A stretch of DNA of 63,044 bases, counting the filler, from Candidatus Fermentibacterota bacterium (GTDB taxonomy: Bacteria > JAFGKV01): NCBI GenBank assembly GCA_016928395.1. It is 10 parts of 10 records of this genome, joined end to end, with 100 filler letters (N's around TTAATTAATTAA, not from the genome) between each part and the next. Parts side by side here need not be neighbours in the genome. Positions count along the whole stretch, not along the records: positions 3,922 to 9,451 come from JAFGKV010000244.1; 9 more parts are not named here. The stretch is one strand, 5' to 3'. Positions 1 to 63,044 of the stretch are shown piece after piece (the first letter of the stretch is position 1; every line of letters starts with the position of its first letter). A program made the translations under genes and the position numbers. The notes beneath the pieces were generated by a model that ran no database searches, was not told the origin of the DNA, and saw only the letters and a program-made list of their open reading frames with translations.

Positions 1-542
1 GTGTACTTTTGGCAAGCCTGTGTGAATTGCCCGCCAGGGTGTGTTATGCTGGCCGAAGCCGCGCAAAAACGCCAGTTGGCGCCGCGGATGGGGCGCGGGT
101 GACCCGCACCGCTTCCGCCGAGCTCGGGTCAGCGCCGGCCGGGGGGTGCCATCCCGGAGCGATGGCCGCGCGGCTATGAGCCGGCGCCGGTTGGGGAGGT
201 TGGGCGGGGTCGGACTGGGGGAAGGAGCTTCGGTTCCTACGGGCTGGCGATCCAGCAAGGCCTCTCAGCGTTGGGGTGCGCAACGGCTGGCGCGACGGGG
301 AGCGCGGACGCCGATGCGCGTGTCGCCGACGCCGTCGGTAGCTCTGTGCGGCGGCAATGGACTCGGTATGGGCAGCCGCAGGAGGCGTTATCTGGGCGAT
401 GCCTTATCGGCCGACGGAGAGGGCCGGTAGTCCCACTTACGTTTCACGACCCTGTGGCGACGGAGTTATCCGACAGTTCTCCCGGACACCTTCTCGGCCC
501 ATATCTGGGTAATTCAGGGGCTCTGAAGCAGCTCACGGGAAT

Positions 543-577
543 GTAACGACGGTCCCTCTGCGTGGGGCCGCCGTCAC
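543..577 (-). terminator. Imperfect GC-rich hairpin immediately downstream of tnpC
   Basis: GTAACGACGGTCCC-N7-GGGGCCGCCGTCAC, 11/14 Watson-Crick pairs; no clear U-tract. Confidence 0.3.
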
Positions 578-578
578 G

Positions 579-2231
579 TCAGCCACCGCCGGTAGGAGTG
601 GCGGCAGCCAAGGCATCCTTGTAGTTCCAAGGCATCCATGCCGAAGGGTTGGCGTGGACCTCTGCGTAGTGCCGCTGGAGTGCCGTGAGATAGTGGAAGG
701 GGTTCACACCGTTGAGATAACAGGTGTGAATGAGGGTCATGTGGATGTCGCCGACGAGGGCACCGTTGGGAGTCAGATAGAAGAGCGAATTCCTGCGGTG
801 CCGTATCACCATTTTCAGGGCGCGCTCGACGACGTTGTTATCGATTGGCGCCCCGGCTTTATGCAAGAAAAGCGTAAGCGCTTTCCAGTGTCTGAGCATG
901 TATGCTATCGCAGCGCCCAAACTCGAGTTCTTCTCCACTCTCTTCTCTTCGAACTGCACCTCGAGCCATACCTGGAGGCGATCCATGAGGATTCCGCTGC
1001 TATCCTGGTGAAATGCCAGGCGCTCTTCAGGCGACAAGTCCATGTGCTTTGCCACGGCGTCGTTGACATAGACGTCCCGAAAGATCTCGATCACGAAGCT
1101 GCAATCAACAGGGAAGGACTCCACCAGATCGACAAACTGCCTTCTGGCATGGGCACAACAGTTGGCCAGAATGACTGCGAAGTCCTTGGGCGTGTTGCAC
1201 GACGAGGCGTCACACATGTGAATGGGAGCAGCCAAACCCTCCGCGCGTCGCCGCAGCACATCGGCCAGATTCTCTCCGGCGTGCTGCCGGCCGGTGAAGA
1301 AGAGCGCGACCTTGTGTCCCTGGACCATCGAGACAATGCCAGTTGTGAATACCCCCGTTCGGGAAGGAGCGCCTTTGGTATTGCGATCAGCTCTGGCGCT
1401 CTCCAGCATGAGAGCCATGACTTTCATAGGGGTGTCGTCGTTGTGGACAACGTCACCCTGGGCTGCTTGTCGTATGAACTCCTCAAACGCAGACGAGTAC
1501 CGAGCGGCCGCACGATCCACGAGCTCCCACTGGGTTGCCGCGGGTACGGGGACTCCGAGGCTGGCTTGTAGTTTTTCGAGTCGATTGAACGGGAATCCGT
1601 TCCCGTACTTCAGGACTCCGACTACCGTTGCCGCCGTGGCGTCATACTTGTCAGGCCCTGCATCCGCCGGCGTGTCGGCGGTGAATACAGTACCGCACAA
1701 GCCGCAGCGCAGCTTCTCGAGCTCATAGACGGTCGCCTTCAAGGGCGGCTGGCCAACCACTCGAACTACGGTCCCTGGTTGCTGAGACTGATACACAGTA
1801 CCCTGTGCGCATTCCGGGCATGAATTCCCCGCTTTGAGGTTCTCAAGGGTAACCCGGACTCTAGCAGCGCCGGTGTACGCAGCGGCCCCGTTACGGCCAT
1901 GGCCCTTGCGTTTCGTCTTCGGTACCGTCGGCCTCTCGGTTTGCACCTGAGTGTCGTCGACAGATGTGGGCTCCGCGGGGGCGGGAGTCTCCGTTGTCTT
2001 GAGCACGTTCTTCGTCTTCTCGGTAGAGGGGCCGAAGATCATCTTCAGAAGGCGCTGGATCGAGTGGCTTTTCTCCTGGTAGGCATGAGCCAACTGGGCA
2101 TGCGTGTCCAGAAAAAGGCGAAGGATCTCATAGTCACCCTCGACGAGTGATCGGTTTTCCAGCCGAACACACAGGGCGGCAAACTCCTCAGGACTGAGGT
2201 CTTTGTTTCGTAGAACCGCGATGCTTGTCAA
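579..2231 (-). CDS. tnpC: IS66 family DDE transposase TnpC
   Basis: FGPSTEK, Zn-finger CPEC...CGLC, HNDDTP, CCAHARRQF, PIDNNVVERALK. Likely TTG start at 2231 with GGAGG RBS, overlapping the upstream stop codon. Confidence 0.92.
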   Translation of the reverse strand: MTSIAVLRNKDLSPEEFAALCVRLENRSLVEGDYEILRLFLDTHAQLAHAYQEKSHSIQRLLKMIFGPSTEKTKNVLKTTETPAPAEPTSVDDTQVQTERPTVPKTKRKGHGRNGAAAYTGAARVRVTLENLKAGNSCPECAQGTVYQSQQPGTVVRVVGQPPLKATVYELEKLRCGLCGTVFTADTPADAGPDKYDATAATVVGVLKYGNGFPFNRLEKLQASLGVPVPAATQWELVDRAAARYSSAFEEFIRQAAQGDVVHNDDTPMKVMALMLESARADRNTKGAPSRTGVFTTGIVSMVQGHKVALFFTGRQHAGENLADVLRRRAEGLAAPIHMCDASSCNTPKDFAVILANCCAHARRQFVDLVESFPVDCSFVIEIFRDVYVNDAVAKHMDLSPEERLAFHQDSSGILMDRLQVWLEVQFEEKRVEKNSSLGAAIAYMLRHWKALTLFLHKAGAPIDNNVVERALKMVIRHRRNSLFYLTPNGALVGDIHMTLIHTCYLNGVNPFHYLTALQRHYAEVHANPSAWMPWNYKDALAAATPTGGG

Positions 2232-3112
2232 TTCACGCCTCCCGAGAGCACCTTCCGGAACCGGCGAGTGAGGGGGTACCCAAGGATGAGCTTGATCGGC
2301 ACTCGCTTCTCGTAGGTCGGTGCGTTGTTTCCCCGGCCCGACGTCTCGCCCAGGACGAGCCAGTTGGCGGCGCGGTAGCACGTCCCCCTATACCGCGCCG
2401 GATCCGTGAAGGTCTCAAGGTAATACACCGGATGCCCGTACACCTGCTCCCAGTCCCGGGGCAACATGCTGGCCATGCACCCAAGGATGTGGGAAGCCAG
2501 ATAGCGAACGGAGACCCATGGCAATATGAGAAACCGCGTATTATAGGCGATGAACCGAATGTTCCTCCGCCGGGCTTCCGGGGACCAGCCGATGAACCGA
2601 TCGCGAATCCCCAAATGGCGTGGTGCCGAGGACCACGCCATGCAGGCAAGGGGCCGATCCTGCGAGTATATGATGTATTTCAGGTGCTCTCCCACGGGTT
2701 GCACATAACGAAGGTAGTGGAAGCACTCGATGAGGCTGCCGAAGAGGCCCTCGTCAGAGGTCCGTCGTACCTGACGAAAGTCGAGTGGTTTCACCGAAGC
2801 CAGATTCCCCTCGATGGGGGTCTGGTCGATGAGGACGTGCGGAGAAGGCCGCTTGCGGTGAGCTAGCGGGTTAGGGTTGCGTCGCCGTATTGGAGGCAGC
2901 TCGATGAATCCTTTGCGATGGAGGGCGAGCATGTACCCTCGGCAGACCATGTCACGAAGGACCCCGTTGGGCTGCCGCCAGTCCCATGCCTCGCAGAGGA
3001 GTTTCGAGAGGGCCCGCCGGCTGGCGGTGGGGCTTCGGGCTATGAGTCCCTTGATGAACTCGACGTCTTCACGCGTGACCGCTTTGCCGCGATATCTCAG
3101 GAGCTCTTCCAT
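2228..3112 (-). CDS. DUF4338 (Druantia DruA-like) domain protein
   Basis: SRRALSKLLCEAWDW, RDRFIGWS, NTRFLILPWV, LASHIL, LETFTDPARYRGTCYRAANW are characteristic DUF4338 motifs. Confidence 0.85.
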   Translation of the reverse strand: MEELLRYRGKAVTREDVEFIKGLIARSPTASRRALSKLLCEAWDWRQPNGVLRDMVCRGYMLALHRKGFIELPPIRRRNPNPLAHRKRPSPHVLIDQTPIEGNLASVKPLDFRQVRRTSDEGLFGSLIECFHYLRYVQPVGEHLKYIIYSQDRPLACMAWSSAPRHLGIRDRFIGWSPEARRRNIRFIAYNTRFLILPWVSVRYLASHILGCMASMLPRDWEQVYGHPVYYLETFTDPARYRGTCYRAANWLVLGETSGRGNNAPTYEKRVPIKLILGYPLTRRFRKVLSGGVN

Positions 3113-3184
3113 AGAGGAAGAGAGATAGCATAGGTGGTCTCGGAACGCAAGAGAAAACCAAGCAGTTAATCAGAATTAATTCGG

Positions 3185-3547
3185 TCAACCCGTTGCCGCC
3201 ACGCTCCGCCATGCGGGCGCTACGTCTGCGTGCTCGGGGTTGCCGTTCCACAGGAGCACCTGGAGCTGGTGAGCCTCAAGCGGCGAAGCCCGTTCGCCGG
3301 GGCTTTGGGGCCACCAGCGGAATCGTCCCGTTGAGAGCCGCTTGAGCATGAGCCAGAACCCCTGCCCGTCGTAACACAACAATTTCACGGACGTCTTCCG
3401 TCGGTTGCGGAATACAAAAATCGCCCCGGACATTGGGTCGGACTGCAGCTCATCCCGGCAGACTCGTGCAAGACCGTCGATGCCGCAGCGGAAATCTGCA
3501 GGCTGAATGGAAAGAAGAATCCTCATCTGAGCGGTTACTTGAATCAT
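3185..3547 (-). CDS. tnpB: IS66 accessory protein TnpB
   Basis: PADFRCGIDGL, FVFRNRR, KLLCYDGQGFWLMLKRL; ATG at 3547 overlaps the tnpA stop (ATGA). Confidence 0.92.
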   Translation of the reverse strand: MIQVTAQMRILLSIQPADFRCGIDGLARVCRDELQSDPMSGAIFVFRNRRKTSVKLLCYDGQGFWLMLKRLSTGRFRWWPQSPGERASPLEAHQLQVLLWNGNPEHADVAPAWRSVAATG

Positions 3548-3821
3548 CGCTCGGCACTCACGAAGGCCGTCGTCAGCGCGACCAGATCGGCATCCACCGT
3601 GCCCTGAAGGGAGATGCGCATTCTGACTCCTGACGGGCTCTCCAGCTCCACGATGCACGGAGAAGAAAAGACCGGCGGTGCCGTACGGACCTCAACGAAC
3701 TTAGGTCGCCTACTCGAAGAGCGCCGGCGGCCAACAGTTCCCCCGCTTGTCCGCCCCTTCAAGCGTTCGTAATTCACCCCGAGCGCCTTCGAGACACAGT
3801 GGACCCCGAAGTCATGCGCCA
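3544..3821 (-). CDS. tnpA: IS66 accessory protein TnpA-like, 5' truncated
   Basis: GVHCVSKALGVNYERLK (HTH-like), FVEV, CIVELESPSGVRMRI; frame is open to the contig end. Confidence 0.75.
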
Positions 3822-3921
3822 NNNNNNNNNNNNNNNNNNNNNNNNNNNNNNNNNNNNNNNNNNNNTTAATTAATTAANNNNNNNNNNNNNNNNNNNNNNN
3901 NNNNNNNNNNNNNNNNNNNNN
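3822..3921. other. Artificial contig linker (first of nine)
   Basis: N-run/TTAATTAATTAA/N-run with stops in all six frames; identical 100-nt copies start at 9452, 12788, 16553, 22210, 38262, 47269, 49972 and 56227. Confidence 0.99.
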
Positions 3922-4106
3922 CGCTCGCAGGCGACAGGGTTCAGGGATCGGGGTTCAGGCTGGCCTCCTTGCTTCTTTACCTCTTTGCTTCTTCACCATT
4001 GCTCCCAGTTTGCGCCCTTTGCGGCTTTGCGTGAGATCTTGCCCCCCTTTGAGCCCTTAGAGTCTTTGAGGTGAAATGTATGCCCTTGCTTCCTTTGCGT
4101 TCTTTG

Positions 4107-4133
4107 CCTGCCTGTGCGTCGCACGCAGACAGG
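4107..4133. repeat. Mini palindromic element CCTGCCTGTGCGTCGCACGCAGACAGG
   Basis: Imperfect palindrome; relatives at 17084-17140 (nested), 19213-19231 and 56197-56226. Confidence 0.75.
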
Positions 4134-4198
4134 CGTCTTGGCGTGAGACCCTTCATGCTCTTCATGGTGAACTTCGCTTCGTTCCGCCTTCCGCGCTC

Positions 4199-4684
4199 CT
4201 ATCTCCTTACTCCTTCACCCTCGCTTTGCTCGCCAGTAGGTAGGTTTTCCAGATCGTCCAGGTCCTTGTGACGACCGCTGGCAGCTTTGTTGGTTCTCAG
4301 ATGTCTCAGGCTGATAACGTTCACCCTCTCCCCGTCGATCTCATCGACGACGCGTTCGGCAAAGCACTGGGCGAAATCCACGCCGGAGATCGAGGTCAGC
4401 AACTCGACCCGTACGGGAGGAACGCCCATCCTGATCACGCGATTCTCCTGCAGGAACAGCTCACGAGTCAATTCCGGCACACCGAATCCGAAGGCCGAGA
4501 GGGTCTCGACGAGCTTCTGGGCGTTGCCCGGATTGACCGCAACCCAGAGATCCATGTCGGCAGTGGCACGTGGATAGCCATGATATGCAACGGCGTATCC
4601 CCCAATGAGGAGATACTCAACTCTGTGCGAGTCGAGTAACCGTAAGAGTTCTTTGAAGTCTGGTGGAAGCTGGATCGTAGCCAT
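4199..4684 (-). CDS. Nucleotidyltransferase (DUF6036/MNT-like)
   Basis: YLLIGGYAVAYHGYPRATADMDLW (GG...DxD) and NKAASGRHKDLDD. Confidence 0.85.
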   Translation of the reverse strand: MATIQLPPDFKELLRLLDSHRVEYLLIGGYAVAYHGYPRATADMDLWVAVNPGNAQKLVETLSAFGFGVPELTRELFLQENRVIRMGVPPVRVELLTSISGVDFAQCFAERVVDEIDGERVNVISLRHLRTNKAASGRHKDLDDLENLPTGEQSEGEGVRR

Positions 4685-4805
4685 AAACGATCTGCCGCAT
4701 CAGTTCGAGTGCCCTGAGCCGGTCGGCCGGGCTTCGGGATAGCCAGAAGGCGATATCGTGCCCCTCTTCCGAAAGCGGAACGACATCGAACGATTGCTTG
4801 TCCAT
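4617..4805 (-). CDS. Small hypothetical partner of the nucleotidyltransferase
   Basis: DIAFWLSRSPADRLRALELMRQIVYGYDP; overlaps the downstream gene by 68 nt. Confidence 0.65.
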   Translation of the reverse strand: MDKQSFDVVPLSEEGHDIAFWLSRSPADRLRALELMRQIVYGYDPASTRLQRTLTVTRLAQS

Positions 4806-5394
4806 CCGGGTGGTAGCCACAGCGCCCACGCGTCACCTCTGCGAGTTGGGAGCACGGATGCCACGATGCGAGCGACTCCCGCATTCGGGGGCACTTTCAG
4901 GCAAGTGCTTGATGCTTTCACCACATTGAATAGAAAGGGCACCGAGCCCATCCGGTCAAGCCCCTCGCGGCTCGCTTCGCTCGCAGGCGACAGGGTTCAG
5001 GGTGGCTTGGCCTGGGGTACTGGAATGGTGGAATGGTGGAAGACTGGAATGATGCAGGAGCATCCACCTCCATCCCGTGCTAGCCCATCCACCCGTTCCG
5101 CTAGCGTTTCGGATTTCGGGCTTGGCCCCGCACCTGCGGATGCTGGCGTGGTCCAGCACCACTGGATGCTGGCGGTTCGTACTTCGGTCTTTCGGCGGCA
5201 TCCGCCGTGGCTCTGCCGCCCAATCTCCTCACTCCTCACTCAGCCTCGCTTCGCTCGCAGTTGTCAGTCATCAGTTCTCAGTTCTCAGTTCAAGCCGATC
5301 CGCCGCCCGGTTTTCCTCTTAACCTCTTTTCTTCTTCACCCCTTCACCCCTTCACTTCTTCACCCCTTCACCCTTGCCCGGCGTGGGCAATATG

Positions 5395-5416
5395 ACTACA
5401 TTGCAGGAGTTGTAGT
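5395..5416 (+). promoter_or_regulatory. Putative TA operator (ACTACA-N10-TGTAGT)
   Basis: Inverted repeat ~30 nt upstream of the antitoxin start. Confidence 0.45.
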
Positions 5417-5443
5417 TGCATCGTTGAGTCGGGAGGTGCCGAG

Positions 5444-5722
5444 GTGCCAAGCGTCGGAATCAGGGAGCTCAAGATCAATCTCAGTCGATACGTCGAATCT
5501 GTATCGCAAGGCGATGAAGTATTGATCACAAAGCACGGAAGGGTTGTGGCACGACTCGTCTCGGTTCAGAAGAGGAGCCCCAGGCTGAAGGATGAGCTGG
5601 CCACGCTCGCGGCAGAGGGTCTCATCCGGCTCCCGGCGGAGAGGCCCGGCAAACGTCAGCGTCGACTTCTGAGGATCATGGGTCTTCCCATGTCTGAAAT
5701 GGTGATAGAGGATCGGCGGTGA
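5444..5722 (+). CDS. Phd/YefM family antitoxin
   Basis: VGIRELKINLSRYVESVSQGDEVLITKHGRVVARLV; GGAGG RBS; 4-nt overlap with the toxin gene. Confidence 0.9.
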   Translation: MPSVGIRELKINLSRYVESVSQGDEVLITKHGRVVARLVSVQKRSPRLKDELATLAAEGLIRLPAERPGKRQRRLLRIMGLPMSEMVIEDRR

Positions 5723-6153
5723 TCCTGTACTGCGATACCAGTGCTCTCGTAAAGCTGTACTTCCATGAGAGTCATTCGGAAGAGGTCATTGCACAACGGG
5801 GAGAGGCCGAAGCCCTGGCCATCTCGTCAGTCGGTTTTGCTGAGTTCTTCGCGGCGCTGAATCGGAAGCAGAGGGAAGGCGGTCTGGAGGCGAGAGTCCA
5901 CCAACTCGCGGCGGCGCGCTTCAGGGAGGAATGGCTGAGCCTCGTACGGGTGGAGATCACCGAGGAGTTAAACGAGACGATCATGCGTCTGCTGGCCGCT
6001 TATCCTTTGAGAGGGTTCGACGCGATCCATCTCGCGTCCGCGCTCATCCTACGCGAACGGCTCAAGACGGCGGAGATTCGGTTCGCATCCTTTGACGAGC
6101 GACAACGGCGCGCCGCGGAGCAAGAATCCTTGACCGTGGTTCCGCGCCTCTGA
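5719..6153 (+). CDS. vapC: VapC family PIN-domain toxin
   Basis: YCDTSALVKLY, LRGFDAIHLASA, FASFDER. Confidence 0.9.
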   Translation: MILYCDTSALVKLYFHESHSEEVIAQRGEAEALAISSVGFAEFFAALNRKQREGGLEARVHQLAAARFREEWLSLVRVEITEELNETIMRLLAAYPLRGFDAIHLASALILRERLKTAEIRFASFDERQRRAAEQESLTVVPRL

Positions 6154-6439
6154 AGGGAGGGAACGCCCTAACTCCCGCTCCTGGCCTCGCGCGGAGAGTG
6201 CCGTTCACCGCTCACAGTTGACAGTCGATCGCGGCTGGAAGCTCTCCTCCCCGTCTTGGATTTTCACGTGAGTTAGGACGTTATCCCACACCGTGAGCCA
6301 GGCGGCGGCGCCACGTGGCAAGGTGGGACTCACGTCCGCGCTTGGTGCTCCGGATTCCCCGCGCAGTGGGCCGAACTGCCGACTGGCTCCCCCCCGACTT
6401 CTTCACTTCTTCACCCCTTTACCTCTTCACCCTTTCATC

Positions 6440-6471
6440 CCCTTCATGCCCTTCATGCTCTTCATGGTGAA
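6440..6471. repeat. Dispersed 9-mer-period repeat CCCTTCATG(CCCTTCATG)YTCTTCATGGTGAA
   Basis: Near-identical copies at 4149-4171, 6440-6471 and 7342-7373. Confidence 0.8.
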
Positions 6472-6710
6472 GATCCATCTCCGCGTTCCCCCCTCCGCGC
6501 TCCGCATTCCGCACTCCTATCTCACATTTCCCTTGCTTCCTTTGCGTGAGACCCTCGCTTCCTCCTCTCCTCGAGATTCTGCTTGCGCGGCCCCCCTTTC
6601 GGTGTATTATACCGGCAGTTCGTACGCTTCTTGCGCTAGTAGTGTTTGCGATCTGATGTGGGATTTCTCCCGGTCCCACAAAGGTTTCCTCGGGGAGGAG
6701 GGTTCATCCC

Positions 6711-6956
6711 ATGAAGTATGAAAAGCCTATCGTTCGAGATCTGACCGGCCGTTCCGCGGCAGGCGGACCGCCTGTAATTCTGGGGTGCGGATATGGAAAT
6801 CTGGTTGACAACAACTGCAATCCTGGACAGACACTTAGCCAACCGGGATTGTGTCTGGCGGGCACAGAAGGCCCGGAGGATTACCAGGCTGGTAACTGCG
6901 CTCCTGGGACCCTCGCTTCTCCTGATTGCCTTACTGGTTCCGCTGCAGCCCCATAA
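6711..6956 (+). CDS. Putative RiPP precursor with five CxxG motifs (orphan paralog of 11039-11293)
   Basis: GGAGGAGG RBS; leader KYEKPIVRDLTG; CGYG, CNPG, CLAG, CAPG, CLTG. Confidence 0.8.
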   Translation: MKYEKPIVRDLTGRSAAGGPPVILGCGYGNLVDNNCNPGQTLSQPGLCLAGTEGPEDYQAGNCAPGTLASPDCLTGSAAAP

Positions 6957-6961
6957 TCGTC

Positions 6962-7133
6962 GTAGGTTGGGTTAGCCTGCGTAACCCAACAGCCCTCTGA
7001 CCTGCAAATAGCTCAACAGCCCGCAGGGCGAGTCAGCGTACTCGCCCTGCGGGCTTGTCATTCTGGGTGGCGGCTACAGCAGTTGCTGAGTGAGAAGTAC
7101 CCGTAGGTTGGGTTAGGGCAGCGTAACCCAACA
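6962..7133 (+). repeat. Two GTAG-type REP elements (6962-6991, 7103-7133)
   Basis: GTAGGTTGGGTTAG-x-GCGTAACCCAACA palindromes; a reverse copy lies at 9603-9632 and a partial copy near 9968. Confidence 0.85.
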
Positions 7134-7447
7134 TTTCGCTGTCATCGACCACCGCGGAGCGGTCGCTGTTCGTCCCCGCGCGGAGCATGGGGACGAGCCT
7201 TGTCTCGGGCAAGGTCGGAGCCTTGCCTCTACACAGTCTCCACCCACGCCTCCCTCGCTTTCGATATCGCCGTCGCCCCCTGAACGCCATCCCCGAGCCA
7301 CGCCTGCCCCGGCGGCGGTGATGCGGCGCCCATTCTGTTCTCCCTTCATGCCCTTCATGTTCTTCATGGTGAAATCTGTACCCAGGGGTGCACAACCTGG
7401 CCCCACCCCATCTCCTTACTCCTTACTCCTATCTCCTCACTCTCTCT

Positions 7448-9418
7448 TCACTTCAGAAGAACCAACGGCAGAACCTCCTCAGCCCCACCCGAGAAAGCCC
7501 GCACGAAGTAGACGCCCGAGGGCGCCGGCGCGCCGAGGGCGCCCCGCCCATCCCACACGGCCTCATGGGCCCCGGGAAGCACTGGGCCGTGGATCAATCC
7601 GGCAACCCTTTCACCCGCCAGGTTGTACACCGCCATGTCTGCTGGTCCCGGGCCGACTGTGCGATAGGCGATAGACACCCGATTCGTGAAGGGGTTCGGG
7701 AAGGCCCTCTGTAGCATGAGAACCCCCACGAGGGGCGCAGGCTCGTTGACATCGATGCTCAGCGGTAGATCAAGTCGGCCCCAGCCATAGATATTATCCG
7801 GACCGGTCTGCCCCATGTCGATGGCATGCGCCTGCAGGCAGTCCCATACTTGAGCCAGGGTCCACTCCGGGAACGCCCCGATCACCAACGTTGCCGCCCC
7901 CGCGACATGGGGACTGGCAACCGAGGTCCCGGAGAAGCCAGGGCCTGACGAAAAGGTGGCAACCCTGTCTGGCCCGGCGATCTCCGGCTTGGTTCTTCCA
8001 TCGTAGGTCGGCCCCTGGGAGCTGGAGGCCTCCTGGGGGCCGGTGGTCCAGTTCTCCTTGGCGATAGCGCCGACGGCGAAGGCGCCGACCGCGTCGGCGG
8101 GTTGCAGAAGGCTGCCGGCGAAGGTTCGATACTGCAACGAGTGAAACGCACTCACGATGGTCAGCGTATTCGGCTGGGTCGTGTGATATTCCTTCACGGC
8201 TACCGCGTATTCGCCGCCGGAGGGGATTGCGAAGCCGACTTCCTCAGTCGGCGGTTGCGAGCCTGTCTGGCGGGTACAGGACGAGGCAACCATTTCCCAC
8301 ACGGCGTCGTTCTTGCGATAAAGGTTCAAATCGTAATCCTCAGCCGTGAGAGGCCAGGCGCTCCAACTCAGGTAGATCCACACGGTATGGCCAGCGCTCA
8401 AGGTTCCCAACGAGTTGAACCCAATGCTCGGGTTCGCCGCGAAGTCATGCAGGCTGTCCCCATCGGCGTCGACGAAGGAGCCCCGGTAGTGATTGTAGGC
8501 ATGGTTGCCGATGGCATTTGCCCAGAAGATGCCGTGGTCCGCCGCGTCATCGGCGATCTGGCACACGGTGCCGGTGCCGTCGTGCCCGCCGGTATTCGCA
8601 TAGCCGACGGAATGGTTGATGACCCGGATCCCATTGGCGATGCAGTAGTCCTTGGCATTGGCCAGATCAACCTCGCTGTAGGTGTTGATCAGGGTCAGGT
8701 CAGCATCAGGCGCCATGTCGTGGACAATCTCGGCGACTGCGGTCCCATGCCGGCTCAGAGACTCCATGCCGTAGCCGGTGAAATCCACGGTGGTTACATC
8801 TTCAGGAATCTCTCCGGCCGCAATAGCCTGGCTCAGGTTCTGGAAGCCGACATCGACAACGGCAACCTTAGCGCCGGCCCCTGTAAACCCATGGGCGTGC
8901 CACTGGTCCGCTCCAGTGAGCGCAACCCCTTCGCTAGTGACTAGCGGGATTGGACGCGCCGGCGCTCGCACGTATCGCACACCCCGAAGGTCGGCCACCG
9001 CACGTAACTGTGGAATGGTAACGGAGCACACATGCAGATTCCCATTCTGACCGAGGATTTGGGCGCCGCGGGATGCGAGGTGACCCTGGGGCAAAGGCTT
9101 GTAACCTTCAACAATGACCCGAACACGGTTCCCCTCGGCATCAATGCCCCATCCTTGTGCGGCCAAAAGCGCCGCCTGTTCACCATGAAGTTCGTACGAC
9201 ATTACGAGACGGGCCAGCACATCCTGCATGGCCCCGAATTCCACGCCGGCCGGCGCGGCGGCCTCCCCATCGGGGACGGTGCGCACGGTCAAGGCCATGG
9301 CCGTCGCAGCCGCCAGTGTCATGAAAGAGTACATGATTACAGCGGCAATCCGGTTGAATCGGAGTAATGGGCTCATAGGTATCATCTCCCTCCTAAAGGG
9401 AACGGTGGCGGCACTCAT
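7448..9418 (-). CDS. Secreted S8 (subtilisin-like) serine peptidase with C-terminal FlgD-Ig/secretion-tail domain
   Basis: Catalytic triad VAVVDVGF, HGTAVA, GTSVASPHVAG; signal peptide; tail FPNPF...VYNLAGE...WDGR...SGVYFVR. Start codon uncertain. Confidence 0.9.
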   Translation of the reverse strand: MSAATVPFRREMIPMSPLLRFNRIAAVIMYSFMTLAAATAMALTVRTVPDGEAAAPAGVEFGAMQDVLARLVMSYELHGEQAALLAAQGWGIDAEGNRVRVIVEGYKPLPQGHLASRGAQILGQNGNLHVCSVTIPQLRAVADLRGVRYVRAPARPIPLVTSEGVALTGADQWHAHGFTGAGAKVAVVDVGFQNLSQAIAAGEIPEDVTTVDFTGYGMESLSRHGTAVAEIVHDMAPDADLTLINTYSEVDLANAKDYCIANGIRVINHSVGYANTGGHDGTGTVCQIADDAADHGIFWANAIGNHAYNHYRGSFVDADGDSLHDFAANPSIGFNSLGTLSAGHTVWIYLSWSAWPLTAEDYDLNLYRKNDAVWEMVASSCTRQTGSQPPTEEVGFAIPSGGEYAVAVKEYHTTQPNTLTIVSAFHSLQYRTFAGSLLQPADAVGAFAVGAIAKENWTTGPQEASSSQGPTYDGRTKPEIAGPDRVATFSSGPGFSGTSVASPHVAGAATLVIGAFPEWTLAQVWDCLQAHAIDMGQTGPDNIYGWGRLDLPLSIDVNEPAPLVGVLMLQRAFPNPFTNRVSIAYRTVGPGPADMAVYNLAGERVAGLIHGPVLPGAHEAVWDGRGALGAPAPSGVYFVRAFSGGAEEVLPLVLLK

Positions 9419-9602
9419 TGCCTAGTCGGCACAGCCACCAAGGAACACCGCNNNNNNNNNNNNNNNNNNNNNNNNNNNNNNNNNNNNNNNNNNNNTTAAT
9501 TAATTAANNNNNNNNNNNNNNNNNNNNNNNNNNNNNNNNNNNNNNNNNNNNAATGCCGTTTGGGATGCGATCCGGCGCGGCCAAGCCATAAGGGAGACTG
9601 TG

Positions 9603-9632
9603 TGTTGGGTTACGCACGCTAACCCAACCTAC
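9603..9632 (-). repeat. GTAG-type REP element
   Basis: Reverse complement of the 6962/7103 family. Confidence 0.8.
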
Positions 9633-9710
9633 GGGGACCATATGCCACAAACAAGTGGGGGCCCCGGGCCCGCCCGGACGATACGTGGTGTAACGTCCAC
9701 CCCTCCCTCC

Positions 9711-9792
9711 GTCATTGTCCGACTCGTTCGGGCAATCCAGGCCCGAGCATCTGAACCTATGCCCGTATCACTCGGTCAAGCCGGGTGATGAC
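9711..9792. repeat. Palindromic intergenic repeat (GTCATTGTCCGACTCGTTCGGGCAATCC...CGGTCAAGCCGGGTGATGAC)
   Basis: GTCAT...ATGAC terminal inverted arms with internal hairpins. Confidence 0.5.
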
Positions 9793-10044
9793 ATTCGTGC
9801 TCTTCACCACACCCGCTCGTTCTGTGCCCTGGGTGGGAACGCCGCTCCACTCCTTGGCGGTGAGGCCGAACGCCGACTCCGTCCCCTGGCGCTGGATGCT
9901 GGTGCCGCGGCGGGAAGTTACAGCTTAGCTCGGGGTGGGCGCCAATGCGCTCGCGGATGGGGGAGCTTGTTGGGTTACGCTCGTGAACCCGATCGACGTG
10001 AACTCCAGTGGATGAAACAGGCGTCCAGCGGAGGCGGTACAGCC

Positions 10045-11022
10045 CTATGCCACGACAGAACGGATTTGGTCCCAGTGGATGCTGTGGGGCATGAATGTCA
10101 TTCGACGGAGCGGGACCCCATAGCAAAGATCAAGAAAGAGCCCAAATACGGCGGATTTGAGTGCTCTTGGAAGAAGCATCGTGGTGGAAGCATTGTCATG
10201 CCAAACAAGCTGAAGAACATCGGCCGGGCTTACTGGTGCGAGAGAAAACGAACTACCCTTCTCAAGAAGAAACATGGCACCAATTCTCCCGGCCATCGGA
10301 GACCGTACTCCAGCTCCCAAAGGCGTGGAATACGCAACGAAGCCGCGGTCCTCTCTCTTGACCAGTATGTGGTCGTCGTCAAGAACCGATAGACCGTCGG
10401 CAAGACGAGCGACAGTTGATTTGCCCCCGCCGTTTGGACCCAAAAACAATACGGAGACTTCACCCAGCAGGACGGCGCAGCTGTGAACAAAGAACGCTGA
10501 CCAAAGAGGCAGAAACAACGAGAAGATCTGCCGAAGGTTCGATGCCACGCGAGCGACGGAGGGAAGCCAGCCAGCAATGGGAGGATCTAAATCCGCATCA
10601 TCATAGATCGTGAGGTCGGCCACTCGCGTCTCATAATCCCACACCAACTTGATCCTGCATTCCGGCCAGGCAGCCTGATGCTCAAGTCGAGTCGGTCCGA
10701 GCAAAACGGGATGAAGACCTTCCGAATCCCTCGAGAGCGCTGGAGTGTGGCTCTCTATGCCAAGACCCCCGGGAGCAACACCGTGTACATCGTCCCAAAT
10801 GGAGCGATGAGGGCGGGCAGAAGTGGTTCTGACCCTCCTAATTCGATTCAGAACATCTGGGGGGCGGGGCTCGACCTCAAAGGGGGCGAACTTCGGGCCA
10901 TCTATGCGAGGCAGTGGGGTGTTAGCCTCGGTTCGAAATGCGATTCCGGCAATCCCATGATCAAAGGCCATGAAGCCAGCGCTGCTACGAAAATGCATCG
11001 CGGCGGATGGGCAGCGTTGCAT
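10045..11022 (-). CDS. ScmC/HprK-related P-loop protein of the radical SAM RiPP cassette
   Basis: FFVHSCAV...LFLGPNGGGKST...VLDDD...YSTP; lies directly downstream of the precursor gene. Start uncertain. Confidence 0.75.
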   Translation of the reverse strand: MQRCPSAAMHFRSSAGFMAFDHGIAGIAFRTEANTPLPRIDGPKFAPFEVEPRPPDVLNRIRRVRTTSARPHRSIWDDVHGVAPGGLGIESHTPALSRDSEGLHPVLLGPTRLEHQAAWPECRIKLVWDYETRVADLTIYDDADLDPPIAGWLPSVARVASNLRQIFSLFLPLWSAFFVHSCAVLLGEVSVLFLGPNGGGKSTVARLADGLSVLDDDHILVKREDRGFVAYSTPLGAGVRSPMAGRIGAMFLLEKGSSFSLAPVSPADVLQLVWHDNASTTMLLPRALKSAVFGLFLDLCYGVPLRRMTFMPHSIHWDQIRSVVA

Positions 11023-11038
11023 GTGTTTCGAAGACGAG

Positions 11039-11293
11039 CTAGCCGCCGGCTTGCGTTCCCACGGTGCAACCGATCAGAGCATCTGAGCCGGTCTGGCACT
11101 TCGGCATCTCGGGGGCAGTGCCAACGGGCGAGCAGCCTCTTCCGCCTTCTACCTGCAATCCTGTTTGGCATTCGGTCCACGGATATTCGCCATCTTGACA
11201 CCATCCAAGAGCCATTTGCCCCCTGACTCCCAGTCCACTCAAATCCCTCGCCGCCGGGGCTTCGTACTTTGGTCTATGGCGGCTTCGTGTCAT
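11039..11293 (-). CDS. Putative RiPP precursor with five Cys (CxxG repeats)
   Basis: GGAGG RBS; leader KYEAPAARDLSG; CQDG, CQTG, CSPVG, CQTG, CTVG; 22 nt downstream of the rSAM gene. Confidence 0.85.
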   Translation of the reverse strand: MTRSRHRPKYEAPAARDLSGLGVRGQMALGWCQDGEYPWTECQTGLQVEGGRGCSPVGTAPEMPKCQTGSDALIGCTVGTQAGG

Positions 11294-11315
11294 GACGTCC
11301 TCCCCTCAGGACGGC

Positions 11316-12455
11316 TCAGGCGGAACGGGTCCGCGAGGCCGGAAAAATGCCCGCTTTACTAGCGATATCACAGAAGAAGTAAGGCGCATTCAGGCGGCCC
11401 GCAACATGAAAGTTGTTGGCGACGCATTCGCCGCGGCACATATCGCGGTGCAAACAGTCGCCGCAGATGCCTTCCAGCTTGAGGGGAATCAAGTCCCGCA
11501 AGAGTTTCAGGCCGGGGCTGTCACACCAGACATCCCGGAGGTCGTCATAGGCGATGTGGCCGTAGACCAGCTCGGGAACCGTGACGCCGATGCCGCAGAG
11601 CGCCAGCTTGCCATCGGCCAACATGCCCAGAATGGTCAAGACGCCGCAGGTGCCGAGATTGCCTCTGGACAGCTCGCGAATCGTGCGGAACGCAAAGGGG
11701 ATGTCCAAGAAGATCGAGATCTTGGCCTTGGGACGGAGTTCGCGGTTCAGATGGCCATTGAGCTCGATGATATCGGAGATCTGAAGCCCGTGGTCTCTAT
11801 GAAACCCTTCGCCGCGGCCCACGAGCTGGACATGGTTAAACTTGACTGACCCGGCGCCGATGGACTCTGCGAAGGCGACCAGATCGTCGACCTGGCCGAT
11901 ATTGCCCTTGTGCAGGGTACAGATGACCTGAGGCCGGTAGCCGACCTCGACGAGGTTCTTGATGCCGTTGACCGCTCGATCAAAGCACCCTTCGACGCCG
12001 CGCATGTACTCGTGCATCTCTGCTGTTGCGCCATCGAGGCTGACCGAGATGAAGCGCATCTTCTCTTTGCTCTTGAGGAACTTCGCCATGTCTCCATCGA
12101 CGAAGGTGCCGTTGGTCTCGATGGTGATGGAGAGGCCGGCGTCGTTGATGATCTCGACCAGCTCCCGGAACTGGGGATGCAGCATGGGCTCGCCGCCCGT
12201 GAGTTTGAAGGCCGAAAGGCCAAGGGACCGGCCCTCATCGATGGCCTTGCGCACGTAGTCGAGCTTGATGTGATCGACATCGCGGCCTTCCGGATCGAAC
12301 GACGGCGTGATCCAGCAGTGGCGGCAGGCTAAGTTGCAGCCGCCCGAGGCATACAGGTATATCGAGCCAAGGGGTGGGACGCCCTCGGGGAGATCGATGG
12401 TGGCTTGAGTTGGGGCCTCAGCAACAGTTTGAGGCTTCTCGTCCAGACACGACAT
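11316..12455 (-). CDS. Radical SAM/SPASM maturase, SynChlorMet ScmF-like
   Basis: YLYASGGCNLACRHCWI (CxxxCxxC), TGGEP, ETNGT, SLDG; SPASM cysteines CGV...LCGIG...CGDCLHRDMCRGEC...C. Likely ATG at 12455. Confidence 0.88.
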   Translation of the reverse strand: MSCLDEKPQTVAEAPTQATIDLPEGVPPLGSIYLYASGGCNLACRHCWITPSFDPEGRDVDHIKLDYVRKAIDEGRSLGLSAFKLTGGEPMLHPQFRELVEIINDAGLSITIETNGTFVDGDMAKFLKSKEKMRFISVSLDGATAEMHEYMRGVEGCFDRAVNGIKNLVEVGYRPQVICTLHKGNIGQVDDLVAFAESIGAGSVKFNHVQLVGRGEGFHRDHGLQISDIIELNGHLNRELRPKAKISIFLDIPFAFRTIRELSRGNLGTCGVLTILGMLADGKLALCGIGVTVPELVYGHIAYDDLRDVWCDSPGLKLLRDLIPLKLEGICGDCLHRDMCRGECVANNFHVAGRLNAPYFFCDIASKAGIFPASRTRSA

Positions 12456-12787
12456 GGTAGCCTTCCGTTTCGGCAAGGAATCGCCGGTAGCAGTCTTCAG
12501 GGTTTGCTCTATTGAAATCACCGGTAAGCTGGTGGGCCATGCCTGGGCAGCTCCCGTTGCAGTATTCGTTCCACTCGCAGTCTTCGCAGCCGGGCACATC
12601 GCGCATCGGGATAGACCGGCGTTCGCGAAGCGCGATCAAAGTCGGATGGTTGTGCCAGATCTCCTCGACGGAATCCGTCAGGATGTTCCCGAGCACCAAA
12701 CCGGGGAGCATGTTGCAGGGCACGATGGTGCCGTCGTGGAGGATGTCGAGGCGGTTGAAGATGCACCCGCAGGCAGTCAAGTAGCCC
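12418..12787 (-). CDS. SPASM domain of a second radical SAM enzyme, ScmE-like (5' truncated)
   Basis: GYLTACGCIF...DGTIVPCNML...GNI...CEDCEWNEYCNGSCPG...DCYRRFL. Confidence 0.85.
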
Positions 12788-12887
12788 NNNNNNNNNNNNN
12801 NNNNNNNNNNNNNNNNNNNNNNNNNNNNNNNTTAATTAATTAANNNNNNNNNNNNNNNNNNNNNNNNNNNNNNNNNNNNNNNNNNNN

Positions 12888-12949
12888 CGGCGAGATCATT
12901 CAGGTCAGGGGCAGGAGTGTCTGCCCGGAGCGGGAAGAGGCTGCCACAC
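12888..12949. repeat. 62-bp terminal direct repeat of contig 12888-16552 (second copy 16491-16552)
   Basis: CGGCGAGATCATTCAGG...GAGGCTGCCACAC is identical at both contig ends. Confidence 0.95.
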
Positions 12950-12984
12950 AGACTGCAGAACAGCAGCAGGAGGGATAGCCTCAT
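12888..12984 (-). CDS. 5' part of an exported 172-aa protein that continues at 16490-16069 across the circular junction
   Basis: AGGAGG RBS and ATG at 12984; MRLSLLLLFCSLCGSLFPLRA-DTPAPDLNDLA joins in frame to AWAADRLDEGFSFEPETLWG. Confidence 0.8.
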
Positions 12985-13044
12985 TCATACCTCCTGGGTT
13001 TGAGGGAGGATCATGGTGGTGGCGCGGGGAGAGGGGGATGGGGC

Positions 13045-13110
13045 GTCGATATCGATATCGATATCGGAATCGAAGGGGAGAACCGATATCGAAACCGATA
13101 GCGATAGCGA
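13045..13110. repeat. Hexamer-period (ATCGAT/ATCGCT) hairpin repeat
   Basis: GTCGATATCGATATCGATATCGG...CCGATATCGAAACCGATAGCGATAGCGAT; related tracts at ~19321-19360 and ~43150-43190. Confidence 0.7.
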
Positions 13111-13216
13111 TTGTGCGCGAGGAGCATTCGGCACGGCGAGGCCCACACTCCGCTCGACATCGTGGGCAACGGCCGCGCGCACCGCCACCCCCTGAACCCT
13201 CGGCAAACCCGGCCGC

Positions 13217-13828
13217 CTAGCCCAACAACGTCACATACACAACCACCACCAGGTCTGTTCGCTTCGCGTAGTCGTCAATTGTCTCGGCCGTCCGAATAGA
13301 CGAAACCGAATCCCCTGCGCCAAACACCCACAGGGGAATCTCCGTGCCCGCGACAAGCCGTGCACTACCAGGGCAACCGCGCGTCCTTCCACGCCGTTCT
13401 CCCAGGGGGATTGGTCTGGCTCTTGCCGAACCGGACGATCCAGGCTCCCCAACTGCTTCCGCAGGGCCGCATCGGAAGGCCAGCTCAAGAGCGCTTCCGG
13501 ATTCCCTGGTGGCAACGGCTATGACTTGTGTGCCAGGGAGAAGTGGGCTTAGCTCCATCCGGGCAAGGGTCTCCCGAGTGCCTCCTTGCCAGACCTCCGC
13601 CCGTAGGCTGATCCCATGGGTGAATGGGACGGAGTACGTGTACTGGTCAACCTGAATCCCAAGGAGCTCCATGGCGGCACGGAACCCCGGCCCAGACATC
13701 CCCAAAGGTCCCGGCGCCACGACGACAGGGAACCGTTGGGGAGTTCCTGATGCGCCCGATGAGAGGCCGGCGAGAACGCCGAGCGTGCAAAGGCAGGTCG
13801 CCGAAAAGCGCAGATCGCTCATGAACAC
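13217..13828 (-). CDS. Hypothetical exported protein
   Basis: AGGAG RBS; N-terminal hydrophobic signal-like segment; 203 aa. Confidence 0.6.
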   Translation of the reverse strand: MFMSDLRFSATCLCTLGVLAGLSSGASGTPQRFPVVVAPGPLGMSGPGFRAAMELLGIQVDQYTYSVPFTHGISLRAEVWQGGTRETLARMELSPLLPGTQVIAVATRESGSALELAFRCGPAEAVGEPGSSGSARARPIPLGERRGRTRGCPGSARLVAGTEIPLWVFGAGDSVSSIRTAETIDDYAKRTDLVVVVYVTLLG

Positions 13829-14033
13829 TCCATCCCTTCTCCTCCTCGCTGGTTCCTAAGCCAAAACCAAAGCCAGGCATCAACGTCGTTCGCAGTCTGG
13901 ACAGGGCAGCCGTACACCTTCTCTCCTGAGCCCCGCAGAGGCACCTGGTTCGAAGACCAGGTGCCTCCAGTCAGCCCTGCTGGTCAGGGCAGGACCAGAC
14001 CCACCGGGTTCCTCGAACGCCCGTGATGTCCTG

Positions 14034-14345
14034 TCAGTTCTGCACCTGTTGGGTACAACGATCACCCTGTGACCAGTAGGTGAGGGGATCGATCTTGCAT
14101 TGGCAGAAGCAGTAGGCGCCGCCAGGAGGGAATGTGCAGTAGCAATTGCACGTGCCCGCAAGGCACCCGCCCGGCGTAGCGCAGGACGCGGAACATGGGA
14201 TGAATGCACTTGCACTGCAGCTACAGCCAGGAGGTGGGTTGGGAGGATCATTCATGTCTGCCTGCGCACCATCCATCAACCCGACGTTGACGAGGGTCAC
14301 CACTGCAAGTACAGCCATGAGTCTCACGAAGATGTGGGTTCGCAT
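14034..14345 (-). CDS. Secreted Cys-rich small protein (12 Cys in ~74-aa mature part)
   Basis: AAGGAG RBS; Sec signal ending AQA; CSC, CNCYC and CFCQC motifs. Confidence 0.8.
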   Translation of the reverse strand: MRTHIFVRLMAVLAVVTLVNVGLMDGAQADMNDPPNPPPGCSCSASAFIPCSASCATPGGCLAGTCNCYCTFPPGGAYCFCQCKIDPLTYWSQGDRCTQQVQN

Positions 14346-14414
14346 TGGCGTTCTCCTTGGGTAGTTACACGAGTTGAGAACTGGATCAGAGCCAGGCAGC
14401 TACGGCAGGGCGGG

Positions 14415-15518
14415 CTACCTCCTTTCCATCAGGGGTTCGCGCACTTGGGCTAGTAGAGGTTGGCCATCGTCGCGATAGAGCAGGAGATTCAGCCGGCCGG
14501 CCGAGTCGAACTCGGCGTCGCGCACGTCCTTGACTCGCACGAACTCGTGATTGTCAGATTCCTCCAATTCGAGAAAGACCGGCTGCGACAGCGACCGGCT
14601 TCGGGAATCGAATTGAACAAAGACGTCACCACACAGAAGGCCACAACCCGAACCTTGATCCGCGGCAAGGGGACCGAACGTGCGCAGAAAGGTCATATCG
14701 TTCCAGGGAGCCAACATCTTGCCCACATCCTGCCCGGCAAGCTGAAGGTCGTAATCCGCGACAAGCGCTCCGTTCGCATCGTATTCCTGGAGTGCTGCCC
14801 ACGGCTTCCTCTTGCTCAGGCAGGGGAGAAGGATGAAGAACCCTCCGTGCCTGCTCCGCACCATCGAGAACTCAAGGTCCTGGATGATGGGGGACGGAAC
14901 AAGACCCCTGGTATGAACCCTCAGCGCCGCTCCCTCGGAGCGGATTCCCCAGGCCCCACCTTGCTGTTCTGCCCGGTAGATGCGCGGCGAGTATCCCTCG
15001 AGCTCGGTTCCAACCCACACTCCGCCGGCGTGCCACACACCAATGTCACACATGGTCCCCATTGTGTTCATACCGTTGTACGCGGCACGAGGAACACCGC
15101 TGGGATCCAGGAACTGCAACTTCTGATCCTCAAGCGCCCATAGGCTGCCCCCATCCTCAACTGCGAGCCTTCGCAAATGCCTGAACTCCCCTGGACCCTC
15201 GCCAATGCGCCCAATGCCGCGTACCGGGGTGCCGTTCGGACTGTACACCACGATTCGACATGCACCGCGATCCGCAACGTAGATGCTGTCGCCTGGGCCC
15301 ACCGCAATGTCGATAGGCGCTATGAGCTGTGACAGAAATGTATCTTCCCCGGGAGCCGGGTCAGCGGCCTCTGATGTCACCCAGGCTGCCTGCACCGCGA
15401 CGGCACGCGATGGGTCAACAACCAGGACACCTCGTGATACGGCGGCGTGGGGCCCGCGGCACGTGAGCAGCAGGCCCGCCAATCCCGCTATGATCACCGA
15501 AGGTTGAGATCGAGTCAT
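14415..15518 (-). CDS. 6-bladed beta-propeller (NHL-like) exported protein
   Basis: PIDIAVGPGDSIYVADRG...IGRIGEGPGEF; GGAGG RBS; ATGA overlap with the upstream gene. Confidence 0.8.
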   Translation of the reverse strand: MTRSQPSVIIAGLAGLLLTCRGPHAAVSRGVLVVDPSRAVAVQAAWVTSEAADPAPGEDTFLSQLIAPIDIAVGPGDSIYVADRGACRIVVYSPNGTPVRGIGRIGEGPGEFRHLRRLAVEDGGSLWALEDQKLQFLDPSGVPRAAYNGMNTMGTMCDIGVWHAGGVWVGTELEGYSPRIYRAEQQGGAWGIRSEGAALRVHTRGLVPSPIIQDLEFSMVRSRHGGFFILLPCLSKRKPWAALQEYDANGALVADYDLQLAGQDVGKMLAPWNDMTFLRTFGPLAADQGSGCGLLCGDVFVQFDSRSRSLSQPVFLELEESDNHEFVRVKDVRDAEFDSAGRLNLLLYRDDGQPLLAQVREPLMERR

Positions 15519-16072
15519 ATGTTCCTCCAGCCACACCATTGGGCCAAGACCAGTTGCACCTCTCGCAGGGTAGTTCCACCGAGGTCAAGACGTGTCCTCC
15601 CATTGGGCTCGACGAGCCGCACTGCCCGGCCAGGTGAGAGGCTGTCCACGAAAGGAAGGAGATCTCGCGCCCGATTGCAGCCCGTGACCGGGAACGAGCT
15701 TCCCGCATACTGCGCGAACCTCCGTAGGGACGCTGTGTCCCCGCCAACGACCAGGAGTACAACGGAAACCCCAGATCCTGACTCTCCATCCCGGAGGACC
15801 CTCACCAGTTCCAACGCCTCCCGGCCCTTGTTGAGATCGACTTCCACGATCAGCACGTCAGCGGTGTCGCAGGGAATGGTCACAGGCCGACCGAGGATGT
15901 CATGCCCGCTCCAGGTGACACGATCTCCATACGATACCATCGGGGTGGTTTCCGCCTTCGCCGATACGGCGTGCCGTCTTGCGACGATCTGGCGGCCGAT
16001 GATCGCGCCGTTGACCATCAGGAAGGCTGCCGCCGTGATCCAGATGACCCGCGTACTGACCGTTCTGCTCAT
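15515..16072 (-). CDS. Membrane-anchored thioredoxin-like-fold protein lacking CxxC (tentative)
   Basis: N-terminal TM segment; GDRVTWSGHDILGRPVTI resembles a TlpA/AhpC N-terminus; ATGA overlaps on both sides. Confidence 0.5.
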   Translation of the reverse strand: MSRTVSTRVIWITAAAFLMVNGAIIGRQIVARRHAVSAKAETTPMVSYGDRVTWSGHDILGRPVTIPCDTADVLIVEVDLNKGREALELVRVLRDGESGSGVSVVLLVVGGDTASLRRFAQYAGSSFPVTGCNRARDLLPFVDSLSPGRAVRLVEPNGRTRLDLGGTTLREVQLVLAQWCGWRNI

Positions 16073-16552
16073 GGCTTTTCGTCGGCCCATTGGTCTTCCA
16101 TCTCCACCAGAAACCCCACATCCCGCAGTCTCTCTCCAAGGCCCGGCAGCCTGCGCTCAAGGGCGCGGAGGAGACTCGCGTCATCTCCGGCAAGTGTGCG
16201 GCGGAGCAGTCGCCCCTCCAACTCAATCACACGGTCCAGCGATTCGTGCCGCTTGGCGCCCTTGGACCCACCGGGGGAAGATCGCCGCGCCTCCAGGGCT
16301 GCGATGCTGTCGCCAAGGACAACAATCCGGAGATCCAGATGCGCACACGAGCCGCATCCGCTGCGGTCGAGGGATTCGTAGACCAGGCCGATGGTGACGG
16401 TGTCGCGCAGGACCTTTAGGAAGCTCAGGTCCCCCCACAGGGTCTCGGGCTCAAAGGAGAAGCCTTCGTCCAAACGATCGGCGGCCCAGGCGGCGAGATC
16501 ATTCAGGTCAGGGGCAGGAGTGTCTGCCCGGAGCGGGAAGAGGCTGCCACAC
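16069..16552 (-). CDS. 3' part of the exported hypothetical protein starting at 12984
   Basis: Open frame to the contig end; contains CGSC; its stop overlaps the next ATG. Confidence 0.75.
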
Positions 16553-16813
16553 NNNNNNNNNNNNNNNNNNNNNNNNNNNNNNNNNNNNNNNNNNNNTTAA
16601 TTAATTAANNNNNNNNNNNNNNNNNNNNNNNNNNNNNNNNNNNNNNNNNNNNCATTCTCACCCTTCGATTCCGGACAGTGCGTGACTCCCGAACCCGTAA
16701 CATGAGACGGCTCCTCAGTGAAGAAGGTTCCATGGCCCCAGCTCCGAGATGCATTCGGGGCGGGGTGACCTCTTGTAGATGCGTGAGCCATTGGGGCAGG
16801 GCTTGACATGGGA

Positions 16814-16839
16814 GGAGCTGCCTGGGGTCAGAGTACCAG
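16814..16839. repeat. 26-bp direct repeat GGAGCTGCCTGGGGTCAGAGTACCAG (second copy 18551-18576)
   Basis: Exact match between the two copies. Confidence 0.85.
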
Positions 16840-16959
16840 TAACGGCGTCCTGGGGTCAAATCTTTAATCTGTAATCTTCGCGCGAGAGGTCCCCTGGTTC
16901 CGGTCATTGGGGCCAGCTCGGCGCCGTGCCCCTGCTCCCCGCCGGGTCACATTCACCGG

Positions 16960-17200
16960 CGCACGGGACGTAGATGACAGTAGGACTTTCGGAGGCGCCC
17001 GTCACCTGACGCACGGGAAGCGCCGGATAATCGGCAAGGCGGAACCCGCAGGAAGTGTCGTACGGTGAAGGAGTAGCGAGCCACCTGTCTGCCGCCTGCC
17101 TGTGCGTGGCTGCACGCAGACAGGTGCCGGCACAGGCAGGCACCGACCGCGCGTCACGCGGCGGGGGCAGCAATGCCCTGGCTGAAGCGTTGACCTGGCA
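16960..17200 (+). ncRNA. Possible degenerate group II intron 5' (domain I) remnant
   Basis: TACGGTGAAGGAGTAGCGAGCCA|CACCGAC...GAAGCGTTGAC resembles sequence I recall from bacterial group II introns; no RT gene in the contig; boundaries approximate. Confidence 0.35.
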
Positions 17201-17382
17201 CGTGGCCATGGTCTGGCGTTCCCGGCGGCTCCGGGGGTTGGGCAAGACGCGGTTGCAGAACTGGCTCATCGGGGTGGCCTGCCCAACCCCGAATTCGCCG
17301 GGAACGCCAGACCCGCGGGTGAGCCACGCAGGTGACTGGGATCGCGAAGGTGTGCGCTCTCCCACGGCTCTGCGCGCGGGGC

Positions 17383-17446
17383 TTGACAGAATGGTGCGGA
17401 CTGTGTATAGTCACGGCAAAGTACTTTTTCTTACGAAGTACTTCGT
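17383..17446 (+). promoter_or_regulatory. Sigma70 promoter with downstream operator
   Basis: TTGACA-17bp-TATAGT with extended -10 TG; AAGTACTT palindromes at 17419 and 17436 (14-bp palindrome ACGAAGTACTTCGT at 17433-17446). Confidence 0.75.
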
Positions 17447-17476
17447 GATACACCTCAAGCCTCGCAGGAGGTCCCC

Positions 17477-18118
17477 ATGTCAAGACAACTCAGCCTACAA
17501 GAGGCCGAGCGCAGAGCCTTCACGACAGCCTACGAAGATGGGCTGTGGGATGTGCTACTAGGATGTTTCCTGCTGCTGTTTGCCGTCGCCCCTCCACTCA
17601 GCCGCAGCCTGGGCGATTTCTGGAGTTCGGCCGTGTTCCTTCCCTTCTGGGGACTCGTCTATGCGCTCATCAGGTGGCTCAGGACGAACATGGTCGCTCC
17701 CCGGATCGGGACCGTGCGATTCGGCCGTGCGCGTCGAACGAGGCTGGCTCTGTTCAGTCGAGCTATGCTTGTCATCAACCTGGCGGCACTGATTCTCGGC
17801 CTTCTGGTCGCGACAGGCGTCGGCAGAGTCCCTGGCTCGGTGATCCCCATTCTGTTCGGCTTGCTCCTGCTCATTGGCTTCAACCTGGCGGCGGTGCTCC
17901 TGGGGATCAGCCGGCTGCACCTCTATGGCCTGCTGGTCGGCCTCTCGCCTCTGGTTGGCGAGTGGCTCTACACCCATCGCAGTGCGACTCACCACGGCTT
18001 CCCGGTCACCTTCGGGACCTCGGCCGCAGTGGCGATCATCATCGGCGTGGGTATCTTCATCAGAGTCCTGCGGAGCCAACCCATTTCCGAGTGCGGAACC
18101 TCATCTGAGGACACCTGA
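17477..18118 (+). CDS. Multi-pass membrane protein
   Basis: AGGAGG RBS; ~6 hydrophobic segments; YEDGLWD and PRIGTVRF motifs. Confidence 0.8.
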   Translation: MSRQLSLQEAERRAFTTAYEDGLWDVLLGCFLLLFAVAPPLSRSLGDFWSSAVFLPFWGLVYALIRWLRTNMVAPRIGTVRFGRARRTRLALFSRAMLVINLAALILGLLVATGVGRVPGSVIPILFGLLLLIGFNLAAVLLGISRLHLYGLLVGLSPLVGEWLYTHRSATHHGFPVTFGTSAAVAIIIGVGIFIRVLRSQPISECGTSSEDT

Positions 18119-18119
18119 G

Positions 18120-18440
18120 ATGGAAAGCCCCGGTGTGGGTCGCCACCCCCTTGCCGACGTCGACCAGGTCATTCACGCCCCGGCACGGCTCATGGTGCTC
18201 ACCTATCTCTACGTCGTGGAGAGTGCCGACTATGTCTTCCTGTCCCGCATGACTGGGCTGACCTGGGGCAACCTGGCAACGCACCTGGCCAAGCTGGAGA
18301 AGGCCGGGTACGTTGCCATCACCAAAGGATTCAAAGGCAAGAAGCCTCACAGCACGGTGAGCCTGACGATGCAAGGCAGAGCCGCGTTCTGCGAGTATAG
18401 GAGAAACATGCAGAGCGTGCTGGGCGACTTGCCTGAATAG
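18120..18440 (+). CDS. Winged-helix transcriptional regulator (HTH_34/MarR-like)
   Basis: DQVIHAPARL...TGLTWGNLATHLAKLEKAGYV...KGFKGKKP...GRAAF. Confidence 0.85.
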   Translation: MESPGVGRHPLADVDQVIHAPARLMVLTYLYVVESADYVFLSRMTGLTWGNLATHLAKLEKAGYVAITKGFKGKKPHSTVSLTMQGRAAFCEYRRNMQSVLGDLPE

Positions 18441-19070
18441 GCTGAAGGAGCGCTCCATGCGGTGTGAACGGGCGCGTGCACCCTCTGTCGGCCGGATGAC
18501 GGAGACTCGGAGCCGGTTCTGTCGAGTCTCGACGCATCCACTGATCCCACGGAGCTGCCTGGGGTCAGAGTACCAGGAGAAAGCCTCTCGATTGCGGAAG
18601 GGGGAGTACGGAACGCGGAGTGCGGAAGGCAGGATTGACGGCTGGCAACCGTCGACTGATCATTGAAGGCGGCATCCTCCCGTTCCGGTGTGCGCCGGTT
18701 TTCGAATTCTTTCCTGGTCAGGACTTCCGGGCTCGCCGCGAGACGTCTTCGAGTTCTGACGACGTCGGTGGCGGACCCTCTCCGTGTGCGGGGTGCACAT
18801 GGTTCGGGCACGGAACAGCCGCGGACGCGAGGAATCGCGCCCCTCCATAGTGCGGATGGCGTTCGCGGTTGACACCGCTCCTACCCGTGGGGCGAACTCC
18901 GGCCATTCCATACTTCCAGTCGCCAAGTTGCGAGGAATCGCAGGCACCGATTCCGAATTTGCCGAACGAGAATCTGCGCTGTGGAGCGGGCACGTAGCCG
19001 CTGTGCGGCAAGCTCTCTGCTTTCTGCTATCAGCTCTCTGCCAGCCGACTGCCGCCTGCCGCTTCGCTCG

Positions 19071-19139
19071 CAGGGTTCAGGGTTCAGTGCGGCCTCTGAG
19101 GACGCCGGGCTCCCTCAGAATTCTCATGGTTGAGAGTAC
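19071..19139. repeat. Dispersed repeat with GGGTTCA heptamers; inverted copy at ~38368-38447
   Basis: CAGGGTTCAGGGTTCAGTGCGGCCTCTGAGGACGCCGGGCTCCCTCAGAATTCTCA matches the reverse complement at the start of contig 7; partial copies at ~21414 and ~43206. Confidence 0.85.
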
Positions 19140-19380
19140 GGCGCACTGAGCGGGAGGGCACAGGTCCCTCCCCTACAGAGACGCCCACGGCGCCGTTGCC
19201 TCATAGGAGCGGCCCGCCTGCGGTAGGCAGGCTTCAGCCGCGACACGCCACCCCTGTCGGGCCTGAAGGCCCTCCTACACTGCCCATGCACGCCACTATT
19301 CGCCCGCGGGGGGTGGCGTTCGGTATCGCTATCGTGGTCGCACTCGTAGTCAGAATCGACGAGCGGCATCCGGCATCATG

Positions 19381-19497
19381 CGCCCTCACCCTCACCCTCA
19401 GCCTCTCCCCCGGTAGAGGGAATGGTCCGTGCACCCACGGAGCGGAGCCGAACAGCACCCCTTCTCCCCGCGTGGGAGAAGGCGGGGGATGAGGGCG
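19381..19497. repeat. CCCTCACCC...CTCTCCC / GGGAGARGG...GGATGAGGG palindromic repeat; related copy at 47580-47617
   Basis: Complementary arms visible directly in the sequence. Confidence 0.6.
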
Positions 19498-20091
19498 ATG
19501 CGTGCCGCGTGAAGTGAAGGTACAGCTTGGTTCGGGGCCGGACTGCCTACTGCCGCTCCTCCTCACTCCTCACTCCTATCTGATCTTGAGCCTTTGAGGT
19601 GAACGTGTGCCTGGCCGCTTCGCTCTTGACTTCCCTCCGCTCCTCCCCTACCCTCTGCTTTCTCAATGGTGACGGCCTATGCCGCCTAGCGTCCAGCCCC
19701 TACGCCTGCAGGGGGTCCCTTGCATTCGCTCTGCGTTGCTCTTCCGCACCTCCATCCTGGCCGGCGATCCTCTTGTCGTGACCACTATTCTAGGCTTAGA
19801 ATAGCTCCTCTCGTGCCGAATTCAACCGCCGCAAGTCTTCGTTTTTATGACGTCCCCCGGCATCTCACGCACCCCTTGTTCCCCTCTATGCCACAGGCCC
19901 TGACTGTAGTCGAGGGGGGTGAAACACCCTTCCTCCGCGGTCTCTGTGGTGAGGATTCCTTTGCGTTCTTTGCGTGAGGATTCCGGTTCGAATTCAGTGC
20001 TTCGGATTACCCGCGGGGCGGGCCGACTTCGAACGTCTCAGTTCATCTGTGAACTCACAACCGCTCGCGATGCGGGCATCGGGAGAAAACC

Positions 20092-21207
20092 ATGAATGAT
20101 CCAAGGCTGAGCAAACTGGCCCAAGTTCTCGTGCACTACTCAACGAAGGTGAAGAAAGGCGACTTCGTGCTGGTCAGCGGCGACGAAGTGACGATTCCCC
20201 TGCTGTGCGAAGTGACCCGCGAGGCCATCGCAGCCGGCGGCCACGTCGAGACGCTGATCAGCTCCCAGGAGATCGGCGAAGTCAGGCTGAAGCACTCCAC
20301 GGAAGAGCAACTCATAGAGAGCAGCCTCATCATGGAGACCGTGCTGGCCAAGGCTGATGCGTGGATCTCCGCCTGGGGCTCTCTCAACACCCGGATGAGC
20401 TCAAATGTGCCCGCCGATCGAATCAAGCTGGCAGCCCAGGGAGCGACTCCGTGGCGGCGCATCTACTCCGATCGCACGGCCAGTGGTGCGTTACGGTGGT
20501 GCGGCACCCAGTTCCCGACCCATGCCGACGCCCAGGAAGCGTCCATGAGCCTGGCCGACTATGAAGACTTTGTCTTCGGTGCCGGACTGCTGGATGCGGA
20601 GGATCCCATCGGCCAGTGGCAGAGCGTACACGCCGAGCAGGAGCAGTGGATCCAGTTCCTGAACAGGGTAAAGGAGCTGCACATCAAGGCCGATGGCACC
20701 GATCTTCGCGTGTCGGTGGGGGGTAGGCGATGGATCAACTGCGACGGGTCCATGAATTTCCCCGACGGTGAGGTTTTCACGTCACCGGTCGACGACGCCA
20801 TCGACGGCCACATCACCTTCAGCTTCCCTGGAATCTACGCCGGAAAGGAGATCGAGGGGATTCGCCTCAGAGTCGCTGCCGGCCGTGTGGTCGAGGCCAC
20901 GGCAACCAAAGGCGAAGACCTCCTCCAAGCCCTACTGGCCACCGACGACGGTGCCTCCCGGTTCGGGGAGGTCGCCATCGGCACCAATTACCAAATCACC
21001 AAGTTTACCCGGAACATGCTCTTCGATGAGAAGATTGGCGGCACGGTGCACTTAGCCATCGGCGACTCTATGGGAGAAGCCGGCGGCATCAACAAGTCCG
21101 CCATTCACTGGGACATGTTGTGCGACATGCGCAACGGCGGCACTGTGTCGGCCGACGGCCGGGTCTTCTACCGGGATGGGCGATTCCTTCCCGAGGTGCT
21201 GAGCTAG
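20092..21207 (+). CDS. M29 family aminopeptidase (AmpS/AmpT-like)
   Basis: NFPDGEVFTSP, FGEVAIG, LFDEKIGGTVHLAIG, NKSAIHWDM. Confidence 0.93.
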   Translation: MNDPRLSKLAQVLVHYSTKVKKGDFVLVSGDEVTIPLLCEVTREAIAAGGHVETLISSQEIGEVRLKHSTEEQLIESSLIMETVLAKADAWISAWGSLNTRMSSNVPADRIKLAAQGATPWRRIYSDRTASGALRWCGTQFPTHADAQEASMSLADYEDFVFGAGLLDAEDPIGQWQSVHAEQEQWIQFLNRVKELHIKADGTDLRVSVGGRRWINCDGSMNFPDGEVFTSPVDDAIDGHITFSFPGIYAGKEIEGIRLRVAAGRVVEATATKGEDLLQALLATDDGASRFGEVAIGTNYQITKFTRNMLFDEKIGGTVHLAIGDSMGEAGGINKSAIHWDMLCDMRNGGTVSADGRVFYRDGRFLPEVLS

Positions 21208-21533
21208 CTCCCCCGCGTTGGCACGTGTCCGCAGTCACGACCCCGCGGACTGAGGCCGTCTGACGGCGGGAACGGAGACAATCCCTGCTCACTGGATCCA
21301 AGACTACTGCGAGGCAAGGGCCCGGGCAGCAAATCCAGAAAGGCACAATTCGGAGAAGAAATGACGAACCGTGGAGGTACAGGAGTCGAAGGGTGAAGTG
21401 AACCGAAGACACAGGCCCGCCTGAACCCTGCACCCTGCACTCTGTTCGAAGGGTGGTTTCGCCACGGGTTCAGGCACCCTGCGGTGTCGACGAATGAGCG
21501 TCGACACGGCGATCCACAACAGGAGGTTCGCCC

Positions 21534-22209
21534 ATGTGGAGGATTTCGCATACATGGTCGTTGATGCGTGCGTCGTGGGACGTGCTGCGCAATGATAAGG
21601 AATTGCTGGTGTTTCCCCTGCTTTCGGGCATTGCCTCGGCGATGGTCATGGCCATGTTTGCCCTTCCGATCTACCGGGGATTCTCAGACACGACCGCTCC
21701 CGAACAGCTCACCCTCGATCAGATCCTCCTGCTGTTCGCCTTCTACTTCTGCACGTACTTCGTCATGTCGTTTTTCAATGCCGCGATAGTCGCGGCGGCG
21801 CTCATCCGTATCCGCGGAGGCGACCCGACCGTGGCTGATGGATTCCGCGCATCGTGGTCGAGACTGGTGCTGATCGCCGAATGGGCTCTGGTCGCGGCCA
21901 CGGTGGGAACCATCCTGCGGCTCATCGAGGGAAAATCAAGGAGACTCGGCCGTTTCGTGAGCGGCCTCCTGGGCACGGCGTGGTCGGTGGGCACCTTCCT
22001 GGTCGTGCCCATTCTGGTCGTCGAGGGCATTGACCCCATCGGGGCGGTAAGGGAATCGGTTCGTCTGCTCAAGAAGACCTGGGGCCAACAGCTCGTCGGG
22101 AGCTTCAGTTTCGGACTGGTTGGGTTCCTGTTGAGCATACCGGGGATCCTCCTCATCTTCATGGGCGTCACATCGTCGTCGGGTACGCGGGCGTACGGCC
22201 TGACGCTAG
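21534..22209 (+). CDS. DUF6159-like membrane protein (3' truncated)
   Basis: SWDVLRNDKELLVFP, FFNAA, ESVRLLKKTWG; AGGAGG RBS. Confidence 0.75.
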
Positions 22210-22309
22210 NNNNNNNNNNNNNNNNNNNNNNNNNNNNNNNNNNNNNNNNNNNNTTAATTAATTAANNNNNNNNNNNNNNNNNNNNNNNNNNNNNNNNNNN
22301 NNNNNNNNN

Positions 22310-22801
22310 GACCTCATTGTCTTCGCCTCCAGTTCCGGTGGCACCCAGGCAGGCCTGGTGGTCGGCGCGCGCGCCTGGAACTTCTCCGGTCAAATCCTGG
22401 GCATCAGCGTGGACAAGGGAGAACGCAGCCCGAAACCCTATGAGCAGGATTTGGCTGAGCTGGCCTCGTCCACGGCCGTGCTGTTGGGCCTGCACGAGCG
22501 GTTCAGCGAGGATGATTTCTGGGTAGACTATGACTACCTCGGCGAAGGTTACGGCGTACTGGGAGAGCGCGAGCGGGAGGCCATACTCCTACTCGCCCGT
22601 ACCGAGGGGCTCCTTCTGGATCCGGTCTACACCGGAAAAGCCATGGGCGGCCTCATCGACATGGTGCGGCGAGGGCTGCTGGGCGGCTCCAAGACCGTGC
22701 TGTTCTGGCATACCGGCGGCGGCCCCGCCTTGTTCGCCTATGCCCGCGAACTTCTCTACGATCCCCTCGGCGATAGGGAGACCGCGTCTGCGGATCTCTG
22801 A
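22310..22801 (+). CDS. D-cysteine desulfhydrase/ACC deaminase family PLP enzyme (5' truncated)
   Basis: SSSGGTQAGL, EGLLLDPVYTGKAMGGL, VLFWHTGG. Confidence 0.9.
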   Translation, partial: DLIVFASSSGGTQAGLVVGARAWNFSGQILGISVDKGERSPKPYEQDLAELASSTAVLLGLHERFSEDDFWVDYDYLGEGYGVLGEREREAILLLARTEGLLLDPVYTGKAMGGLIDMVRRGLLGGSKTVLFWHTGGGPALFAYARELLYDPLGDRETASADL

Positions 22802-22859
22802 GGAGTCGGCCTCAGTACTGTGCAACCCCCGAGAATCCCCAGTCGAAAGGAGTTCCCCC

Positions 22860-24254
22860 ATGACCAGTGCCCATGTCCGACGCCTGATAGCCCTCGTGGC
22901 CCTTCTCGTGGCCAGTGTCCCGCCTCTCGCCTGCGGGCATGGGAAGGCCGCATTTGCAGTGGAACACACACCGATGGCTGACTTTGGCGGCCCACGCCCT
23001 CCCGGGTGGAGCAGGAACCTCGCGATCTATGAGGTGAACCTCAGGCAGTTCACACCTGGGGGAACCTTTCGTGAGTTCGAGGCCCATCTGCCCCGGCTGC
23101 GCGACCTGGGCGTCGGCATCATCTGGCTCATGCCACTACATCCTATCGGCGAACAGAACCGTAAGGGTTCCCTGGGAAGCTACTACTCCGTGAGGGACTA
23201 CCTGGCCGTGAACCCCGAGCACGGCACCATGGATGAGTTCAAACACCTGGTCCGGGCCATTCACGATCACGGCATGTATGTCATCATAGACTGGGTCGCC
23301 AATCACACAGCCTGGGACAATCCCCTGGCCAGAAAGCATCCGGAGTGGTTCACGAGAGACGCACAGGGCCGCTTCGTCCCCCCGGTGGCGGATTGGAGCG
23401 ACGTCATAGATCTAGACTACGGCGTCCCCGAGGTGTGGGACTACATGATCGACGCCCTGCGATTCTGGGTTCGCGAGACCGGCATCGACGGATTCCGATG
23501 CGATGTGGCCGGCATGGTGCCCACGGAATTCTGGATGCGGGCACGGCCTGCGTTGGATGCCATCAAGCCGGTGTTCATGCTGGCGGAGTGGGATACGCCC
23601 CAGATGCACCCGTGGTTTGACATGACCTATGACTGGGAACTGCACCGCACTTTCAACTCGATTGCACGGGGGAAGAAGAACGCCAAGACCATTGCCGCGC
23701 ATGTGATGCGGGACCGTCGCCGCTACCCCCGGGGTGCGTATCGAATGCAGTTCACCTCGAATCACGATGAGAACTCCTGGAACGGTACGGAGTTCGAACG
23801 GTTGGGCGAAGGCGCGGCGGCCTTCGCGGTGCTGGCCTCCACGTTGCCGGATATGCCCTTGATCTACACCGGGCAGGAGGCAGGGCTTGACCGACGGCTG
23901 AAGTTCTTCGAGAAGGATACCATCGAGTGGTCTGAGCATCCGATGGCGGATGTGTACCGTACGCTGCTGCTGTTAAAGCGAGACAATCCCGCGCTGTACA
24001 ACGGCGAAGCCGGTGGAGACTTCGTTCCCGTGAAGACCGATCGCGACAAGTCCGTGGTGGCCTTTGTGCGCAGGAAAGACCCCCACGGCGTGTTCGTCGT
24101 GGCGAACCTCTCATCCAAGCCCTGCACCGTGTGCCCCAAGGGCAAAGCCTTCCAGGGAGACTACCGGGATGCCTTCAGCGGATCGAGGGTCACCTTGGAT
24201 CGCAAGGCAACCTTAGATCTGGGGCCATGGGAGTTCAGGGTCTTTACCCGCTAA
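22860..24254 (+). CDS. GH13 alpha-amylase family lipoprotein
   Basis: IYEVNLRQFT, DWVANHT, IDGFRCDVA, MLAEW, SNHDENSW; lipobox PLAC; GGAG RBS before ATG 22860. Confidence 0.9.
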   Translation: MTSAHVRRLIALVALLVASVPPLACGHGKAAFAVEHTPMADFGGPRPPGWSRNLAIYEVNLRQFTPGGTFREFEAHLPRLRDLGVGIIWLMPLHPIGEQNRKGSLGSYYSVRDYLAVNPEHGTMDEFKHLVRAIHDHGMYVIIDWVANHTAWDNPLARKHPEWFTRDAQGRFVPPVADWSDVIDLDYGVPEVWDYMIDALRFWVRETGIDGFRCDVAGMVPTEFWMRARPALDAIKPVFMLAEWDTPQMHPWFDMTYDWELHRTFNSIARGKKNAKTIAAHVMRDRRRYPRGAYRMQFTSNHDENSWNGTEFERLGEGAAAFAVLASTLPDMPLIYTGQEAGLDRRLKFFEKDTIEWSEHPMADVYRTLLLLKRDNPALYNGEAGGDFVPVKTDRDKSVVAFVRRKDPHGVFVVANLSSKPCTVCPKGKAFQGDYRDAFSGSRVTLDRKATLDLGPWEFRVFTR

Positions 24255-24257
24255 GTA

Positions 24258-25433
24258 CTAAGATCCCTCGAAGGTTCCGCGTCGGGCGATGCCGTCTTCC
24301 ACCATAAATCTACCGCGGCATATGACGTGGCGGATCTGCCAGTCTTCATCGACAAGCACCACGTCGGCATCGGCGCCGGGAATCAGTTCACCCTTGCCTG
24401 AAAGGCCAAAGGCGCGGGCGGGGTTGCGGGTAACGACCGCCAGGGCGGATTCGAACGGCACATGCTCCTGGTCGAGAGCATCTACCATCTCCGTGAAGAT
24501 GCTGCGCGGCTGACCGATCTCCAGCCGCACGAGTGCGCCGCCCTCGTCGAAGAGCGGAAGACTCCCGTTACCGTCGGAACTGAAGGTGAGGCGGTCGAGC
24601 GGGACGCCTGCCTCCAGAAGCAGCGATAGAGCCTTGCTGGGCTTCGTCTCGTCGTCGGGAAAGTAGCGGTACGAGCTGGTAGTGAGGTCGATGCGCCCTC
24701 CGCGCCTGCCGAATTCCTTGGCATCCTCGAAGATCCAGGCATTGCGGTTCATGTGGGTCGGCATGAACTGCCCGATGGGGATGGCACTGATCTCCAGAGC
24801 TCGATAAATCGGCCGCAGAGGATCCTTCACATCGCCCATGTGAAGCTGCACGATGCCGGCCTTGCCCCCCAGCATTCCTCCAACCCGTGCCTTGCTGGCC
24901 AGATCGACGAGCATTTCGGGAGACAGCCATGAGGCCCGGTGATCCGAGATGGCGACTTCACCGACGCCGATAACCTCGTCAATCATCGCCAGATCGCGCC
25001 CAATATCGCCGGTGATGGTGGGGGTCGGCATCTGGTAGGCACCGGTGAGCATCCAGGCCGAGATGCCCTGGGCTCGCAGCGACTTGACCTTCATGAGCAC
25101 GCTGACGGGAGTGCGGGTATACCCGTCGGTCCCCAGGCATCCGATGACCGTGGTGATCCCTCCGGCCAGAAGCTGCGAGACCGTGACTTCCGGCGTCCGG
25201 GTCGAAGGGCCTCCCTCGCCGCCGGCGCCGGCGATATGCACATGACCGTCGATGAGACCGGGGATGGCGCGCAAACCCCGGCAGTCTACCTCACGAACCC
25301 CAACGCCCCGTGCGCTCAGGCTGAGATCGGGGCCGATTGTAAGAATCCTGCTGCCGCCCAGCGCCATGTCGACGGTACCCACCGGCGAGGGAGAGAACAC
25401 CTCGGCGCCGCGGAGTATGCACAGGCCCTGCAT
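24258..25433 (-). CDS. iadA: Beta-aspartyl (isoaspartyl) dipeptidase
   Basis: PGLIDGHVHIAGAGGEGG...TRTPE, GCLGTDG, GEVAISDHR, PTHMNRN, SSDGNGSLP. Confidence 0.93.
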   Translation of the reverse strand: MQGLCILRGAEVFSPSPVGTVDMALGGSRILTIGPDLSLSARGVGVREVDCRGLRAIPGLIDGHVHIAGAGGEGGPSTRTPEVTVSQLLAGGITTVIGCLGTDGYTRTPVSVLMKVKSLRAQGISAWMLTGAYQMPTPTITGDIGRDLAMIDEVIGVGEVAISDHRASWLSPEMLVDLASKARVGGMLGGKAGIVQLHMGDVKDPLRPIYRALEISAIPIGQFMPTHMNRNAWIFEDAKEFGRRGGRIDLTTSSYRYFPDDETKPSKALSLLLEAGVPLDRLTFSSDGNGSLPLFDEGGALVRLEIGQPRSIFTEMVDALDQEHVPFESALAVVTRNPARAFGLSGKGELIPGADADVVLVDEDWQIRHVICRGRFMVEDGIARRGTFEGS

Positions 25434-25437
25434 GGCG

Positions 25438-27426
25438 CTAGCCCGCTGGGTAGTAGCGCGCCATGAGAACGGGCGCGATGTCGGCCAGGCAGGCTGCGGC
25501 CAGTCGCTCATCGGCGGGGAGCGAGCGATCCGGATCAGGCAGGGGCCGGACCTCGTCTCCCACGAGCATCACCGGCTTGTTCCGCTTGAGTTGCGCGACG
25601 CCCTGCACGCCCTCGGGCACGGCGGTCAGGCTCTTGGATGGGTCTAGAAGGATGACCGTGATGCCGCGAGCCGGGCACTCCAGAGGCCAGCCATCGCTGC
25701 GTACCAGCAACCACCCGTCTTCTTCCAGATCCCGGGCCAGCACCCTTTCCACGGGGGTGGGATCGAAGAGACATGCCACATCCGCCCCGGCATACCGTAG
25801 TCCATCAGCAACGATGTCATCCTCGCGATATTCGACAAGGGCTGCATCCACCGACTGATGCCGAAGCATCGCCGCGACCTGCAGCCATTGGCTCTTCCTA
25901 GAGAAGAACTCACCCTTCACAAAGAGACCATCGGCGGAGGCGCTGGCCACGACCAGATCATCGTCTGTCTGCAGCACGGCAGAGGCAGCGATCCTCAGTT
26001 CGGGTGAGAGCCGGTCACACACCACGATGGGGATACGGCTGTCCCTTGCTGTGGGGAAATGAGATCGCATTATCATGCCGGGGACGTCGATCGATTCTCC
26101 GATGGCGGGCACCATGTGCATGAAGACGCCTGGGCCGGCATTGATCTCGATGATCGCCAAAGGCGACTCCCGCCACGATTTCGAGATATCGTCAGCCAAC
26201 ACATCGACACCGAGGCAATGGACCTTCAGGAAGGACGCAACATCCTGCGCGAGCTTCCGATTGTCGGGATGAATCTCGTTCGTGACATTGATGGAGACGC
26301 CTCCGGCCGAGATATTGGCGACACGGCGGAGGAACACCTTCGATCCGCTCTCAATTACAGTCGAAAGCCGCAGCTTCTGCAGCCTGAGATAGTCGATGAG
26401 ATCATCGTCTACACGTATCTTGGTCAGGGCGGAGCGTGCATTATCGCGCCGGGCAAAGGTCTCATTTTCCCGCGCTATGAGGTCTTCGACGGTGTGCACA
26501 CCATCTCCGGTCACGAAGGCCGGCTCACGCTTGAGAGCTGCCGCGAACTTCCCGCCGACCGTCAGGAGCCGATGATCGAATCCGGTTACATGGGTTTCAA
26601 CTATGATGCCACCTTCCACACCTGAGTCCAGCAGCGCCTGGAAGACCCGCTCCAGCTCCCGCTCGCTTCGAATATTGGTGGTGACGCCCTGACCTTTGTG
26701 CCCGGATACGGGCTTCACCACCAGCGGGTACCCAATGTCATGGGCCGCATGCAATGCCTGGGAGATCTCGTAGCATACGGTACCCCGGGGCGTAGGCAAT
26801 CCGAGGTGATCGAGAAAGCGTTTCACCATGTCCTTGTAGCAGGTGAACTCGGTATCCTTTATGCTATCGGTGGAAACAGTCGTAGACCTCCCACGGATTT
26901 GCCGGCGGCCATATCCCCACTGGAAAGCATTCTCATCATGCAGGTAGAACATGGGTATGCGCGCCTTGAACCCCGCTTCGACGATGGAGTAGATGGTCGG
27001 GCCACCGTAAATCCCTCGATCGAAGTTCTCCTGTAGACACGCGAACTCCTGCCGGAACGCAAACTCGCGTCCCTTCAGTGCGTCGTTGAAGAAATCCTGG
27101 GTGAAATGGAGGCAATCCTCCCCGGAGTACTCGTCGATGGTCTCTACGGCGATCTCCCAGTGGTTCTCGTCGAGACGATCCACGGCCCACTGCGATACGG
27201 CCAACTCCATGTCGAGGCGCTGAACCTCAATGAGCGTCCTGGCGAACAGCTCTGCGATGCCCTCGGGGGCCGGGTCTATCGTGGGAAACCGATCCTGAAC
27301 GGCCCGAATCAAACTCTCGGTGTCAAGAGTTGTGGCCGACACTCCAAGACGAAAGACAATCGCCTTGGCGGGAAGGGCGTGGTTGGGGCCGCAGTAGATT
27401 CGGAAGTGGTCAACGCGAAGAGACAC
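25438..27426 (-). CDS. cphA2: CphA2-like cyanophycin synthetase (ATP-grasp with shortened Mur-like domain)
   Basis: YCGPN, YGGPTIYS, QWGYGRRQIRGRSTT, VVKPVSGHKGQGVT, LRRVANISAGG, IEINAGPG; no Mur P-loop (GTNGKTT). Likely GTG start at 27426 with GGGAGG RBS. Confidence 0.78.
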   Translation of the reverse strand: MSLRVDHFRIYCGPNHALPAKAIVFRLGVSATTLDTESLIRAVQDRFPTIDPAPEGIAELFARTLIEVQRLDMELAVSQWAVDRLDENHWEIAVETIDEYSGEDCLHFTQDFFNDALKGREFAFRQEFACLQENFDRGIYGGPTIYSIVEAGFKARIPMFYLHDENAFQWGYGRRQIRGRSTTVSTDSIKDTEFTCYKDMVKRFLDHLGLPTPRGTVCYEISQALHAAHDIGYPLVVKPVSGHKGQGVTTNIRSERELERVFQALLDSGVEGGIIVETHVTGFDHRLLTVGGKFAAALKREPAFVTGDGVHTVEDLIARENETFARRDNARSALTKIRVDDDLIDYLRLQKLRLSTVIESGSKVFLRRVANISAGGVSINVTNEIHPDNRKLAQDVASFLKVHCLGVDVLADDISKSWRESPLAIIEINAGPGVFMHMVPAIGESIDVPGMIMRSHFPTARDSRIPIVVCDRLSPELRIAASAVLQTDDDLVVASASADGLFVKGEFFSRKSQWLQVAAMLRHQSVDAALVEYREDDIVADGLRYAGADVACLFDPTPVERVLARDLEEDGWLLVRSDGWPLECPARGITVILLDPSKSLTAVPEGVQGVAQLKRNKPVMLVGDEVRPLPDPDRSLPADERLAAACLADIAPVLMARYYPAG

Positions 27427-27612
27427 GACTACCTCCCTACCGGCCGGGGCCGGCGGTTCACATTCGAAGCGAAAGGCTGTAGTGTAGAAAACCACCGATC
27501 TCGCGGCAGAGAGATCTCGGCGGTGGGAACTGAGGCATCACTTTGAACTGGACGGCGAATGCGCCTCAAGATATGATCTATGGCGAAAACCACCAGCTCA
27601 CTGGGAGGAGCT

Positions 27613-29094
27613 ATGAGCCCTTCGACCTCCATACGGCCATCGGCGACTCGTGTTCTCGTTGCCAGCGGCGATGTGCGACTGCGAAAACTCATGCGTATTG
27701 CGCTGGACGAATTAGGGGCCACTCCCGTCGAAGCCACCGATAGCATGACGTTGATGCGAGAGGCCTTCGCGTCCCATCCGGACATCATCATCCTGCATCG
27801 CGAATTGCCCGACCAGGACGGCCTCCAGACGCTGGCCCGTCTTAAGGCCGAGCTTCAGCGTCCACCGGTCATCGTGGTGACCCGGGGGACTGATGCCGAT
27901 GCCCGCTTGGTGTGCTTCGCCGCAGAAGCCGACGATGTGGTATCGATTCCCTTTGATGCTCGCGAACTGAAGGCCCGGGCTGAGGCGGTACTGAGGCGCA
28001 GCCGCTCCCGGAGCCCGATGATCTCGAATGCCTTCGCGGAGACGCACTTGATTAAGCTCGCGGGGAACGTCTTTGACACCTTCGTCGAGGGCCGCTCCAA
28101 CCGGGCTGCAGTGGAAGCTGCCCGGGAGGTAGCTGAGCGCCCGGGAAAGCGCTTCAATCCCCTCTTCATTCATGGCCCACCCGGAACGGGGAAGACGCAT
28201 CTCATGGGAGCCATCGGCCATCATCTGGCTGCGTCGGCGTCGGACCTTGCCGTCACGTATGTGTCCGCCACCGACTACTCCGACGAGTTCCTTTCCTCTA
28301 TCGCCGCAGGTGAAACCGAGCTATTCTGGAGCAAGTACGGCCACGCCGACGTCCTCTTGATGGACGATATTCAGTATCTGGGCAGCGGTGCGCTGGGCGC
28401 AGAGACTGCCCGCATGATCAGGGAGATGGCCGAACATGGCCGTCAAGTCGTGGCGTGTAGCGACAAGACCCTTGAGGAACTCCAGACAAGTATCGCAGAG
28501 GTCGTGCTCGTCATAGGGATGGGTCTCATAGCGAAAATCGACCTTCCCGATCGAGAGCATCGCTACCGCATCCTGCAGACGCAGGCAGTGATAAACAAGT
28601 GGAATCTCCCCGACCAGATGCTGGCGCTTATTGCCGACACCGTTGCCAGCGATGCCCGTGCGCTCCAAGGCGCCGCCAGAAAACTCGTCGCGATCCGGAC
28701 GATCCAGAGCGGCGTTTTGACGGTCGACTCGGCCAGGTTCGCGCTGAAGGACCTGGCACAGGGCGAGGAGGTGGTGTCGGAGACCGCCTTCCGCGTGACC
28801 GCTGCGCCGACTTTCGGGACGCCGCTGGACTCAGGATCCTACGAGTTGGGCGGCGATGCGGCCGAGGCTCACCCCTACCGCCGTTCGTCTGATAGGCCTC
28901 CGCATGCCGCGCGGGTGGGAAGGGAATCCTTCCCGCCGCCTTCCCAGGATCGCTCTCAGGGGTCACGCCCCGCAGATATCGATACGCCTCCGGCTCGTCG
29001 CGGCAGACCGGACACCCCGCCGCCACCAGTGGATGGGGATGACCAAGACGACGGTCGGCCACGGCACTGGTATGACAGGATCCGTCATAAGTAG
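27613..29094 (+). CDS. Pseudo-receiver domain fused to DnaA/Hda-like AAA+ domain
   Basis: REC-like N-terminus; FDTFVEGRSNRAA, FNPLFIHGPPGTGKTHLM, LLMDDIQ; no DnaA domain IV; Pro/Arg-rich tail; GGAGGAG RBS. Confidence 0.85.
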   Translation: MSPSTSIRPSATRVLVASGDVRLRKLMRIALDELGATPVEATDSMTLMREAFASHPDIIILHRELPDQDGLQTLARLKAELQRPPVIVVTRGTDADARLVCFAAEADDVVSIPFDARELKARAEAVLRRSRSRSPMISNAFAETHLIKLAGNVFDTFVEGRSNRAAVEAAREVAERPGKRFNPLFIHGPPGTGKTHLMGAIGHHLAASASDLAVTYVSATDYSDEFLSSIAAGETELFWSKYGHADVLLMDDIQYLGSGALGAETARMIREMAEHGRQVVACSDKTLEELQTSIAEVVLVIGMGLIAKIDLPDREHRYRILQTQAVINKWNLPDQMLALIADTVASDARALQGAARKLVAIRTIQSGVLTVDSARFALKDLAQGEEVVSETAFRVTAAPTFGTPLDSGSYELGGDAAEAHPYRRSSDRPPHAARVGRESFPPPSQDRSQGSRPADIDTPPARRGRPDTPPPPVDGDDQDDGRPRHWYDRIRHK

Positions 29095-29131
29095 CGAGAC
29101 GATTCGGTCTGCCATCGGGCGCAGGCAGGGC

Positions 29132-29611
29132 ATGATCTGGCGTGTGCGGGGAGCCAAGACGGGTTCCTCTTTCGTCGATCAGCTCTCATGTTCAACCGAA
29201 GATGCCCTCGCGACCGCCGCGGCAAGGCTCGGCGACGCAGGCCGTTACCAGGTAGCCTTCGTGCTCCCGATCACGATGAGGCTCCGCGTCGGGGCCCTTG
29301 GTATCGTGACCCTTGATCCCGGATGGCATGTCTACACTGGATCTGCCCGGCGCAACCTCGCGGCCAGGCTTCGCCGGCACCTCCTGGGTGCACCGACTCT
29401 ACGGTGGCACATCGACTACCTGAGTTGCCGTCTTCGCCCCGTGGCATGGAGGGTTTTCTCCCCGGACCGGGGAAACGAATGTATGCTGGCCGATGAAGCC
29501 CAACGCGGCGATCATGCGACCCGTCATCCCAGAGGATTCGGCGCATCGGATTGCGGCTGCGGCGGGCACCTCACGCACAGTATCGAGCCGCCCAGGTGGG
29601 TAGGGCACTGA
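29132..29611 (+). CDS. GIY-YIG (DUF123) nuclease family protein
   Basis: YTGSA, RLRRH, WHIDYL, GFGASDCGCGGHL; start uncertain. Confidence 0.8.
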   Translation: MIWRVRGAKTGSSFVDQLSCSTEDALATAAARLGDAGRYQVAFVLPITMRLRVGALGIVTLDPGWHVYTGSARRNLAARLRRHLLGAPTLRWHIDYLSCRLRPVAWRVFSPDRGNECMLADEAQRGDHATRHPRGFGASDCGCGGHLTHSIEPPRWVGH

Positions 29612-30675
29612 TGCGCGGGAGATGGGGCACCCTCTTGTATGTCTCACTGTGGTGCGGAGTGCTGGTACTGATCGGTATCGTGCTGCTGCTTCGTTTCGCG
29701 GTGTCGCCCACCCGCGTGATGATACCGCTTTCCGCCTACCTGCCGTTTTTGATCATCCCGTATGCGGTCGTTACCTCCCTGCTTGGCCTCGTCGTTCGCC
29801 ATTGGTGTAGAATCATGCGGGTCTCTCTGATTGCGGCAGCAGTTCTCCTCCCCGTGACAGTATACGGCCCCCGGCTCATGCCCAGCCTGCATCCACCCGG
29901 CCCGGGAATGGTCCGCGTGGCTACCTGGAATGTCTTCCTGTGCCGGCACGGGGTCTCGGGTGTTCGTGAGACCATCGGCACACTGGGGGCGGATATCATT
30001 GCGCTCCAGGAAGTCGTCGGGGTGGAAGACGACTCCACCGATTCGGCGCAGTTGACGTCGCTGGTGAAGCCGTTGGGCTACACATGCGAGTTTGTTGGAT
30101 ACCGGCCCTGGCGGCCCGGGCGTCAGCCCGGCATGGCCATCTGCGTGCGCGACCCAGTGAAGCTGCTCTCTTTGGAACGTCGAACCTATCACCCCTCCGG
30201 TCAATGGCGCTACGTGTTTGTGGAGGTGGAAGTCGAAGGTACACGGCTCAACGTGGTAGTCCCGCATCTCTACCCCTTTGCCCTGGGCACCGTTGGTCAG
30301 AGCGAGCGCAACGATTTGAAGAGCAACCTCCGTCGGTTCGGTCGTCGTATTGGGGCAACCACCCTCTGGCATCTCCGTGAGGGGAATGAACTAGTGCGCT
30401 TGGTTGGCACCTTTCGCGACCCCACCATCATCATGGGCGATTTCAACACCGCACCGGACCATCCGATTCACTGGCGGTTGAGGCGGCATCTCGTCGATTG
30501 CCTTTCCGCGGCGGGGAAGGGGCTCTCTCCCACGTTTACGTTCTTTCTCCCCGTACGAATCGACTACATCTACGTGACGAAATCGATCCGCGTGCACGCT
30601 GCCTCGGTCATCCCCACCTCGGCATCCGATCATCGCCCCGTAGTCGCCGTGCTCAGCGTGCCCGGCCGTTCCTGA
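29611..30675 (+). CDS. Membrane-anchored endonuclease/exonuclease/phosphatase family protein
   Basis: VATWNV, DIIALQEV, MGDFN, RIDYI, SDHRP. Confidence 0.9.
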   Translation: MRGRWGTLLYVSLWCGVLVLIGIVLLLRFAVSPTRVMIPLSAYLPFLIIPYAVVTSLLGLVVRHWCRIMRVSLIAAAVLLPVTVYGPRLMPSLHPPGPGMVRVATWNVFLCRHGVSGVRETIGTLGADIIALQEVVGVEDDSTDSAQLTSLVKPLGYTCEFVGYRPWRPGRQPGMAICVRDPVKLLSLERRTYHPSGQWRYVFVEVEVEGTRLNVVVPHLYPFALGTVGQSERNDLKSNLRRFGRRIGATTLWHLREGNELVRLVGTFRDPTIIMGDFNTAPDHPIHWRLRRHLVDCLSAAGKGLSPTFTFFLPVRIDYIYVTKSIRVHAASVIPTSASDHRPVVAVLSVPGRS

Positions 30676-30749
30676 TGAGCGCGCTACGCATCACCGAGAG
30701 GCGGCATTGCATGACGGCGAGGTGGGCTTTTCGATAGAGAGGAGCTTCG

Positions 30750-31157
30750 ATGAATCTGAATGTGCTGCTGAGTGTCCGCTCTTCTCGTGAACACGTAGTC
30801 CGCGAGAGTGACACGGCCCGGGCATACGGTTCGGGAGGAGTCGATGTTCTGGCCACTCCCGCTCTGATTGCCCTCATTGAGAGCGCTGCCCGCGACACCG
30901 TGCAGCATACCCTTCCACCCGGGCACACCACGGTGGGGAGTTTCGTAAAGATGCACCATCTGGCTCCCACACCTGTGGGACACACCGTGCGGGTGGATGT
31001 GTGCGTGATGAGCATCGAAGGGAGGAGAATCATGTTTGATGTCAGAGGGTATGACAGCGCGGGCCTCATTGCCGAGGGAGAGCATGAGCGTGTCGTGATT
31101 GACTTGGCCCGATTCACCACGAAGGCGGCCGAGAGACGTGGGGAGTCTTCGCTGTGA
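30750..31157 (+). CDS. Hotdog-fold thioesterase (fluoroacetyl-CoA thioesterase-like)
   Basis: GSGGVDVLATPALIALIE, TVG...HLAPTPVG, GEHER. Confidence 0.88.
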   Translation: MNLNVLLSVRSSREHVVRESDTARAYGSGGVDVLATPALIALIESAARDTVQHTLPPGHTTVGSFVKMHHLAPTPVGHTVRVDVCVMSIEGRRIMFDVRGYDSAGLIAEGEHERVVIDLARFTTKAAERRGESSL

Positions 31158-32968
31158 GTGGGCCTCCCACCCGCGAGCAAGTCCCCAAAGAACACCGGTG
31201 GGACATCGAGGCGCTGTGCGCCACCGATGATGCCTGGGAGAGCGACTTCGTGGCAACTGAGGGCTTCTCTGACGATATGGCGGCTCGAAAGGGCACGCTG
31301 GGAAACTCCGCACCCGAGCTGGCTTCGGCCTTGAGCCTGTTCTTCTCGCATCAAAGAACCTTTGAGCGGCTACATACCTATGCACATCATCGCCGCGACG
31401 AGGATCTTTCCCGGGGCACCTACCAGGACATGAACGCCCGCATCTCGAGTCGGATCTCGGCCTATGAAGCGGCAACATCGTTTCTGAGGCCGGAGATCCT
31501 TGCCATACCTGGCGATGTCATGTCTACGTGGCTCCTCGACGAGAATCTCGCACCGTACTCCGTATGGCTTGGGTACCTCCTGCGTTACAGACCGCACACA
31601 CTGAGCCAGACAGAGGAGCGCCTCATCGCCATGGCAAAGGAGCCCCTCGGCGGTTTCCAGCGGGTGTTCGGCATGGTCAACAACGCCGACCGGCCTCGAC
31701 GGTTGCCGAGTATTCGCGATGAAGCGGGAGACGCGGTTCAACTTACCAATGCGAACTTCGGCGCGTTCATGGAATCTCCTGAGCGCCGGGTCCGCCACGA
31801 TGCCTTCGGGGGATTTTATGCCGAGCTGGCCGGCAATACCGATACGCTGTCTGCGCTGCTGGACAGCGAAATCCGCACCCACGTGTTCCTGGCCAGGACG
31901 CGCCGGTACCCTTCCTCCTTGGAAGCTTCCCTGTTCCACGATCAGGTGGATGTCGCAGTGTACGAAGCGCTCATCTCGGCGGTACGCGATGCAATGGCAG
32001 GGATACATGACTACTACGCGCTGAAGCGGGATGTGCTCGGATTGGATGCGCTCAACATCTATGATAGTATGGCGCCGATTTCCTCAACACCCACCCGTCG
32101 CTACACCTATGATGAAGCCCAGACCATCGTGCTGGAAGGGTTGGCGCCCTTAGGTGACGAGTATGTCGATGATTTGCGCCGGGGCCTCCAGTCGGGATGG
32201 GTGGATCGTTTTGAAAACAAGGGCAAGCGTTCCGGAGCCTACTCCGGGGGATGCTATGACTCGTATCCTTACATCCTGCACAACTTCAACGGCACCCTGG
32301 ACTCAGTCTTCACCTTAGCCCATGAGGCGGGGCATTCCATGCATAGCCTCCTCTCCCGGCGGCATCAGCCCTACCACATGGCCGACTATCCGATTCTCGT
32401 CGCCGAGGTCGCCTCGGTCACCAATGAGATGCTGCTTCTGCACTACCTATTGAGCAGGGCATCCAATGACGCCGAACGTGCGGTACTCATCAATCACCTG
32501 GTCGGTGATTTCCGCTCCACCATCTTTCGTCAGACCATGTTCGCCGAATTTGAACGGATGATCCATGCCCGGGTCGAGCAGGGGGGATCGCTGACCACTG
32601 ACTACCTGAACGACACCTATCTAACACTGGTGCGCGACTATCACGGCGATGCGTTTGCCTTTGATGAGACTGATCGCCCCATCCGGTGCGAATGGAGCAG
32701 GGTGCCCCACTTCTACTACAATTTCTACGTCTACAAGTACGCCACCGGAATGGCGGCCGCGGTAGCCATCAGTTCGAGGATAGTGACCGGCGACCGTGAT
32801 GCCCGTGAGGGCCACCTCAGGTTGCTGCGCGCGGGCTCGTCCAAGCCGCCACTGGAGGTGCTCAGAGATGCCGGCATCGACCTGGCCAGTAGACAGCCCG
32901 TGACTGAGGCACTTTCGCAGCTCTCCATCTTGGTGGAGCAGCTTCGGGGTCTGCTCCGTGTCCAATGA
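31154..32968 (+). CDS. pepF: Oligoendopeptidase F (M3B)
   Basis: GKRSGAYSGG, TLAHEAGHSMH, AEVAS, RQTMFAEFE, PHFYYNFYVYKYATG. Confidence 0.95.
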   Translation: MSGPPTREQVPKEHRWDIEALCATDDAWESDFVATEGFSDDMAARKGTLGNSAPELASALSLFFSHQRTFERLHTYAHHRRDEDLSRGTYQDMNARISSRISAYEAATSFLRPEILAIPGDVMSTWLLDENLAPYSVWLGYLLRYRPHTLSQTEERLIAMAKEPLGGFQRVFGMVNNADRPRRLPSIRDEAGDAVQLTNANFGAFMESPERRVRHDAFGGFYAELAGNTDTLSALLDSEIRTHVFLARTRRYPSSLEASLFHDQVDVAVYEALISAVRDAMAGIHDYYALKRDVLGLDALNIYDSMAPISSTPTRRYTYDEAQTIVLEGLAPLGDEYVDDLRRGLQSGWVDRFENKGKRSGAYSGGCYDSYPYILHNFNGTLDSVFTLAHEAGHSMHSLLSRRHQPYHMADYPILVAEVASVTNEMLLLHYLLSRASNDAERAVLINHLVGDFRSTIFRQTMFAEFERMIHARVEQGGSLTTDYLNDTYLTLVRDYHGDAFAFDETDRPIRCEWSRVPHFYYNFYVYKYATGMAAAVAISSRIVTGDRDAREGHLRLLRAGSSKPPLEVLRDAGIDLASRQPVTEALSQLSILVEQLRGLLRVQ

Positions 32969-33065
32969 GGGTTCCTGCTGCTCGGGATCACTGCCCACGG
33001 CCAAGCGGGATCGTGGGTTTTCAACCACTCAAACGTCGCAGATGCGACACCAAAAGGAAGGCCAT

Positions 33066-33623
33066 ATGGCAAGGCTTCTGGGTGTGCTGTTTCTTCTCGG
33101 CCTGTGTGAGTTCGTAAGCGCGGGTCAGCTCTCTGGAGTCACACTGCCCGACACGATCACGGTAGACGACGGGACTTTAGTGCTCAACGGCATGGGTCAG
33201 CGGAAAAAAATGTGGGTGGAGGTGTACGTTGCGGGCCTCTACCTGCCATCGAGAACGAGCGAAGCGGGCGAAATACTCGAAGCCGACGCGCCGTGGCGTC
33301 TCGTTATGCACTTCCTTCACAAGAAGGTTGACAAGGATAAGCTTGACGGCGCGTGGAATGACGGGTTCAAGAACAACTCCCCCGACCTGCTCACCACCCA
33401 TGCCGAGGATATCGACCGTTTCCTCGCATGCTTCCCGGACATCGTCAAGGGGCAGGAGGTGATCCTGACGTTTTCCCCCGCCGCAGGGCTTCAGGTTGAC
33501 GTGGCAGGCGAGACAAAGGACACCTTCACCTCGCGTGGCTTTGCCCAAGGCGTGCTCTCCATTTGGCTGGGCCCCAAACCGCCCTCGGCTGATCTCAGAA
33601 AGGGACTACTGGGAATTCAGTAG
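33066..33623 (+). CDS. Chalcone isomerase-like periplasmic protein
   Basis: LVLNGMGQRKK...VYVAGLYL...IWLGPKP; signal peptide. Confidence 0.88.
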   Translation: MARLLGVLFLLGLCEFVSAGQLSGVTLPDTITVDDGTLVLNGMGQRKKMWVEVYVAGLYLPSRTSEAGEILEADAPWRLVMHFLHKKVDKDKLDGAWNDGFKNNSPDLLTTHAEDIDRFLACFPDIVKGQEVILTFSPAAGLQVDVAGETKDTFTSRGFAQGVLSIWLGPKPPSADLRKGLLGIQ

Positions 33624-33680
33624 CCGCGCGACGTCGCGGCGAGGCGGCCACTCCGTGCCCCGCCTCGCCGCCCAGCGCCC

Positions 33681-35897
33681 TTACTCCCTCAAGATGGCCT
33701 GGGCTTCTGCGGCGAAGACACCGCCGGGCGCGCGCCGCAGATACTCGGCAAAGAGCGTACGCGCCGAGTCATGTCGCCCCTGCGACAACCGGAGACGGCC
33801 CAAGTGACGATACGCATCGGCAAGGTCGGGCCAACGAACCAGCGTCTGAAGGAGCACACTGTCTGCCGCGTCCTCCTTGCCATCGAGCCCATACACCTCT
33901 CCGAGATTGGCCCAGGCCAAGGCGAGATCCGGAGCCAATGCCACTGCTTTGGAAAAGCTCGACTCCGCAGCGGCCAAGAGGCCCGCGGATCGCAGGGAAA
34001 CGCCCAAATCATTGGCAATGGTGGCGTCCTCAGGGAGCATGACGCCGGCAACACGGAGAAGCTTCACGGCGTCTCCGATCCGCCGCTGGTGCAGAGCCTC
34101 TCGTCCCCATGCCGCCATGTGGTCACCCGCCCTGGGCTTGGCAAGCCCCTGTCCAAGAGCGGTGCGCACCGCTTCCAGCGCTTCATCCTCTCTGCCGGCC
34201 AGGGTCAGGGCCTGCGCCAGGGTCATCCAGGTCGTGGTGTCGATCTCCGTGAGCGTCGCTGCCCGCTGCAGCGCCGGTACGGCATCATCAGGCTGCCCCA
34301 TGCGCAGATAGCAAAGGCCAATGTTGAGATGGGCCGAGGCTGCCGTACCGTCTCTGGCGATTACCTCGCCTAACAGGTTCAGCGCTTCCGGACACCGGTC
34401 CATGGTGCGCCATGTGCCGGCGAGATTGGCACTGAACAGGGGATGTCCGGGCGCCAGCCTGAGGGCCTGGACGAAACAGGATTCAGCCTCGGCCAGCCTT
34501 CCCAACTGGTAGTAGGCAACCCCCAGATTGTCCCATGCATCAGGATTGGCCCGGTCGCGAACCAAAGCCGATTCACTCAACGCCACGGCATGACCCGGGA
34601 AGCCGCCGCGGGTCTCCTCCAATGCGAGATTGGTGAACCCCAGGGCAGACTGAGGCGCCCGCCGGGCCACCCACGTGAACAGCGCCCGGTCGTCAACCCA
34701 GTTGGCTGATGCATGATGGGTGATCGCACCCCACAGCATCAAGACAACGAGAAACGCACCCCGCAGCCCACGGCGATGCCACGGAAGATTCCGAAGACCC
34801 AGCACGACGCCCAGAAGTGGGGCGTAGAGAAAACGTTCCGCCATGTAGGACGGCCCGGCCAGCCTGATCGGAACGATATTGGCCACCGGGATCAAGAGCA
34901 GAAGGAAGAGCACCACACCATCCCGGAATCCCCCGCGCAAGTAGCCGGTCAACCAGGCCCACACCGCCAGGAGCACGGCCGCGAATCCCAGCCATGCTTC
35001 CACGTCGGCAGGGGAGAGGGCGTCCGTGTAGTGCACGGGGTTGGGAAAGAACGGAAGCACGGTGAAACGCAGGTATCCAAAAATCGTCTTGCCGACAAGA
35101 ATCACGTGGTCCAGCGAACTGCTCAGCGGGATGGCGAGATCTCGGGAGACGACGAGAGATCCCAGAACCGAAGCGCGCAGGGCCAGGTAGGCAAAAAGGG
35201 CAACGGCATAGGGAGCATATCCACGGATCGAGCGCAATCGTCTAGTCGTGGCGGCGGACCCTCCTGCGACATCCGGCCAGAGGTACCGGTCTGCATACCA
35301 TGCCAGTGCCGGCATGGTGACGGCCATCTCCTTGGAGGCCAGTGCAAGACCATAGACCACCGCGGCAGCCCACCGCAGGCGCCACGAAGCCCCGACCAAC
35401 GCTCGCCGGTGCAGCAGCAAGGCACACAGCATGCACGTCATTGCCAGAAGGTCGAACCTGCTTGAGATGAACACGACCCCCTCCACCCGCGAGGGGTGCA
35501 CGGCGAACACCGCCGCAGCCGCGAACGCAACCAGGGGCGAACACTTCAGTAGCGCCAGAAACCGCAAGACCAGCAGAGTCGCCGCGCAGTGCAGGACTAA
35601 GTTCTCAAGGTGGTACCAGAGCGGTCGCGGCCCAAACACCGCATAGTCTAAGAAGAAGCTGAAGTAACCCAGGGGTCTGAAGTAGCTGGGCGAGATGATG
35701 AATAGTGACCGCAGCGATGAGAGGATAAGTTCCGGGCGCCGGTAGTTCGGGTGGTCCAGCAGGAGGAGATCATCATCCCAGACGAAGTCTCCGCCGAGAC
35801 CGGGGAGAAACGCCACGACATTGAGCGCCACCAAAGCGGCGCCCACGATCCACCAGAGTCTACCCCGCCTCGTCACCGGCGAAGAGTGCGGTCTCAT
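33681..35897 (-). CDS. TMTC-like membrane glycosyltransferase with TPR repeats
   Basis: FVWDD, YFRPL, YHLENLVLH, FAVHP..VEGV, SKE, AERFLY, C-terminal TPRs. Confidence 0.85.
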   Translation of the reverse strand: MRPHSSPVTRRGRLWWIVGAALVALNVVAFLPGLGGDFVWDDDLLLLDHPNYRRPELILSSLRSLFIISPSYFRPLGYFSFFLDYAVFGPRPLWYHLENLVLHCAATLLVLRFLALLKCSPLVAFAAAAVFAVHPSRVEGVVFISSRFDLLAMTCMLCALLLHRRALVGASWRLRWAAAVVYGLALASKEMAVTMPALAWYADRYLWPDVAGGSAATTRRLRSIRGYAPYAVALFAYLALRASVLGSLVVSRDLAIPLSSSLDHVILVGKTIFGYLRFTVLPFFPNPVHYTDALSPADVEAWLGFAAVLLAVWAWLTGYLRGGFRDGVVLFLLLLIPVANIVPIRLAGPSYMAERFLYAPLLGVVLGLRNLPWHRRGLRGAFLVVLMLWGAITHHASANWVDDRALFTWVARRAPQSALGFTNLALEETRGGFPGHAVALSESALVRDRANPDAWDNLGVAYYQLGRLAEAESCFVQALRLAPGHPLFSANLAGTWRTMDRCPEALNLLGEVIARDGTAASAHLNIGLCYLRMGQPDDAVPALQRAATLTEIDTTTWMTLAQALTLAGREDEALEAVRTALGQGLAKPRAGDHMAAWGREALHQRRIGDAVKLLRVAGVMLPEDATIANDLGVSLRSAGLLAAAESSFSKAVALAPDLALAWANLGEVYGLDGKEDAADSVLLQTLVRWPDLADAYRHLGRLRLSQGRHDSARTLFAEYLRRAPGGVFAAEAQAILRE

Positions 35898-38260
35898 ACG
35901 GTCTCCAAGGGATCAACGTCAACGATCATGCGGGTGCCAGGATGCTCGCCGGCCACTGCCAGGCCATCGCGCACCCAGGAGTGAAGGCTTTGCCGAGATT
36001 GGTGGAATACCAAGAGGTGCCGACGGTGCATGCCGCCGACCCGCGGCAGCAGCGGCGGTGCGGGGCCAAGGAATCGTCCGCCCGAGCCGCGCCGCGTGGC
36101 CCGGAGCCCGTGTGCGATAGCCTCTGCATGGGATTCCAGCGGTGGCAAGGTTCGGCATCGAACCTCTATTCGCACCATGTGTGAAAACGGTGGATAACCC
36201 GCCTCGCGTCGTTGCAGAAGTTCCTCCCTGGCAAACGCCTCAAAATCATGCCGGGCCGCGCAGAGAATGGCGGGGTAGTCTACGAGATAGCTTTGCACCA
36301 CGACCTCGCCTCCCGCGGCGCTGCGGCCGGCCCGGCCGGCGACCTGGGCCAGGAGCTGGAATGCCCGTTCGCCCGCTCGAAAATCCGGAAATTGCAGCGG
36401 GGTATCCGCATTGACAACCCCCACGAGAGTGACCCTGGGCAGGTCGAGGCCCTTGGCAATCATCTGGGTGCCCACCAGCACATGCACATCCTCCCGTTCC
36501 ATGGCATCGATGATGCGCACGTGGGCTCCACGGGAGCGGGTGGTGTCCCGGTCCATCCGCAGGATCCCAACATCAGGGAGGATCGCTCGCAGCTCGTCCT
36601 CGACCCGTTCCGTGCCCACGCTTCCATACCCCAGGCGATGGCCTCCACATCCGGGACATGTCTCAAAAGCCGGTTCCGCATAGTCACAGTAGTGGCATAG
36701 GTGCCGTCGGGATTGGCGATGGAAGGTCAGGGACACATCGCAATCGGGACACGCGGGGATGAAGCCGCAGTCGGCGCATTGCACGGACCGGGCATATCCC
36801 CTCCGGTTCAGAAGAATGAGGGCCTGGTCTCCCCGGCCTACCGTCTCGTGCAACTTGCTGCGCAGAAGGGCAGAAAAGATGAGCGGACCTTCAGTTCTGG
36901 GTTCGACGCGCATATCCACTATGGATACGGCAGGCATAGCCCATCGCTCGACCCTCTCGGGCAGATCGAGCCGCGTGTACTTGCCCGACAGGCAGTGATG
37001 GTAGGTCTCCAGGCTCGGCGTGGCCGACCCCAGCACTACGGTACACCCTGCCCGGTGTGCCCGCATGATGGCCACATCCCTCCCGTGATACCGCGGGTCT
37101 CGCCCTTGCTTGTAGCTGGGATCGTGCTCCTCATCCACGATGACCAGGCCCAAGTTCGTCACCGGCGCGAAGATGGCGGATCGAGGCCCGATCACCAAGG
37201 TACCCGGGGCCGTCGCCCGCGCCCACGCATCATGGCGTTCGCCCGGGCTCAATCGCGAATGAACCAGCACTACGCGCCCGCCGAATCGACCCTTGAACCG
37301 GGCCACCATCTGGGCTGTCAGGGCAATCTCGGGCACCAGACACACGGCTGAGAGACCTCTCTCCAACGCCACTGACGAAGCCGCCAGGTACACCTCCGTC
37401 TTTCCGCTGCCGGTGACTCCATGGAGGAGGAAGGCCTGGAAACTGCGACTGAGCACCGCCGTGGCCAAGACGCCGACTGCGCGCTCCTGGGCCGGTGTGA
37501 GCGAGAGAGGAGACGTGGCGCCATCCCGCAGGGATGGCGAGGCGTCCACAATGCGATCGAGGCGAACATGCCCACTCCGCTTTAGGGTAGTGAGAGCGGC
37601 TCGGCTAGCTCGGGCTTCGGTCAGGAGCTGTGAGACAACACTCCTTCCTCCCGCCGCTTGAAGCGCCTCCAGAATCCTTGCCCCGGACTGCGAAACTTTG
37701 GTCTCGGGCCGATCGGCGACGAGCTCTGCGAACATGGTAGTACGCCCGGAGGGTTCGCGGCTCACCTCGACTCCCCATGCGACCAGGTTGTGATCCAGGA
37801 GCCATCCCGCGCAGCGGTGGACTTCTGCCGATGATCCCAGCACCCGCTCCAGAGTTCGTCGCGGCACCGCACCCTTCATCAGCAGAGCGACCACGGGCCT
37901 GACATACCCGGGGATGTCCGCGATCGGGTGAGTGGCCAGACGCGGCAACGGCTCCAGCGTGCCCGCCAAGGACGGCCTGAATCCCCCCGGCAGCATGGAA
38001 TGCAGTGCGATCCCCGGAGGGCACATGTAGTAGGACGACATCCACATCCCCAAATCCCACAGATCGGTCGGCAGTGCCGGGGCTGCGTCCAGGAACTCGC
38101 GGGCAGCCGCGAGGTCCTCCTGGGAGTCTCCATGGCGTACTCCGCAGCACAAACCCACCTTCCACCCCCGTCTAACAGGAACCACGACGCGACACCCCTG
38201 GGGGTACTCGGGAGGATCGGAATCAAGACGGTAGCTGTAGGGCTTCCACGCAGGGATGGC
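35894..38260 (-). CDS. priA: Primosomal protein N' (PriA helicase), 5' truncated
   Basis: GVTGSGKTEVY, VPEIALT, DEEHD, SATPS, four CxxC motifs, QVAGRAGR, DVDP. Confidence 0.96.
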   Translation of the reverse strand, partial: AIPAWKPYSYRLDSDPPEYPQGCRVVVPVRRGWKVGLCCGVRHGDSQEDLAAAREFLDAAPALPTDLWDLGMWMSSYYMCPPGIALHSMLPGGFRPSLAGTLEPLPRLATHPIADIPGYVRPVVALLMKGAVPRRTLERVLGSSAEVHRCAGWLLDHNLVAWGVEVSREPSGRTTMFAELVADRPETKVSQSGARILEALQAAGGRSVVSQLLTEARASRAALTTLKRSGHVRLDRIVDASPSLRDGATSPLSLTPAQERAVGVLATAVLSRSFQAFLLHGVTGSGKTEVYLAASSVALERGLSAVCLVPEIALTAQMVARFKGRFGGRVVLVHSRLSPGERHDAWARATAPGTLVIGPRSAIFAPVTNLGLVIVDEEHDPSYKQGRDPRYHGRDVAIMRAHRAGCTVVLGSATPSLETYHHCLSGKYTRLDLPERVERWAMPAVSIVDMRVEPRTEGPLIFSALLRSKLHETVGRGDQALILLNRRGYARSVQCADCGFIPACPDCDVSLTFHRQSRRHLCHYCDYAEPAFETCPGCGGHRLGYGSVGTERVEDELRAILPDVGILRMDRDTTRSRGAHVRIIDAMEREDVHVLVGTQMIAKGLDLPRVTLVGVVNADTPLQFPDFRAGERAFQLLAQVAGRAGRSAAGGEVVVQSYLVDYPAILCAARHDFEAFAREELLQRREAGYPPFSHMVRIEVRCRTLPPLESHAEAIAHGLRATRRGSGGRFLGPAPPLLPRVGGMHRRHLLVFHQSRQSLHSWVRDGLAVAGEHPGTRMIVDVDPLETV

Positions 38261-38469
38261 CNNNNNNNNNNNNNNNNNNNNNNNNNNNNNNNNNNNNNNN
38301 NNNNNTTAATTAATTAANNNNNNNNNNNNNNNNNNNNNNNNNNNNNNNNNNNNNNNNNNNNCCGGCTGTACTCTCAACCCTGAGAATTCTGAGGGAGCCC
38401 GGCGTCCTCAGAGGCCGCACTGAACCCTGAACCCCGAACCCTGAACCCTCAGGGGTTGCTATGGGGCGA

Positions 38470-41400
38470 TCACGCCGCATCGGGAGAAGGCGTCTCGGAT
38501 GCTGGCGTGCCATCGTAGCGGTCATCCCTGCGGCGATGAATGGCCTCGTACAACACGGGAACCAAGAAAAGCGTCAGGGCAGTGGCGAGAGTCAATCCAC
38601 CGATGATGGTGAGGGCCAAGGGACGCTGGATCTGCTCGCCGGAGCCTATGCCGATGGCCATGGGCACCATGGCCAGCACGGTGGTCACAGTAGTCATAAC
38701 AATGGGGCGCAACCGCAGCCGGCTGGCCTCCAGTATCGCGGCCCGGCCGGCATATCCGACCTGCCGCAACCGCCGTATAGTCGCCACTTTGACGATGGCG
38801 TCATTGACTGCGATTCCCAGCAATGCGATAAATCCGATGAGCGAGATTACATTGAGCGATTGCCCGGTGATCCGCAAGGTGAGCACGCCGCCCATGAGGC
38901 CCACCGGCAAGACGGCCGCCATGATGAGAGGATCGAGAAACGACTCGAACTGGGCAGCCAGAATCATGTACACCAGCACCGCCGATAGCAGAAGAGCCCA
39001 CCCGAGGTCACGGAATGAGCCACGGATCTCCTCTTGCTCTCCCCCGGTGATGAAGGCCGCCCCGGGGGGGAGCGACACCTCCGATAGCAGAGGCTTCACC
39101 GCCCTCCATACAGCGGCCGAGGAGCGACCCTGCACATTGCCGTGAATCGTCACCTGACGACGCTGGTTGTGGCGGACGACCTCCCGCACAGGGCGTGTCT
39201 CCTTGACGGTCACGAAGGACCCCAGGGGCACACCGACATCTCCCCTCAGGCGGATGGATGAGGCCAAGACTGCATCGAGGCTGCGCCTCTCCTGTTCCGG
39301 GAGTCGCACGGCAATGTCAACCCGCTGCTCCACCTCATTAAAGGTCGAAGCAACGGTCCCCTGAATCCTCGCCCGGAGTTCTCTCGCCAATGCGGCCGGT
39401 TCAAGACCGTGGCGGAGAGCCGACTCACGATCCACGGTGACTTCGAGGGTGGGTGAGCCGAGCACGCGGTCAGTCTCGATGTCTGTGAGCCCCTTCACTT
39501 CCCTCAGGCGCTGTGTCAGGTCAATCGCCACCGCGGCCGCATCCTCGGGCCGCTCCGCCACCACGCCCAGGGCAAAAGGCGCCCCCGAACCCGCGAGGAT
39601 CTCCCGGAGGCCGATGCCCTCATCGCGGAAAGAAGACGACACGCCGGGAACCTCAGCCAGCAGGGCGGCAATGTTCGCCCTCACTGTCTCGGAACGCCGC
39701 CTGCTGTCCCGCGCGGGATGCAACAGAACACGAATGCGTGCGGTGGTCGCGGCGGTGTACTCCTTCAATGCGGCGACAGTCCGTTCAGTCTGCCCGACCT
39801 GGGCATAGACGGTCGCAACCTCGTTCAGGGCACCGATCGCACGGCACAGTTCCCTGCTCACGGCCGCGGTCTCCTCCAAAGGCGCTCCCGAGGGCATCTC
39901 CAACGCCAAGGTGAAGTCCCCCTGATTCCGTTCGGGTAGAAACGATGTCCGCAGTCCCAACCCGACGGCGATGGATGCGAGGGCCATGACGGCCAACACT
40001 GCAATGAAACGCCCCTTGCGGTCCAGAGTGCGCTCCAGTAACCGGTGATACCGGTCGGCGATGGTCTCGAATAGTCTCTCCGCCCCGGAAAAGATCCCCC
40101 GCGGATGGGAGGCGGCCGAGCTCAGAAACCTCGCCGCCAGCATCGGCTGCAGGAGCAGGGCACTGGCAATGGACACCAGCAAGGCGAAGCTGACCGTCAG
40201 GGCCTGGTCACGAAAGAACTCGCCGGCGATCCCCGGGACATAGATGACCGGGAAGAACACAGCCACGGTGGTCAAGGTCGCGGCCACCACTGGCGAAGCT
40301 ACCTCGGACGCACCGCGCACCGCCGCTGCCCGTGACTCGCCAGGTTCTTCCCGGCGTGCCCGCAGGAATCTGGTGATGTTCTCCAGCACCACGATGGAGT
40401 TGTCTACCAGCATGCCGGCGGCCAAGGAAAGGCCGCCCAGTGACATCAGGTTGAGATTGACCTTGGCAAAGTACAAAAAGGCGAAGGTGGTAAACACCGA
40501 CACTGGAATGGCTACCCCCACGACCAACGGGCTCCGGAGATCGCGGAGAAAAAAGAACAGCACCGCAAAGGCCAGGAGTGCACCGTAGGCCAGTGAATCC
40601 CTCAGGCCTCGGAACGACTCCTTTACAAAGCTGTCGTCGCGATAGACGAAGACAGAGGAGAACCCCGGATACTGCTCTGAGAGGATCGCGAGGATACGGT
40701 CGACTTCCTTGGTGACCGTCACGGTATTGGCGCCCACCTCTTTGTAGAGATGGAGCGACACGACTTCATTCTCGCCCAGCAGGGTCAGCCCTTCCGGTTC
40801 CCTGAGGGTGTCTGCCACCGCGGCAACATCGCCGATGGTCATACCGCCGCGGCCTGGGATCTCGGTCAGTCGGATATCATCGAGGTTTTCGAACTCGCCG
40901 TGAATCCTCAGGGGCAGATGCAGCGCCCCCCTGCGGATACGTCCTCCGGGAAAGCTGACATTGGCGATCTGAATCGCTGCGCGGAGTTCTTCCATGCTGA
41001 GACCAAAGAGACGCAACTTCCCAAGATCGGGGCGAACGACGATCTCCCTGTCCACTCCGCCGATGACTTCAGCCTGGCTCACTCCCTGGATCTGCTCCAA
41101 GGCGGGCTTGGCCACGTCTCTGGCGAAGTCCGTAGTCTCGGAGAGAGGTTGACCCCCGCCCAGGGCCAGAATCGCCACGGGCCTGGCACCGGGATCCCAG
41201 CGCAGGATGAGAGGCCTGTCCGCGCCCTCGGGGAAGTCGTCCCGGAATGCGACCCGGTCCAAAGCTTCCCGGAGATGGAGATTGGCGAAGTTCATCTCCC
41301 TGCCCCACTCGTACTCGACCGTGATGGTTGAGACTCCCTCGCGGGTACGCGATGTCACCCGGCGCACACCGGCCAACCCCGTGATTACTTCTTCCAGCGG

Positions 41401-41592
41401 CTGGGTCACGAGTCTGGCCACGTCTTCCGGCGGTGTATCCGGATAGGTGGTGATCACCGTGAGATTGGGATAGTTGATGGCCGGGAGCAGATCCACCGGC
41501 AGGCGCTGGAGCGCAAGCACTCCCATGAGGACCAAACCGGCGAAGACCATGATGATGGTCACCGGCCGGTCCACGGCCGCCTGGATGATCAT
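38470..41592 (-). CDS. RND efflux permease (AcrB/MdtC family)
   Basis: GMLVDNSIVVLENI, ATLTTVAVFFP, AQFESF, RLRPIVMTT. Confidence 0.95.
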   Translation of the reverse strand: MIIQAAVDRPVTIIMVFAGLVLMGVLALQRLPVDLLPAINYPNLTVITTYPDTPPEDVARLVTQPLEEVITGLAGVRRVTSRTREGVSTITVEYEWGREMNFANLHLREALDRVAFRDDFPEGADRPLILRWDPGARPVAILALGGGQPLSETTDFARDVAKPALEQIQGVSQAEVIGGVDREIVVRPDLGKLRLFGLSMEELRAAIQIANVSFPGGRIRRGALHLPLRIHGEFENLDDIRLTEIPGRGGMTIGDVAAVADTLREPEGLTLLGENEVVSLHLYKEVGANTVTVTKEVDRILAILSEQYPGFSSVFVYRDDSFVKESFRGLRDSLAYGALLAFAVLFFFLRDLRSPLVVGVAIPVSVFTTFAFLYFAKVNLNLMSLGGLSLAAGMLVDNSIVVLENITRFLRARREEPGESRAAAVRGASEVASPVVAATLTTVAVFFPVIYVPGIAGEFFRDQALTVSFALLVSIASALLLQPMLAARFLSSAASHPRGIFSGAERLFETIADRYHRLLERTLDRKGRFIAVLAVMALASIAVGLGLRTSFLPERNQGDFTLALEMPSGAPLEETAAVSRELCRAIGALNEVATVYAQVGQTERTVAALKEYTAATTARIRVLLHPARDSRRRSETVRANIAALLAEVPGVSSSFRDEGIGLREILAGSGAPFALGVVAERPEDAAAVAIDLTQRLREVKGLTDIETDRVLGSPTLEVTVDRESALRHGLEPAALARELRARIQGTVASTFNEVEQRVDIAVRLPEQERRSLDAVLASSIRLRGDVGVPLGSFVTVKETRPVREVVRHNQRRQVTIHGNVQGRSSAAVWRAVKPLLSEVSLPPGAAFITGGEQEEIRGSFRDLGWALLLSAVLVYMILAAQFESFLDPLIMAAVLPVGLMGGVLTLRITGQSLNVISLIGFIALLGIAVNDAIVKVATIRRLRQVGYAGRAAILEASRLRLRPIVMTTVTTVLAMVPMAIGIGSGEQIQRPLALTIIGGLTLATALTLFLVPVLYEAIHRRRDDRYDGTPASETPSPDAA

Positions 41593-42911
41593 GGCGTCGT
41601 TCCGTGGGCCGAATGCGTGATCCAGCGGTCCTGGATGTCTCTGGTCGTGCGAACCTGTATCCGCGCCTCATGGGCAAGGGTCAGATGATCGCTGATTACC
41701 ACGCGATCGCCTGGAGCGAGTGACCCTCCGCTGGAGACCGAAGTGATCTCTACCCACTGGTCATTGCGTTGCCCGGTCTCCACGTACAGCCACTGGGCCC
41801 GATCTCCGTTCACCTTGAAGACGAGAGGCCTCTCGCTGCGGGTGAGAACGGCCTCCGTGGAAACCAGGAGCCTGTCCGGGTAGATGAAGCCCGCAATCTG
41901 AGCCCGGGCGAACATGCCCGACCGCAGTCTCATGCGAGGGTTGGCAAACCGCATTATGACCTGACAAGTTCGGCTTGCTTCGTCGAGAATGGGGCTGATC
42001 ACGCTGACAAACGCTGCGACGGTGTCCCCGGTAGCCGGTATGACCACAAGAGCGGGGCGCCCTTCCTCCAGGTCGCCAAGATCGGTCTCCAGCACGTTCA
42101 CGGCGGCCTCAACCTGTTCATTGTTCACCAAGCGGCAGATAACCGACCCCGCGCTCACTGTGGCGCCGGCCACCACGGCGACTCCGTGAACCGTGCCCGC
42201 GAAGGGAGCCGTGATGCGGCTGTGCTCCAGGCTGAGCCGTGCCCTCTCTTCGGTAATGCGCGCATCGGCAAGGCCGGTTCGCTGGGCGAACAGGTCACCC
42301 CGATAGGCGCCGGCCTTCAGAGCCTGCATCTCAAGCTCCACCGTGCGTTGACGTACGTGCTCTTTGGTCTTTGTGCCCCGCCGCTGCAGATCCTCCAGTT
42401 CTTGACGCTGGCGCCGAAACTCCTCGACGACATCGTCGCTTGCGCCAGAGGAGTCAGCATCCGCCACAGCCTGGGCCAAGGCCGCGAGATAGCGGTGCCG
42501 GCTCTCCTCCACGGCCAGCATGAACTCTCGCTGATCAAGAAGCGCGATGACCTGCCCCTTCTGCACCCGGTCGCCGTCGCGGACATTCACCGAGACGAGG
42601 TCTCCTCCAACCTTGGTCCTGATCTCCACGGATTGCGGCGTACGAATAGCGCCGTCGGCATGGATGGGCGTGACCAAGTTCCCCTTCCATACCATCGCGG
42701 CCTCCACCGAAATGGCCTTCTCCTTCGACCCCGCGGCGGCTTCGCCCGAGTCAACCTCGGCTGTTCCCGCCGCCGTGCTGTCGGCTCCGGCCGAATCAGA
42801 CCCGGTCCGCGCGCCGCATCCTCCCAGGAGGAGTACCCCGATCAGCACGGCTGCCAGGAGCGAAATCGCTGCTCCCGCGCCTATCTGTCGCATTGTGACA
42901 CCATCTGTCAT
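41589..42911 (-). CDS. RND periplasmic adaptor (MFP) lipoprotein
   Basis: Lipobox LGGC; VRDGDRVQKGQ, ITAPFAG, LRSGMFA. Confidence 0.92.
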   Translation of the reverse strand: MTDGVTMRQIGAGAAISLLAAVLIGVLLLGGCGARTGSDSAGADSTAAGTAEVDSGEAAAGSKEKAISVEAAMVWKGNLVTPIHADGAIRTPQSVEIRTKVGGDLVSVNVRDGDRVQKGQVIALLDQREFMLAVEESRHRYLAALAQAVADADSSGASDDVVEEFRRQRQELEDLQRRGTKTKEHVRQRTVELEMQALKAGAYRGDLFAQRTGLADARITEERARLSLEHSRITAPFAGTVHGVAVVAGATVSAGSVICRLVNNEQVEAAVNVLETDLGDLEEGRPALVVIPATGDTVAAFVSVISPILDEASRTCQVIMRFANPRMRLRSGMFARAQIAGFIYPDRLLVSTEAVLTRSERPLVFKVNGDRAQWLYVETGQRNDQWVEITSVSSGGSLAPGDRVVISDHLTLAHEARIQVRTTRDIQDRWITHSAHGTTP

Positions 42912-43032
42912 GCCCGACCTCGTTTCCGTTCTGCCTCGTGGGTATCGCGAACTAACCCGGTTCCCCCGTCAACCGTGCCTCACAGCCTGACCCTGCTCTC
43001 GCCCATACTTCCAGCGCGTTGCTGCTCCTCCC

Positions 43033-43120
43033 TCCAACCGTCCAACCATCCAACCGTCCAACCGTCCAACCGTCCATCCATCCACCCGTCCATCCATCCA
43101 ACCATCCGTCGTTCCAACAT
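43033..43120. repeat. Octamer-period tandem repeat (CCAACCRT/CCATCCAT)
   Basis: About 10 imperfect units in the intergenic DNA. Confidence 0.85.
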
Positions 43121-43275
43121 TCCAGGACCCCGCACTCCATGGCTGACTCGTCGACTACGATTACCGCAACGACAACGATAGCGATACCGAGTGCGCCCGC
43201 ACCATCAGAGGCCCGACTGAACCCCGAACCCTGAACCCTGCACCCTGCGAGCAAAGCGAAGCATCCCTCCTTCCC

Positions 43276-44535
43276 CTATTCCCCCAGTTCGTAGCAAATG
43301 ACCTCCATGAGAGAGCCTTCCCCTCCCTCGGGGGCGACACCATACTGCTCAAGGAAGGCGTCCAATGCTCCCTTGACGACCACGACCCGGCCGCCGTCTA
43401 GGAAGAACGCGGCATCCCGCCGAGCGTCACCAGGGATCATGAGAGCCTTCTGGGAGACAAAATTCCCCTGACGGTCAAACACATCCACCAGCATCATGGC
43501 GCCCTGAGGCGGGTGGGCATCACCCCTGCTGGTGCCCACCCAGATCTCCCCTTCGGAGGTAACATGGATCAAGGTGATGTCCTGCTCGGTGTCTAGAATG
43601 ACCGTGTCCCGAGGGCGCGCGGGGTAGTTGGCGGCGATGGCGTCGAGGGTCTGTCGCGCCCGTACGCGCTCCGGATCACCTCGCTTCAGGCTTTCGTAGG
43701 GCCGCTGGATGATCCTCTCCAGCGTGCCGTCGGGGCGGAACACATGGATGGCGTAGCGATTCCGCTCCGGGGCGACATACATCGCGCCATCAGGACCCAA
43801 AGCGAAGCGTCCGTAGACAAAATCCTGTTCGCGTTCGCTCATGACGAAGTCGGCATAGCTCACAGTGGATTCCTTGGAGAGATAGCGGTGCTGCTCTACG
43901 CCCCGGTCATCGCAGCGGGAGAGGAAATGGGTCTGGTGCTGCGTCCCGTCGGGAGAGAAGGTCATGCGCATTCCGAGCAAGGCCAGCACATCCCCTCGAG
44001 CCGTGCCCTGTATCAAGACTGCGAACCGGCCCTGGGTAGGATCGCCTTGGGAGAAGTCCATGGTGCCGGCGGGGGTCCCGTCGCGGTTGACCTTGATCAC
44101 CTTGCCGGGAAAAATCTGAATGAGCCCGAGGGCGCTGTCGGCGCAGAAGAACATGTCATTGGGCCGCCGCGACTCGCCGGGGCCGTCGCCTTCCCGGCTC
44201 AGGGCTCGCAGATAGTCGCCCTGAGGCGAGTAGACATGCACCTGGGAGAGCCGGGAATCCAGCAAGTAGACGGTGCCCTCGGCGTCCGTCAGTACACGGC
44301 CGATGCTGCCGAACAGCACCTCGTCATCCTCGCCGCCCGCCCGCCAGAGTTCCTTGACGGTGACGGTCTGCACTCCCCCGGGGGGGGAGGCCGAATTGCG
44401 AACATGGGTGACGCCATCAACCACGGCGATTTCTCCCGCGGTGGCGAGAGCACTCAGTATCGCGGGGAGCAAACACAACAGGCCGGGTAACCGAATGGAT
44501 GAAGTAGTCTGCGAGAGCTTGTGATTGCTGGTCAT
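43276..44535 (-). CDS. 6-bladed beta-propeller exported protein
   Basis: ELWRAGGEDD, VYLLD, REGDGPGE, MEVICY; paralog of 44622-45866. Confidence 0.8.
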   Translation of the reverse strand: MTSNHKLSQTTSSIRLPGLLCLLPAILSALATAGEIAVVDGVTHVRNSASPPGGVQTVTVKELWRAGGEDDEVLFGSIGRVLTDAEGTVYLLDSRLSQVHVYSPQGDYLRALSREGDGPGESRRPNDMFFCADSALGLIQIFPGKVIKVNRDGTPAGTMDFSQGDPTQGRFAVLIQGTARGDVLALLGMRMTFSPDGTQHQTHFLSRCDDRGVEQHRYLSKESTVSYADFVMSEREQDFVYGRFALGPDGAMYVAPERNRYAIHVFRPDGTLERIIQRPYESLKRGDPERVRARQTLDAIAANYPARPRDTVILDTEQDITLIHVTSEGEIWVGTSRGDAHPPQGAMMLVDVFDRQGNFVSQKALMIPGDARRDAAFFLDGGRVVVVKGALDAFLEQYGVAPEGGEGSLMEVICYELGE

Positions 44536-44621
44536 GAGTATGCTCCTTCCTCGTTTCTATGGGCGCCGCACCCAGGAGGGGGTCGCCGCCTCAGGTTCTC
44601 AGTTCAGCGGTATGTGGCCTC

Positions 44622-45866
44622 TTATTGGACCTTGGCTTTGTAGCAGATGACTTCCATGGGTTCGGGTTCTTCGCCGGCCTCGTCGGCTCCTCCCCCACCC
44701 TGCAGGGCCATGGCGGCCTCCAGGAAACCCTTGATGCATATCATCCGGCCATTGCGGCCAAAGATCACGCCATCCTTCTCGCCATTGCCCGGGCACTTGA
44801 CCTGAACCTGCTTCACAAACACCCCGGCCGGGTCGAACACATCGAAGGTCGTGATGATGCCCGTGGGCTGGTTGCGGTTGCCCTGGCTTGTCTGCACCCA
44901 GAGTGTGCCGTCATCGGCGATATGAAGCCGCCCGATGTCCGGTTCGGTGTCGCAGAGCTGCATATCCACGGGCACTGGAATCTGCTTCTTCTGCGAATCA
45001 GCAATGGCATTGATCCGGGCCATATCGGCTTCGGTTCGATTGAGGCTCGTATACGCCCGCTCAATCACCCGCTCCAGTGTACCCTCGGGTGCATATACCT
45101 CGATGGCATAACGGTTGCGGTGGGGCGCGGCGTAGATGCGCCCGTCGGGCCCCATGGTCCACCGCCGGAAGTGCACGAAATGCTGCTCTTCCTCGGTGAT
45201 CTTCAAGTTCTTGAAATCCCACTGCACGGCCTTCTCCAGGTACTTGACCTTCTCAGTGCCGCCCATGTCGAAACTGCTGAGGAAGTTGGTCCTGGTCTGG
45301 GTTCCCTGGGCCTGGTCCATGGAGATTCTCGTGCCGGAGAGTACAAGATTGCCCCCTCGCTGCAGGGCATCGATAAGCAGCACGAATCCGCCCTGGGCAG
45401 GATCGTTGCCGCCCACGGAGATGCTGCCCGTGGGCGTCCCATCGGGCCGGATCTTTACAATCTTGCCAGGGAAGGCCTGCACCAGGCCGATACTGGTATC
45501 AGGGAGGAAGAGCATATCCACGGGGCTATTGGTCTCGCCTGGCCCTTCACCCTGGCGACTCAGGGTTTGAAGATGCTCCCCGTCGGCCGAGAATACCTCG
45601 ACCTGCGACAGCTGCGTGTCCAGCAGATACACACTGTTCGCCTCGTCCACCAAGACCTGGGTGATGAGCCCGAACACCACATCCTCATCCTCGCCTCCGG
45701 CGCGCCACAGCTCCTCCAGCTCAAGAACCTCGGTACCCGCGGCAGGTGACGCTGGGTTCTTGACGTGGGGTACTCCGTCGACCACTACCTGATTGGCCGC
45801 GGATACGGGACCGAATACGAGGGCAAGAAGCAGGATGGATGTCAACACGATCTTCGACACGATCAT
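44622..45866 (-). CDS. 6-bladed beta-propeller exported protein
   Basis: ELWRAGGEDED, RQGEGPGE, MEVICY; GGAGG RBS before ATG 45866. Confidence 0.8.
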   Translation of the reverse strand: MIVSKIVLTSILLLALVFGPVSAANQVVVDGVPHVKNPASPAAGTEVLELEELWRAGGEDEDVVFGLITQVLVDEANSVYLLDTQLSQVEVFSADGEHLQTLSRQGEGPGETNSPVDMLFLPDTSIGLVQAFPGKIVKIRPDGTPTGSISVGGNDPAQGGFVLLIDALQRGGNLVLSGTRISMDQAQGTQTRTNFLSSFDMGGTEKVKYLEKAVQWDFKNLKITEEEQHFVHFRRWTMGPDGRIYAAPHRNRYAIEVYAPEGTLERVIERAYTSLNRTEADMARINAIADSQKKQIPVPVDMQLCDTEPDIGRLHIADDGTLWVQTSQGNRNQPTGIITTFDVFDPAGVFVKQVQVKCPGNGEKDGVIFGRNGRMICIKGFLEAAMALQGGGGADEAGEEPEPMEVICYKAKVQ

Positions 45867-46154
45867 AGCCTCCATTGAGGGTGACGATACGGTGGCAACC
45901 CTTGCCAACCAACCCAGCTCGCCGCAGATAGCGGGCCCACATGAGAGAGAGACACAGAGCAGACCTGGGTTGTCAATCCTTACTACCGTCCAACCCTCCC
46001 CGCTATTCACCGGCCGCGTCCGCTGCCTGGGCATCATGAAGACCGCCGTTTTTGGACTTCGGCTGTCGGTAATCTTGACGAAAGCGGACAACCGCGGCAT
46101 TCATTCCATGGATAGTACCACTATTCTACTATTAGAATAGCTGAAAGGACTGCC

Positions 46155-47030
46155 ATGCCGGGCCAACGACAGACCAACTGCCTGTTCGTGAGCGACCTTC
46201 ACGGATCCGGACACCGCTATGGAATGCTCTTTGCCGCCATATCGGAACGTCGCCCCGACGTGGTGTTTCTCGGTGGAGATCTTCTGCCGTCCGGCATGCT
46301 TCAATTCGCCTCCGGCACCGTCCACGATGATTTCATCAATGAGTTCCTGGCCGGCGAGCTCGACCGGCTCAGGAAGGCCATAGGTCTGGCGTATCCACGC
46401 ATCTTCGCAATCCTGGGCAATGACGATGCTCGGTTCGAGGAGCCGGCGATGCTGGATGTCGCGGCCAGAGGCTTGTGGCACTATGCGCACAACCGGAGGT
46501 TCCAGGTTCGTCACTATGAGATTCATGGCTACAGCTTCGTGCCTCCCACGCCCTTTCTTCTAAAAGACTGGGAACGCTACGACGTTTCGAGGTACGTGGA
46601 TCCTGGGGCCGTCCCTCCTGAAGAAGGATTCAGGACCGTGCCCATGTCGGAGTCGGAGATCACGTTCACGACCATTCAGGATGATCTGGCACGCCTCGCG
46701 GGAGATCGCGATCTTTCCCACTCCGTATTCCTGTTTCACGCGCCACCCTACAAGAGCACACTGGATCGAGCCGCTTTGGACGGCAAGATGGTGGACCACG
46801 TGCCGCTGGATGTCCATGTCGGGAGTATCGCCGTCGCCCGGTTTATCCAGGAACGGCAACCTTTGGTGACGCTCCACGGGCACATCCACGAGTCGGCCCG
46901 GATCACCGGCGCATGGCGAGATCTCATCGGCCGAACGCACATGTTCAATGCCGCTCATGATGGCCCAGAATTGGCACTGATCAGCTTCACCCTGGAGGAC
47001 CCCGGTTCGGCCACGCGCGAACTACTGTGA
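46155..47030 (+). CDS. Metallophosphoesterase (calcineurin-like)
   Basis: SDLHG, GGDL, GNDD, HAPP, LHGHIHE. Confidence 0.9.
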   Translation: MPGQRQTNCLFVSDLHGSGHRYGMLFAAISERRPDVVFLGGDLLPSGMLQFASGTVHDDFINEFLAGELDRLRKAIGLAYPRIFAILGNDDARFEEPAMLDVAARGLWHYAHNRRFQVRHYEIHGYSFVPPTPFLLKDWERYDVSRYVDPGAVPPEEGFRTVPMSESEITFTTIQDDLARLAGDRDLSHSVFLFHAPPYKSTLDRAALDGKMVDHVPLDVHVGSIAVARFIQERQPLVTLHGHIHESARITGAWRDLIGRTHMFNAAHDGPELALISFTLEDPGSATRELL

Positions 47031-47618
47031 CCCACCGCAGATCCGCGGCGTGCCTCGCTACCCATGTGCTCTTAGCCGTTTCGTACGGAGGAGGCTGTCA
47101 GCTGTCGGCCGTCAGCTCACTCCTCACTCGTCACTCCTCACTCAGGGTCGGTGTCGCTCTCGAGACGCGTACCTTTGAGTGCGAGTGCGTGGATGTACTC
47201 TCAAACGAGTGGGGGCCCCGGGCTCGCCCGGACGATACATCTTGTAACTTCCGGTAGCAATGTATACCNNNNNNNNNNNNNNNNNNNNNNNNNNNNNNNN
47301 NNNNNNNNNNNNTTAATTAATTAANNNNNNNNNNNNNNNNNNNNNNNNNNNNNNNNNNNNNNNNNNNNGCCGTTCGATGCCCCTTCCCCCCTCTCCCATC
47401 CAATCAGAGGAACCATCTTCGCGGAAAGCAAGACTATCGGACCTCATACCCTGCAATGAGTTCAGGTCTTGCCCTGCTCCCCCTCTCCCGCCTGGGAAGG
47501 CCTGAATTCGCGCCCCGGGCGGATCACCGCGACGCCCTTGGTCCCGGCCGCATCCCGTTTCGTTCACCACTCGGCGCCTCCCCCCTCTCCACTTTGGGAG
47601 AGGGTCGGGGTGAGGGCC

Positions 47619-47885
47619 CTACAGACTCACCGCATCCACGATGCCCACCACCACCGACCGGATGGGCAGATCTGATCCGCCGAGAATCTGTCGCGCGGAG
47701 TTTCCCTCGTCGATGACCAGCACTCGCTCCCCTACCCCCGCGCCCGCCACGTCGACTGCGACGATGTACCCACCGGTGCCGCTGCCCGCGGGATCTATCC
47801 GCTCGACAACCAGCAGCTTCCGGTAGCGGTAGCCCTCGTGCTTGATAGTGGCGACGATCTCGCCTGTCACACGCCCCAGGATCAT
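47619..47885 (-). CDS. BMC pentamer/vertex protein (EutN/CcmL family)
   Basis: MILGRVTGEIVATIKH...VAVDVAGAGVGERVL...VVGIVD. Confidence 0.92.
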   Translation of the reverse strand: MILGRVTGEIVATIKHEGYRYRKLLVVERIDPAGSGTGGYIVAVDVAGAGVGERVLVIDEGNSARQILGGSDLPIRSVVVGIVDAVSL

Positions 47886-48193
47886 CGCGCTCTCTTCTTG
47901 CTCTGAGGTTTCGTCGATACAGATGGTGTCGGACTGGCTTCGTCCACCAGGCCGATGATGGCGCCGTCCACTGGCACAAACCATGGCGTCAAGGCCATGG
48001 CAGCTTCCCTGCCGCCCTCGTAGATCACGAGTTCGTTTCTGCCTGCCATGCGGGTACTGTCGGCGCAGATCAGAGGCATTCCCTGGGAGGTGCCGTCCAG
48101 CGCCAACGGCTGCACAATCAGGAGCGGAATTCCCTCCAAACCCTCGGTCACCAACGCGGGCACCACCGTGCCCACAACCCTACCGAGCAACAC
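47882..48193 (-). CDS. BMC pentamer/vertex protein (EutN/CcmL family)
   Basis: LLGRVVGTVV...LLIVQP...PVDGAIIGLVD. Confidence 0.9.
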   Translation of the reverse strand: MLLGRVVGTVVPALVTEGLEGIPLLIVQPLALDGTSQGMPLICADSTRMAGRNELVIYEGGREAAMALTPWFVPVDGAIIGLVDEASPTPSVSTKPQSKKRAR

Positions 48194-48788
48194 CTTCCGC
48201 TCCCTCCGGCTGGAGGAGGCCGCATGCCTTGAACGTGGTCCCCGCGCTGAGGGCATCTCGGAGCGTGGGATCAAGGCGCGGGATGCTGGCGCCAAAGAGC
48301 AACTCCTTGCCGGCGCGCTCCATGGCAAGGCGAACCCCAGTCTGGACGTCGGCAACCAACCCGTCCAGGAGGAAGAAGGAGTTCCCACCCAGATCGTCGG
48401 CCATTCTCAACTCCGTGACCTGCACGAAAGCCCCCTTCACCGCGGCATCGGCGGCCCGTATGATGCTGGCGACACCTCGGGTCTCCACGACGCCCAGTGT
48501 ATCGTTCGCTGCCTCCTGTCGACTTCCCAGAACCGCATCGTAGACATCGGGATGCACGTCCGGCAGCAACACTTCATCCAGGAGAAACGCCGGGTTGGCA
48601 GCGCACCCCTCGCGATGGGCTTCTTGGACCGAGGCGACCGTGCCTCCCACCAGCACGATGTACCGCCCCGGATGTATCGTGCCCGCCTTGAACAATGCTA
48701 CGGGAGCCCGTTTAAGCATGGCGTCGGCAGCCTTCACGCCCGCCGCCACCGAGGCAAACTCCAGCACCGCGATGGCCGGAGGCCGCAT
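48180..48788 (-). CDS. Tandem-domain BMC shell protein (BMC-T, PduT-like)
   Basis: Two BMC repeats: AIAVLEFASVAAGVKAADAMLK and LGVVETRGVASIIRAADAAVK. Confidence 0.9.
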   Translation of the reverse strand: MRPPAIAVLEFASVAAGVKAADAMLKRAPVALFKAGTIHPGRYIVLVGGTVASVQEAHREGCAANPAFLLDEVLLPDVHPDVYDAVLGSRQEAANDTLGVVETRGVASIIRAADAAVKGAFVQVTELRMADDLGGNSFFLLDGLVADVQTGVRLAMERAGKELLFGASIPRLDPTLRDALSAGTTFKACGLLQPEGAEGVAR

Positions 48789-49971
48789 CTACACGATCCG
48801 AAAGTGGTCCACCAGCACGCAGCGGCGCTGGCGGCTGAAGCTTCGCCCGTCCGTGAGACCTTCGCCGGTCGGGCTGGCGATGGTGAAGCTGCAGTGGCCT
48901 TCGCCGCCTTCGCCCAGGCCCGAGAAGCAGGGGCCGTTCTTCACGAAAACCGAGCAGTTGATCTCTCTGGCCATGCGACTCAGGTGATCCAAGTTGCGGG
49001 AATGCATCGACGCGGTATGCCCGCAGCCCCGCTCTGCGCGCACCGCCAGATCGATGGCCGTGTCGGCATCCCTGACCCGCACCACTGGCAGGACAGGCAG
49101 CATCTGCTCCGTCCACACCAGGGGATGCGAGTCGTCGACCGGCGCGACGGCCAACCGGGTCTCGGAGCCTGCGGTGACGCCGATTCGTGTAAGGATAGCC
49201 GATGCATCCTTGCCGATCAGGGTTTTGTCCACCGTGCCTGGCTGCCCCGGGGTCGTCGTGCCCGTGAAGACAACCCGCTCGATCCGCGATACTTCAGCCA
49301 CCGACAGGATATAGGCCCCATGTTTCGCCATGGCATCCATCAGCGCATCCGCGACGCTCGCCACGACGAATACTTCTTTCTCATCAACACAGATGATGTT
49401 GTTATCGAAGGACGCGCCGCGCACGATGTCCCGGCCAGCCTTGTCGATATCGGCAGTCTCGTCAACCACTACCGGAGGATTGCCGGGGCCCGCGCAGATG
49501 GCTCGCTTGCCGCTCTTCATGGCCGCTTTCACCACGCCGGGGCCTCCGGTGACCACCAGAAGCCTTATCCCCGGATGACCCATGAGTGCCTGGGCAGTCT
49601 CAATGGTAGGAGTGGCAACCGCAGTGACCAAATTGGAGGGGCCGCCGGCCCGGACGATGGCTCGATTCAGAAGTTGCACCGTCAGTCGACCGACCTGTTT
49701 CGCACTGGGATGCACGTTGAACACGACGCTGTTGCCCGCGGCGATCATGCCGATGGCATTGCAAATAAGCGTGCTGGAGGCGTTCGTCACGGGCGTGATG
49801 GCTCCGATGACCCCGTAGGGCGCCAATTCCATCAGCGTCAGTCCCCGGTCTCCGGTCACGGCCTGGGGAACCAGCACTTCGGTCCCGGGCGTCTTGAGGG
49901 TCACCAGGCGGTTCTTGAGCACCTTGTCCTCGACCCGGCCAAGCCCTGTCTCTTCATGGGCCAGCCGCGCC
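48789..49971 (-). CDS. Acylating aldehyde dehydrogenase (EutE/PduP family), 5' truncated
   Basis: PYGVIGAITPVTN, AGPGNPPVVVDETAD, SFDNNIICVDEKE, GLGEGGEG, RRC. Confidence 0.93.
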
Positions 49972-50930
49972 NNNNNNNNNNNNNNNNNNNNNNNNNNNNN
50001 NNNNNNNNNNNNNNNTTAATTAATTAANNNNNNNNNNNNNNNNNNNNNNNNNNNNNNNNNNNNNNNNNNNNAGGAGCGGCAAGCGCTCGCGGCGGCAAAA
50101 AGCCTCCGGCTGGTCGTTTCTGCCTTCTTGTCTTCGGGAGGGTGTCCCCCGGCGCGCGAAGAAAAGGCAATGCGGATTGGCAGAAACGCCAGCCTCGGCT
50201 TTCCCGCCCACCACCCGAAGAGCGCAGAACGCTCCCGCGTTCTGCTTAACACTCCGCAGTCAATCGGCTCGGTCTCGCCTACGCTCAACAAAGCCGTTTC
50301 ACTGCTCTGTGAAGACAAAAACCGCTCCGGCAGAGCGTTTGTCTTTCGTGAAACACGAAAGCCAATCCCTCTGCTTTCGTCGCCCCGAAAACCCGTCGCA
50401 CTTTTCAGCGGTCGCTTTCGCGCCGCGCGCGGCGGGCCGCTGCGGCTCCGGCTACGCCGGGCCTCGCTTTGGTCGCTTCGCTCCAAGGAATGTCTTCACA
50501 ATCTCTGAATACATCTGTCAATCAAACCCTTGTATCCCATCGCTCGACGGCAACGCCCCTCCGAGGCTAAGCGCGCTTTCTCTCCGTTCCGGGCCAGAAC
50601 ACCGGTCGCTCGCTACGCTATGGAGGCGAGCGGGCTTGTTTGCCTGCAGCAAACACCCGGTGTTTCTGGCCCTCCACGGAGCGCGCGCTACGCCTCTTCC
50701 GGGGCGCCGCTGGCTTCGCTCATCACAGACCGCCCAACCACCCTTCCGCGCGGGACGCCCCCCGGAAGAGTCCCGCGCGGTCGCTGGCGTCACTCCCGCC
50801 ACACTCGCCGTTTCCCACACCACCCACAGACGGACTCCGAGCGCGTGGTGCCCCTGGTCAATTGCCGTGTTGTGCTGCAGCTTTTCTCCTTGATTACCGC
50901 GGAGCATGTTGAGGATTCTCGCTCATCGGA

Positions 50931-51812
50931 ATGAGCATTTGGGAATACAGAGAACAGCCTAGGCTGAACGTAGCTCTGGCGGTGCAAAGAACACAATGCC
51001 TTTACTGCAAGTCGAAACTGACCCAGATCGCAGCCCCGACTGACTTCTCCGAGTCTTGGCTGCACATGTGTACGGCTTGCGGCTGGTGGAAAGCGGCGTC
51101 GATCTACCTCGATGCTGATGTCACGGAGGAAGCCTATAGTCGCGTTCTCGAGGACCCACCGGACCCAGATGACAAGCTTTCGCTGAGTTCAATTCGGTCT
51201 CGGAAGGGCACGCTCATCGACAACAGCGACATCACAGAAGCACGAGGAATCCGGTATACTTTTGGCGCTATCGGGTCCTTGAGGGAATTCGATCTGGCCG
51301 ATGTTGAGGCGCCAATCAGAGAGGTGCGCTCCTACCTCACGGCGCGCTATCACAGCAGATTCACGGTGCACCCACGGCTGTTTGAAGAAACGGTAGCGAG
51401 CGTGTTCAAGAGCTTGGGCTTCGAGGTCTTGGTTACCGGGTACGGAAACGATGGGGGGATAGACGTGATTCTCTCCTGCCCCGGAGGGACCGCGGTGGGC
51501 GTTCAAGTCAAGAGGACGAAGAATGCCATAAAGGTCGAGCAGATCAGGAGCCTCGCAGGGGCTCTTCTAGTCGCTGGGATCACCACGGGTGTGTTCGTAA
51601 CTACATCGTGCTTCCAGCGGGGTTGTTGCGCTACTGCCAGTCTCGCGGCCATAAGAGGTAAACCCATACATCTCATCGATGCGAGACGATTCTACCAAGC
51701 TCTAAAGATCGCGCAGAGGTCCGAGGGCTGGTCGTTCGATGATTGTACGGCGCCGTTTGTGATGGCAGAGCAGCAGTTGCTCCGCGTCAGCCTCTGGACT
51801 ACAGGTCTGTGA
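50931..51812 (+). CDS. Mrr-like restriction endonuclease with N-terminal Zn-finger
   Basis: CLYC...CTAC; PRLFEETVA...DGGIDV...VQVKR (Mrr catalytic D...QxK). Confidence 0.85.
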   Translation: MSIWEYREQPRLNVALAVQRTQCLYCKSKLTQIAAPTDFSESWLHMCTACGWWKAASIYLDADVTEEAYSRVLEDPPDPDDKLSLSSIRSRKGTLIDNSDITEARGIRYTFGAIGSLREFDLADVEAPIREVRSYLTARYHSRFTVHPRLFEETVASVFKSLGFEVLVTGYGNDGGIDVILSCPGGTAVGVQVKRTKNAIKVEQIRSLAGALLVAGITTGVFVTTSCFQRGCCATASLAAIRGKPIHLIDARRFYQALKIAQRSEGWSFDDCTAPFVMAEQQLLRVSLWTTGL

Positions 51813-51941
51813 CAGGGCCAAAGAGCCCCGCGCGATCTACGACCATCCTTACGCGAAAAGAGTTGGACGGCGTTTCCTGTGAAGATTGCTATTGCGGAAG
51901 TTCTGGGCTATTGCTAGATTCCCAGAAATGGTGATCGGCGA

Positions 51942-54785
51942 ATGAAGCAAACGAGTTCCCTTTACGACATCCAGCTCGGGTTGGGCCTCACGGTTTACGA
52001 AGAGAGAGCAGGGTATGGAACAGCGCTCGAGTCTGAGGCCCCCACCTATCCTGAAGTCGAGGACTTGGGCGACCTACGACAGAGCGACAAACTGGTCAGA
52101 GACCTTAGAAGAATCGACTGGGCATTCACTGAGGACGACACAGACTTCCTGACTCACGACCTTCATCCTTACCCCGCTAAATTCATTCCTCAAATACCCG
52201 GCCACTTGATAGCGCGGCTGTCACGCCGCGGCGAACTCGTCCTGGACCCCTTCGGTGGGAGTGGGACAGCCGCCCTTGAAGCCATTCGACTTGGGCGCAG
52301 GGCGGTGAGCGTTGACGCCAACGCTGTCGGTTCTCTGATCGGCAAAGTCAAGACATGCAATATCACAAGAGACGTGGCAACGGACCTACACGGCATCAGG
52401 TGCGTCCTCACAGCACAGTTGCAGGACCTGCCTTCTGATCCGGCACATTTGATGTCGAAGTACAAGGAGTACATCCCCGCGATCCCGAATCGAGAGAAAT
52501 GGTTCCCGGACACATCGTGTGGGGAACTTGGCCTCATACGCTCCGCCGTCATGCAGATGACAACGGAGGCTGCGAGGAGCATCGGCCTGCTTGCTCTTTC
52601 CCGCATCATCCTCAGGGCGTCGTTTCAGGACTCTGAGACGAGATACTCAAGCAGGCCCAAGGAGATCGACCCAGGCGAAACAATCAAGGTGTACCTGCAG
52701 AATCTAGAGGAAATCATCAGGAACATCCTCAAGACCCAGCCTACCATCAGATATGGAGTCGCGCAGTTTGTCACGGCAGATACGCGCACCCTCGGGGATG
52801 ACGTGATCCAATCTGAGTCGGTGGACCTTATCGTGACCTCGCCGCCTTATGGAAATGCTATGGACTACCATCTCTATCACAGATTTCGGTTGCTTTGGCT
52901 CGGCAATGACCCGCGCGCACTGGCCCGAATAGAAATCGGCTCACACCTTCGACATCAGAGAGAATCGAGCGGTTTCGACGCATACATGCGTGAGATGACA
53001 GATTGCCTTGGAGTCATGTTCAGAGTATTGCGCCCAGGGCGCTACGCAGCGCTTGTGGTTGGTGATTCCATCTACGAAAACGTGCTACACCACGGAGCAA
53101 CGGCGTTTGCCGAACGCGCAACCGATGTCGGTTTTCAGACCGTGTGTATCATCGAGCGAGAGATTCACAGAACCAAGCGATCCTTCCTCGCTGCAGGCCG
53201 ACGCGCCACAACGGAGAATATCTTGGTACTGAGAAAGCCGGAGCACGATCTCAACCTCTTGCTAGAAGCCCCGCCATACAAACTCTGGCCCTATGAGGAG
53301 ATGCTCAGAACGCGCGAGGCTCGGAGCATCCTACACAAGCAACCACACGCGAACGGACGAGGACTGGAGATCGACCTTGATTCTTGGGCAATCTCCGATG
53401 CCAGACGACTCGTGTTCACACACCGTCTTTGGCACACAGCAACACTCAGGGAGCCCACATGGCAGGCCATCCTGGAGAATGGATTCGTTTCTCAACCCTC
53501 CGCTAGGAAGGATCCGAAGTATGTCACTCATGGTATTCACGCCTACAAAGGCAAGTTCTACCCGCAGCTTGCGAAAGCCCTAATCAATCTTGCAGAAACG
53601 CGCCCTGGCGCCTTTGTCCTAGACCCCTTCTGCGGCAGTGGCACCACGCTCCTCGAGGGCTACCTCAATGGCTGTCGTACAGCTGGCTGTGATATGCATC
53701 CTCTTGCCGCAAAGATCGCGCGAGCCAAGATCGGCATCCTTGATACAAACCCCGACGTTCTCCGCGAGGCGGTCGTCACCATACTGCGCAAGATGGAGGG
53801 GGCGGAGAACCGTGTTCCAGCAGGTCGCGAACAGTTCGCTCCAGAGTCGGTCGGCGAGATTGAGAAGTGGTTCCCCGGACCTGTGGCAGACAAGTTGAAT
53901 TTGGTCCTGAAGGTCATTCGAACAGTCACCGTGGGTGTCATGCAGGATTTCTTCGAGGTGCTGCTTAGCAGCATCATCCGTGACGTTTCTCAGCAGGATC
54001 CCAGTGACCTGCGAATCCGACGCCGGAAGACCCCCATAAAGGACGCCGACGTGTTCGGCCTGTTTGCCAATGCACTAGACGCGCAGTATCAGCGAATCGA
54101 GAGGTTCTGGTCTGTCCGGGGACATGCGCCGAACAAATTCCACGGATGTAGCGTTGTGGAGGGGGACTCACGCAATCCCAAGACATTCGCGCAGATCGGT
54201 GCCGGGCCAGGGACTGTGGACCTGATTCTTACGAGCCCACCGTATGCTACTGCACTCCCCTACATTGACACAGACCGGCTGTCATTGCTGGTTCTCATGG
54301 GCCTCGATGCGAGCAAACGCCGTCCTCTCGAGCAAGGCTTGGTCGGAAGCCGCGAAATCATCACCAGCGAGAAGCGGCATTGGGAGGGTCGTCTCATGGG
54401 GCCCCATGAAGACTCATTGCCCCGGGGAGTGAGGCGCGAGCTCCGTGCCCTGACGGCACGCATCGCAGACTCAAACGGTGGGTTCCGGCGCAAGAATATG
54501 CCGGCCCTCCTGACGAGGTTCTTCTCCGACATGGCCACGATTCTCGGCAATTGCGAACGGGTGTTGAGAGACGGTGGGCAAGCGATGATTGTCATTGGCG
54601 ACAACCGAACCAGCATCGACGATGAAGATGTGCGTATTCCGACGACGGACTGGGTTCAGGAAACAGCACTTCACATGGGGCTGAAGCTTGTCGAGAGAAT
54701 CGACATATCGGTAACGACCGAGAACCTAGTCCACATCAGGAATGCTATTACGGAGAATGTTGTCCTGTGGCTGAAGAAGCGCTGA
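51942..54785 (+). CDS. Fused double amino-DNA methyltransferase (likely m4C)
   Basis: Two modules: HPYPAKF/DPFGGSGT/TSPPY and HAYKGKFYP/DPFCGSGT/TSPPY. Confidence 0.92.
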   Translation: MKQTSSLYDIQLGLGLTVYEERAGYGTALESEAPTYPEVEDLGDLRQSDKLVRDLRRIDWAFTEDDTDFLTHDLHPYPAKFIPQIPGHLIARLSRRGELVLDPFGGSGTAALEAIRLGRRAVSVDANAVGSLIGKVKTCNITRDVATDLHGIRCVLTAQLQDLPSDPAHLMSKYKEYIPAIPNREKWFPDTSCGELGLIRSAVMQMTTEAARSIGLLALSRIILRASFQDSETRYSSRPKEIDPGETIKVYLQNLEEIIRNILKTQPTIRYGVAQFVTADTRTLGDDVIQSESVDLIVTSPPYGNAMDYHLYHRFRLLWLGNDPRALARIEIGSHLRHQRESSGFDAYMREMTDCLGVMFRVLRPGRYAALVVGDSIYENVLHHGATAFAERATDVGFQTVCIIEREIHRTKRSFLAAGRRATTENILVLRKPEHDLNLLLEAPPYKLWPYEEMLRTREARSILHKQPHANGRGLEIDLDSWAISDARRLVFTHRLWHTATLREPTWQAILENGFVSQPSARKDPKYVTHGIHAYKGKFYPQLAKALINLAETRPGAFVLDPFCGSGTTLLEGYLNGCRTAGCDMHPLAAKIARAKIGILDTNPDVLREAVVTILRKMEGAENRVPAGREQFAPESVGEIEKWFPGPVADKLNLVLKVIRTVTVGVMQDFFEVLLSSIIRDVSQQDPSDLRIRRRKTPIKDADVFGLFANALDAQYQRIERFWSVRGHAPNKFHGCSVVEGDSRNPKTFAQIGAGPGTVDLILTSPPYATALPYIDTDRLSLLVLMGLDASKRRPLEQGLVGSREIITSEKRHWEGRLMGPHEDSLPRGVRRELRALTARIADSNGGFRRKNMPALLTRFFSDMATILGNCERVLRDGGQAMIVIGDNRTSIDDEDVRIPTTDWVQETALHMGLKLVERIDISVTTENLVHIRNAITENVVLWLKKR

Positions 54786-54791
54786 ACGTGG

Positions 54792-56078
54792 TCACGCGTA
54801 GCCGAAACGTCGGTCGCTGTTACGCACGGGTTGCGTGCAGAACGCAATCCACGACCGATACTCCGGTGTACCCCTGCGCGCGAGGACGCATTCGTATTCG
54901 GCATCCGGTTGAGCGACCCTTGTGATCCGCACGACATCGCCGAGATCACCACCCGCATTCACAAGAGGACGAACGTAGAAGCGGAAGTCCGAGCTGTTCT
55001 CGTACATGTACATCCGTACTGTTTGCGTGACTACATTTCCAGGTTCCTCCACACTCCAGACCCTCCAGTGGGGCCGCCAATTCCAATACACCCGACCTCG
55101 CCCGCCCCGAGGCCCCTCATCGCGGGTGTACTCATTGGGCCAGCCCCAGAACTCCTGCGCGAGCTCCATCGCCTCCAAAGGAATTCGGGCCTCACCTGGA
55201 ATGTTGTCCCCTTGCAGTGTCGGCAGCGTCATGTAGAAGGATGCCGGCGCTATTGCGTCACCCCGCCCTTCACCCATCGGCTCGGGATGCGCACCCACCG
55301 GTCTGCGAGCAGGATGTCGGCGCTGTCGCACTTGCCGCCTACGCTGTCTCACCCCCTCCAGAAGGCCCTCCAGGATACGTGCAGGAAGTGGTGGCGGATT
55401 CTGGATCGGCTCCACTCCGAAAGGCGATTCCAGAGCTTCGGCTCCCCCGGCATCCCGCCGACGCTCCGTCACTCCGTCAGCCCTGCTTCTGCGCGCTTCG
55501 GCCTCTGTCGGCACGTCACCTCTCGCCACCAAGAGCGCGAGGAACTCCTCCGTGAGCCGATACGCAGTGGCACCCCGCGGGTCCAAGAACCGCTGCAACT
55601 GTCTTTGAGCTGCCTCATACACCTCGCGATCGGCAGGTAGTTCGTATGCGATTCTCGCGCTGCCCTCGTAGTTGCCGAAGAACCCGCCCTCGGTGATGTT
55701 GTGTGAACCGATAATGATCTCAGCACGATCCGGCCACTCGAAAAGGTAGACTTTCGGATGGAAAGTGTGCCGGGGTAGCCTGTGCTTGATCACGAACGCC
55801 TCAACACCCCACGATAGAATCTCGCGTAGCACCTCTTGGCTTGTCCCGCCCAAGTCGATGCCAACGACAGCCCGGACCTCGGTGCCCTGACGCCGAAGGT
55901 CGACTATGGCGTCTCTGTACCTCAGAGCGGTTTGCAGGCCTACGAATGCCGACACCAAGACTACTCTCCGCGGCGACGGTTCGGCTTCAAGGATGTCACC
56001 GATGATCCGTCCGAGTTGTTCATCGGGTTGCGCAATATACGTAACGTTCACGGTTCCACCAGATATGGTATATACCAA
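54792..56078 (-). CDS. Phospholipase D-family restriction endonuclease (BfiI/NgoFVII-like)
   Basis: VSAFV, FHPKVY...IGSHN (HxK...N); C-terminus GDVVRITR...RRGTPEY...RRFGY resembles the BfiI recognition domain as I recall it. Confidence 0.8.
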   Translation of the reverse strand: MVYTISGGTVNVTYIAQPDEQLGRIIGDILEAEPSPRRVVLVSAFVGLQTALRYRDAIVDLRRQGTEVRAVVGIDLGGTSQEVLREILSWGVEAFVIKHRLPRHTFHPKVYLFEWPDRAEIIIGSHNITEGGFFGNYEGSARIAYELPADREVYEAAQRQLQRFLDPRGATAYRLTEEFLALLVARGDVPTEAEARRSRADGVTERRRDAGGAEALESPFGVEPIQNPPPLPARILEGLLEGVRQRRRQVRQRRHPARRPVGAHPEPMGEGRGDAIAPASFYMTLPTLQGDNIPGEARIPLEAMELAQEFWGWPNEYTRDEGPRGGRGRVYWNWRPHWRVWSVEEPGNVVTQTVRMYMYENSSDFRFYVRPLVNAGGDLGDVVRITRVAQPDAEYECVLARRGTPEYRSWIAFCTQPVRNSDRRFGYA

Positions 56079-56326
56079 GACACTCGCCGAGGTTCAAAAC
56101 CAATGTGGGTCCATCGCTGGGACTGAATGAAGCGTCGGACTTCGCGCGCGCCGGGGGGAACACCTCCCGAAGACAAGAAGGCAGAAACGACGGCCGCCCG
56201 CCTCCGCGACGCTTCGGCGCGGCAGGNNNNNNNNNNNNNNNNNNNNNNNNNNNNNNNNNNNNNNNNNNNNTTAATTAATTAANNNNNNNNNNNNNNNNNN
56301 NNNNNNNNNNNNNNNNNNNNNNNNNN

Positions 56327-56506
56327 CGACAGCAACTCCGTCAACTCCCCCTTGTACCGCAATGCAAGCCGCATTGCTTCGATCTCCTCACTCGTGCACG
56401 CGGACAAGTTTGCCACTGTACGGTGTCGGACCTTGCCCCCTTCGCGGTAGGAAGTACGGAGCAGGTGACGGATGTAGGGGCCGGTGGTGCAGGTATCGAT
56501 ATGCAT
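56327..56506 (-). CDS. IS1634 family transposase, N-terminal fragment (3' truncated by contig end)
   Basis: YIRHLLRTSYREGGKVRHRTVANLS...EEIEAMRLAL. Confidence 0.85.
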
Positions 56507-56628
56507 AGTGACCACATGATAACACATGGACTATTCATTGTCAAGCACTCTGTTTGATCGAGGACTGCATATTAGTGGCTACACTTCTGTGCCAAAATCA
56601 CCCAATCCCTTGCCCCATAACACTTTCC

Positions 56629-57063
56629 TCAAATCCTGTCCTGGAACATCCGTTGCATGATGGTGTCGCGGTGCCACTCCTCCAGGAACAGAGAGAACCG
56701 AGTCTTGTCATAGGTGCCGGGGAACCACGCCTCAAGGGCAAGATCCCCGTCCTTGTCGATGTACGAGCGGGACACCGAAGCGTTCACATTCAGATCGTTG
56801 GCGAATTCCAGCAACTGGGCGCGGTTCTCTTCGGCAGGGGTCTTGGACCCCAGGAAGCTCAGGAGCAGCATGCCGCCCCGATGCGCCTTAACCGCGATGT
56901 TGAGATTCGAGGCGTGCACGGCCCTCAGGACCTCGTCCGTCGGCGTGACCTCGTAGCCGAAGAATTCAAGGTGGGCGGTCACTTCGGCGGCCTCTTCAGG
57001 CGGCGCCGCGGAAAGAGGGGCTGCACCTATCAGGATCAGGGCAACGATCAGGATTGCTCTCAT
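56629..57063 (-). CDS. YbjN-domain protein with signal peptide
   Basis: AGGAGG RBS; LLEFANDLNVNASVSRSYIDKDGDL...FSLFLEEW. Confidence 0.7.
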   Translation of the reverse strand: MRAILIVALILIGAAPLSAAPPEEAAEVTAHLEFFGYEVTPTDEVLRAVHASNLNIAVKAHRGGMLLLSFLGSKTPAEENRAQLLEFANDLNVNASVSRSYIDKDGDLALEAWFPGTYDKTRFSLFLEEWHRDTIMQRMFQDRI

Positions 57064-57152
57064 GAACACGACCTCCTGCCGGTGGTATGGCTGTTTCGTT
57101 AGGTGGAATGGCGGCAAGGTAGCGGGCGACGCCTCCGTATTCAAGACGGCGC

Positions 57153-59540
57153 CTACCTGCGCACCACGGTGAACGATACCTGCCGCGCATGCCCGGTGTG
57201 GTCGATGACCTGCAGGGAATGGCGGCCACCGGCAAGATCCGCGGGCATGGCATGCTCGCCTACCGTGGCGCCCAGGAAGGACTGATCGAGGTACCAGTAC
57301 AGCGTGGCATCCGCCGCGCTGTGGGCTGCACGGAGCGTTACCTTCTGGTATGAACCGTCGATGTCCCTCGGAACGAACAGCCGGGCCTGGCGACTAGGGT
57401 AGATGATGTCGACCGGGGAATCACCGCTCAAGGTCGGGCATGACGGGTGGTGGGGTGGATGACGCTGCAGCGTGTGTCCCGCGGCTCGCAGAAACTGGCG
57501 TACATCGGCGGGAAACAGGAGGCGAATCTCCTGGCGCACGGAATCGGCATGACTCCAGCACCGGGAGCACACTTCCAGGTCGCGATGCAGATCAAGGTGA
57601 AATCGCCGGTGGAACGGGCATGGCGGCAGCGGGCGGGCGTGAAGGGGAACCTCCGCCTCGATTGTATCGGTGCAATCCGGACCCACCCGGTACCCTGTGG
57701 CGGCGCACAGCAGAGCCGGCCGGAAGGCGCCGATGGGCTTCTCGAACCAGAGCCGGCCTCCGGGAGGCAAGAGATCGAGCAGGCCGAACAGGAGGGGCGC
57801 CGCGCTGCGGGCACCGCCCAGGCGTTCGCTGCCCTCCCCGCTGAAGTTGCCTGCCCAGACGCCCACCACCCACCGGGGTGTGACGCCCAGAGCCCAGCCG
57901 TCCCGCTTGCCGAAGCTTGTGCCGGTCTTCCAGGCGACGGGCCGCCGGGTCGGGAACGCAGTCCAGTCGACGCCGTCATCGTCAGGCCTGCGCACCTCGG
58001 TGAGCATGTCCAGCGTCATCCACGCCGCGGCGGGGGAGAGGAGTTGAAGGCCCTGGGAGGGAGGCGATCCCTCCAGTACTGACAGCCCGTCGAACCGGCC
58101 CAATCTCCCCAGCCCCCGGAACAGGGCCACCATGTCCCAGAGGGTGCCCTCGGCGCCGCCTAGAACGAGGGTCAGGCCGTAGTCTTCGGGCCGGCGGAAC
58201 AGGGTCGACATGCCTGCCGTACGTAGGAAATCATGGAAGGGAGCCACGCCGTGAGAACGCAGGAGAATTGTCGGCGGCACATTCAATGAGCGCACCAAAG
58301 CCTCCCGGGCCGTGACCATGCCGCTGAAGCCGCGGTCGGCATTCACGGGGGCATAGCTGCCGTAGTGCACCGGCACATCTTTGACCAGAGTGGCGGGATG
58401 AACGGCCCCGTCATCGATACAGCGGGCATAGAGGAAGGGCTTGAGCAGCGATCCTGTGGATCGTCGTGCCACGATTCCATCCACCTGGCCGGCGTGGGCC
58501 GCATCCCAGAACGAAGCCGAGCCGACATAGGCGCGCACCAGACCCGTCTCGGTCTCCGCCACCAGCACCGACAGATTGTGGATCCCCTGGCGGGCCAGCA
58601 TCTGGGCGTGGCGCGATACCAGGGTTTCCACGCCGTCCTGGAGGCTGTGGTCGATTGTCGTGCGCACCACTGGCGACTCGGCCGCCACCCGCCGGCACAG
58701 ATGCGGCGCGGTCGACGGCATGGGCATCATCGTGGCCGGGAGGGGCTCGGCCATGGCATAGGTCATTTCGGAATCGGAGAGCAGGCCCCGCCCGTGCAGG
58801 GCCTGCAGCAGCCTGTTGCGCCGCCGCAGGAGCTCGTCCCGCCGGGAGAACAGGCTGATCTGCGAGGGAGCCTTGGGCAGCACCGCCAGGGTCGCGGCCT
58901 CAGCCCAGGTCAGGCGGGAGGGAGGGCGACCGAAGAAGAGGAAACTGGCCGCATGCACACCAACGATATTGCGGCCGTAGGGCGCGTGAGCCATGTACAT
59001 GGCAAGGATCCCGTCTTTGGAGTATCGGGCCTCTAGCTTTATTGCCTGGGCCATCTCCAGCAGTTTGTGCGCCAAGGTTCGCCGCTTGGGGTTCATGAGG
59101 CGGGCGACTTGCATGGTCAGGGTGCTGGCGCCACTGCTCACCTTGTGCGCCCGTAGATTGGAAAGCGCCGCCCTGACCAGCGCTGCCGGATCGATGCCGA
59201 AATGGCGAGGGAACCGCCGGTCTTCAAAGGTCAGCACCGCATCAACCAGCTTCGGCGACACCTCCAGGGCGTCGGCCCGGAACCGCCATTGATCGTCACA
59301 TGCCAGAAAGGCGCTGAGAAGGGCCCCGCCCTTGTCCAGGACCACCGGGCTGTAGATCTCGGGAAACGGCGGATCCGGCAGGGGGACGGCGAACCACAAG
59401 GCGATGCAGGCCGCCATCACCGCTACCACGCGGCGCAGCCATCGCTGTCGGAGCAGGCCGGAAGAGACGACGGACCGGCGTGCCGCGCCGAAGGCTTCAC
59501 AGAGTCTCTCAGCCGCTGCCTTCATCATATCCCGCGTCAC
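57153..59540 (-). CDS. pbpC: Penicillin-binding protein 1C
   Basis: EDRRF..H.GID, GASTLTMQVAR, STGSLLKPF, RSLNVP, KTGTSFG, C-terminal BiPBP domain. Confidence 0.95.
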   Translation of the reverse strand: MTRDMMKAAAERLCEAFGAARRSVVSSGLLRQRWLRRVVAVMAACIALWFAVPLPDPPFPEIYSPVVLDKGGALLSAFLACDDQWRFRADALEVSPKLVDAVLTFEDRRFPRHFGIDPAALVRAALSNLRAHKVSSGASTLTMQVARLMNPKRRTLAHKLLEMAQAIKLEARYSKDGILAMYMAHAPYGRNIVGVHAASFLFFGRPPSRLTWAEAATLAVLPKAPSQISLFSRRDELLRRRNRLLQALHGRGLLSDSEMTYAMAEPLPATMMPMPSTAPHLCRRVAAESPVVRTTIDHSLQDGVETLVSRHAQMLARQGIHNLSVLVAETETGLVRAYVGSASFWDAAHAGQVDGIVARRSTGSLLKPFLYARCIDDGAVHPATLVKDVPVHYGSYAPVNADRGFSGMVTAREALVRSLNVPPTILLRSHGVAPFHDFLRTAGMSTLFRRPEDYGLTLVLGGAEGTLWDMVALFRGLGRLGRFDGLSVLEGSPPSQGLQLLSPAAAWMTLDMLTEVRRPDDDGVDWTAFPTRRPVAWKTGTSFGKRDGWALGVTPRWVVGVWAGNFSGEGSERLGGARSAAPLLFGLLDLLPPGGRLWFEKPIGAFRPALLCAATGYRVGPDCTDTIEAEVPLHARPLPPCPFHRRFHLDLHRDLEVCSRCWSHADSVRQEIRLLFPADVRQFLRAAGHTLQRHPPHHPSCPTLSGDSPVDIIYPSRQARLFVPRDIDGSYQKVTLRAAHSAADATLYWYLDQSFLGATVGEHAMPADLAGGRHSLQVIDHTGHARQVSFTVVRR

Positions 59541-59614
59541 GCCCTCGAGACGGCTTGCCTCCGGCCATTCTTACACCTGTCCTTCGGCGCTGCATCTGTT
59601 TTCAGCACCTCGGT

Positions 59615-60976
59615 TCACCCAGCCGGCGTCGCATCGGCAATGCCGCCGGGTCGGTAGAATGAAAGCCGGCGCGCCCGCAGCATCTCCGCGTACTGCAGCA
59701 CGAGCCGAGTATTGGGATACAGCCGCCCCAGGAGCGCCGGGTCTTGAGGGCCCAGGAGCTCTCGCATGGCAGACTCCAGCAGAGCACTTCTCCTCTGGGC
59801 AGCCCGCCTACCCATCTCTCCGTTCATACACAGAAGAGCGACCATAAGGACGAGGAAGGCCACTGCCATCCGGCGCAGCCACGACCCGGCAGCGGCGGCA
59901 TCCCCCCCCCCGCGGATCGCCAGCTTTCCCAGGACTACCGCGTTCGCGATCCACAGATAGCTGGAGATGGCCACATATCGGGATTCCAGGGCCTGACCGG
60001 CGCCGAGGCGCCCTCTCCCCACGGCAGACATGACTGCGCACACCACAGAGAAGAAGCCCAGGAGCGCGAACGCCTGGGCCGCGCGATCCGCGGGCCTGAG
60101 CAGACTCCTCGCCCCAAAAGCGCAGAACCCGAAGGCGCCGGCCACGCCCAGCGCGAAGGCCGGGGCCTGGCGATAGCTGAGGAGAGGAGAGCCGAGATAG
60201 CAGCATACGTATTCGGCGAACCTGCGCCAGTACTCCGGATCCCCGGAGAGCAACAGGCGTCGCATCCTGTAGGAATCGAAAGTCTCACGGTATCCGTGGA
60301 GGTAGACGAGGGCGACCGCTGCGGAAAGACCGAACCATACGGCGGCCCGTGCCCTACGCTCGCCGGACGAGGATTCCCGGTTTAGAGCGATGGCAAGCAT
60401 GCCGATGGGCCAGAACGCGAAACCCGCGCCGTACGAGAATGAGGCGACCACTCCCAAGAGCCCGCTCATTGTACAGGCGGCCCGGCTTGGTGAAGAGGCG
60501 GTCAACAAGAGCACTCCCGCCACCACGGACGAGACGGCGAGCATGATCTGCAGATTCCATCCCCACAGCCAGTTGTCCCATTGGCTCATGGAGAACAGCA
60601 TGAGGGCAAGGATCGCATGGAGCCATCCGAGGGATCCCGCGGCGCGTGTTCTCAGCGCGCGGGCGAGCCGCTGATTCAATACGGCGAATACACCGACTGC
60701 CAGCGCAATGCTCAGCGCAAGTTCCCATCCAATCCGCCACTGGGTACGCCTTGCCAATGCGATCATGACCGCCCGCGGGACGAGCAGCCGGTGTTCATTG
60801 TGCTGCCTCCACAGATCGCCGAAGGCGAGGGTCCCTTCGTACGAGCGCTCGATCAGCGGCACAAGCCCCCATTGATCCCAGTAGGGAACGTCCACAAAGT
60901 ACCGGCGCACCCACACTATCAGGACACACAGCGGAATGAGACAAAGGAGCTTCCCGCAGCCCCGTCGCGGCCGCAT
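59615..60976 (-). CDS. Polytopic membrane protein (GT-C-like, glycan related)
   Basis: DVPYWDQW, QHNEHR, QWDNWLWG, ALESRY; ~10 hydrophobic segments. Confidence 0.7.
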   Translation of the reverse strand: MRPRRGCGKLLCLIPLCVLIVWVRRYFVDVPYWDQWGLVPLIERSYEGTLAFGDLWRQHNEHRLLVPRAVMIALARRTQWRIGWELALSIALAVGVFAVLNQRLARALRTRAAGSLGWLHAILALMLFSMSQWDNWLWGWNLQIMLAVSSVVAGVLLLTASSPSRAACTMSGLLGVVASFSYGAGFAFWPIGMLAIALNRESSSGERRARAAVWFGLSAAVALVYLHGYRETFDSYRMRRLLLSGDPEYWRRFAEYVCCYLGSPLLSYRQAPAFALGVAGAFGFCAFGARSLLRPADRAAQAFALLGFFSVVCAVMSAVGRGRLGAGQALESRYVAISSYLWIANAVVLGKLAIRGGGDAAAAGSWLRRMAVAFLVLMVALLCMNGEMGRRAAQRRSALLESAMRELLGPQDPALLGRLYPNTRLVLQYAEMLRARRLSFYRPGGIADATPAG

Positions 60977-60982
60977 GACCGA

Positions 60983-62356
60983 TCAGGCCCTCTGGAGAAT
61001 CAGAAGATCCTGCATGTTGCCGATGTATGAGGGGATGACACCCCGGAAGCGGAAGTGACGACCCCAGACGTCGCGGAGATAGCGATAGCTGTGAAACGTG
61101 TTGCGGTAGTATCCGGCATCGGCGATAACCCCATCGATGTCGCGATTGCGCCGGTCTTCGCTGATTCCCCGCTCCTGGAACTCCCAAAACTCATCCAGCG
61201 TCAGCCTTCCCCGGGCGACGCCGTGATCACCCAGCACGGTAAGTAGCAGTATACCGCCGGGCTTGGAGAGGCGATGCAGCTCGGCCAGCCACAGGAGCTG
61301 ATCCTCCTCGCGCAGATGGGTGAAGACCGAGACGCCAATCACCAGGTCGAAGGCTTCGTCGGGAAAGCGGGTGGGCGGCCGGGGATCCACGGCCTCGAAC
61401 GCGCCGAAGCGAAGGTTCCCCCGGCACCAGGCCACATTGTCGGCGTCTATATCGACACCGGTGAGGCGCACCCCGGGTACCCGGACGAAGTAGCGGGAGA
61501 CCCTGCCGCATCCACAGCCCCAATCCAGGATGCTGTGGAAATCGCGATACGTCCGCCCGGTGTGCCGGAGCAGGGCGTGATCCAACTTGCAGAACGCGGA
61601 GAAGCCTTCCAGCCGGAACGACGTTGCCGAGTCTGATCCGTGGGCGCGGTGCCGCCGTGGTCCATCGGGGAGGGGCAGGCCGTCATCTCCCCAGGGAAGG
61701 TAGTAGAGATGCTCCGCGCAGACCGGCGCCAACGTGTCGCGGTAGACATAGCTGAAGACCAAAGGTGAGGACGGGTCTTCTGGGGGACACCTGGTCGCGC
61801 ATGAGAACGCGCTGTGCCGTGCCGTGGGCCGGAACCAGAATAGTCCGCCTATGTCGTGCCGCTCACCGGGATACAAAATCTCGTCGAACGGCGCGCCATT
61901 TAGGCAGAAGCCGATCCTCCCTGGGTTGTTCGCGGGCGCCAGGGCCCACCCCCGGATTTGGACCCGGCCGCCTTCGATCTCCAGTTCATCGATGGCCCAC
62001 GGCTCAGGGCCCATCATGCGGTCAAGCAAGCGCCCGTAGAGGAAACGCCGCTTCACATTGCTGATGTCGCCTCCAGCCGCGGGGATCGACGTGTCACCAT
62101 TCTCTTCCGCGGGGATATCGCGAGCCAGCTCACCCATGATCCATCGCGCCTCGGCCCGGGCGACGTCCCGGCTCACGAGGAATGCCTCCTCCCGAGACAC
62201 GTCCAGCACCACCTCGTGGAGCTTGCGGCTCACTGAGTTCTTGAGCCGTGATGGAACCAGTCTCAGGAGCAACCGATAGGGGTTCAAGGGGCACCACATC
62301 GGTTCGCGGGCGTGCACTCCCTTGGGTCTGCGTCGCCCCGGGAGGGTGCGCGCCAC
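60983..62356 (-). CDS. Class I SAM-dependent methyltransferase
   Basis: ILDWGCGCGR, GVDID, FDLVIGVSVFTHL, KPGG; start uncertain. Confidence 0.88.
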   Translation of the reverse strand: MARTLPGRRRPKGVHAREPMWCPLNPYRLLLRLVPSRLKNSVSRKLHEVVLDVSREEAFLVSRDVARAEARWIMGELARDIPAEENGDTSIPAAGGDISNVKRRFLYGRLLDRMMGPEPWAIDELEIEGGRVQIRGWALAPANNPGRIGFCLNGAPFDEILYPGERHDIGGLFWFRPTARHSAFSCATRCPPEDPSSPLVFSYVYRDTLAPVCAEHLYYLPWGDDGLPLPDGPRRHRAHGSDSATSFRLEGFSAFCKLDHALLRHTGRTYRDFHSILDWGCGCGRVSRYFVRVPGVRLTGVDIDADNVAWCRGNLRFGAFEAVDPRPPTRFPDEAFDLVIGVSVFTHLREEDQLLWLAELHRLSKPGGILLLTVLGDHGVARGRLTLDEFWEFQERGISEDRRNRDIDGVIADAGYYRNTFHSYRYLRDVWGRHFRFRGVIPSYIGNMQDLLILQRA

Positions 62357-62509
62357 AGAGCGGCGCGGCTACAACCGCGCACTGCACCGCACGATGCGCC
62401 GAGGATCTGCCGGTGGGCCCCCATCCCGTTCAGGCCCGTCTCCCGCGCTTCGCAGCGGCCTACGGCGTTGCGCGACAAGCCGCCACGTCTGCCCGGGGGC
62501 CTCAGCCCC

Positions 62510-63043
62510 CTACTCCACCGTGACCGGTTTGCCGGGCTGAAGGGCGCGGTAGGCATTGTCATACATGGCTTCCGCCACGGTGGGCGCCAAGACAAAGGAT
62601 CCCTTGCTGACCGCGATCAGGCGCACGAGGAAGTCTTTCTGCGCGCCGCCGTGGAGGTTCATGAACGACATGACGCGGTCATCACGGACATCCATGTAGT
62701 CTTCTCGACCCAGAGTCCACCGCCGTGCCCAGTCAGGGTGTGATTCCCCGGTGAGCCGTGTATTGTCGATCTCCCAACCGGATGGGAAGACCTGGGTGAG
62801 GGCAACGTTCTCCACCGAGGCGCCGGTCGTGCCGCGAAGGCGGATATGAGCCCAGAATACGGTATTCTGCGCGAGGCGCCCAGGGTCGATTGCGGCGCCA
62901 TCCTCGTTCAGCCAGCGAACTTCCATGTTCAGGTTGCGGGCTTCCGGAGTTGTCGGGCCTTCCACCGGGATGCCTTCCCACTCGAAGACCGCATAGATGG
63001 GATCGCTGCTGCCGGAGATCACGGTGACCGCCGTGCCCGCGTG
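62510..63043 (-). CDS. Bacterial alpha-2-macroglobulin, C-terminal part (runs off window)
   Basis: NVALTQVFPSGWEIDN, DVRDDRV, AVSKGSFVLAPTVAEAMY; pbpC lies downstream. Confidence 0.9.
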   Translation of the reverse strand, partial: HAGTAVTVISGSSDPIYAVFEWEGIPVEGPTTPEARNLNMEVRWLNEDGAAIDPGRLAQNTVFWAHIRLRGTTGASVENVALTQVFPSGWEIDNTRLTGESHPDWARRWTLGREDYMDVRDDRVMSFMNLHGGAQKDFLVRLIAVSKGSFVLAPTVAEAMYDNAYRALQPGKPVTVE

Positions 63044-63044
63044 C

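Follow-up and report, generated by a model that had tools for sequence, protein, structure and literature searches.

A solitary gene for a predicted ScmA-like peptide precursor in a Candidatus Fermentibacterota genome, and its relatives

The window, that is the whole stretch of DNA analysed here, comprises 63,044 bases from ten contigs of one metagenome-assembled genome (343 contigs, 4.79 Mb, completeness 94%, contamination 3%), joined by runs of N and TTAATTAATTAA spacers. A short open reading frame encoding a peptide with five CxxG modules was located on contig C306. The contig has 2,789 bases to the left of this gene and 2,495 bases to its right, and the features around it are listed below by window position and strand.

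3922-9451, contig C306, 5,530 bases
6382-6547, plus, 8-/9-nt tandem-repeat block (CTTCACCC and CCCTTCATG types, families D1-D4) upstream of the peptide gene
6694-6702, plus, Shine-Dalgarno-like sequence GGAGGAGGG, with AGGAGG 9 nt ahead of the ATG
6711-6956, plus, whole precursor gene, 81 aa and stop (open reading frame, homologues and profile matches)
6711-6785, plus, leader, residues 1-25, MKYEKPIVRDLTGRSAAGGPPVILG (14-22 of 25 residues common to eight subfamily relatives)
6786-6953, plus, core, residues 26-81, five CxxG modules (Cys 26, 36, 48, 63 and 73)
6962-6990, plus, REP-type hairpin, copy 1 (GTAGGTTGGGTTAG..GCGTAACCCAAC), fold of -13 kcal/mol
7020-7053, plus, 14-bp G+C-rich hairpin from folding and a consensus scan, candidate terminator in the gap between the peptide gene and the convergent protease gene
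7103-7132, plus, REP-type hairpin, copy 2, fold of -15.6 kcal/mol, z -3.5
7333-7430, plus, second copy of the tandem-repeat block in the same orientation (families D2 and D3), downstream
7448-9418, minus, S8 subtilase ending in a FlgD-Ig/T9SS-type sorting domain (PF00082, 65 bits; FlgD_ig; Por_Secre_tail)

The gene starts with the ATG at 6711 and ends with the stop codon at 6954-6956. An 81-residue reading frame with a strong ribosome-binding site of its own had been proposed from the sequence, and the start, the frame and GGAGGAGGG were all verified. Homologues on two metagenome contigs (L044 and L045) carried AGGAGG or GGAGGAGGGG at an equal distance from their start codons. All five cysteines of the peptide belong to CxxG motifs, and they are spaced 10-12-15-10. 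The leader and the core evolve differently among the eight subfamily relatives, with 14-22 of 25 leader residues identical versus 3-9 of 39-44 core residues outside the shared Cys and Gly positions. Ribosomal peptides with a leader that a recognition protein reads classically show this contrast between a conserved leader and a variable core. Close relatives of the peptide displayed this RiPP precursor pattern, with the leader kept and the core varying. Judged by sequence, the reading frame is a real gene and its predicted product is a genuine ScmA-like RiPP precursor. A chance frame would be conceivable where long spurious frames are many, as in high-GC DNA. Against it stand several independent loci that conserve the start, the ribosome-binding site, the leader and the Cys/Gly columns, and a family of hundreds, so that the probability of a chance frame is close to nil.

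The peptide had no Pfam match, and C306 gave no Rfam match at E<=0.1. A search of the ESM Atlas with the peptide returned only clusters of unnamed 'hypothetical protein' entries. No sigma-70-type site was found in a promoter scan, which is uninformative for this lineage. No RNA contig from two runs of the source's study lay over the peptide gene; the matches were to the REP at 7103-7133, with unrelated flanks, and to 4669-4829 (one contig), and they have no bearing on expression.

The S8 protease gene, intact in the window, is convergent with the peptide gene and lies 491 bases downstream of it. Between them, the 57-nt stretch 7012-7068 folded at -37.6 kcal/mol (z -7.6), and 0 of 200 shuffled sequences were as stable; the consensus terminator scan recovered only the inner 5 pairs of the hairpin (7041-7053), with a weak T-tract. 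The two tandem-repeat blocks bracket the peptide gene together with the hairpins, and further copies lie at 3964-4214 and 5307-5397. Such blocks occupy most intergenic spaces of C306 and also the first ~390 bases of contig C125, and they resemble an intergenic element dispersed through this genome. C306 also encodes a nucleotidyltransferase upstream of the peptide gene. A Phd/YefM antitoxin gene and a PIN-domain toxin gene with overlapping stop and start (5444-6153) lie 557 bases upstream.

Searches of C306 for radical SAM, PqqD, ScmC-like and GT4 proteins were empty over the 2.5-2.8 kb that the contig offers on each side of the gene, in agreement with the earlier statement that its contig encodes no modification enzyme. 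The stronger wording, that the gene lies far from any maturase, was not supported, since the 5.5-kb contig spans too little sequence per side for this to be shown and leaves 33 bases upstream of the S8 gene. In an independent assembly of what is probably the source run, one 3,121-base contig spanned window positions 6442-9451; therefore, the adjacency of the peptide and protease genes is not a scaffolding artefact. This assembly broke at tandem-repeat blocks, including the one at 6382-6547, and its contig extended merely 111 bases beyond the end of C306.

A second precursor with a similar leader is encoded on contig C308, in a cassette with the following features.

9552-12787, contig C308, 3,236 bases
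9604-9632, minus, REP hairpin, copy 3, ~410 bases past the last cassette gene
10045-11022, minus, divergent ScmC-like P-loop protein, 36% identical over 98 residues to the ScmC-like protein of the sister species and in the position of ScmC of the orthologous cassette
11039-11293, minus, cassette precursor, whose leader is the closest among the paralogues (BLASTP, alignment and profile)
11316-12599, minus, ScmF-type radical SAM/SPASM enzyme (TIGR04251, 384.2 bits against a cut-off of 400, E 7e-115)
12418-12787, minus, C-terminal fragment of an ScmE-type radical SAM/SPASM enzyme (TIGR04250 positions 251-353, 114.8 bits), the gene being cut by the contig end

The earlier naming of the cassette genes held: one enzyme is ScmF-type, and the other, of which the C-terminal third is present, is ScmE-type. 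The models for PapB, AlbA and StsB gave weak matches to the cassette enzymes. The best NCBIfam match of the ScmC-like protein had an E value of 0.0026, and no Pfam family was matched. Whole-assembly searches did not recover the N-terminal part of ScmE or the ScmD gene of this cassette. As listed, the ScmF frame (start 12599) shares ~180 bases with the end of the ScmE fragment; the overlap in the sister species is 13 bases. Its true start probably lies further downstream, as in that species, because the match to the family model does not begin before residue 76.

The cassette precursor has cysteines at residues 32, 42, 54, 66 and 76 (spacing 10-12-12-10), CxxG at four of the five and a tail of 8 residues. 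The near-identical cysteine spacing and the common leader of the original prediction were both recovered: the BLASTP alignment of the two peptides covered the leaders only, with 9 of 17 residues identical (E 4e-4), and the two proved to be genuine paralogues. Their ends are equally long, as had been stated, with 8 residues after the last cysteine; the 9 given earlier are obtained only by counting that cysteine.

The data also fit a common genome for the two contigs, as proposed. Their tetranucleotide distances fell within the null, with 13% and 18% of random same-sized pieces of large contigs equally distant; a lineage-specific REP is present on both, and the sister species has both loci. The REP family does follow both the peptide gene (6962-6990 and 7103-7132, plus) and the cassette (9604-9632, minus). 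With one mismatch allowed, the REP core was found in 11 copies on 7 contigs; exact full copies numbered five in this genome, one in a same-genus genome and four in a same-family genome.

A peptide search of 41 genomes gave matches in only two, the present genome and one of the same genus (G001, the sister species). Relatives were also encoded at four metagenome loci. We aligned 11 sequences: the peptide, the G001 homologues, the metagenome relatives and the paralogues of the present genome. No variation was seen at Y3, P6, the five Cys or four of the five Gly that follow them, and L11 and the fifth Gly (G51) were nearly invariant. The profile of this alignment detected 52 proteins at E<=1e-3 among 1,656 word-sharing candidates from a 5.8-billion-protein set, all of them unnamed or 'hypothetical' and without a Pfam domain. 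Against 1.84 billion 50%-identity representatives it detected 505 at E<=1e-3 and 21 at E<=1e-10.

Family statistics were calculated for 190 sequences of <=150 residues out of the 197 from both profile searches, leaving out seven long low-complexity repeat proteins. An aromatic-x-x-P leader motif near the N-terminus was present in 187 of the 190, and 1,087 of 1,165 cysteines (93%) were part of CxxG. The distance between successive cysteines was 10 residues in 486 of 975 intervals, 11 in 223 and 12 in 125; the 15-residue spacing found in the peptide occurred in only four. Usually 6-9 residues followed the last Cys. The peptide displays the marks of this wider family: the aromatic-x-x-P leader with a downstream Leu, at least four CxxG modules at a spacing of about 10-12 residues, and a 6-9-residue tail (8 in the peptide). 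Its leader variant RDL[ST]G was found in 14 of the 190 sequences, versus 39 with x-hydrophobic-x-PLG.

The nearest catalogued system is SCM (SynChlorMet; ScmA, TIGR04252; ScmD, TIGR04248; ScmC, TIGR04249; ScmE, TIGR04250; ScmF, TIGR04251), and the peptide resembles ScmA in its Y-x-x-P leader, CxxG repeats and short tail. Paralogues in the present genome and relatives elsewhere belong to ScmD-E-F-A-C cassettes; the peptide is solitary. On the ScmA model the peptide reached 12.1 bits against a cut-off of 35 (E 0.17, residues 59-78 only); therefore, it belongs to the wider family and is not a curated equivalog. The best copy of the genome, the precursor on contig C329, scored 26.6-29.2 bits on the same model. 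ScmD, ScmE, ScmF and ScmC genes do not adjoin the peptide gene within the 2.5-2.8 kb available on each side on the 5,530-base C306. Relatives starting with MKYEKP were found inside canonical cassettes at two metagenome loci (L046 and L047), which encode PqqD, ScmE, ScmF, the peptide, a ScmC-like protein and an S26-type peptidase. A search of accessible full texts found no report of an SCM product or its chemistry. The family is thus catalogued (TIGR04248-52), large and, as far as found, chemically unstudied, and the peptide is an additional member. A term search did not find SCM in the accessible text of two papers on rSAM RiPPs (PMC10288494 and PMC10114670).

Five precursors on five contigs were detected in the present genome with the 11-sequence profile, three beside a radical SAM gene of their own and two solitary.

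Precursor 1, C306, the 81-aa peptide, no maturation genes on the contig
Precursor 2, C308, the cassette peptide, with ScmF, an ScmE fragment and a ScmC-like protein as neighbours
Precursor 3, C329, seven modules, with PqqD, one radical SAM enzyme, a 58-residue ScmE remnant and an S26-peptidase/ScmC-like fusion
Precursor 4, C88, behind PqqD and radical SAM genes and ahead of a ScmC-like gene
Precursor 5, C207:2000-2263 (L016:1387-1656), minus, no maturation genes on the 11-kb contig

The other four were 29-36% identical to the peptide in the 11-sequence alignment. The proposal that an HMM of the two peptides be scanned over the genome was only partly borne out: that HMM returned nothing else significant, and the five precursors came from a motif scan and the 11-sequence profile. 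At least four CxxG motifs were present in 26 of 91,684 reading frames, and only five of these had the leader. The inspected frames lacking it were long or Arg-rich off-frame translations, save one Cys-rich secreted protein. A frame on C318, picked up by a strict leader expression, was rejected as it had no Cys core, and a PqqD-radical SAM pair on C3 was left out since the profile found no CxxG precursor there.

Dispersed precursors processed in trans by one ScmE/ScmF-like machine, yielding a combinatorial peptide library, had been proposed. The dispersal was confirmed, with two of the five precursors lacking enzymes nearby. The single machine fits poorly because three of the five lie beside radical SAM enzymes of their own, and five diverged paralogues do not constitute a library.

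The second SCM-type cassette (C329:296-4528; L009, L022 and L032) has one complete radical SAM gene; its ScmE remnant corresponds to the N-terminus, and its 586-residue fusion joins an S24/S26-type peptidase to a ScmC-like domain. The solitary precursor on C207 adjoins an IS200-type Y1 transposase and is convergent with the gene of an FG-GAP protein bearing a FlgD-Ig/T9SS tail. This T9SS-tailed neighbour mirrors that of the peptide gene, and the two leaders share R-S-A-x-G.

In the sister species, two tandem homologues were 51% and 45% identical to the peptide. Their first 21 residues were nearly unchanged, and the Cys and Gly of all five CxxG modules were invariant. They are part of an operon-like run on a 19.4-kb contig, in the order double PqqD, GT4, two precursors and ScmC-like, with the following partners.

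G001, double-PqqD protein, 338 residues, ScmD model 44 bits
G001, GT4 glycosyltransferase, PF00534, 82 bits
G001, ScmC-like protein, TIGR04249, 44 bits

No radical SAM gene was detected at positions 4000-19446 of this contig, which extend ~9 kb from the precursor pair in one direction and 6 kb in the other. ScmE and ScmF had been named as the enzymes acting on the peptide; its G001 subfamily speaks against them as cognate enzymes, sitting as it does with double PqqD, GT4 and ScmC-like proteins and without radical SAM within those ~9 and 6 kb. The canonical ScmD-E-F-A-C cassette of G001, orthologous to the C308 cassette and complete, is on a different contig (C222). The S8 orthologue lies divergently upstream of the G001 run (541.6 bits, versus 69.1 for the next paralogue). 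The arrangement thus differs between the two genomes, the peptide gene being convergent with the S8 gene in the window and the G001 run divergent from it. The G001 S8 orthologue (L020:12164-14125, plus) lacks ~45 residues including the catalytic-serine motif, which may reflect either an inactive protease or a misassembly.

When the double PqqD, GT4 and ScmC-like proteins of G001 were searched against the whole present assembly, only distant paralogues were obtained, with best identities of 29%, 33-35% and 28-36%, respectively. The closest relative of the double-PqqD protein (29-30% identity) is a solitary ScmD-like PqqD encoded near a contig end (C125:392-676, minus; L021), whose gene overlaps the end of a co-oriented upstream metallophosphoesterase gene. 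Two more ScmC-like genes (C53 and C340) lie mid-contig among unrelated neighbours.

Solitary homologues were also found on two metagenome contigs of 472 kb (L044) and 563 kb (L045), 45% and 41% identical to the peptide in the best segment. No PqqD, ScmC-like or radical SAM frame was detected within 8 kb on each side of either. HMMs for PqqD and ScmC-like proteins, run on six-frame translations of these stretches and of C306, gave no match there and strong matches at the G001 and L046 loci. The neighbours encode ECF transporter parts, an ICMT-family methyltransferase, aminotransferases and a dehydrogenase on L044, and an aminotransferase, a DUF72 protein and efflux proteins on L045. Solitary placement of the precursor therefore recurs, on C306, on C207 and on the two long metagenome contigs. 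At L044:5660-9770 the homologue lies between ECF genes (CbiQ-type T, ABC ATPase and S component) and the gene of an ICMT membrane methyltransferase, all on one strand.

The modifying enzymes of the peptide must be encoded elsewhere, lost or unassembled. We regard the first as the likeliest fate of a genuine ScmA-like precursor, with a probability of about 0.55: capture of the leader by a PqqD-type protein, followed by maturation by enzymes encoded elsewhere. The precursor would comprise a leader (Y-x-x-P...L, here KYEKPIVRDLTGRSAAGGPP) and a fast-evolving core of five C-x-x-G modules. A PqqD-type protein of the ScmD class would bind the leader and present the core to the distant enzymes, and a protease would then cut off the leader, the adjacent S8 enzyme being one candidate. 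Two enzyme sets can be put forward. The first would be the ScmE/ScmF radical SAM cassette of C308, presumably forming Cys-derived cross-links; the second, without radical SAM, would consist of double PqqD, GT4 and ScmC-like proteins as beside the G001 homologues.

Maturation in trans by the C308 set is favoured by the leader of the cassette precursor, which is the closest to that of the peptide, and more generally by the four PqqD genes of this genome, one of them solitary, and its three radical SAM cassettes with CxxG precursors. Against maturation in trans, the genome has no close homologue of the G001 enzymes, and C306 is too short to exclude neighbours. The low score on the ScmA model (12.1 bits) also counts against this reading. 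The presence of adjacent cognate genes in the G001 subfamily further indicates that maturation in trans was not the ancestral arrangement in the genus.

An alternative is a stranded relic, in which an ancestral cluster beside the S8 gene would have been broken by recombination at the flanking repeats, leaving the precursor unmatured or decaying. G001 retains the full cluster beside its S8 orthologue, the present genome has no close homologue of the double PqqD, GT4 and ScmC-like proteins, and the gene differs from the G001 locus in its side of S8 and its orientation, with the same tandem-repeat block on both flanks. The core of the peptide is also the most divergent of the subfamily, including the rare 15-residue spacing (4 of 975 intervals). 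Decay is contradicted by the intact reading frame, ribosome-binding site, leader and five CxxG modules, and the solitary homologues on the two long contigs retain the leader, which argues that solitary copies are under selection. We consider a relic possible, if doubtful.

A further explanation is that the gene only appears solitary, its enzymes being encoded just past the contig end or in sequence missing from the assembly. C306 does end 33 bases upstream of the S8 start, where the cluster starts in G001; the genome is in 343 contigs with breaks at repeats, and the assembly misses the ScmD gene and the N-terminal part of ScmE of the C308 cassette. Nevertheless, whole-assembly searches with the G001 proteins gave distant paralogues only in a genome rated 94% complete, and the independent contig added 111 bases past the end. 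Such an artefact seems unlikely to us. Enzyme loss and non-assembly are indistinguishable, because C306 ends where a G001-type cluster would begin and pieces of the C308 cassette are provably missing from the assembly.

It is also conceivable that the peptide works unmodified, for example as a small Cys-rich metal- or redox-active peptide, and shares only ancestry with RiPP precursors. This would suit the solitary copies among housekeeping genes, such as the L044 copy behind ECF-transporter genes and before the ICMT-family methyltransferase gene. The leader and not the Cys-rich core is conserved across the solitary copies, the opposite of what a core-borne function predicts, and canonical cassettes are headed by the identical leader type. 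An unmodified function is accordingly most improbable.

As to the chemistry, the subfamily with the GRSAxGGPP leader might represent a branch of CxxG peptides free of radical SAM, in which a double-RRE protein, GT4 and a ScmC-like P-loop protein modify the core and precursor genes are often distant. This is an improbable reading. If true, the modification would be, say, glycosylation or phosphorylation rather than a thioether, the class of RiPP would be new, and the window would represent its fully detached state.

Ranthipeptides and sactipeptides (SCIFF/thermocellin and freyrasin PapA/PapB) resemble the SCM type in their Cys-repeat core, in having a radical SAM/SPASM enzyme as maturase and in the PqqD-type domain that binds the leader. 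The SCM-type motif differs from theirs, being CxxG at a 10-12-residue period and not CxxxD or the SCIFF pattern. SCM also involves an HPr-kinase-like ScmC besides two radical SAM enzymes, and a thioether in its product is putative. In prochlorosins, one promiscuous enzyme serves many dispersed precursors, whose leaders are conserved and whose cores vary. The present genome shares the separation of precursor genes from enzyme genes and this contrast between leader and core. Unlike prochlorosins, it has just five precursors, three with enzymes of their own; the leaders differ between paralogues, and no single shared enzyme is evident.

By itself, the locus adds two modest points and opens no long-standing question. 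Hundreds of 50%-identity clusters match the profile of this CxxG SynChlorMet-type family, and its precursors can be solitary, which matters for genome-mining tools restricted to radical SAM neighbourhoods. The link, inside a single genus, between this peptide subfamily and a radical-SAM-free cluster with a glycosyltransferase provides a concrete pair of enzyme sets for one substrate.

An IS66-family element was observed on contig C305 (579-3658), with the transposase gene at 579-2381 (minus) and IS66 Orf2/TnpB at 3185-3658 (minus). Between these two genes lies a reading frame for a DruA-like (Druantia) protein (2228-3112, minus).

Follow-up and report, generated by a model that had tools for sequence, protein, structure and literature searches.

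Positions 9552-12787 of the window (the whole stretch of DNA analysed here, 63,044 nucleotides) most probably carry the middle part of a SynChlorMet (Scm)-type RiPP cluster, and we assign this reading, together with the maturation mechanism proposed below taken as a whole, a probability of about 0.6. Taken separately, it is very likely that the four genes form a RiPP cassette in which an 84-aa peptide is the substrate. Judged by its profile scores and gene order, the cassette is a truncated copy belonging to a divergent clade of the catalogued Scm cassette.

Gene layout and the two radical SAM enzymes

The window consists of ten contigs joined by N44-TTAATTAATTAA-N44 spacers. The contig with the cassette occupies 9552-12787 (3,236 bases) and the N spacer starts at 12788; the cassette is therefore truly cut by the contig end. 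The minus strand of this contig encodes an ScmE-like fragment, an ScmF-like protein, the 84-aa peptide and a P-loop protein, which is the operon described in the initial annotation. The features discussed in the text are:

12418-12787, minus strand: ScmE-like radical SAM/SPASM protein, C-terminal 122 aa (TIGR04250, PF13186), stop codon at 12418-12420
11316-12461, minus strand: ScmF-like radical SAM/SPASM protein, 381 aa, complete (TIGR04251, PF04055)
11298-11307, minus strand: Shine-Dalgarno-like GAGGGGAGGA, read from the sequence, 4 nt before the precursor ATG and 9 nt past the scmF-like stop
11039-11293, minus strand: ORF of the 84-aa peptide, stop codon at 11039-11041
11219-11293, minus strand: predicted precursor leader, residues 1-25, from conserved motifs in an alignment of 32 sequences
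11042-11218, minus strand: predicted precursor core, residues 26-84, first residue Gln, five Cys with Gly at +3/+4
10045-11022, minus strand: P-loop protein, 325 aa, from orthologue conservation and modelled fold
9603-9629, minus strand: palindromic element, 27 nt, 2 matches in the window
6711-6956, plus strand: orphan precursor gene, 81 aa, six-frame match to the A1 profile

The scmF-like and scmE-like genes overlap by 44 nt. A longer ORF of 427 aa for scmF is not needed, because homologues that are 42-60% identical align from residue 2-3 of the 381-aa start.

Profile searches gave ScmE and ScmF as the best families of the two enzymes, as had been proposed. The ScmE fragment matched TIGR04250 with 120.3 bits (E 8.4e-35) over model positions 248-353 of 358; the 122 aa that remain thus cover the last 106 positions of the model. 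It also matched the SPASM models PF13186 (42.1 bits) and TIGR04085 (47.1 bits), and is 80.6% identical to the ScmE of locus L003. The ScmF-like protein matched TIGR04251 with 384.2 bits (E 7e-115) over positions 2-352 of 353, narrowly missing the cut-off of 400, and Radical_SAM PF04055 with 85.8 bits. It displays the CxxxCxxC motif, as CNLACRHC, followed by the full C-terminal SPASM Cys pattern that defines radical SAM/SPASM proteins, and has no fused RRE. SPASM Cys patterns are visible in both proteins, those of the ScmE fragment being GxxxxC, CxxCxxxxxCxxxC and a final C. The second-best family of both enzymes was GeoRSP (TIGR04302-04304), which resembles the Scm set in pairing a PqqD-family chaperone with SPASM proteins; its scores, 129.3 bits for the ScmF-like protein and 49.7 bits for the ScmE fragment, are far under the Scm scores. 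To our knowledge, the GeoRSP system is uncharacterised.

The precursor family and the SynChlorMet cassette

The leader of the 84-aa peptide has a basic N-terminus followed by Y10-x-x-P13, D17-L18-S19-G20 and V23-x-G25, and the core contains five Cys, of which C32, C42, C66 and C76 lie in CxxG motifs and C54 in CxxxG. This agrees with the YxxP..DL leader and the four CxxG and one CxxxG motifs that the initial annotation had read. The window has 228 ORFs with a length of 60-120 aa, and only two of them contain at least three CxxG motifs, namely this peptide and a second member of the same family; shuffling the peptide 100,000 times gave 306 sequences with at least four.

Comparison with related loci revealed a conserved family. 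Among 54 related loci, which come from many phyla, 38 have peptides with CxxG motifs and a [Y/W/F]xxP leader (32 close loci with 35 peptides by a first pattern and six more by a looser one), compared with none among 25 loci containing distant radical SAM genes, in line with the expectation that such peptides would be conserved beside homologues of the enzymes; they usually lie directly 3' of scmF. We aligned 32 precursors of 75-102 aa. Y10, P13, C32, G35, C42, G45, C66, G69 and C76 are invariant, and S19, G25, C54, G58 and G79 are conserved in at least 90% of the sequences. All 166 Cys of the 32 precursors are followed by a Gly, 135 of them at +3 and 31 at +4. A Gly is present 16 residues from the leader Tyr in 31 of the 32, with V, A, L, I or T two residues earlier in every one.

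The family also follows the enzymes in the genomes. A precursor profile run against four whole genomes matched cassette loci only (6 of 6 places), and in a sample of 301 genomes from one class the eight peptide-positive genomes all belong to the 13 that were ScmF-positive (Fisher p 8.5e-13). Among 1.84 billion proteins, 379 cluster representatives matched at E <= 0.001, the best ten of which are nameless or called 'hypothetical protein'. As far as sequence can tell, conservation across related loci puts the 84-aa peptide far beyond chance, and the peptide is a genuine precursor. The fixed leader register and the strict CxxG rules that define the family provide clear substrates for co-expression.

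The SCM set of NCBIfam comprises ScmA (TIGR04252), ScmC (TIGR04249), ScmD (TIGR04248), ScmE (TIGR04250) and ScmF (TIGR04251), with cut-offs of 35, 125, 100, 400 and 400 bits, respectively, and the cassette was defined by computer analysis only. Its operon order, PqqD-like protein, two radical SAM/SPASM proteins, precursor and kinase-like protein, is matched here by the ScmE fragment, ScmF, peptide and P-loop gene. L080, a true cassette with an ScmF of 527.7 bits, has the identical order and a peptide with five CxxG motifs and a YxxP leader directly 3' of scmF. The scores of ScmF separate the relatives of the window cassette (341-396 bits) from two true members (410 and 528 bits). The differences from the catalogued cassette are that the window ScmF is below its cut-off, that the ScmC and ScmA models do not match in the window, and that in locus L002 the orthologous full-length ScmE (392.2 bits) and ScmD (63.4 bits) are also below theirs. 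In addition, the precursors of this clade are longer than the ScmA model, which has 49 positions. This model did not match the window peptide, and among the 32 peptides of the clade it matched two at E <= 1, the best with 21.1 bits. Across five ScmF-positive genomes it gave no match past the cut-off, and nine of 14 control genomes also matched at E <= 1.

These data change two statements of the initial annotation. The precursor of the Scm cassette had been called unidentified, which does not hold since NCBIfam contains TIGR04252 under the name 'SCM_precur_ScmA', narrow as that model is. The description of the locus as an undescribed system was overstated as well: the cassette type and a precursor model are already catalogued, and the cassette is widespread and named in databases. 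The description of the product as unidentified fared better. Our literature searches returned no paper mentioning SynChlorMet or TIGR04248-04252 and none describing the product; those for ScmE/ScmF gave only unrelated single-cell software, and those for radical SAM with HprK, for ScmA/C/D and for the founding species gave nothing relevant.

Proposed maturation pathway

In the pathway that we propose, the YxxP leader would be bound by a separate PqqD-like ScmD, encoded just 5' of scmE in the relatives, which would present the core to the ScmE-like and ScmF-like enzymes. The five invariant Cys are the most likely targets of these enzymes. Our best guess is that the sulfur of each Cys would be joined in a small thioether ring to the invariant Gly 3 or 4 residues downstream; such links would be of the sactionine type, because Gly offers only its alpha carbon. 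The P-loop protein, whose nucleotide-binding residues are intact, is probably a kinase that acts on a Ser or Thr in the peptide. In complete relatives, genes for an archaeal-type signal-peptidase-like protease and an MsbA-like ABC exporter come next; by analogy with the linear polyphosphorylated peptide (LPP) pathway, the protease would cut off the leader after V/A-x-G, and the remaining core would in most cases begin with Gln.

The thioether step is tentative: for Cys thioethers of any kind the chances fall somewhat short of even, and Cys-to-Gly sactionines specifically are doubtful; the invariant Gly may be a turn or access residue and not the acceptor. Close parallels are ranthipeptide and sactipeptide maturases such as CrpC/CrpA of Methanococcus voltae (PMC13692751), PapB and StsB, in which SPASM radical SAM enzymes work on repeated Cys motifs. 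CrpC modifies Cys in motifs of four to five residues starting at Cys, such as CAVD (PMC13692751). These systems have a single enzyme with a fused RRE, CxxD/Q-type motifs and ranthionine links, whereas the Scm clade has a pair of enzymes and Gly as the conserved partner. Collisional fragmentation dissociates sactionine links and leaves ranthionine links intact, a difference used in the CrpC study (PMC13692751).

An alternative that is unlikely on balance and still deserves serious weight accepts the same RiPP cassette with radical SAM enzymes that do not form thioethers, catalysing instead epimerisation, C-methylation, carbon-carbon or other cross-links, or a conversion of Cys; the two enzymes may even differ in their jobs. 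ScmE and ScmF share only about 26-28% identity, and their next-best families differ, being the peptide cross-linkers WgkB (133.5 bits) and StsB (115.2 bits) for the ScmE of L002, and GeoRSP, the heme b synthase AhbD and the mycofactocin maturase for the ScmF-like protein; the last two are not thioether synthases, a point against the proposed chemistry. The nearest solved chain of the latter is PqqE (6c8v), a carbon-carbon cross-linker, at a weak E of 4.1e-13. The scores to families outside Scm are, however, all low and close together (StsB reaches 88.4 bits with the window ScmF-like protein, and PapB 57.8-69.6 bits with the ScmE and ScmF of L002), and therefore do not discriminate between chemistries. 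Against this alternative, what stays invariant in the core is precisely each Cys together with the Gly three or four residues later, the pattern expected of small-ring cross-links with a Cys donor, as shown for CrpC (PMC13692751).

For the P-loop protein, the label 'ScmC/HprK-like' of the initial annotation is based on the orthologues and the fold; the protein itself was not matched by ScmC TIGR04249 (cut-off 125 bits) even at E 10, nor by HprK_rel_A, and by profile it gave weak generic P-loop matches only. Its 26 orthologues keep H180, G200, K201, D216 and D217 invariant; ten of them match HprK_rel_A (best E 4.2e-5) and eight match ScmC weakly (best E 1e-7). The structural model has a pLDDT of 82.3, with residues 69-108 modelled poorly. 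A Foldseek search with it returned PEPCK (E 1.4e-6) and the HprK/P structures 1knx and 1kkl (about 3e-4), and a profile search aligned the family with the PEPCK active-site stretch (E 0.0028). A word-based search with the protein returned two entries, its own record (called as 192 aa) and a single PF27840 protein; the relative P0002 carries PF27840. Pfam gave no family for these P-loop proteins, including the true ScmC of L080, and PF27840 seems to be outside the reach of the Pfam copy used. The model and the alignment together display the fold, the His, the P-loop Lys and the acidic pair of HPr kinase/PEP carboxykinase-like proteins, and by this fold and its orthologues the protein is a distant relative of ScmC.

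It is probably a peptide kinase, and we would put predicted kinase activity at about an even chance. With a smaller likelihood, it may be an ATP-dependent scaffold or chaperone of the maturation complex. The similarity to HprK-related kinases is weak, as the numbers above indicate, the top fold matches are PEP carboxykinases and not protein kinases, and the predicted core lacks an invariant Ser or Thr: a Ser/Thr follows the last CxxG in 22 of 32 precursors only, so there is no invariant phospho-acceptor in that position. On the other side, the His, GGK[ST] and DD of the protein, which we take to be the residues its fold uses for phosphoryl transfer, are invariant and align with the PEPCK active-site stretch. 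The main text on the LPP pathway also reports that the HprK-like enzymes of the LPP and paeninodin pathways were shown to phosphorylate their peptides (PMC13381572), which favours a peptide kinase here.

The LPP pathway, encoded by lppA-K-B-S-D-N in Paenibacillus alginolyticus, was characterised in 2026 (Popov et al., Nat Commun, PMC13381572). According to the main text of that paper, a YxxP leader is bound by an RRE, the HprK-like kinase phosphorylates the core, a SipW-like, RRE-dependent peptidase cuts 16 residues after the Tyr, and the exporter is MsbA-like; the core gene set consists of an SpI-like peptidase, a discrete RRE, the HprK-like kinase, an NTP transferase and the MsbA-like exporter (PMC13381572). 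The chassis of complete Scm relatives resembles that of LPP, as compared by architecture and motifs, and the leader register is shared with the pathway as the main text gives it: the -1 position, 16 residues from the Tyr, has a small residue, and the -3 position a hydrophobic one. By this analogy, cleavage after V/A-x-G, 16 residues from the Tyr, is predicted, with the odds for and against it in balance. LPP differs in having an NTP transferase, in cores that are not Cys-repeat peptides, and in clusters without radical SAM enzymes, none being mentioned in the main text (PMC13381572). From the LPP set, the window contains the kinase-like gene only, and L002 contains all but the NTP transferase, plus two radical SAM genes; the cassette is therefore partly LPP-like in its working and not a member of LPP.

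Taken at its fullest, the proposal describes an undescribed RiPP class with a core of ~59 residues, five very small Cys-to-Gly (i+3/i+4) alpha-thioether rings made by a pair of SPASM enzymes, phosphorylation by an HPr-kinase-fold enzyme, release by the signal-peptidase-like protease and a cyclisable N-terminal Gln. This full combination is rather improbable; if true, it would unite sactipeptide chemistry with an LPP processing chassis, spread across many uncultured anaerobic phyla.

Completeness of the cassette and the orphan precursor gene

In complete relatives the cassette also encodes a PqqD-like chaperone, the archaeal-type signal-peptidase-like protease and the MsbA-like exporter; the order in L002 is ScmD, ScmE, ScmF, peptide, P-loop protein, S26 peptidase and ABC exporter. 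Among the 54 related loci, 49 have a ScmD-like, 31 a peptidase-like and 27 an ABC-like gene. The initial annotation had placed the missing RRE and transporter genes upstream, beyond the contig end. For the RRE gene this fits the relatives, and the exporter and peptidase instead lie downstream of the P-loop gene. No peptidase or exporter gene was detected in the remaining 490 bases 3' of the P-loop gene or on the other nine contigs, and these nine contigs likewise lack ScmD and the N-terminal two thirds of ScmE, which the contig end cut off. When ScmD, peptidase, ABC and true ScmC proteins of relatives were searched by tblastn against the whole window, only the known ScmE/ScmF stretches matched. 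Rfam gave zero matches on the cassette contig at E <= 1.

These absences could mean that this organism retains only a remnant of the cassette that has lost the peptidase and exporter, and perhaps more, and no longer makes a product, as the 31 of 54 relatives with a peptidase gene after the P-loop gene and the poorly modelled residues 69-108 of the P-loop protein might suggest. We regard this as improbable: the four reading frames are all open, ScmF retains its cluster-binding Cys, the P-loop protein and the peptide retain every invariant residue of their families, and the window has another intact precursor gene, preceded by a strong ribosome-binding site. Moreover, the genes that are missing may sit on contigs outside the window because the genome assembly is fragmentary. 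It is less credible still that the 84-aa ORF arose by chance or encodes an unrelated small Cys-rich metal-binding protein, with the enzymes acting on another substrate, since the absence of Pfam and NCBIfam family matches and an empty word-based search with the single peptide sequence are set against a position, leader and Cys/Gly pattern kept across phyla, strict co-occurrence of the family with ScmF, and an RRE-type YxxP leader.

The preferred reading remains a truncated Scm-type RiPP cassette. As a truncated copy, it is of limited value for further work, and the complete loci L002 and L008 are better suited.

The second precursor gene, at 6711-6956, was picked up by the A1 profile (35.6 bits, E 6.6e-10), which had no further match in the six-frame translation of the window besides the 84-aa peptide. 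It encodes a YxxP leader and five CxxG motifs, is preceded by the ribosome-binding site GGGGAGGAGGG, and is located on a contig other than that of the cassette, on which no Scm enzymes were found. The 27-nt palindrome lies about 415 nt past the P-loop gene on the strand of the cassette, and the same element is also present 3' of the orphan precursor; it has two matches in the window, compared with none in 100 shuffles.

The cassette contig and its relation to SynChlorMet

The window is made up of ten contigs joined by spacers, in each of which TTAATTAATTAA is flanked on either side by 44 N. The features below, other than the cassette genes themselves, are referred to in the text.

3822-3921, 9452-9551, 12788-12887 and six more places: spacers, across which gene neighbourhood is meaningless
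6711-6956, plus strand: second precursor gene of the family, an orphan located away from the cassette on contig 3922-9451
6965-6991, plus strand: palindromic element of 27 nt, 9 nt 3' of the orphan precursor stop
9603-9629, minus strand: palindromic element of 27 nt, about 415 nt 3' of the P-loop gene

The cassette contig has 3,236 bases (9552-12787) and all of its genes lie on the minus strand. At its end a radical SAM/SPASM protein is represented by its C-terminal 122 residues, for which TIGR04250 (ScmE) was the best family by far (120.3 bits, model positions 248-353 of 358), with a runner-up family at 49.7 bits and Pfam SPASM at 42.1 bits. A complete ScmF-like enzyme of 381 aa overlaps this fragment by 44 nt; it matched TIGR04251 end to end (384.2 bits, cut-off 400), and its nearest solved chain is PqqE (E 4.1e-13). 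ScmF homologues begin to align at residue 2-3 when translation is taken from the ATG at 12461, which makes the longer 427-aa ORF unnecessary. Cluster-binding Cys patterns are directly visible in both proteins. GAGGGGAGGA begins nine bases past the scmF stop, the ATG of the 84-aa peptide lies four bases after it, and the P-loop gene (325 aa) begins 16 bases past the stop codon of the peptide. Sequence and family scores confirmed the four-gene minus-strand arrangement of the initial annotation (ScmE-like, ScmF-like, 84-aa peptide, P-loop), together with its view that the cassette is interrupted by the contig end, where the ScmE-like gene is cut down to its last residues.

To place this cassette we compared it with related loci from other genomes. 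The complete relative L002 has the order ScmD, ScmE, ScmF, precursor, P-loop, second precursor and second P-loop, then an S26 peptidase, with an MsbA-like ABC exporter last. Its PqqD-like ScmD scored 63.4 bits against a cut-off of 100, its ScmE 392.2 and its ScmF 364.0, both against a cut-off of 400, and its P-loop protein gave weak matches to HprK-related kinase A and ScmC. Over 54 close loci, of which many are truncated, tblastn recovered ScmD-like genes in 49, peptidase-like genes in 31 and ABC genes in 27. In locus L080 the ScmF passes the curated cut-off (527.7 bits), the gene order is that of the L002-type cassette, and a peptide with five CxxG and a YxxP leader is encoded directly 3' of scmF; locus L081, also with ScmF above the curated cut-off (410.5 bits), has a WxxP-leader peptide in the post-scmF position. 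Because these two loci share the gene order or the post-scmF leader peptide, sequence comparison assigns the window cassette to a divergent SynChlorMet clade and not to a separate system. The initial view of it as a candidate for an undescribed system went too far.

The premise that the SynChlorMet cassette was defined without a precursor was also mistaken: the cassette is already catalogued, precursor model included, as NCBIfam holds TIGR04252 'SCM_precur_ScmA' (49 positions, cut-off 35 bits). This precursor model is narrow. It did not match the window peptide, failed on the L080 peptide too, and reached E <= 1 for 2 of 32 precursors of the window clade, with a best score of 21.1 bits. A literature search of main texts, mostly from open-access journals, found no paper on 'SynChlorMet' or its five TIGR accessions, and none on the chemistry of the cassette.

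No peptidase or exporter gene was found in the 490 bases 3' of the P-loop gene, and the window's nine further contigs contain no relative of ScmD, the peptidase or the ABC protein; loss or a fragmentary assembly may account for their absence. The complete loci L002 and L008 are better starting points than the truncated window copy.

The precursor peptide family

Y10-x-x-P13 and D17-L18 are present in the 84-aa peptide, whose five Cys form four CxxG motifs and one CxxxG, in exact agreement with the YxxP..DL leader and Cys motifs first described for it. It had no match in the protein collection searched. Among all 228 window ORFs with a length of 60-120 aa, just 2 contain at least three CxxG, and when the peptide was shuffled 100,000 times, 306 of the shuffled versions reached at least four. 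Comparative data outweigh these within-window counts and argue more strongly that the peptide goes beyond chance.

A ScmF scan with one genome per species yielded 79 loci, comprising 54 close loci (L001-L054; 42-60% identity) and 25 with distant radical SAM proteins only, all of which were scanned for a leader followed by at least three Cys-x2-3-Gly. The 35 matching peptides came from 32 close loci out of 54, the 25 distant loci had none, and a looser pattern added peptides in 6 of 15 further close loci examined, so that CxxG ORFs beside scmF homologues, which the initial annotation had proposed to look for, are present in 38 of 54. The peptide gene lies directly 3' of scmF in most loci, and several close loci without a detected peptide stop immediately 3' of scmF. 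The loci come from Anaerolineae, Aminicenantes, Acidobacteriota, Eisenbacteria, Fermentibacteria, Aegiribacteria, Verrucomicrobiota, Clostridia and Methanomicrobia. Alignment of 32 precursors revealed invariant Y10, P13, C32, G35, C42, G45, C66, G69 and C76, and at least 90% conservation of S19, G25, G30, C54, G58 and G79; all 166 Cys are followed by Gly at +3 (135) or +4 (31).

The precursor profile is specific. Its six matches in the whole genomes of four relatives were all in cassette loci, and among 301 sampled genomes of one class its 8 positives all fell within the 13 that are ScmF-positive at E <= 1e-60 (Fisher p 8.5e-13), with peptide and scmF on the same contig at no more than 4 kb in 6 and on separate contigs in 2. 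Against 1.84 billion cluster representatives it gave 379 matches at E <= 0.001 (137 at E <= 1e-10), nearly all of 80-100 aa, and the best 10 of the 379 are unnamed or 'hypothetical protein'.

Additional arrangements were seen in other genomes: two tandem precursor and P-loop gene pairs in L002 (9201-12605), two back-to-back precursor genes in L028 (9113-9718), and in L012 (8567-8758) a precursor-like ORF with an intact leader, two Cys and an altered tail, which probably results from a frameshift or from mis-assembly.

The orphan precursor was the sole other match to the profile in a six-frame search of the window (35.6 bits, E 6.6e-10). It has 81 aa, a YxxP leader, five CxxG, the 16-residue register to Gly of Scm-like precursors and a strong ribosome-binding site, and no Scm genes were found among its neighbours on contig 3922-9451. 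The 27-nt palindrome occurs exactly twice in the window (0 in 100 shuffles), each time on the coding strand, and its copies are identical apart from one variable central base; it may represent either a terminator stem or a REP-like repeat. Other genes of the window are as follows.

579-2381, minus strand: IS66-family transposase (DDE_Tnp_IS66, 142.9 bits)
5444-5722 and 5719-6153, plus strand: small overlapping genes, resembling by eye an antitoxin/PIN-domain toxin pair
7448-9418, minus strand: S8 subtilase of 656 aa, convergent with the orphan precursor, with a C-terminal FlgD Ig-like stretch scoring under the Pfam threshold
14034-14345, minus strand: Cys-rich ORF of 103 aa that matches no Pfam family and whose N-terminus is signal-like
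14415-15539, minus strand: NHL-repeat protein adjoining the Cys-rich ORF, on a contig separate from both the cassette and the orphan precursor

Predicted maturation and the P-loop protein

The tested system closest to the Scm-like cassette is the pathway of 'linear polyphosphorylated peptides' (LPP) reported by Popov et al. (PMC13381572), which is not a radical SAM pathway. There, a kinase phosphorylates Ser3 of the core, and a peptidase that requires the leader-binding RRE makes its cut behind residue 16, counting from Tyr; positions -3 and -1 are F and T. Of 32 Scm-like precursors, 31 have Gly at position 16 from Tyr, all 32 have V/A/L/I/T at -3, and 22 have Gln directly after position 16. 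On this comparison of leader motifs, the pattern fits a signal-peptidase-type site that shares its register with the LPP site. Since the site lies in the LPP register, cleavage is predicted between G25 and Q26, and by analogy the window peptide would release a 59-residue core.

The invariant features of the precursor core are its Cys and, at +3 or +4 from them, Gly. A recent study shows that the SPASM enzyme CrpC (PMC13692751) installs thioethers that stay within motifs of four or five residues starting with Cys. Our best guess, made by analogy with CrpC and drawn solely from the Cys/Gly pattern of the core, the family scores being indecisive, is that the core would carry five small Cys-to-Gly thioether rings, which would allow alpha-carbon (sactionine) links only. 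Among other families, the L002 ScmE leans towards WgkB and StsB, which cross-link peptides, and ScmF towards GeoRSP, a heme synthase and the mycofactocin maturase.

Taken alone, the window P-loop protein gave generic ABC-ATPase P-loop matches and none to the ScmC model; its ScmC/HprK-like label rests on its orthologues and fold, which give stronger evidence and point to the HPr-kinase/PEPCK class. Whole-length alignment of 26 orthologues showed invariant H180, G200, K201, D216, D217, P234, L253, F259 and W274, and 10 of the 26 matched HprK-related kinase A and 8, weakly, ScmC. Searched against solved structures, the profile matched ATP-dependent PEP carboxykinase at its nucleotide-binding stretch (E 0.0028), and an alignment-based AlphaFold model (pLDDT 82.3, pTM 0.81) resembled PEP carboxykinases at E 1.4e-6 and, at about 3e-4, the HPr kinase/phosphorylase chains 1knx and 1kkl. 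From orthologue conservation, profile matches and the fold of the model, we concluded that the protein belongs to the HPr-kinase/PEPCK fold class and retains the residues that phosphoryl transfer in this fold would be expected to need. One distant relative carries PF27840. The record protein for 10045-11022 (minus strand), P0001, has 192 aa, or 59% of the 325-aa ORF, and the alignment of 26 orthologues supports the longer form as the likely gene product.
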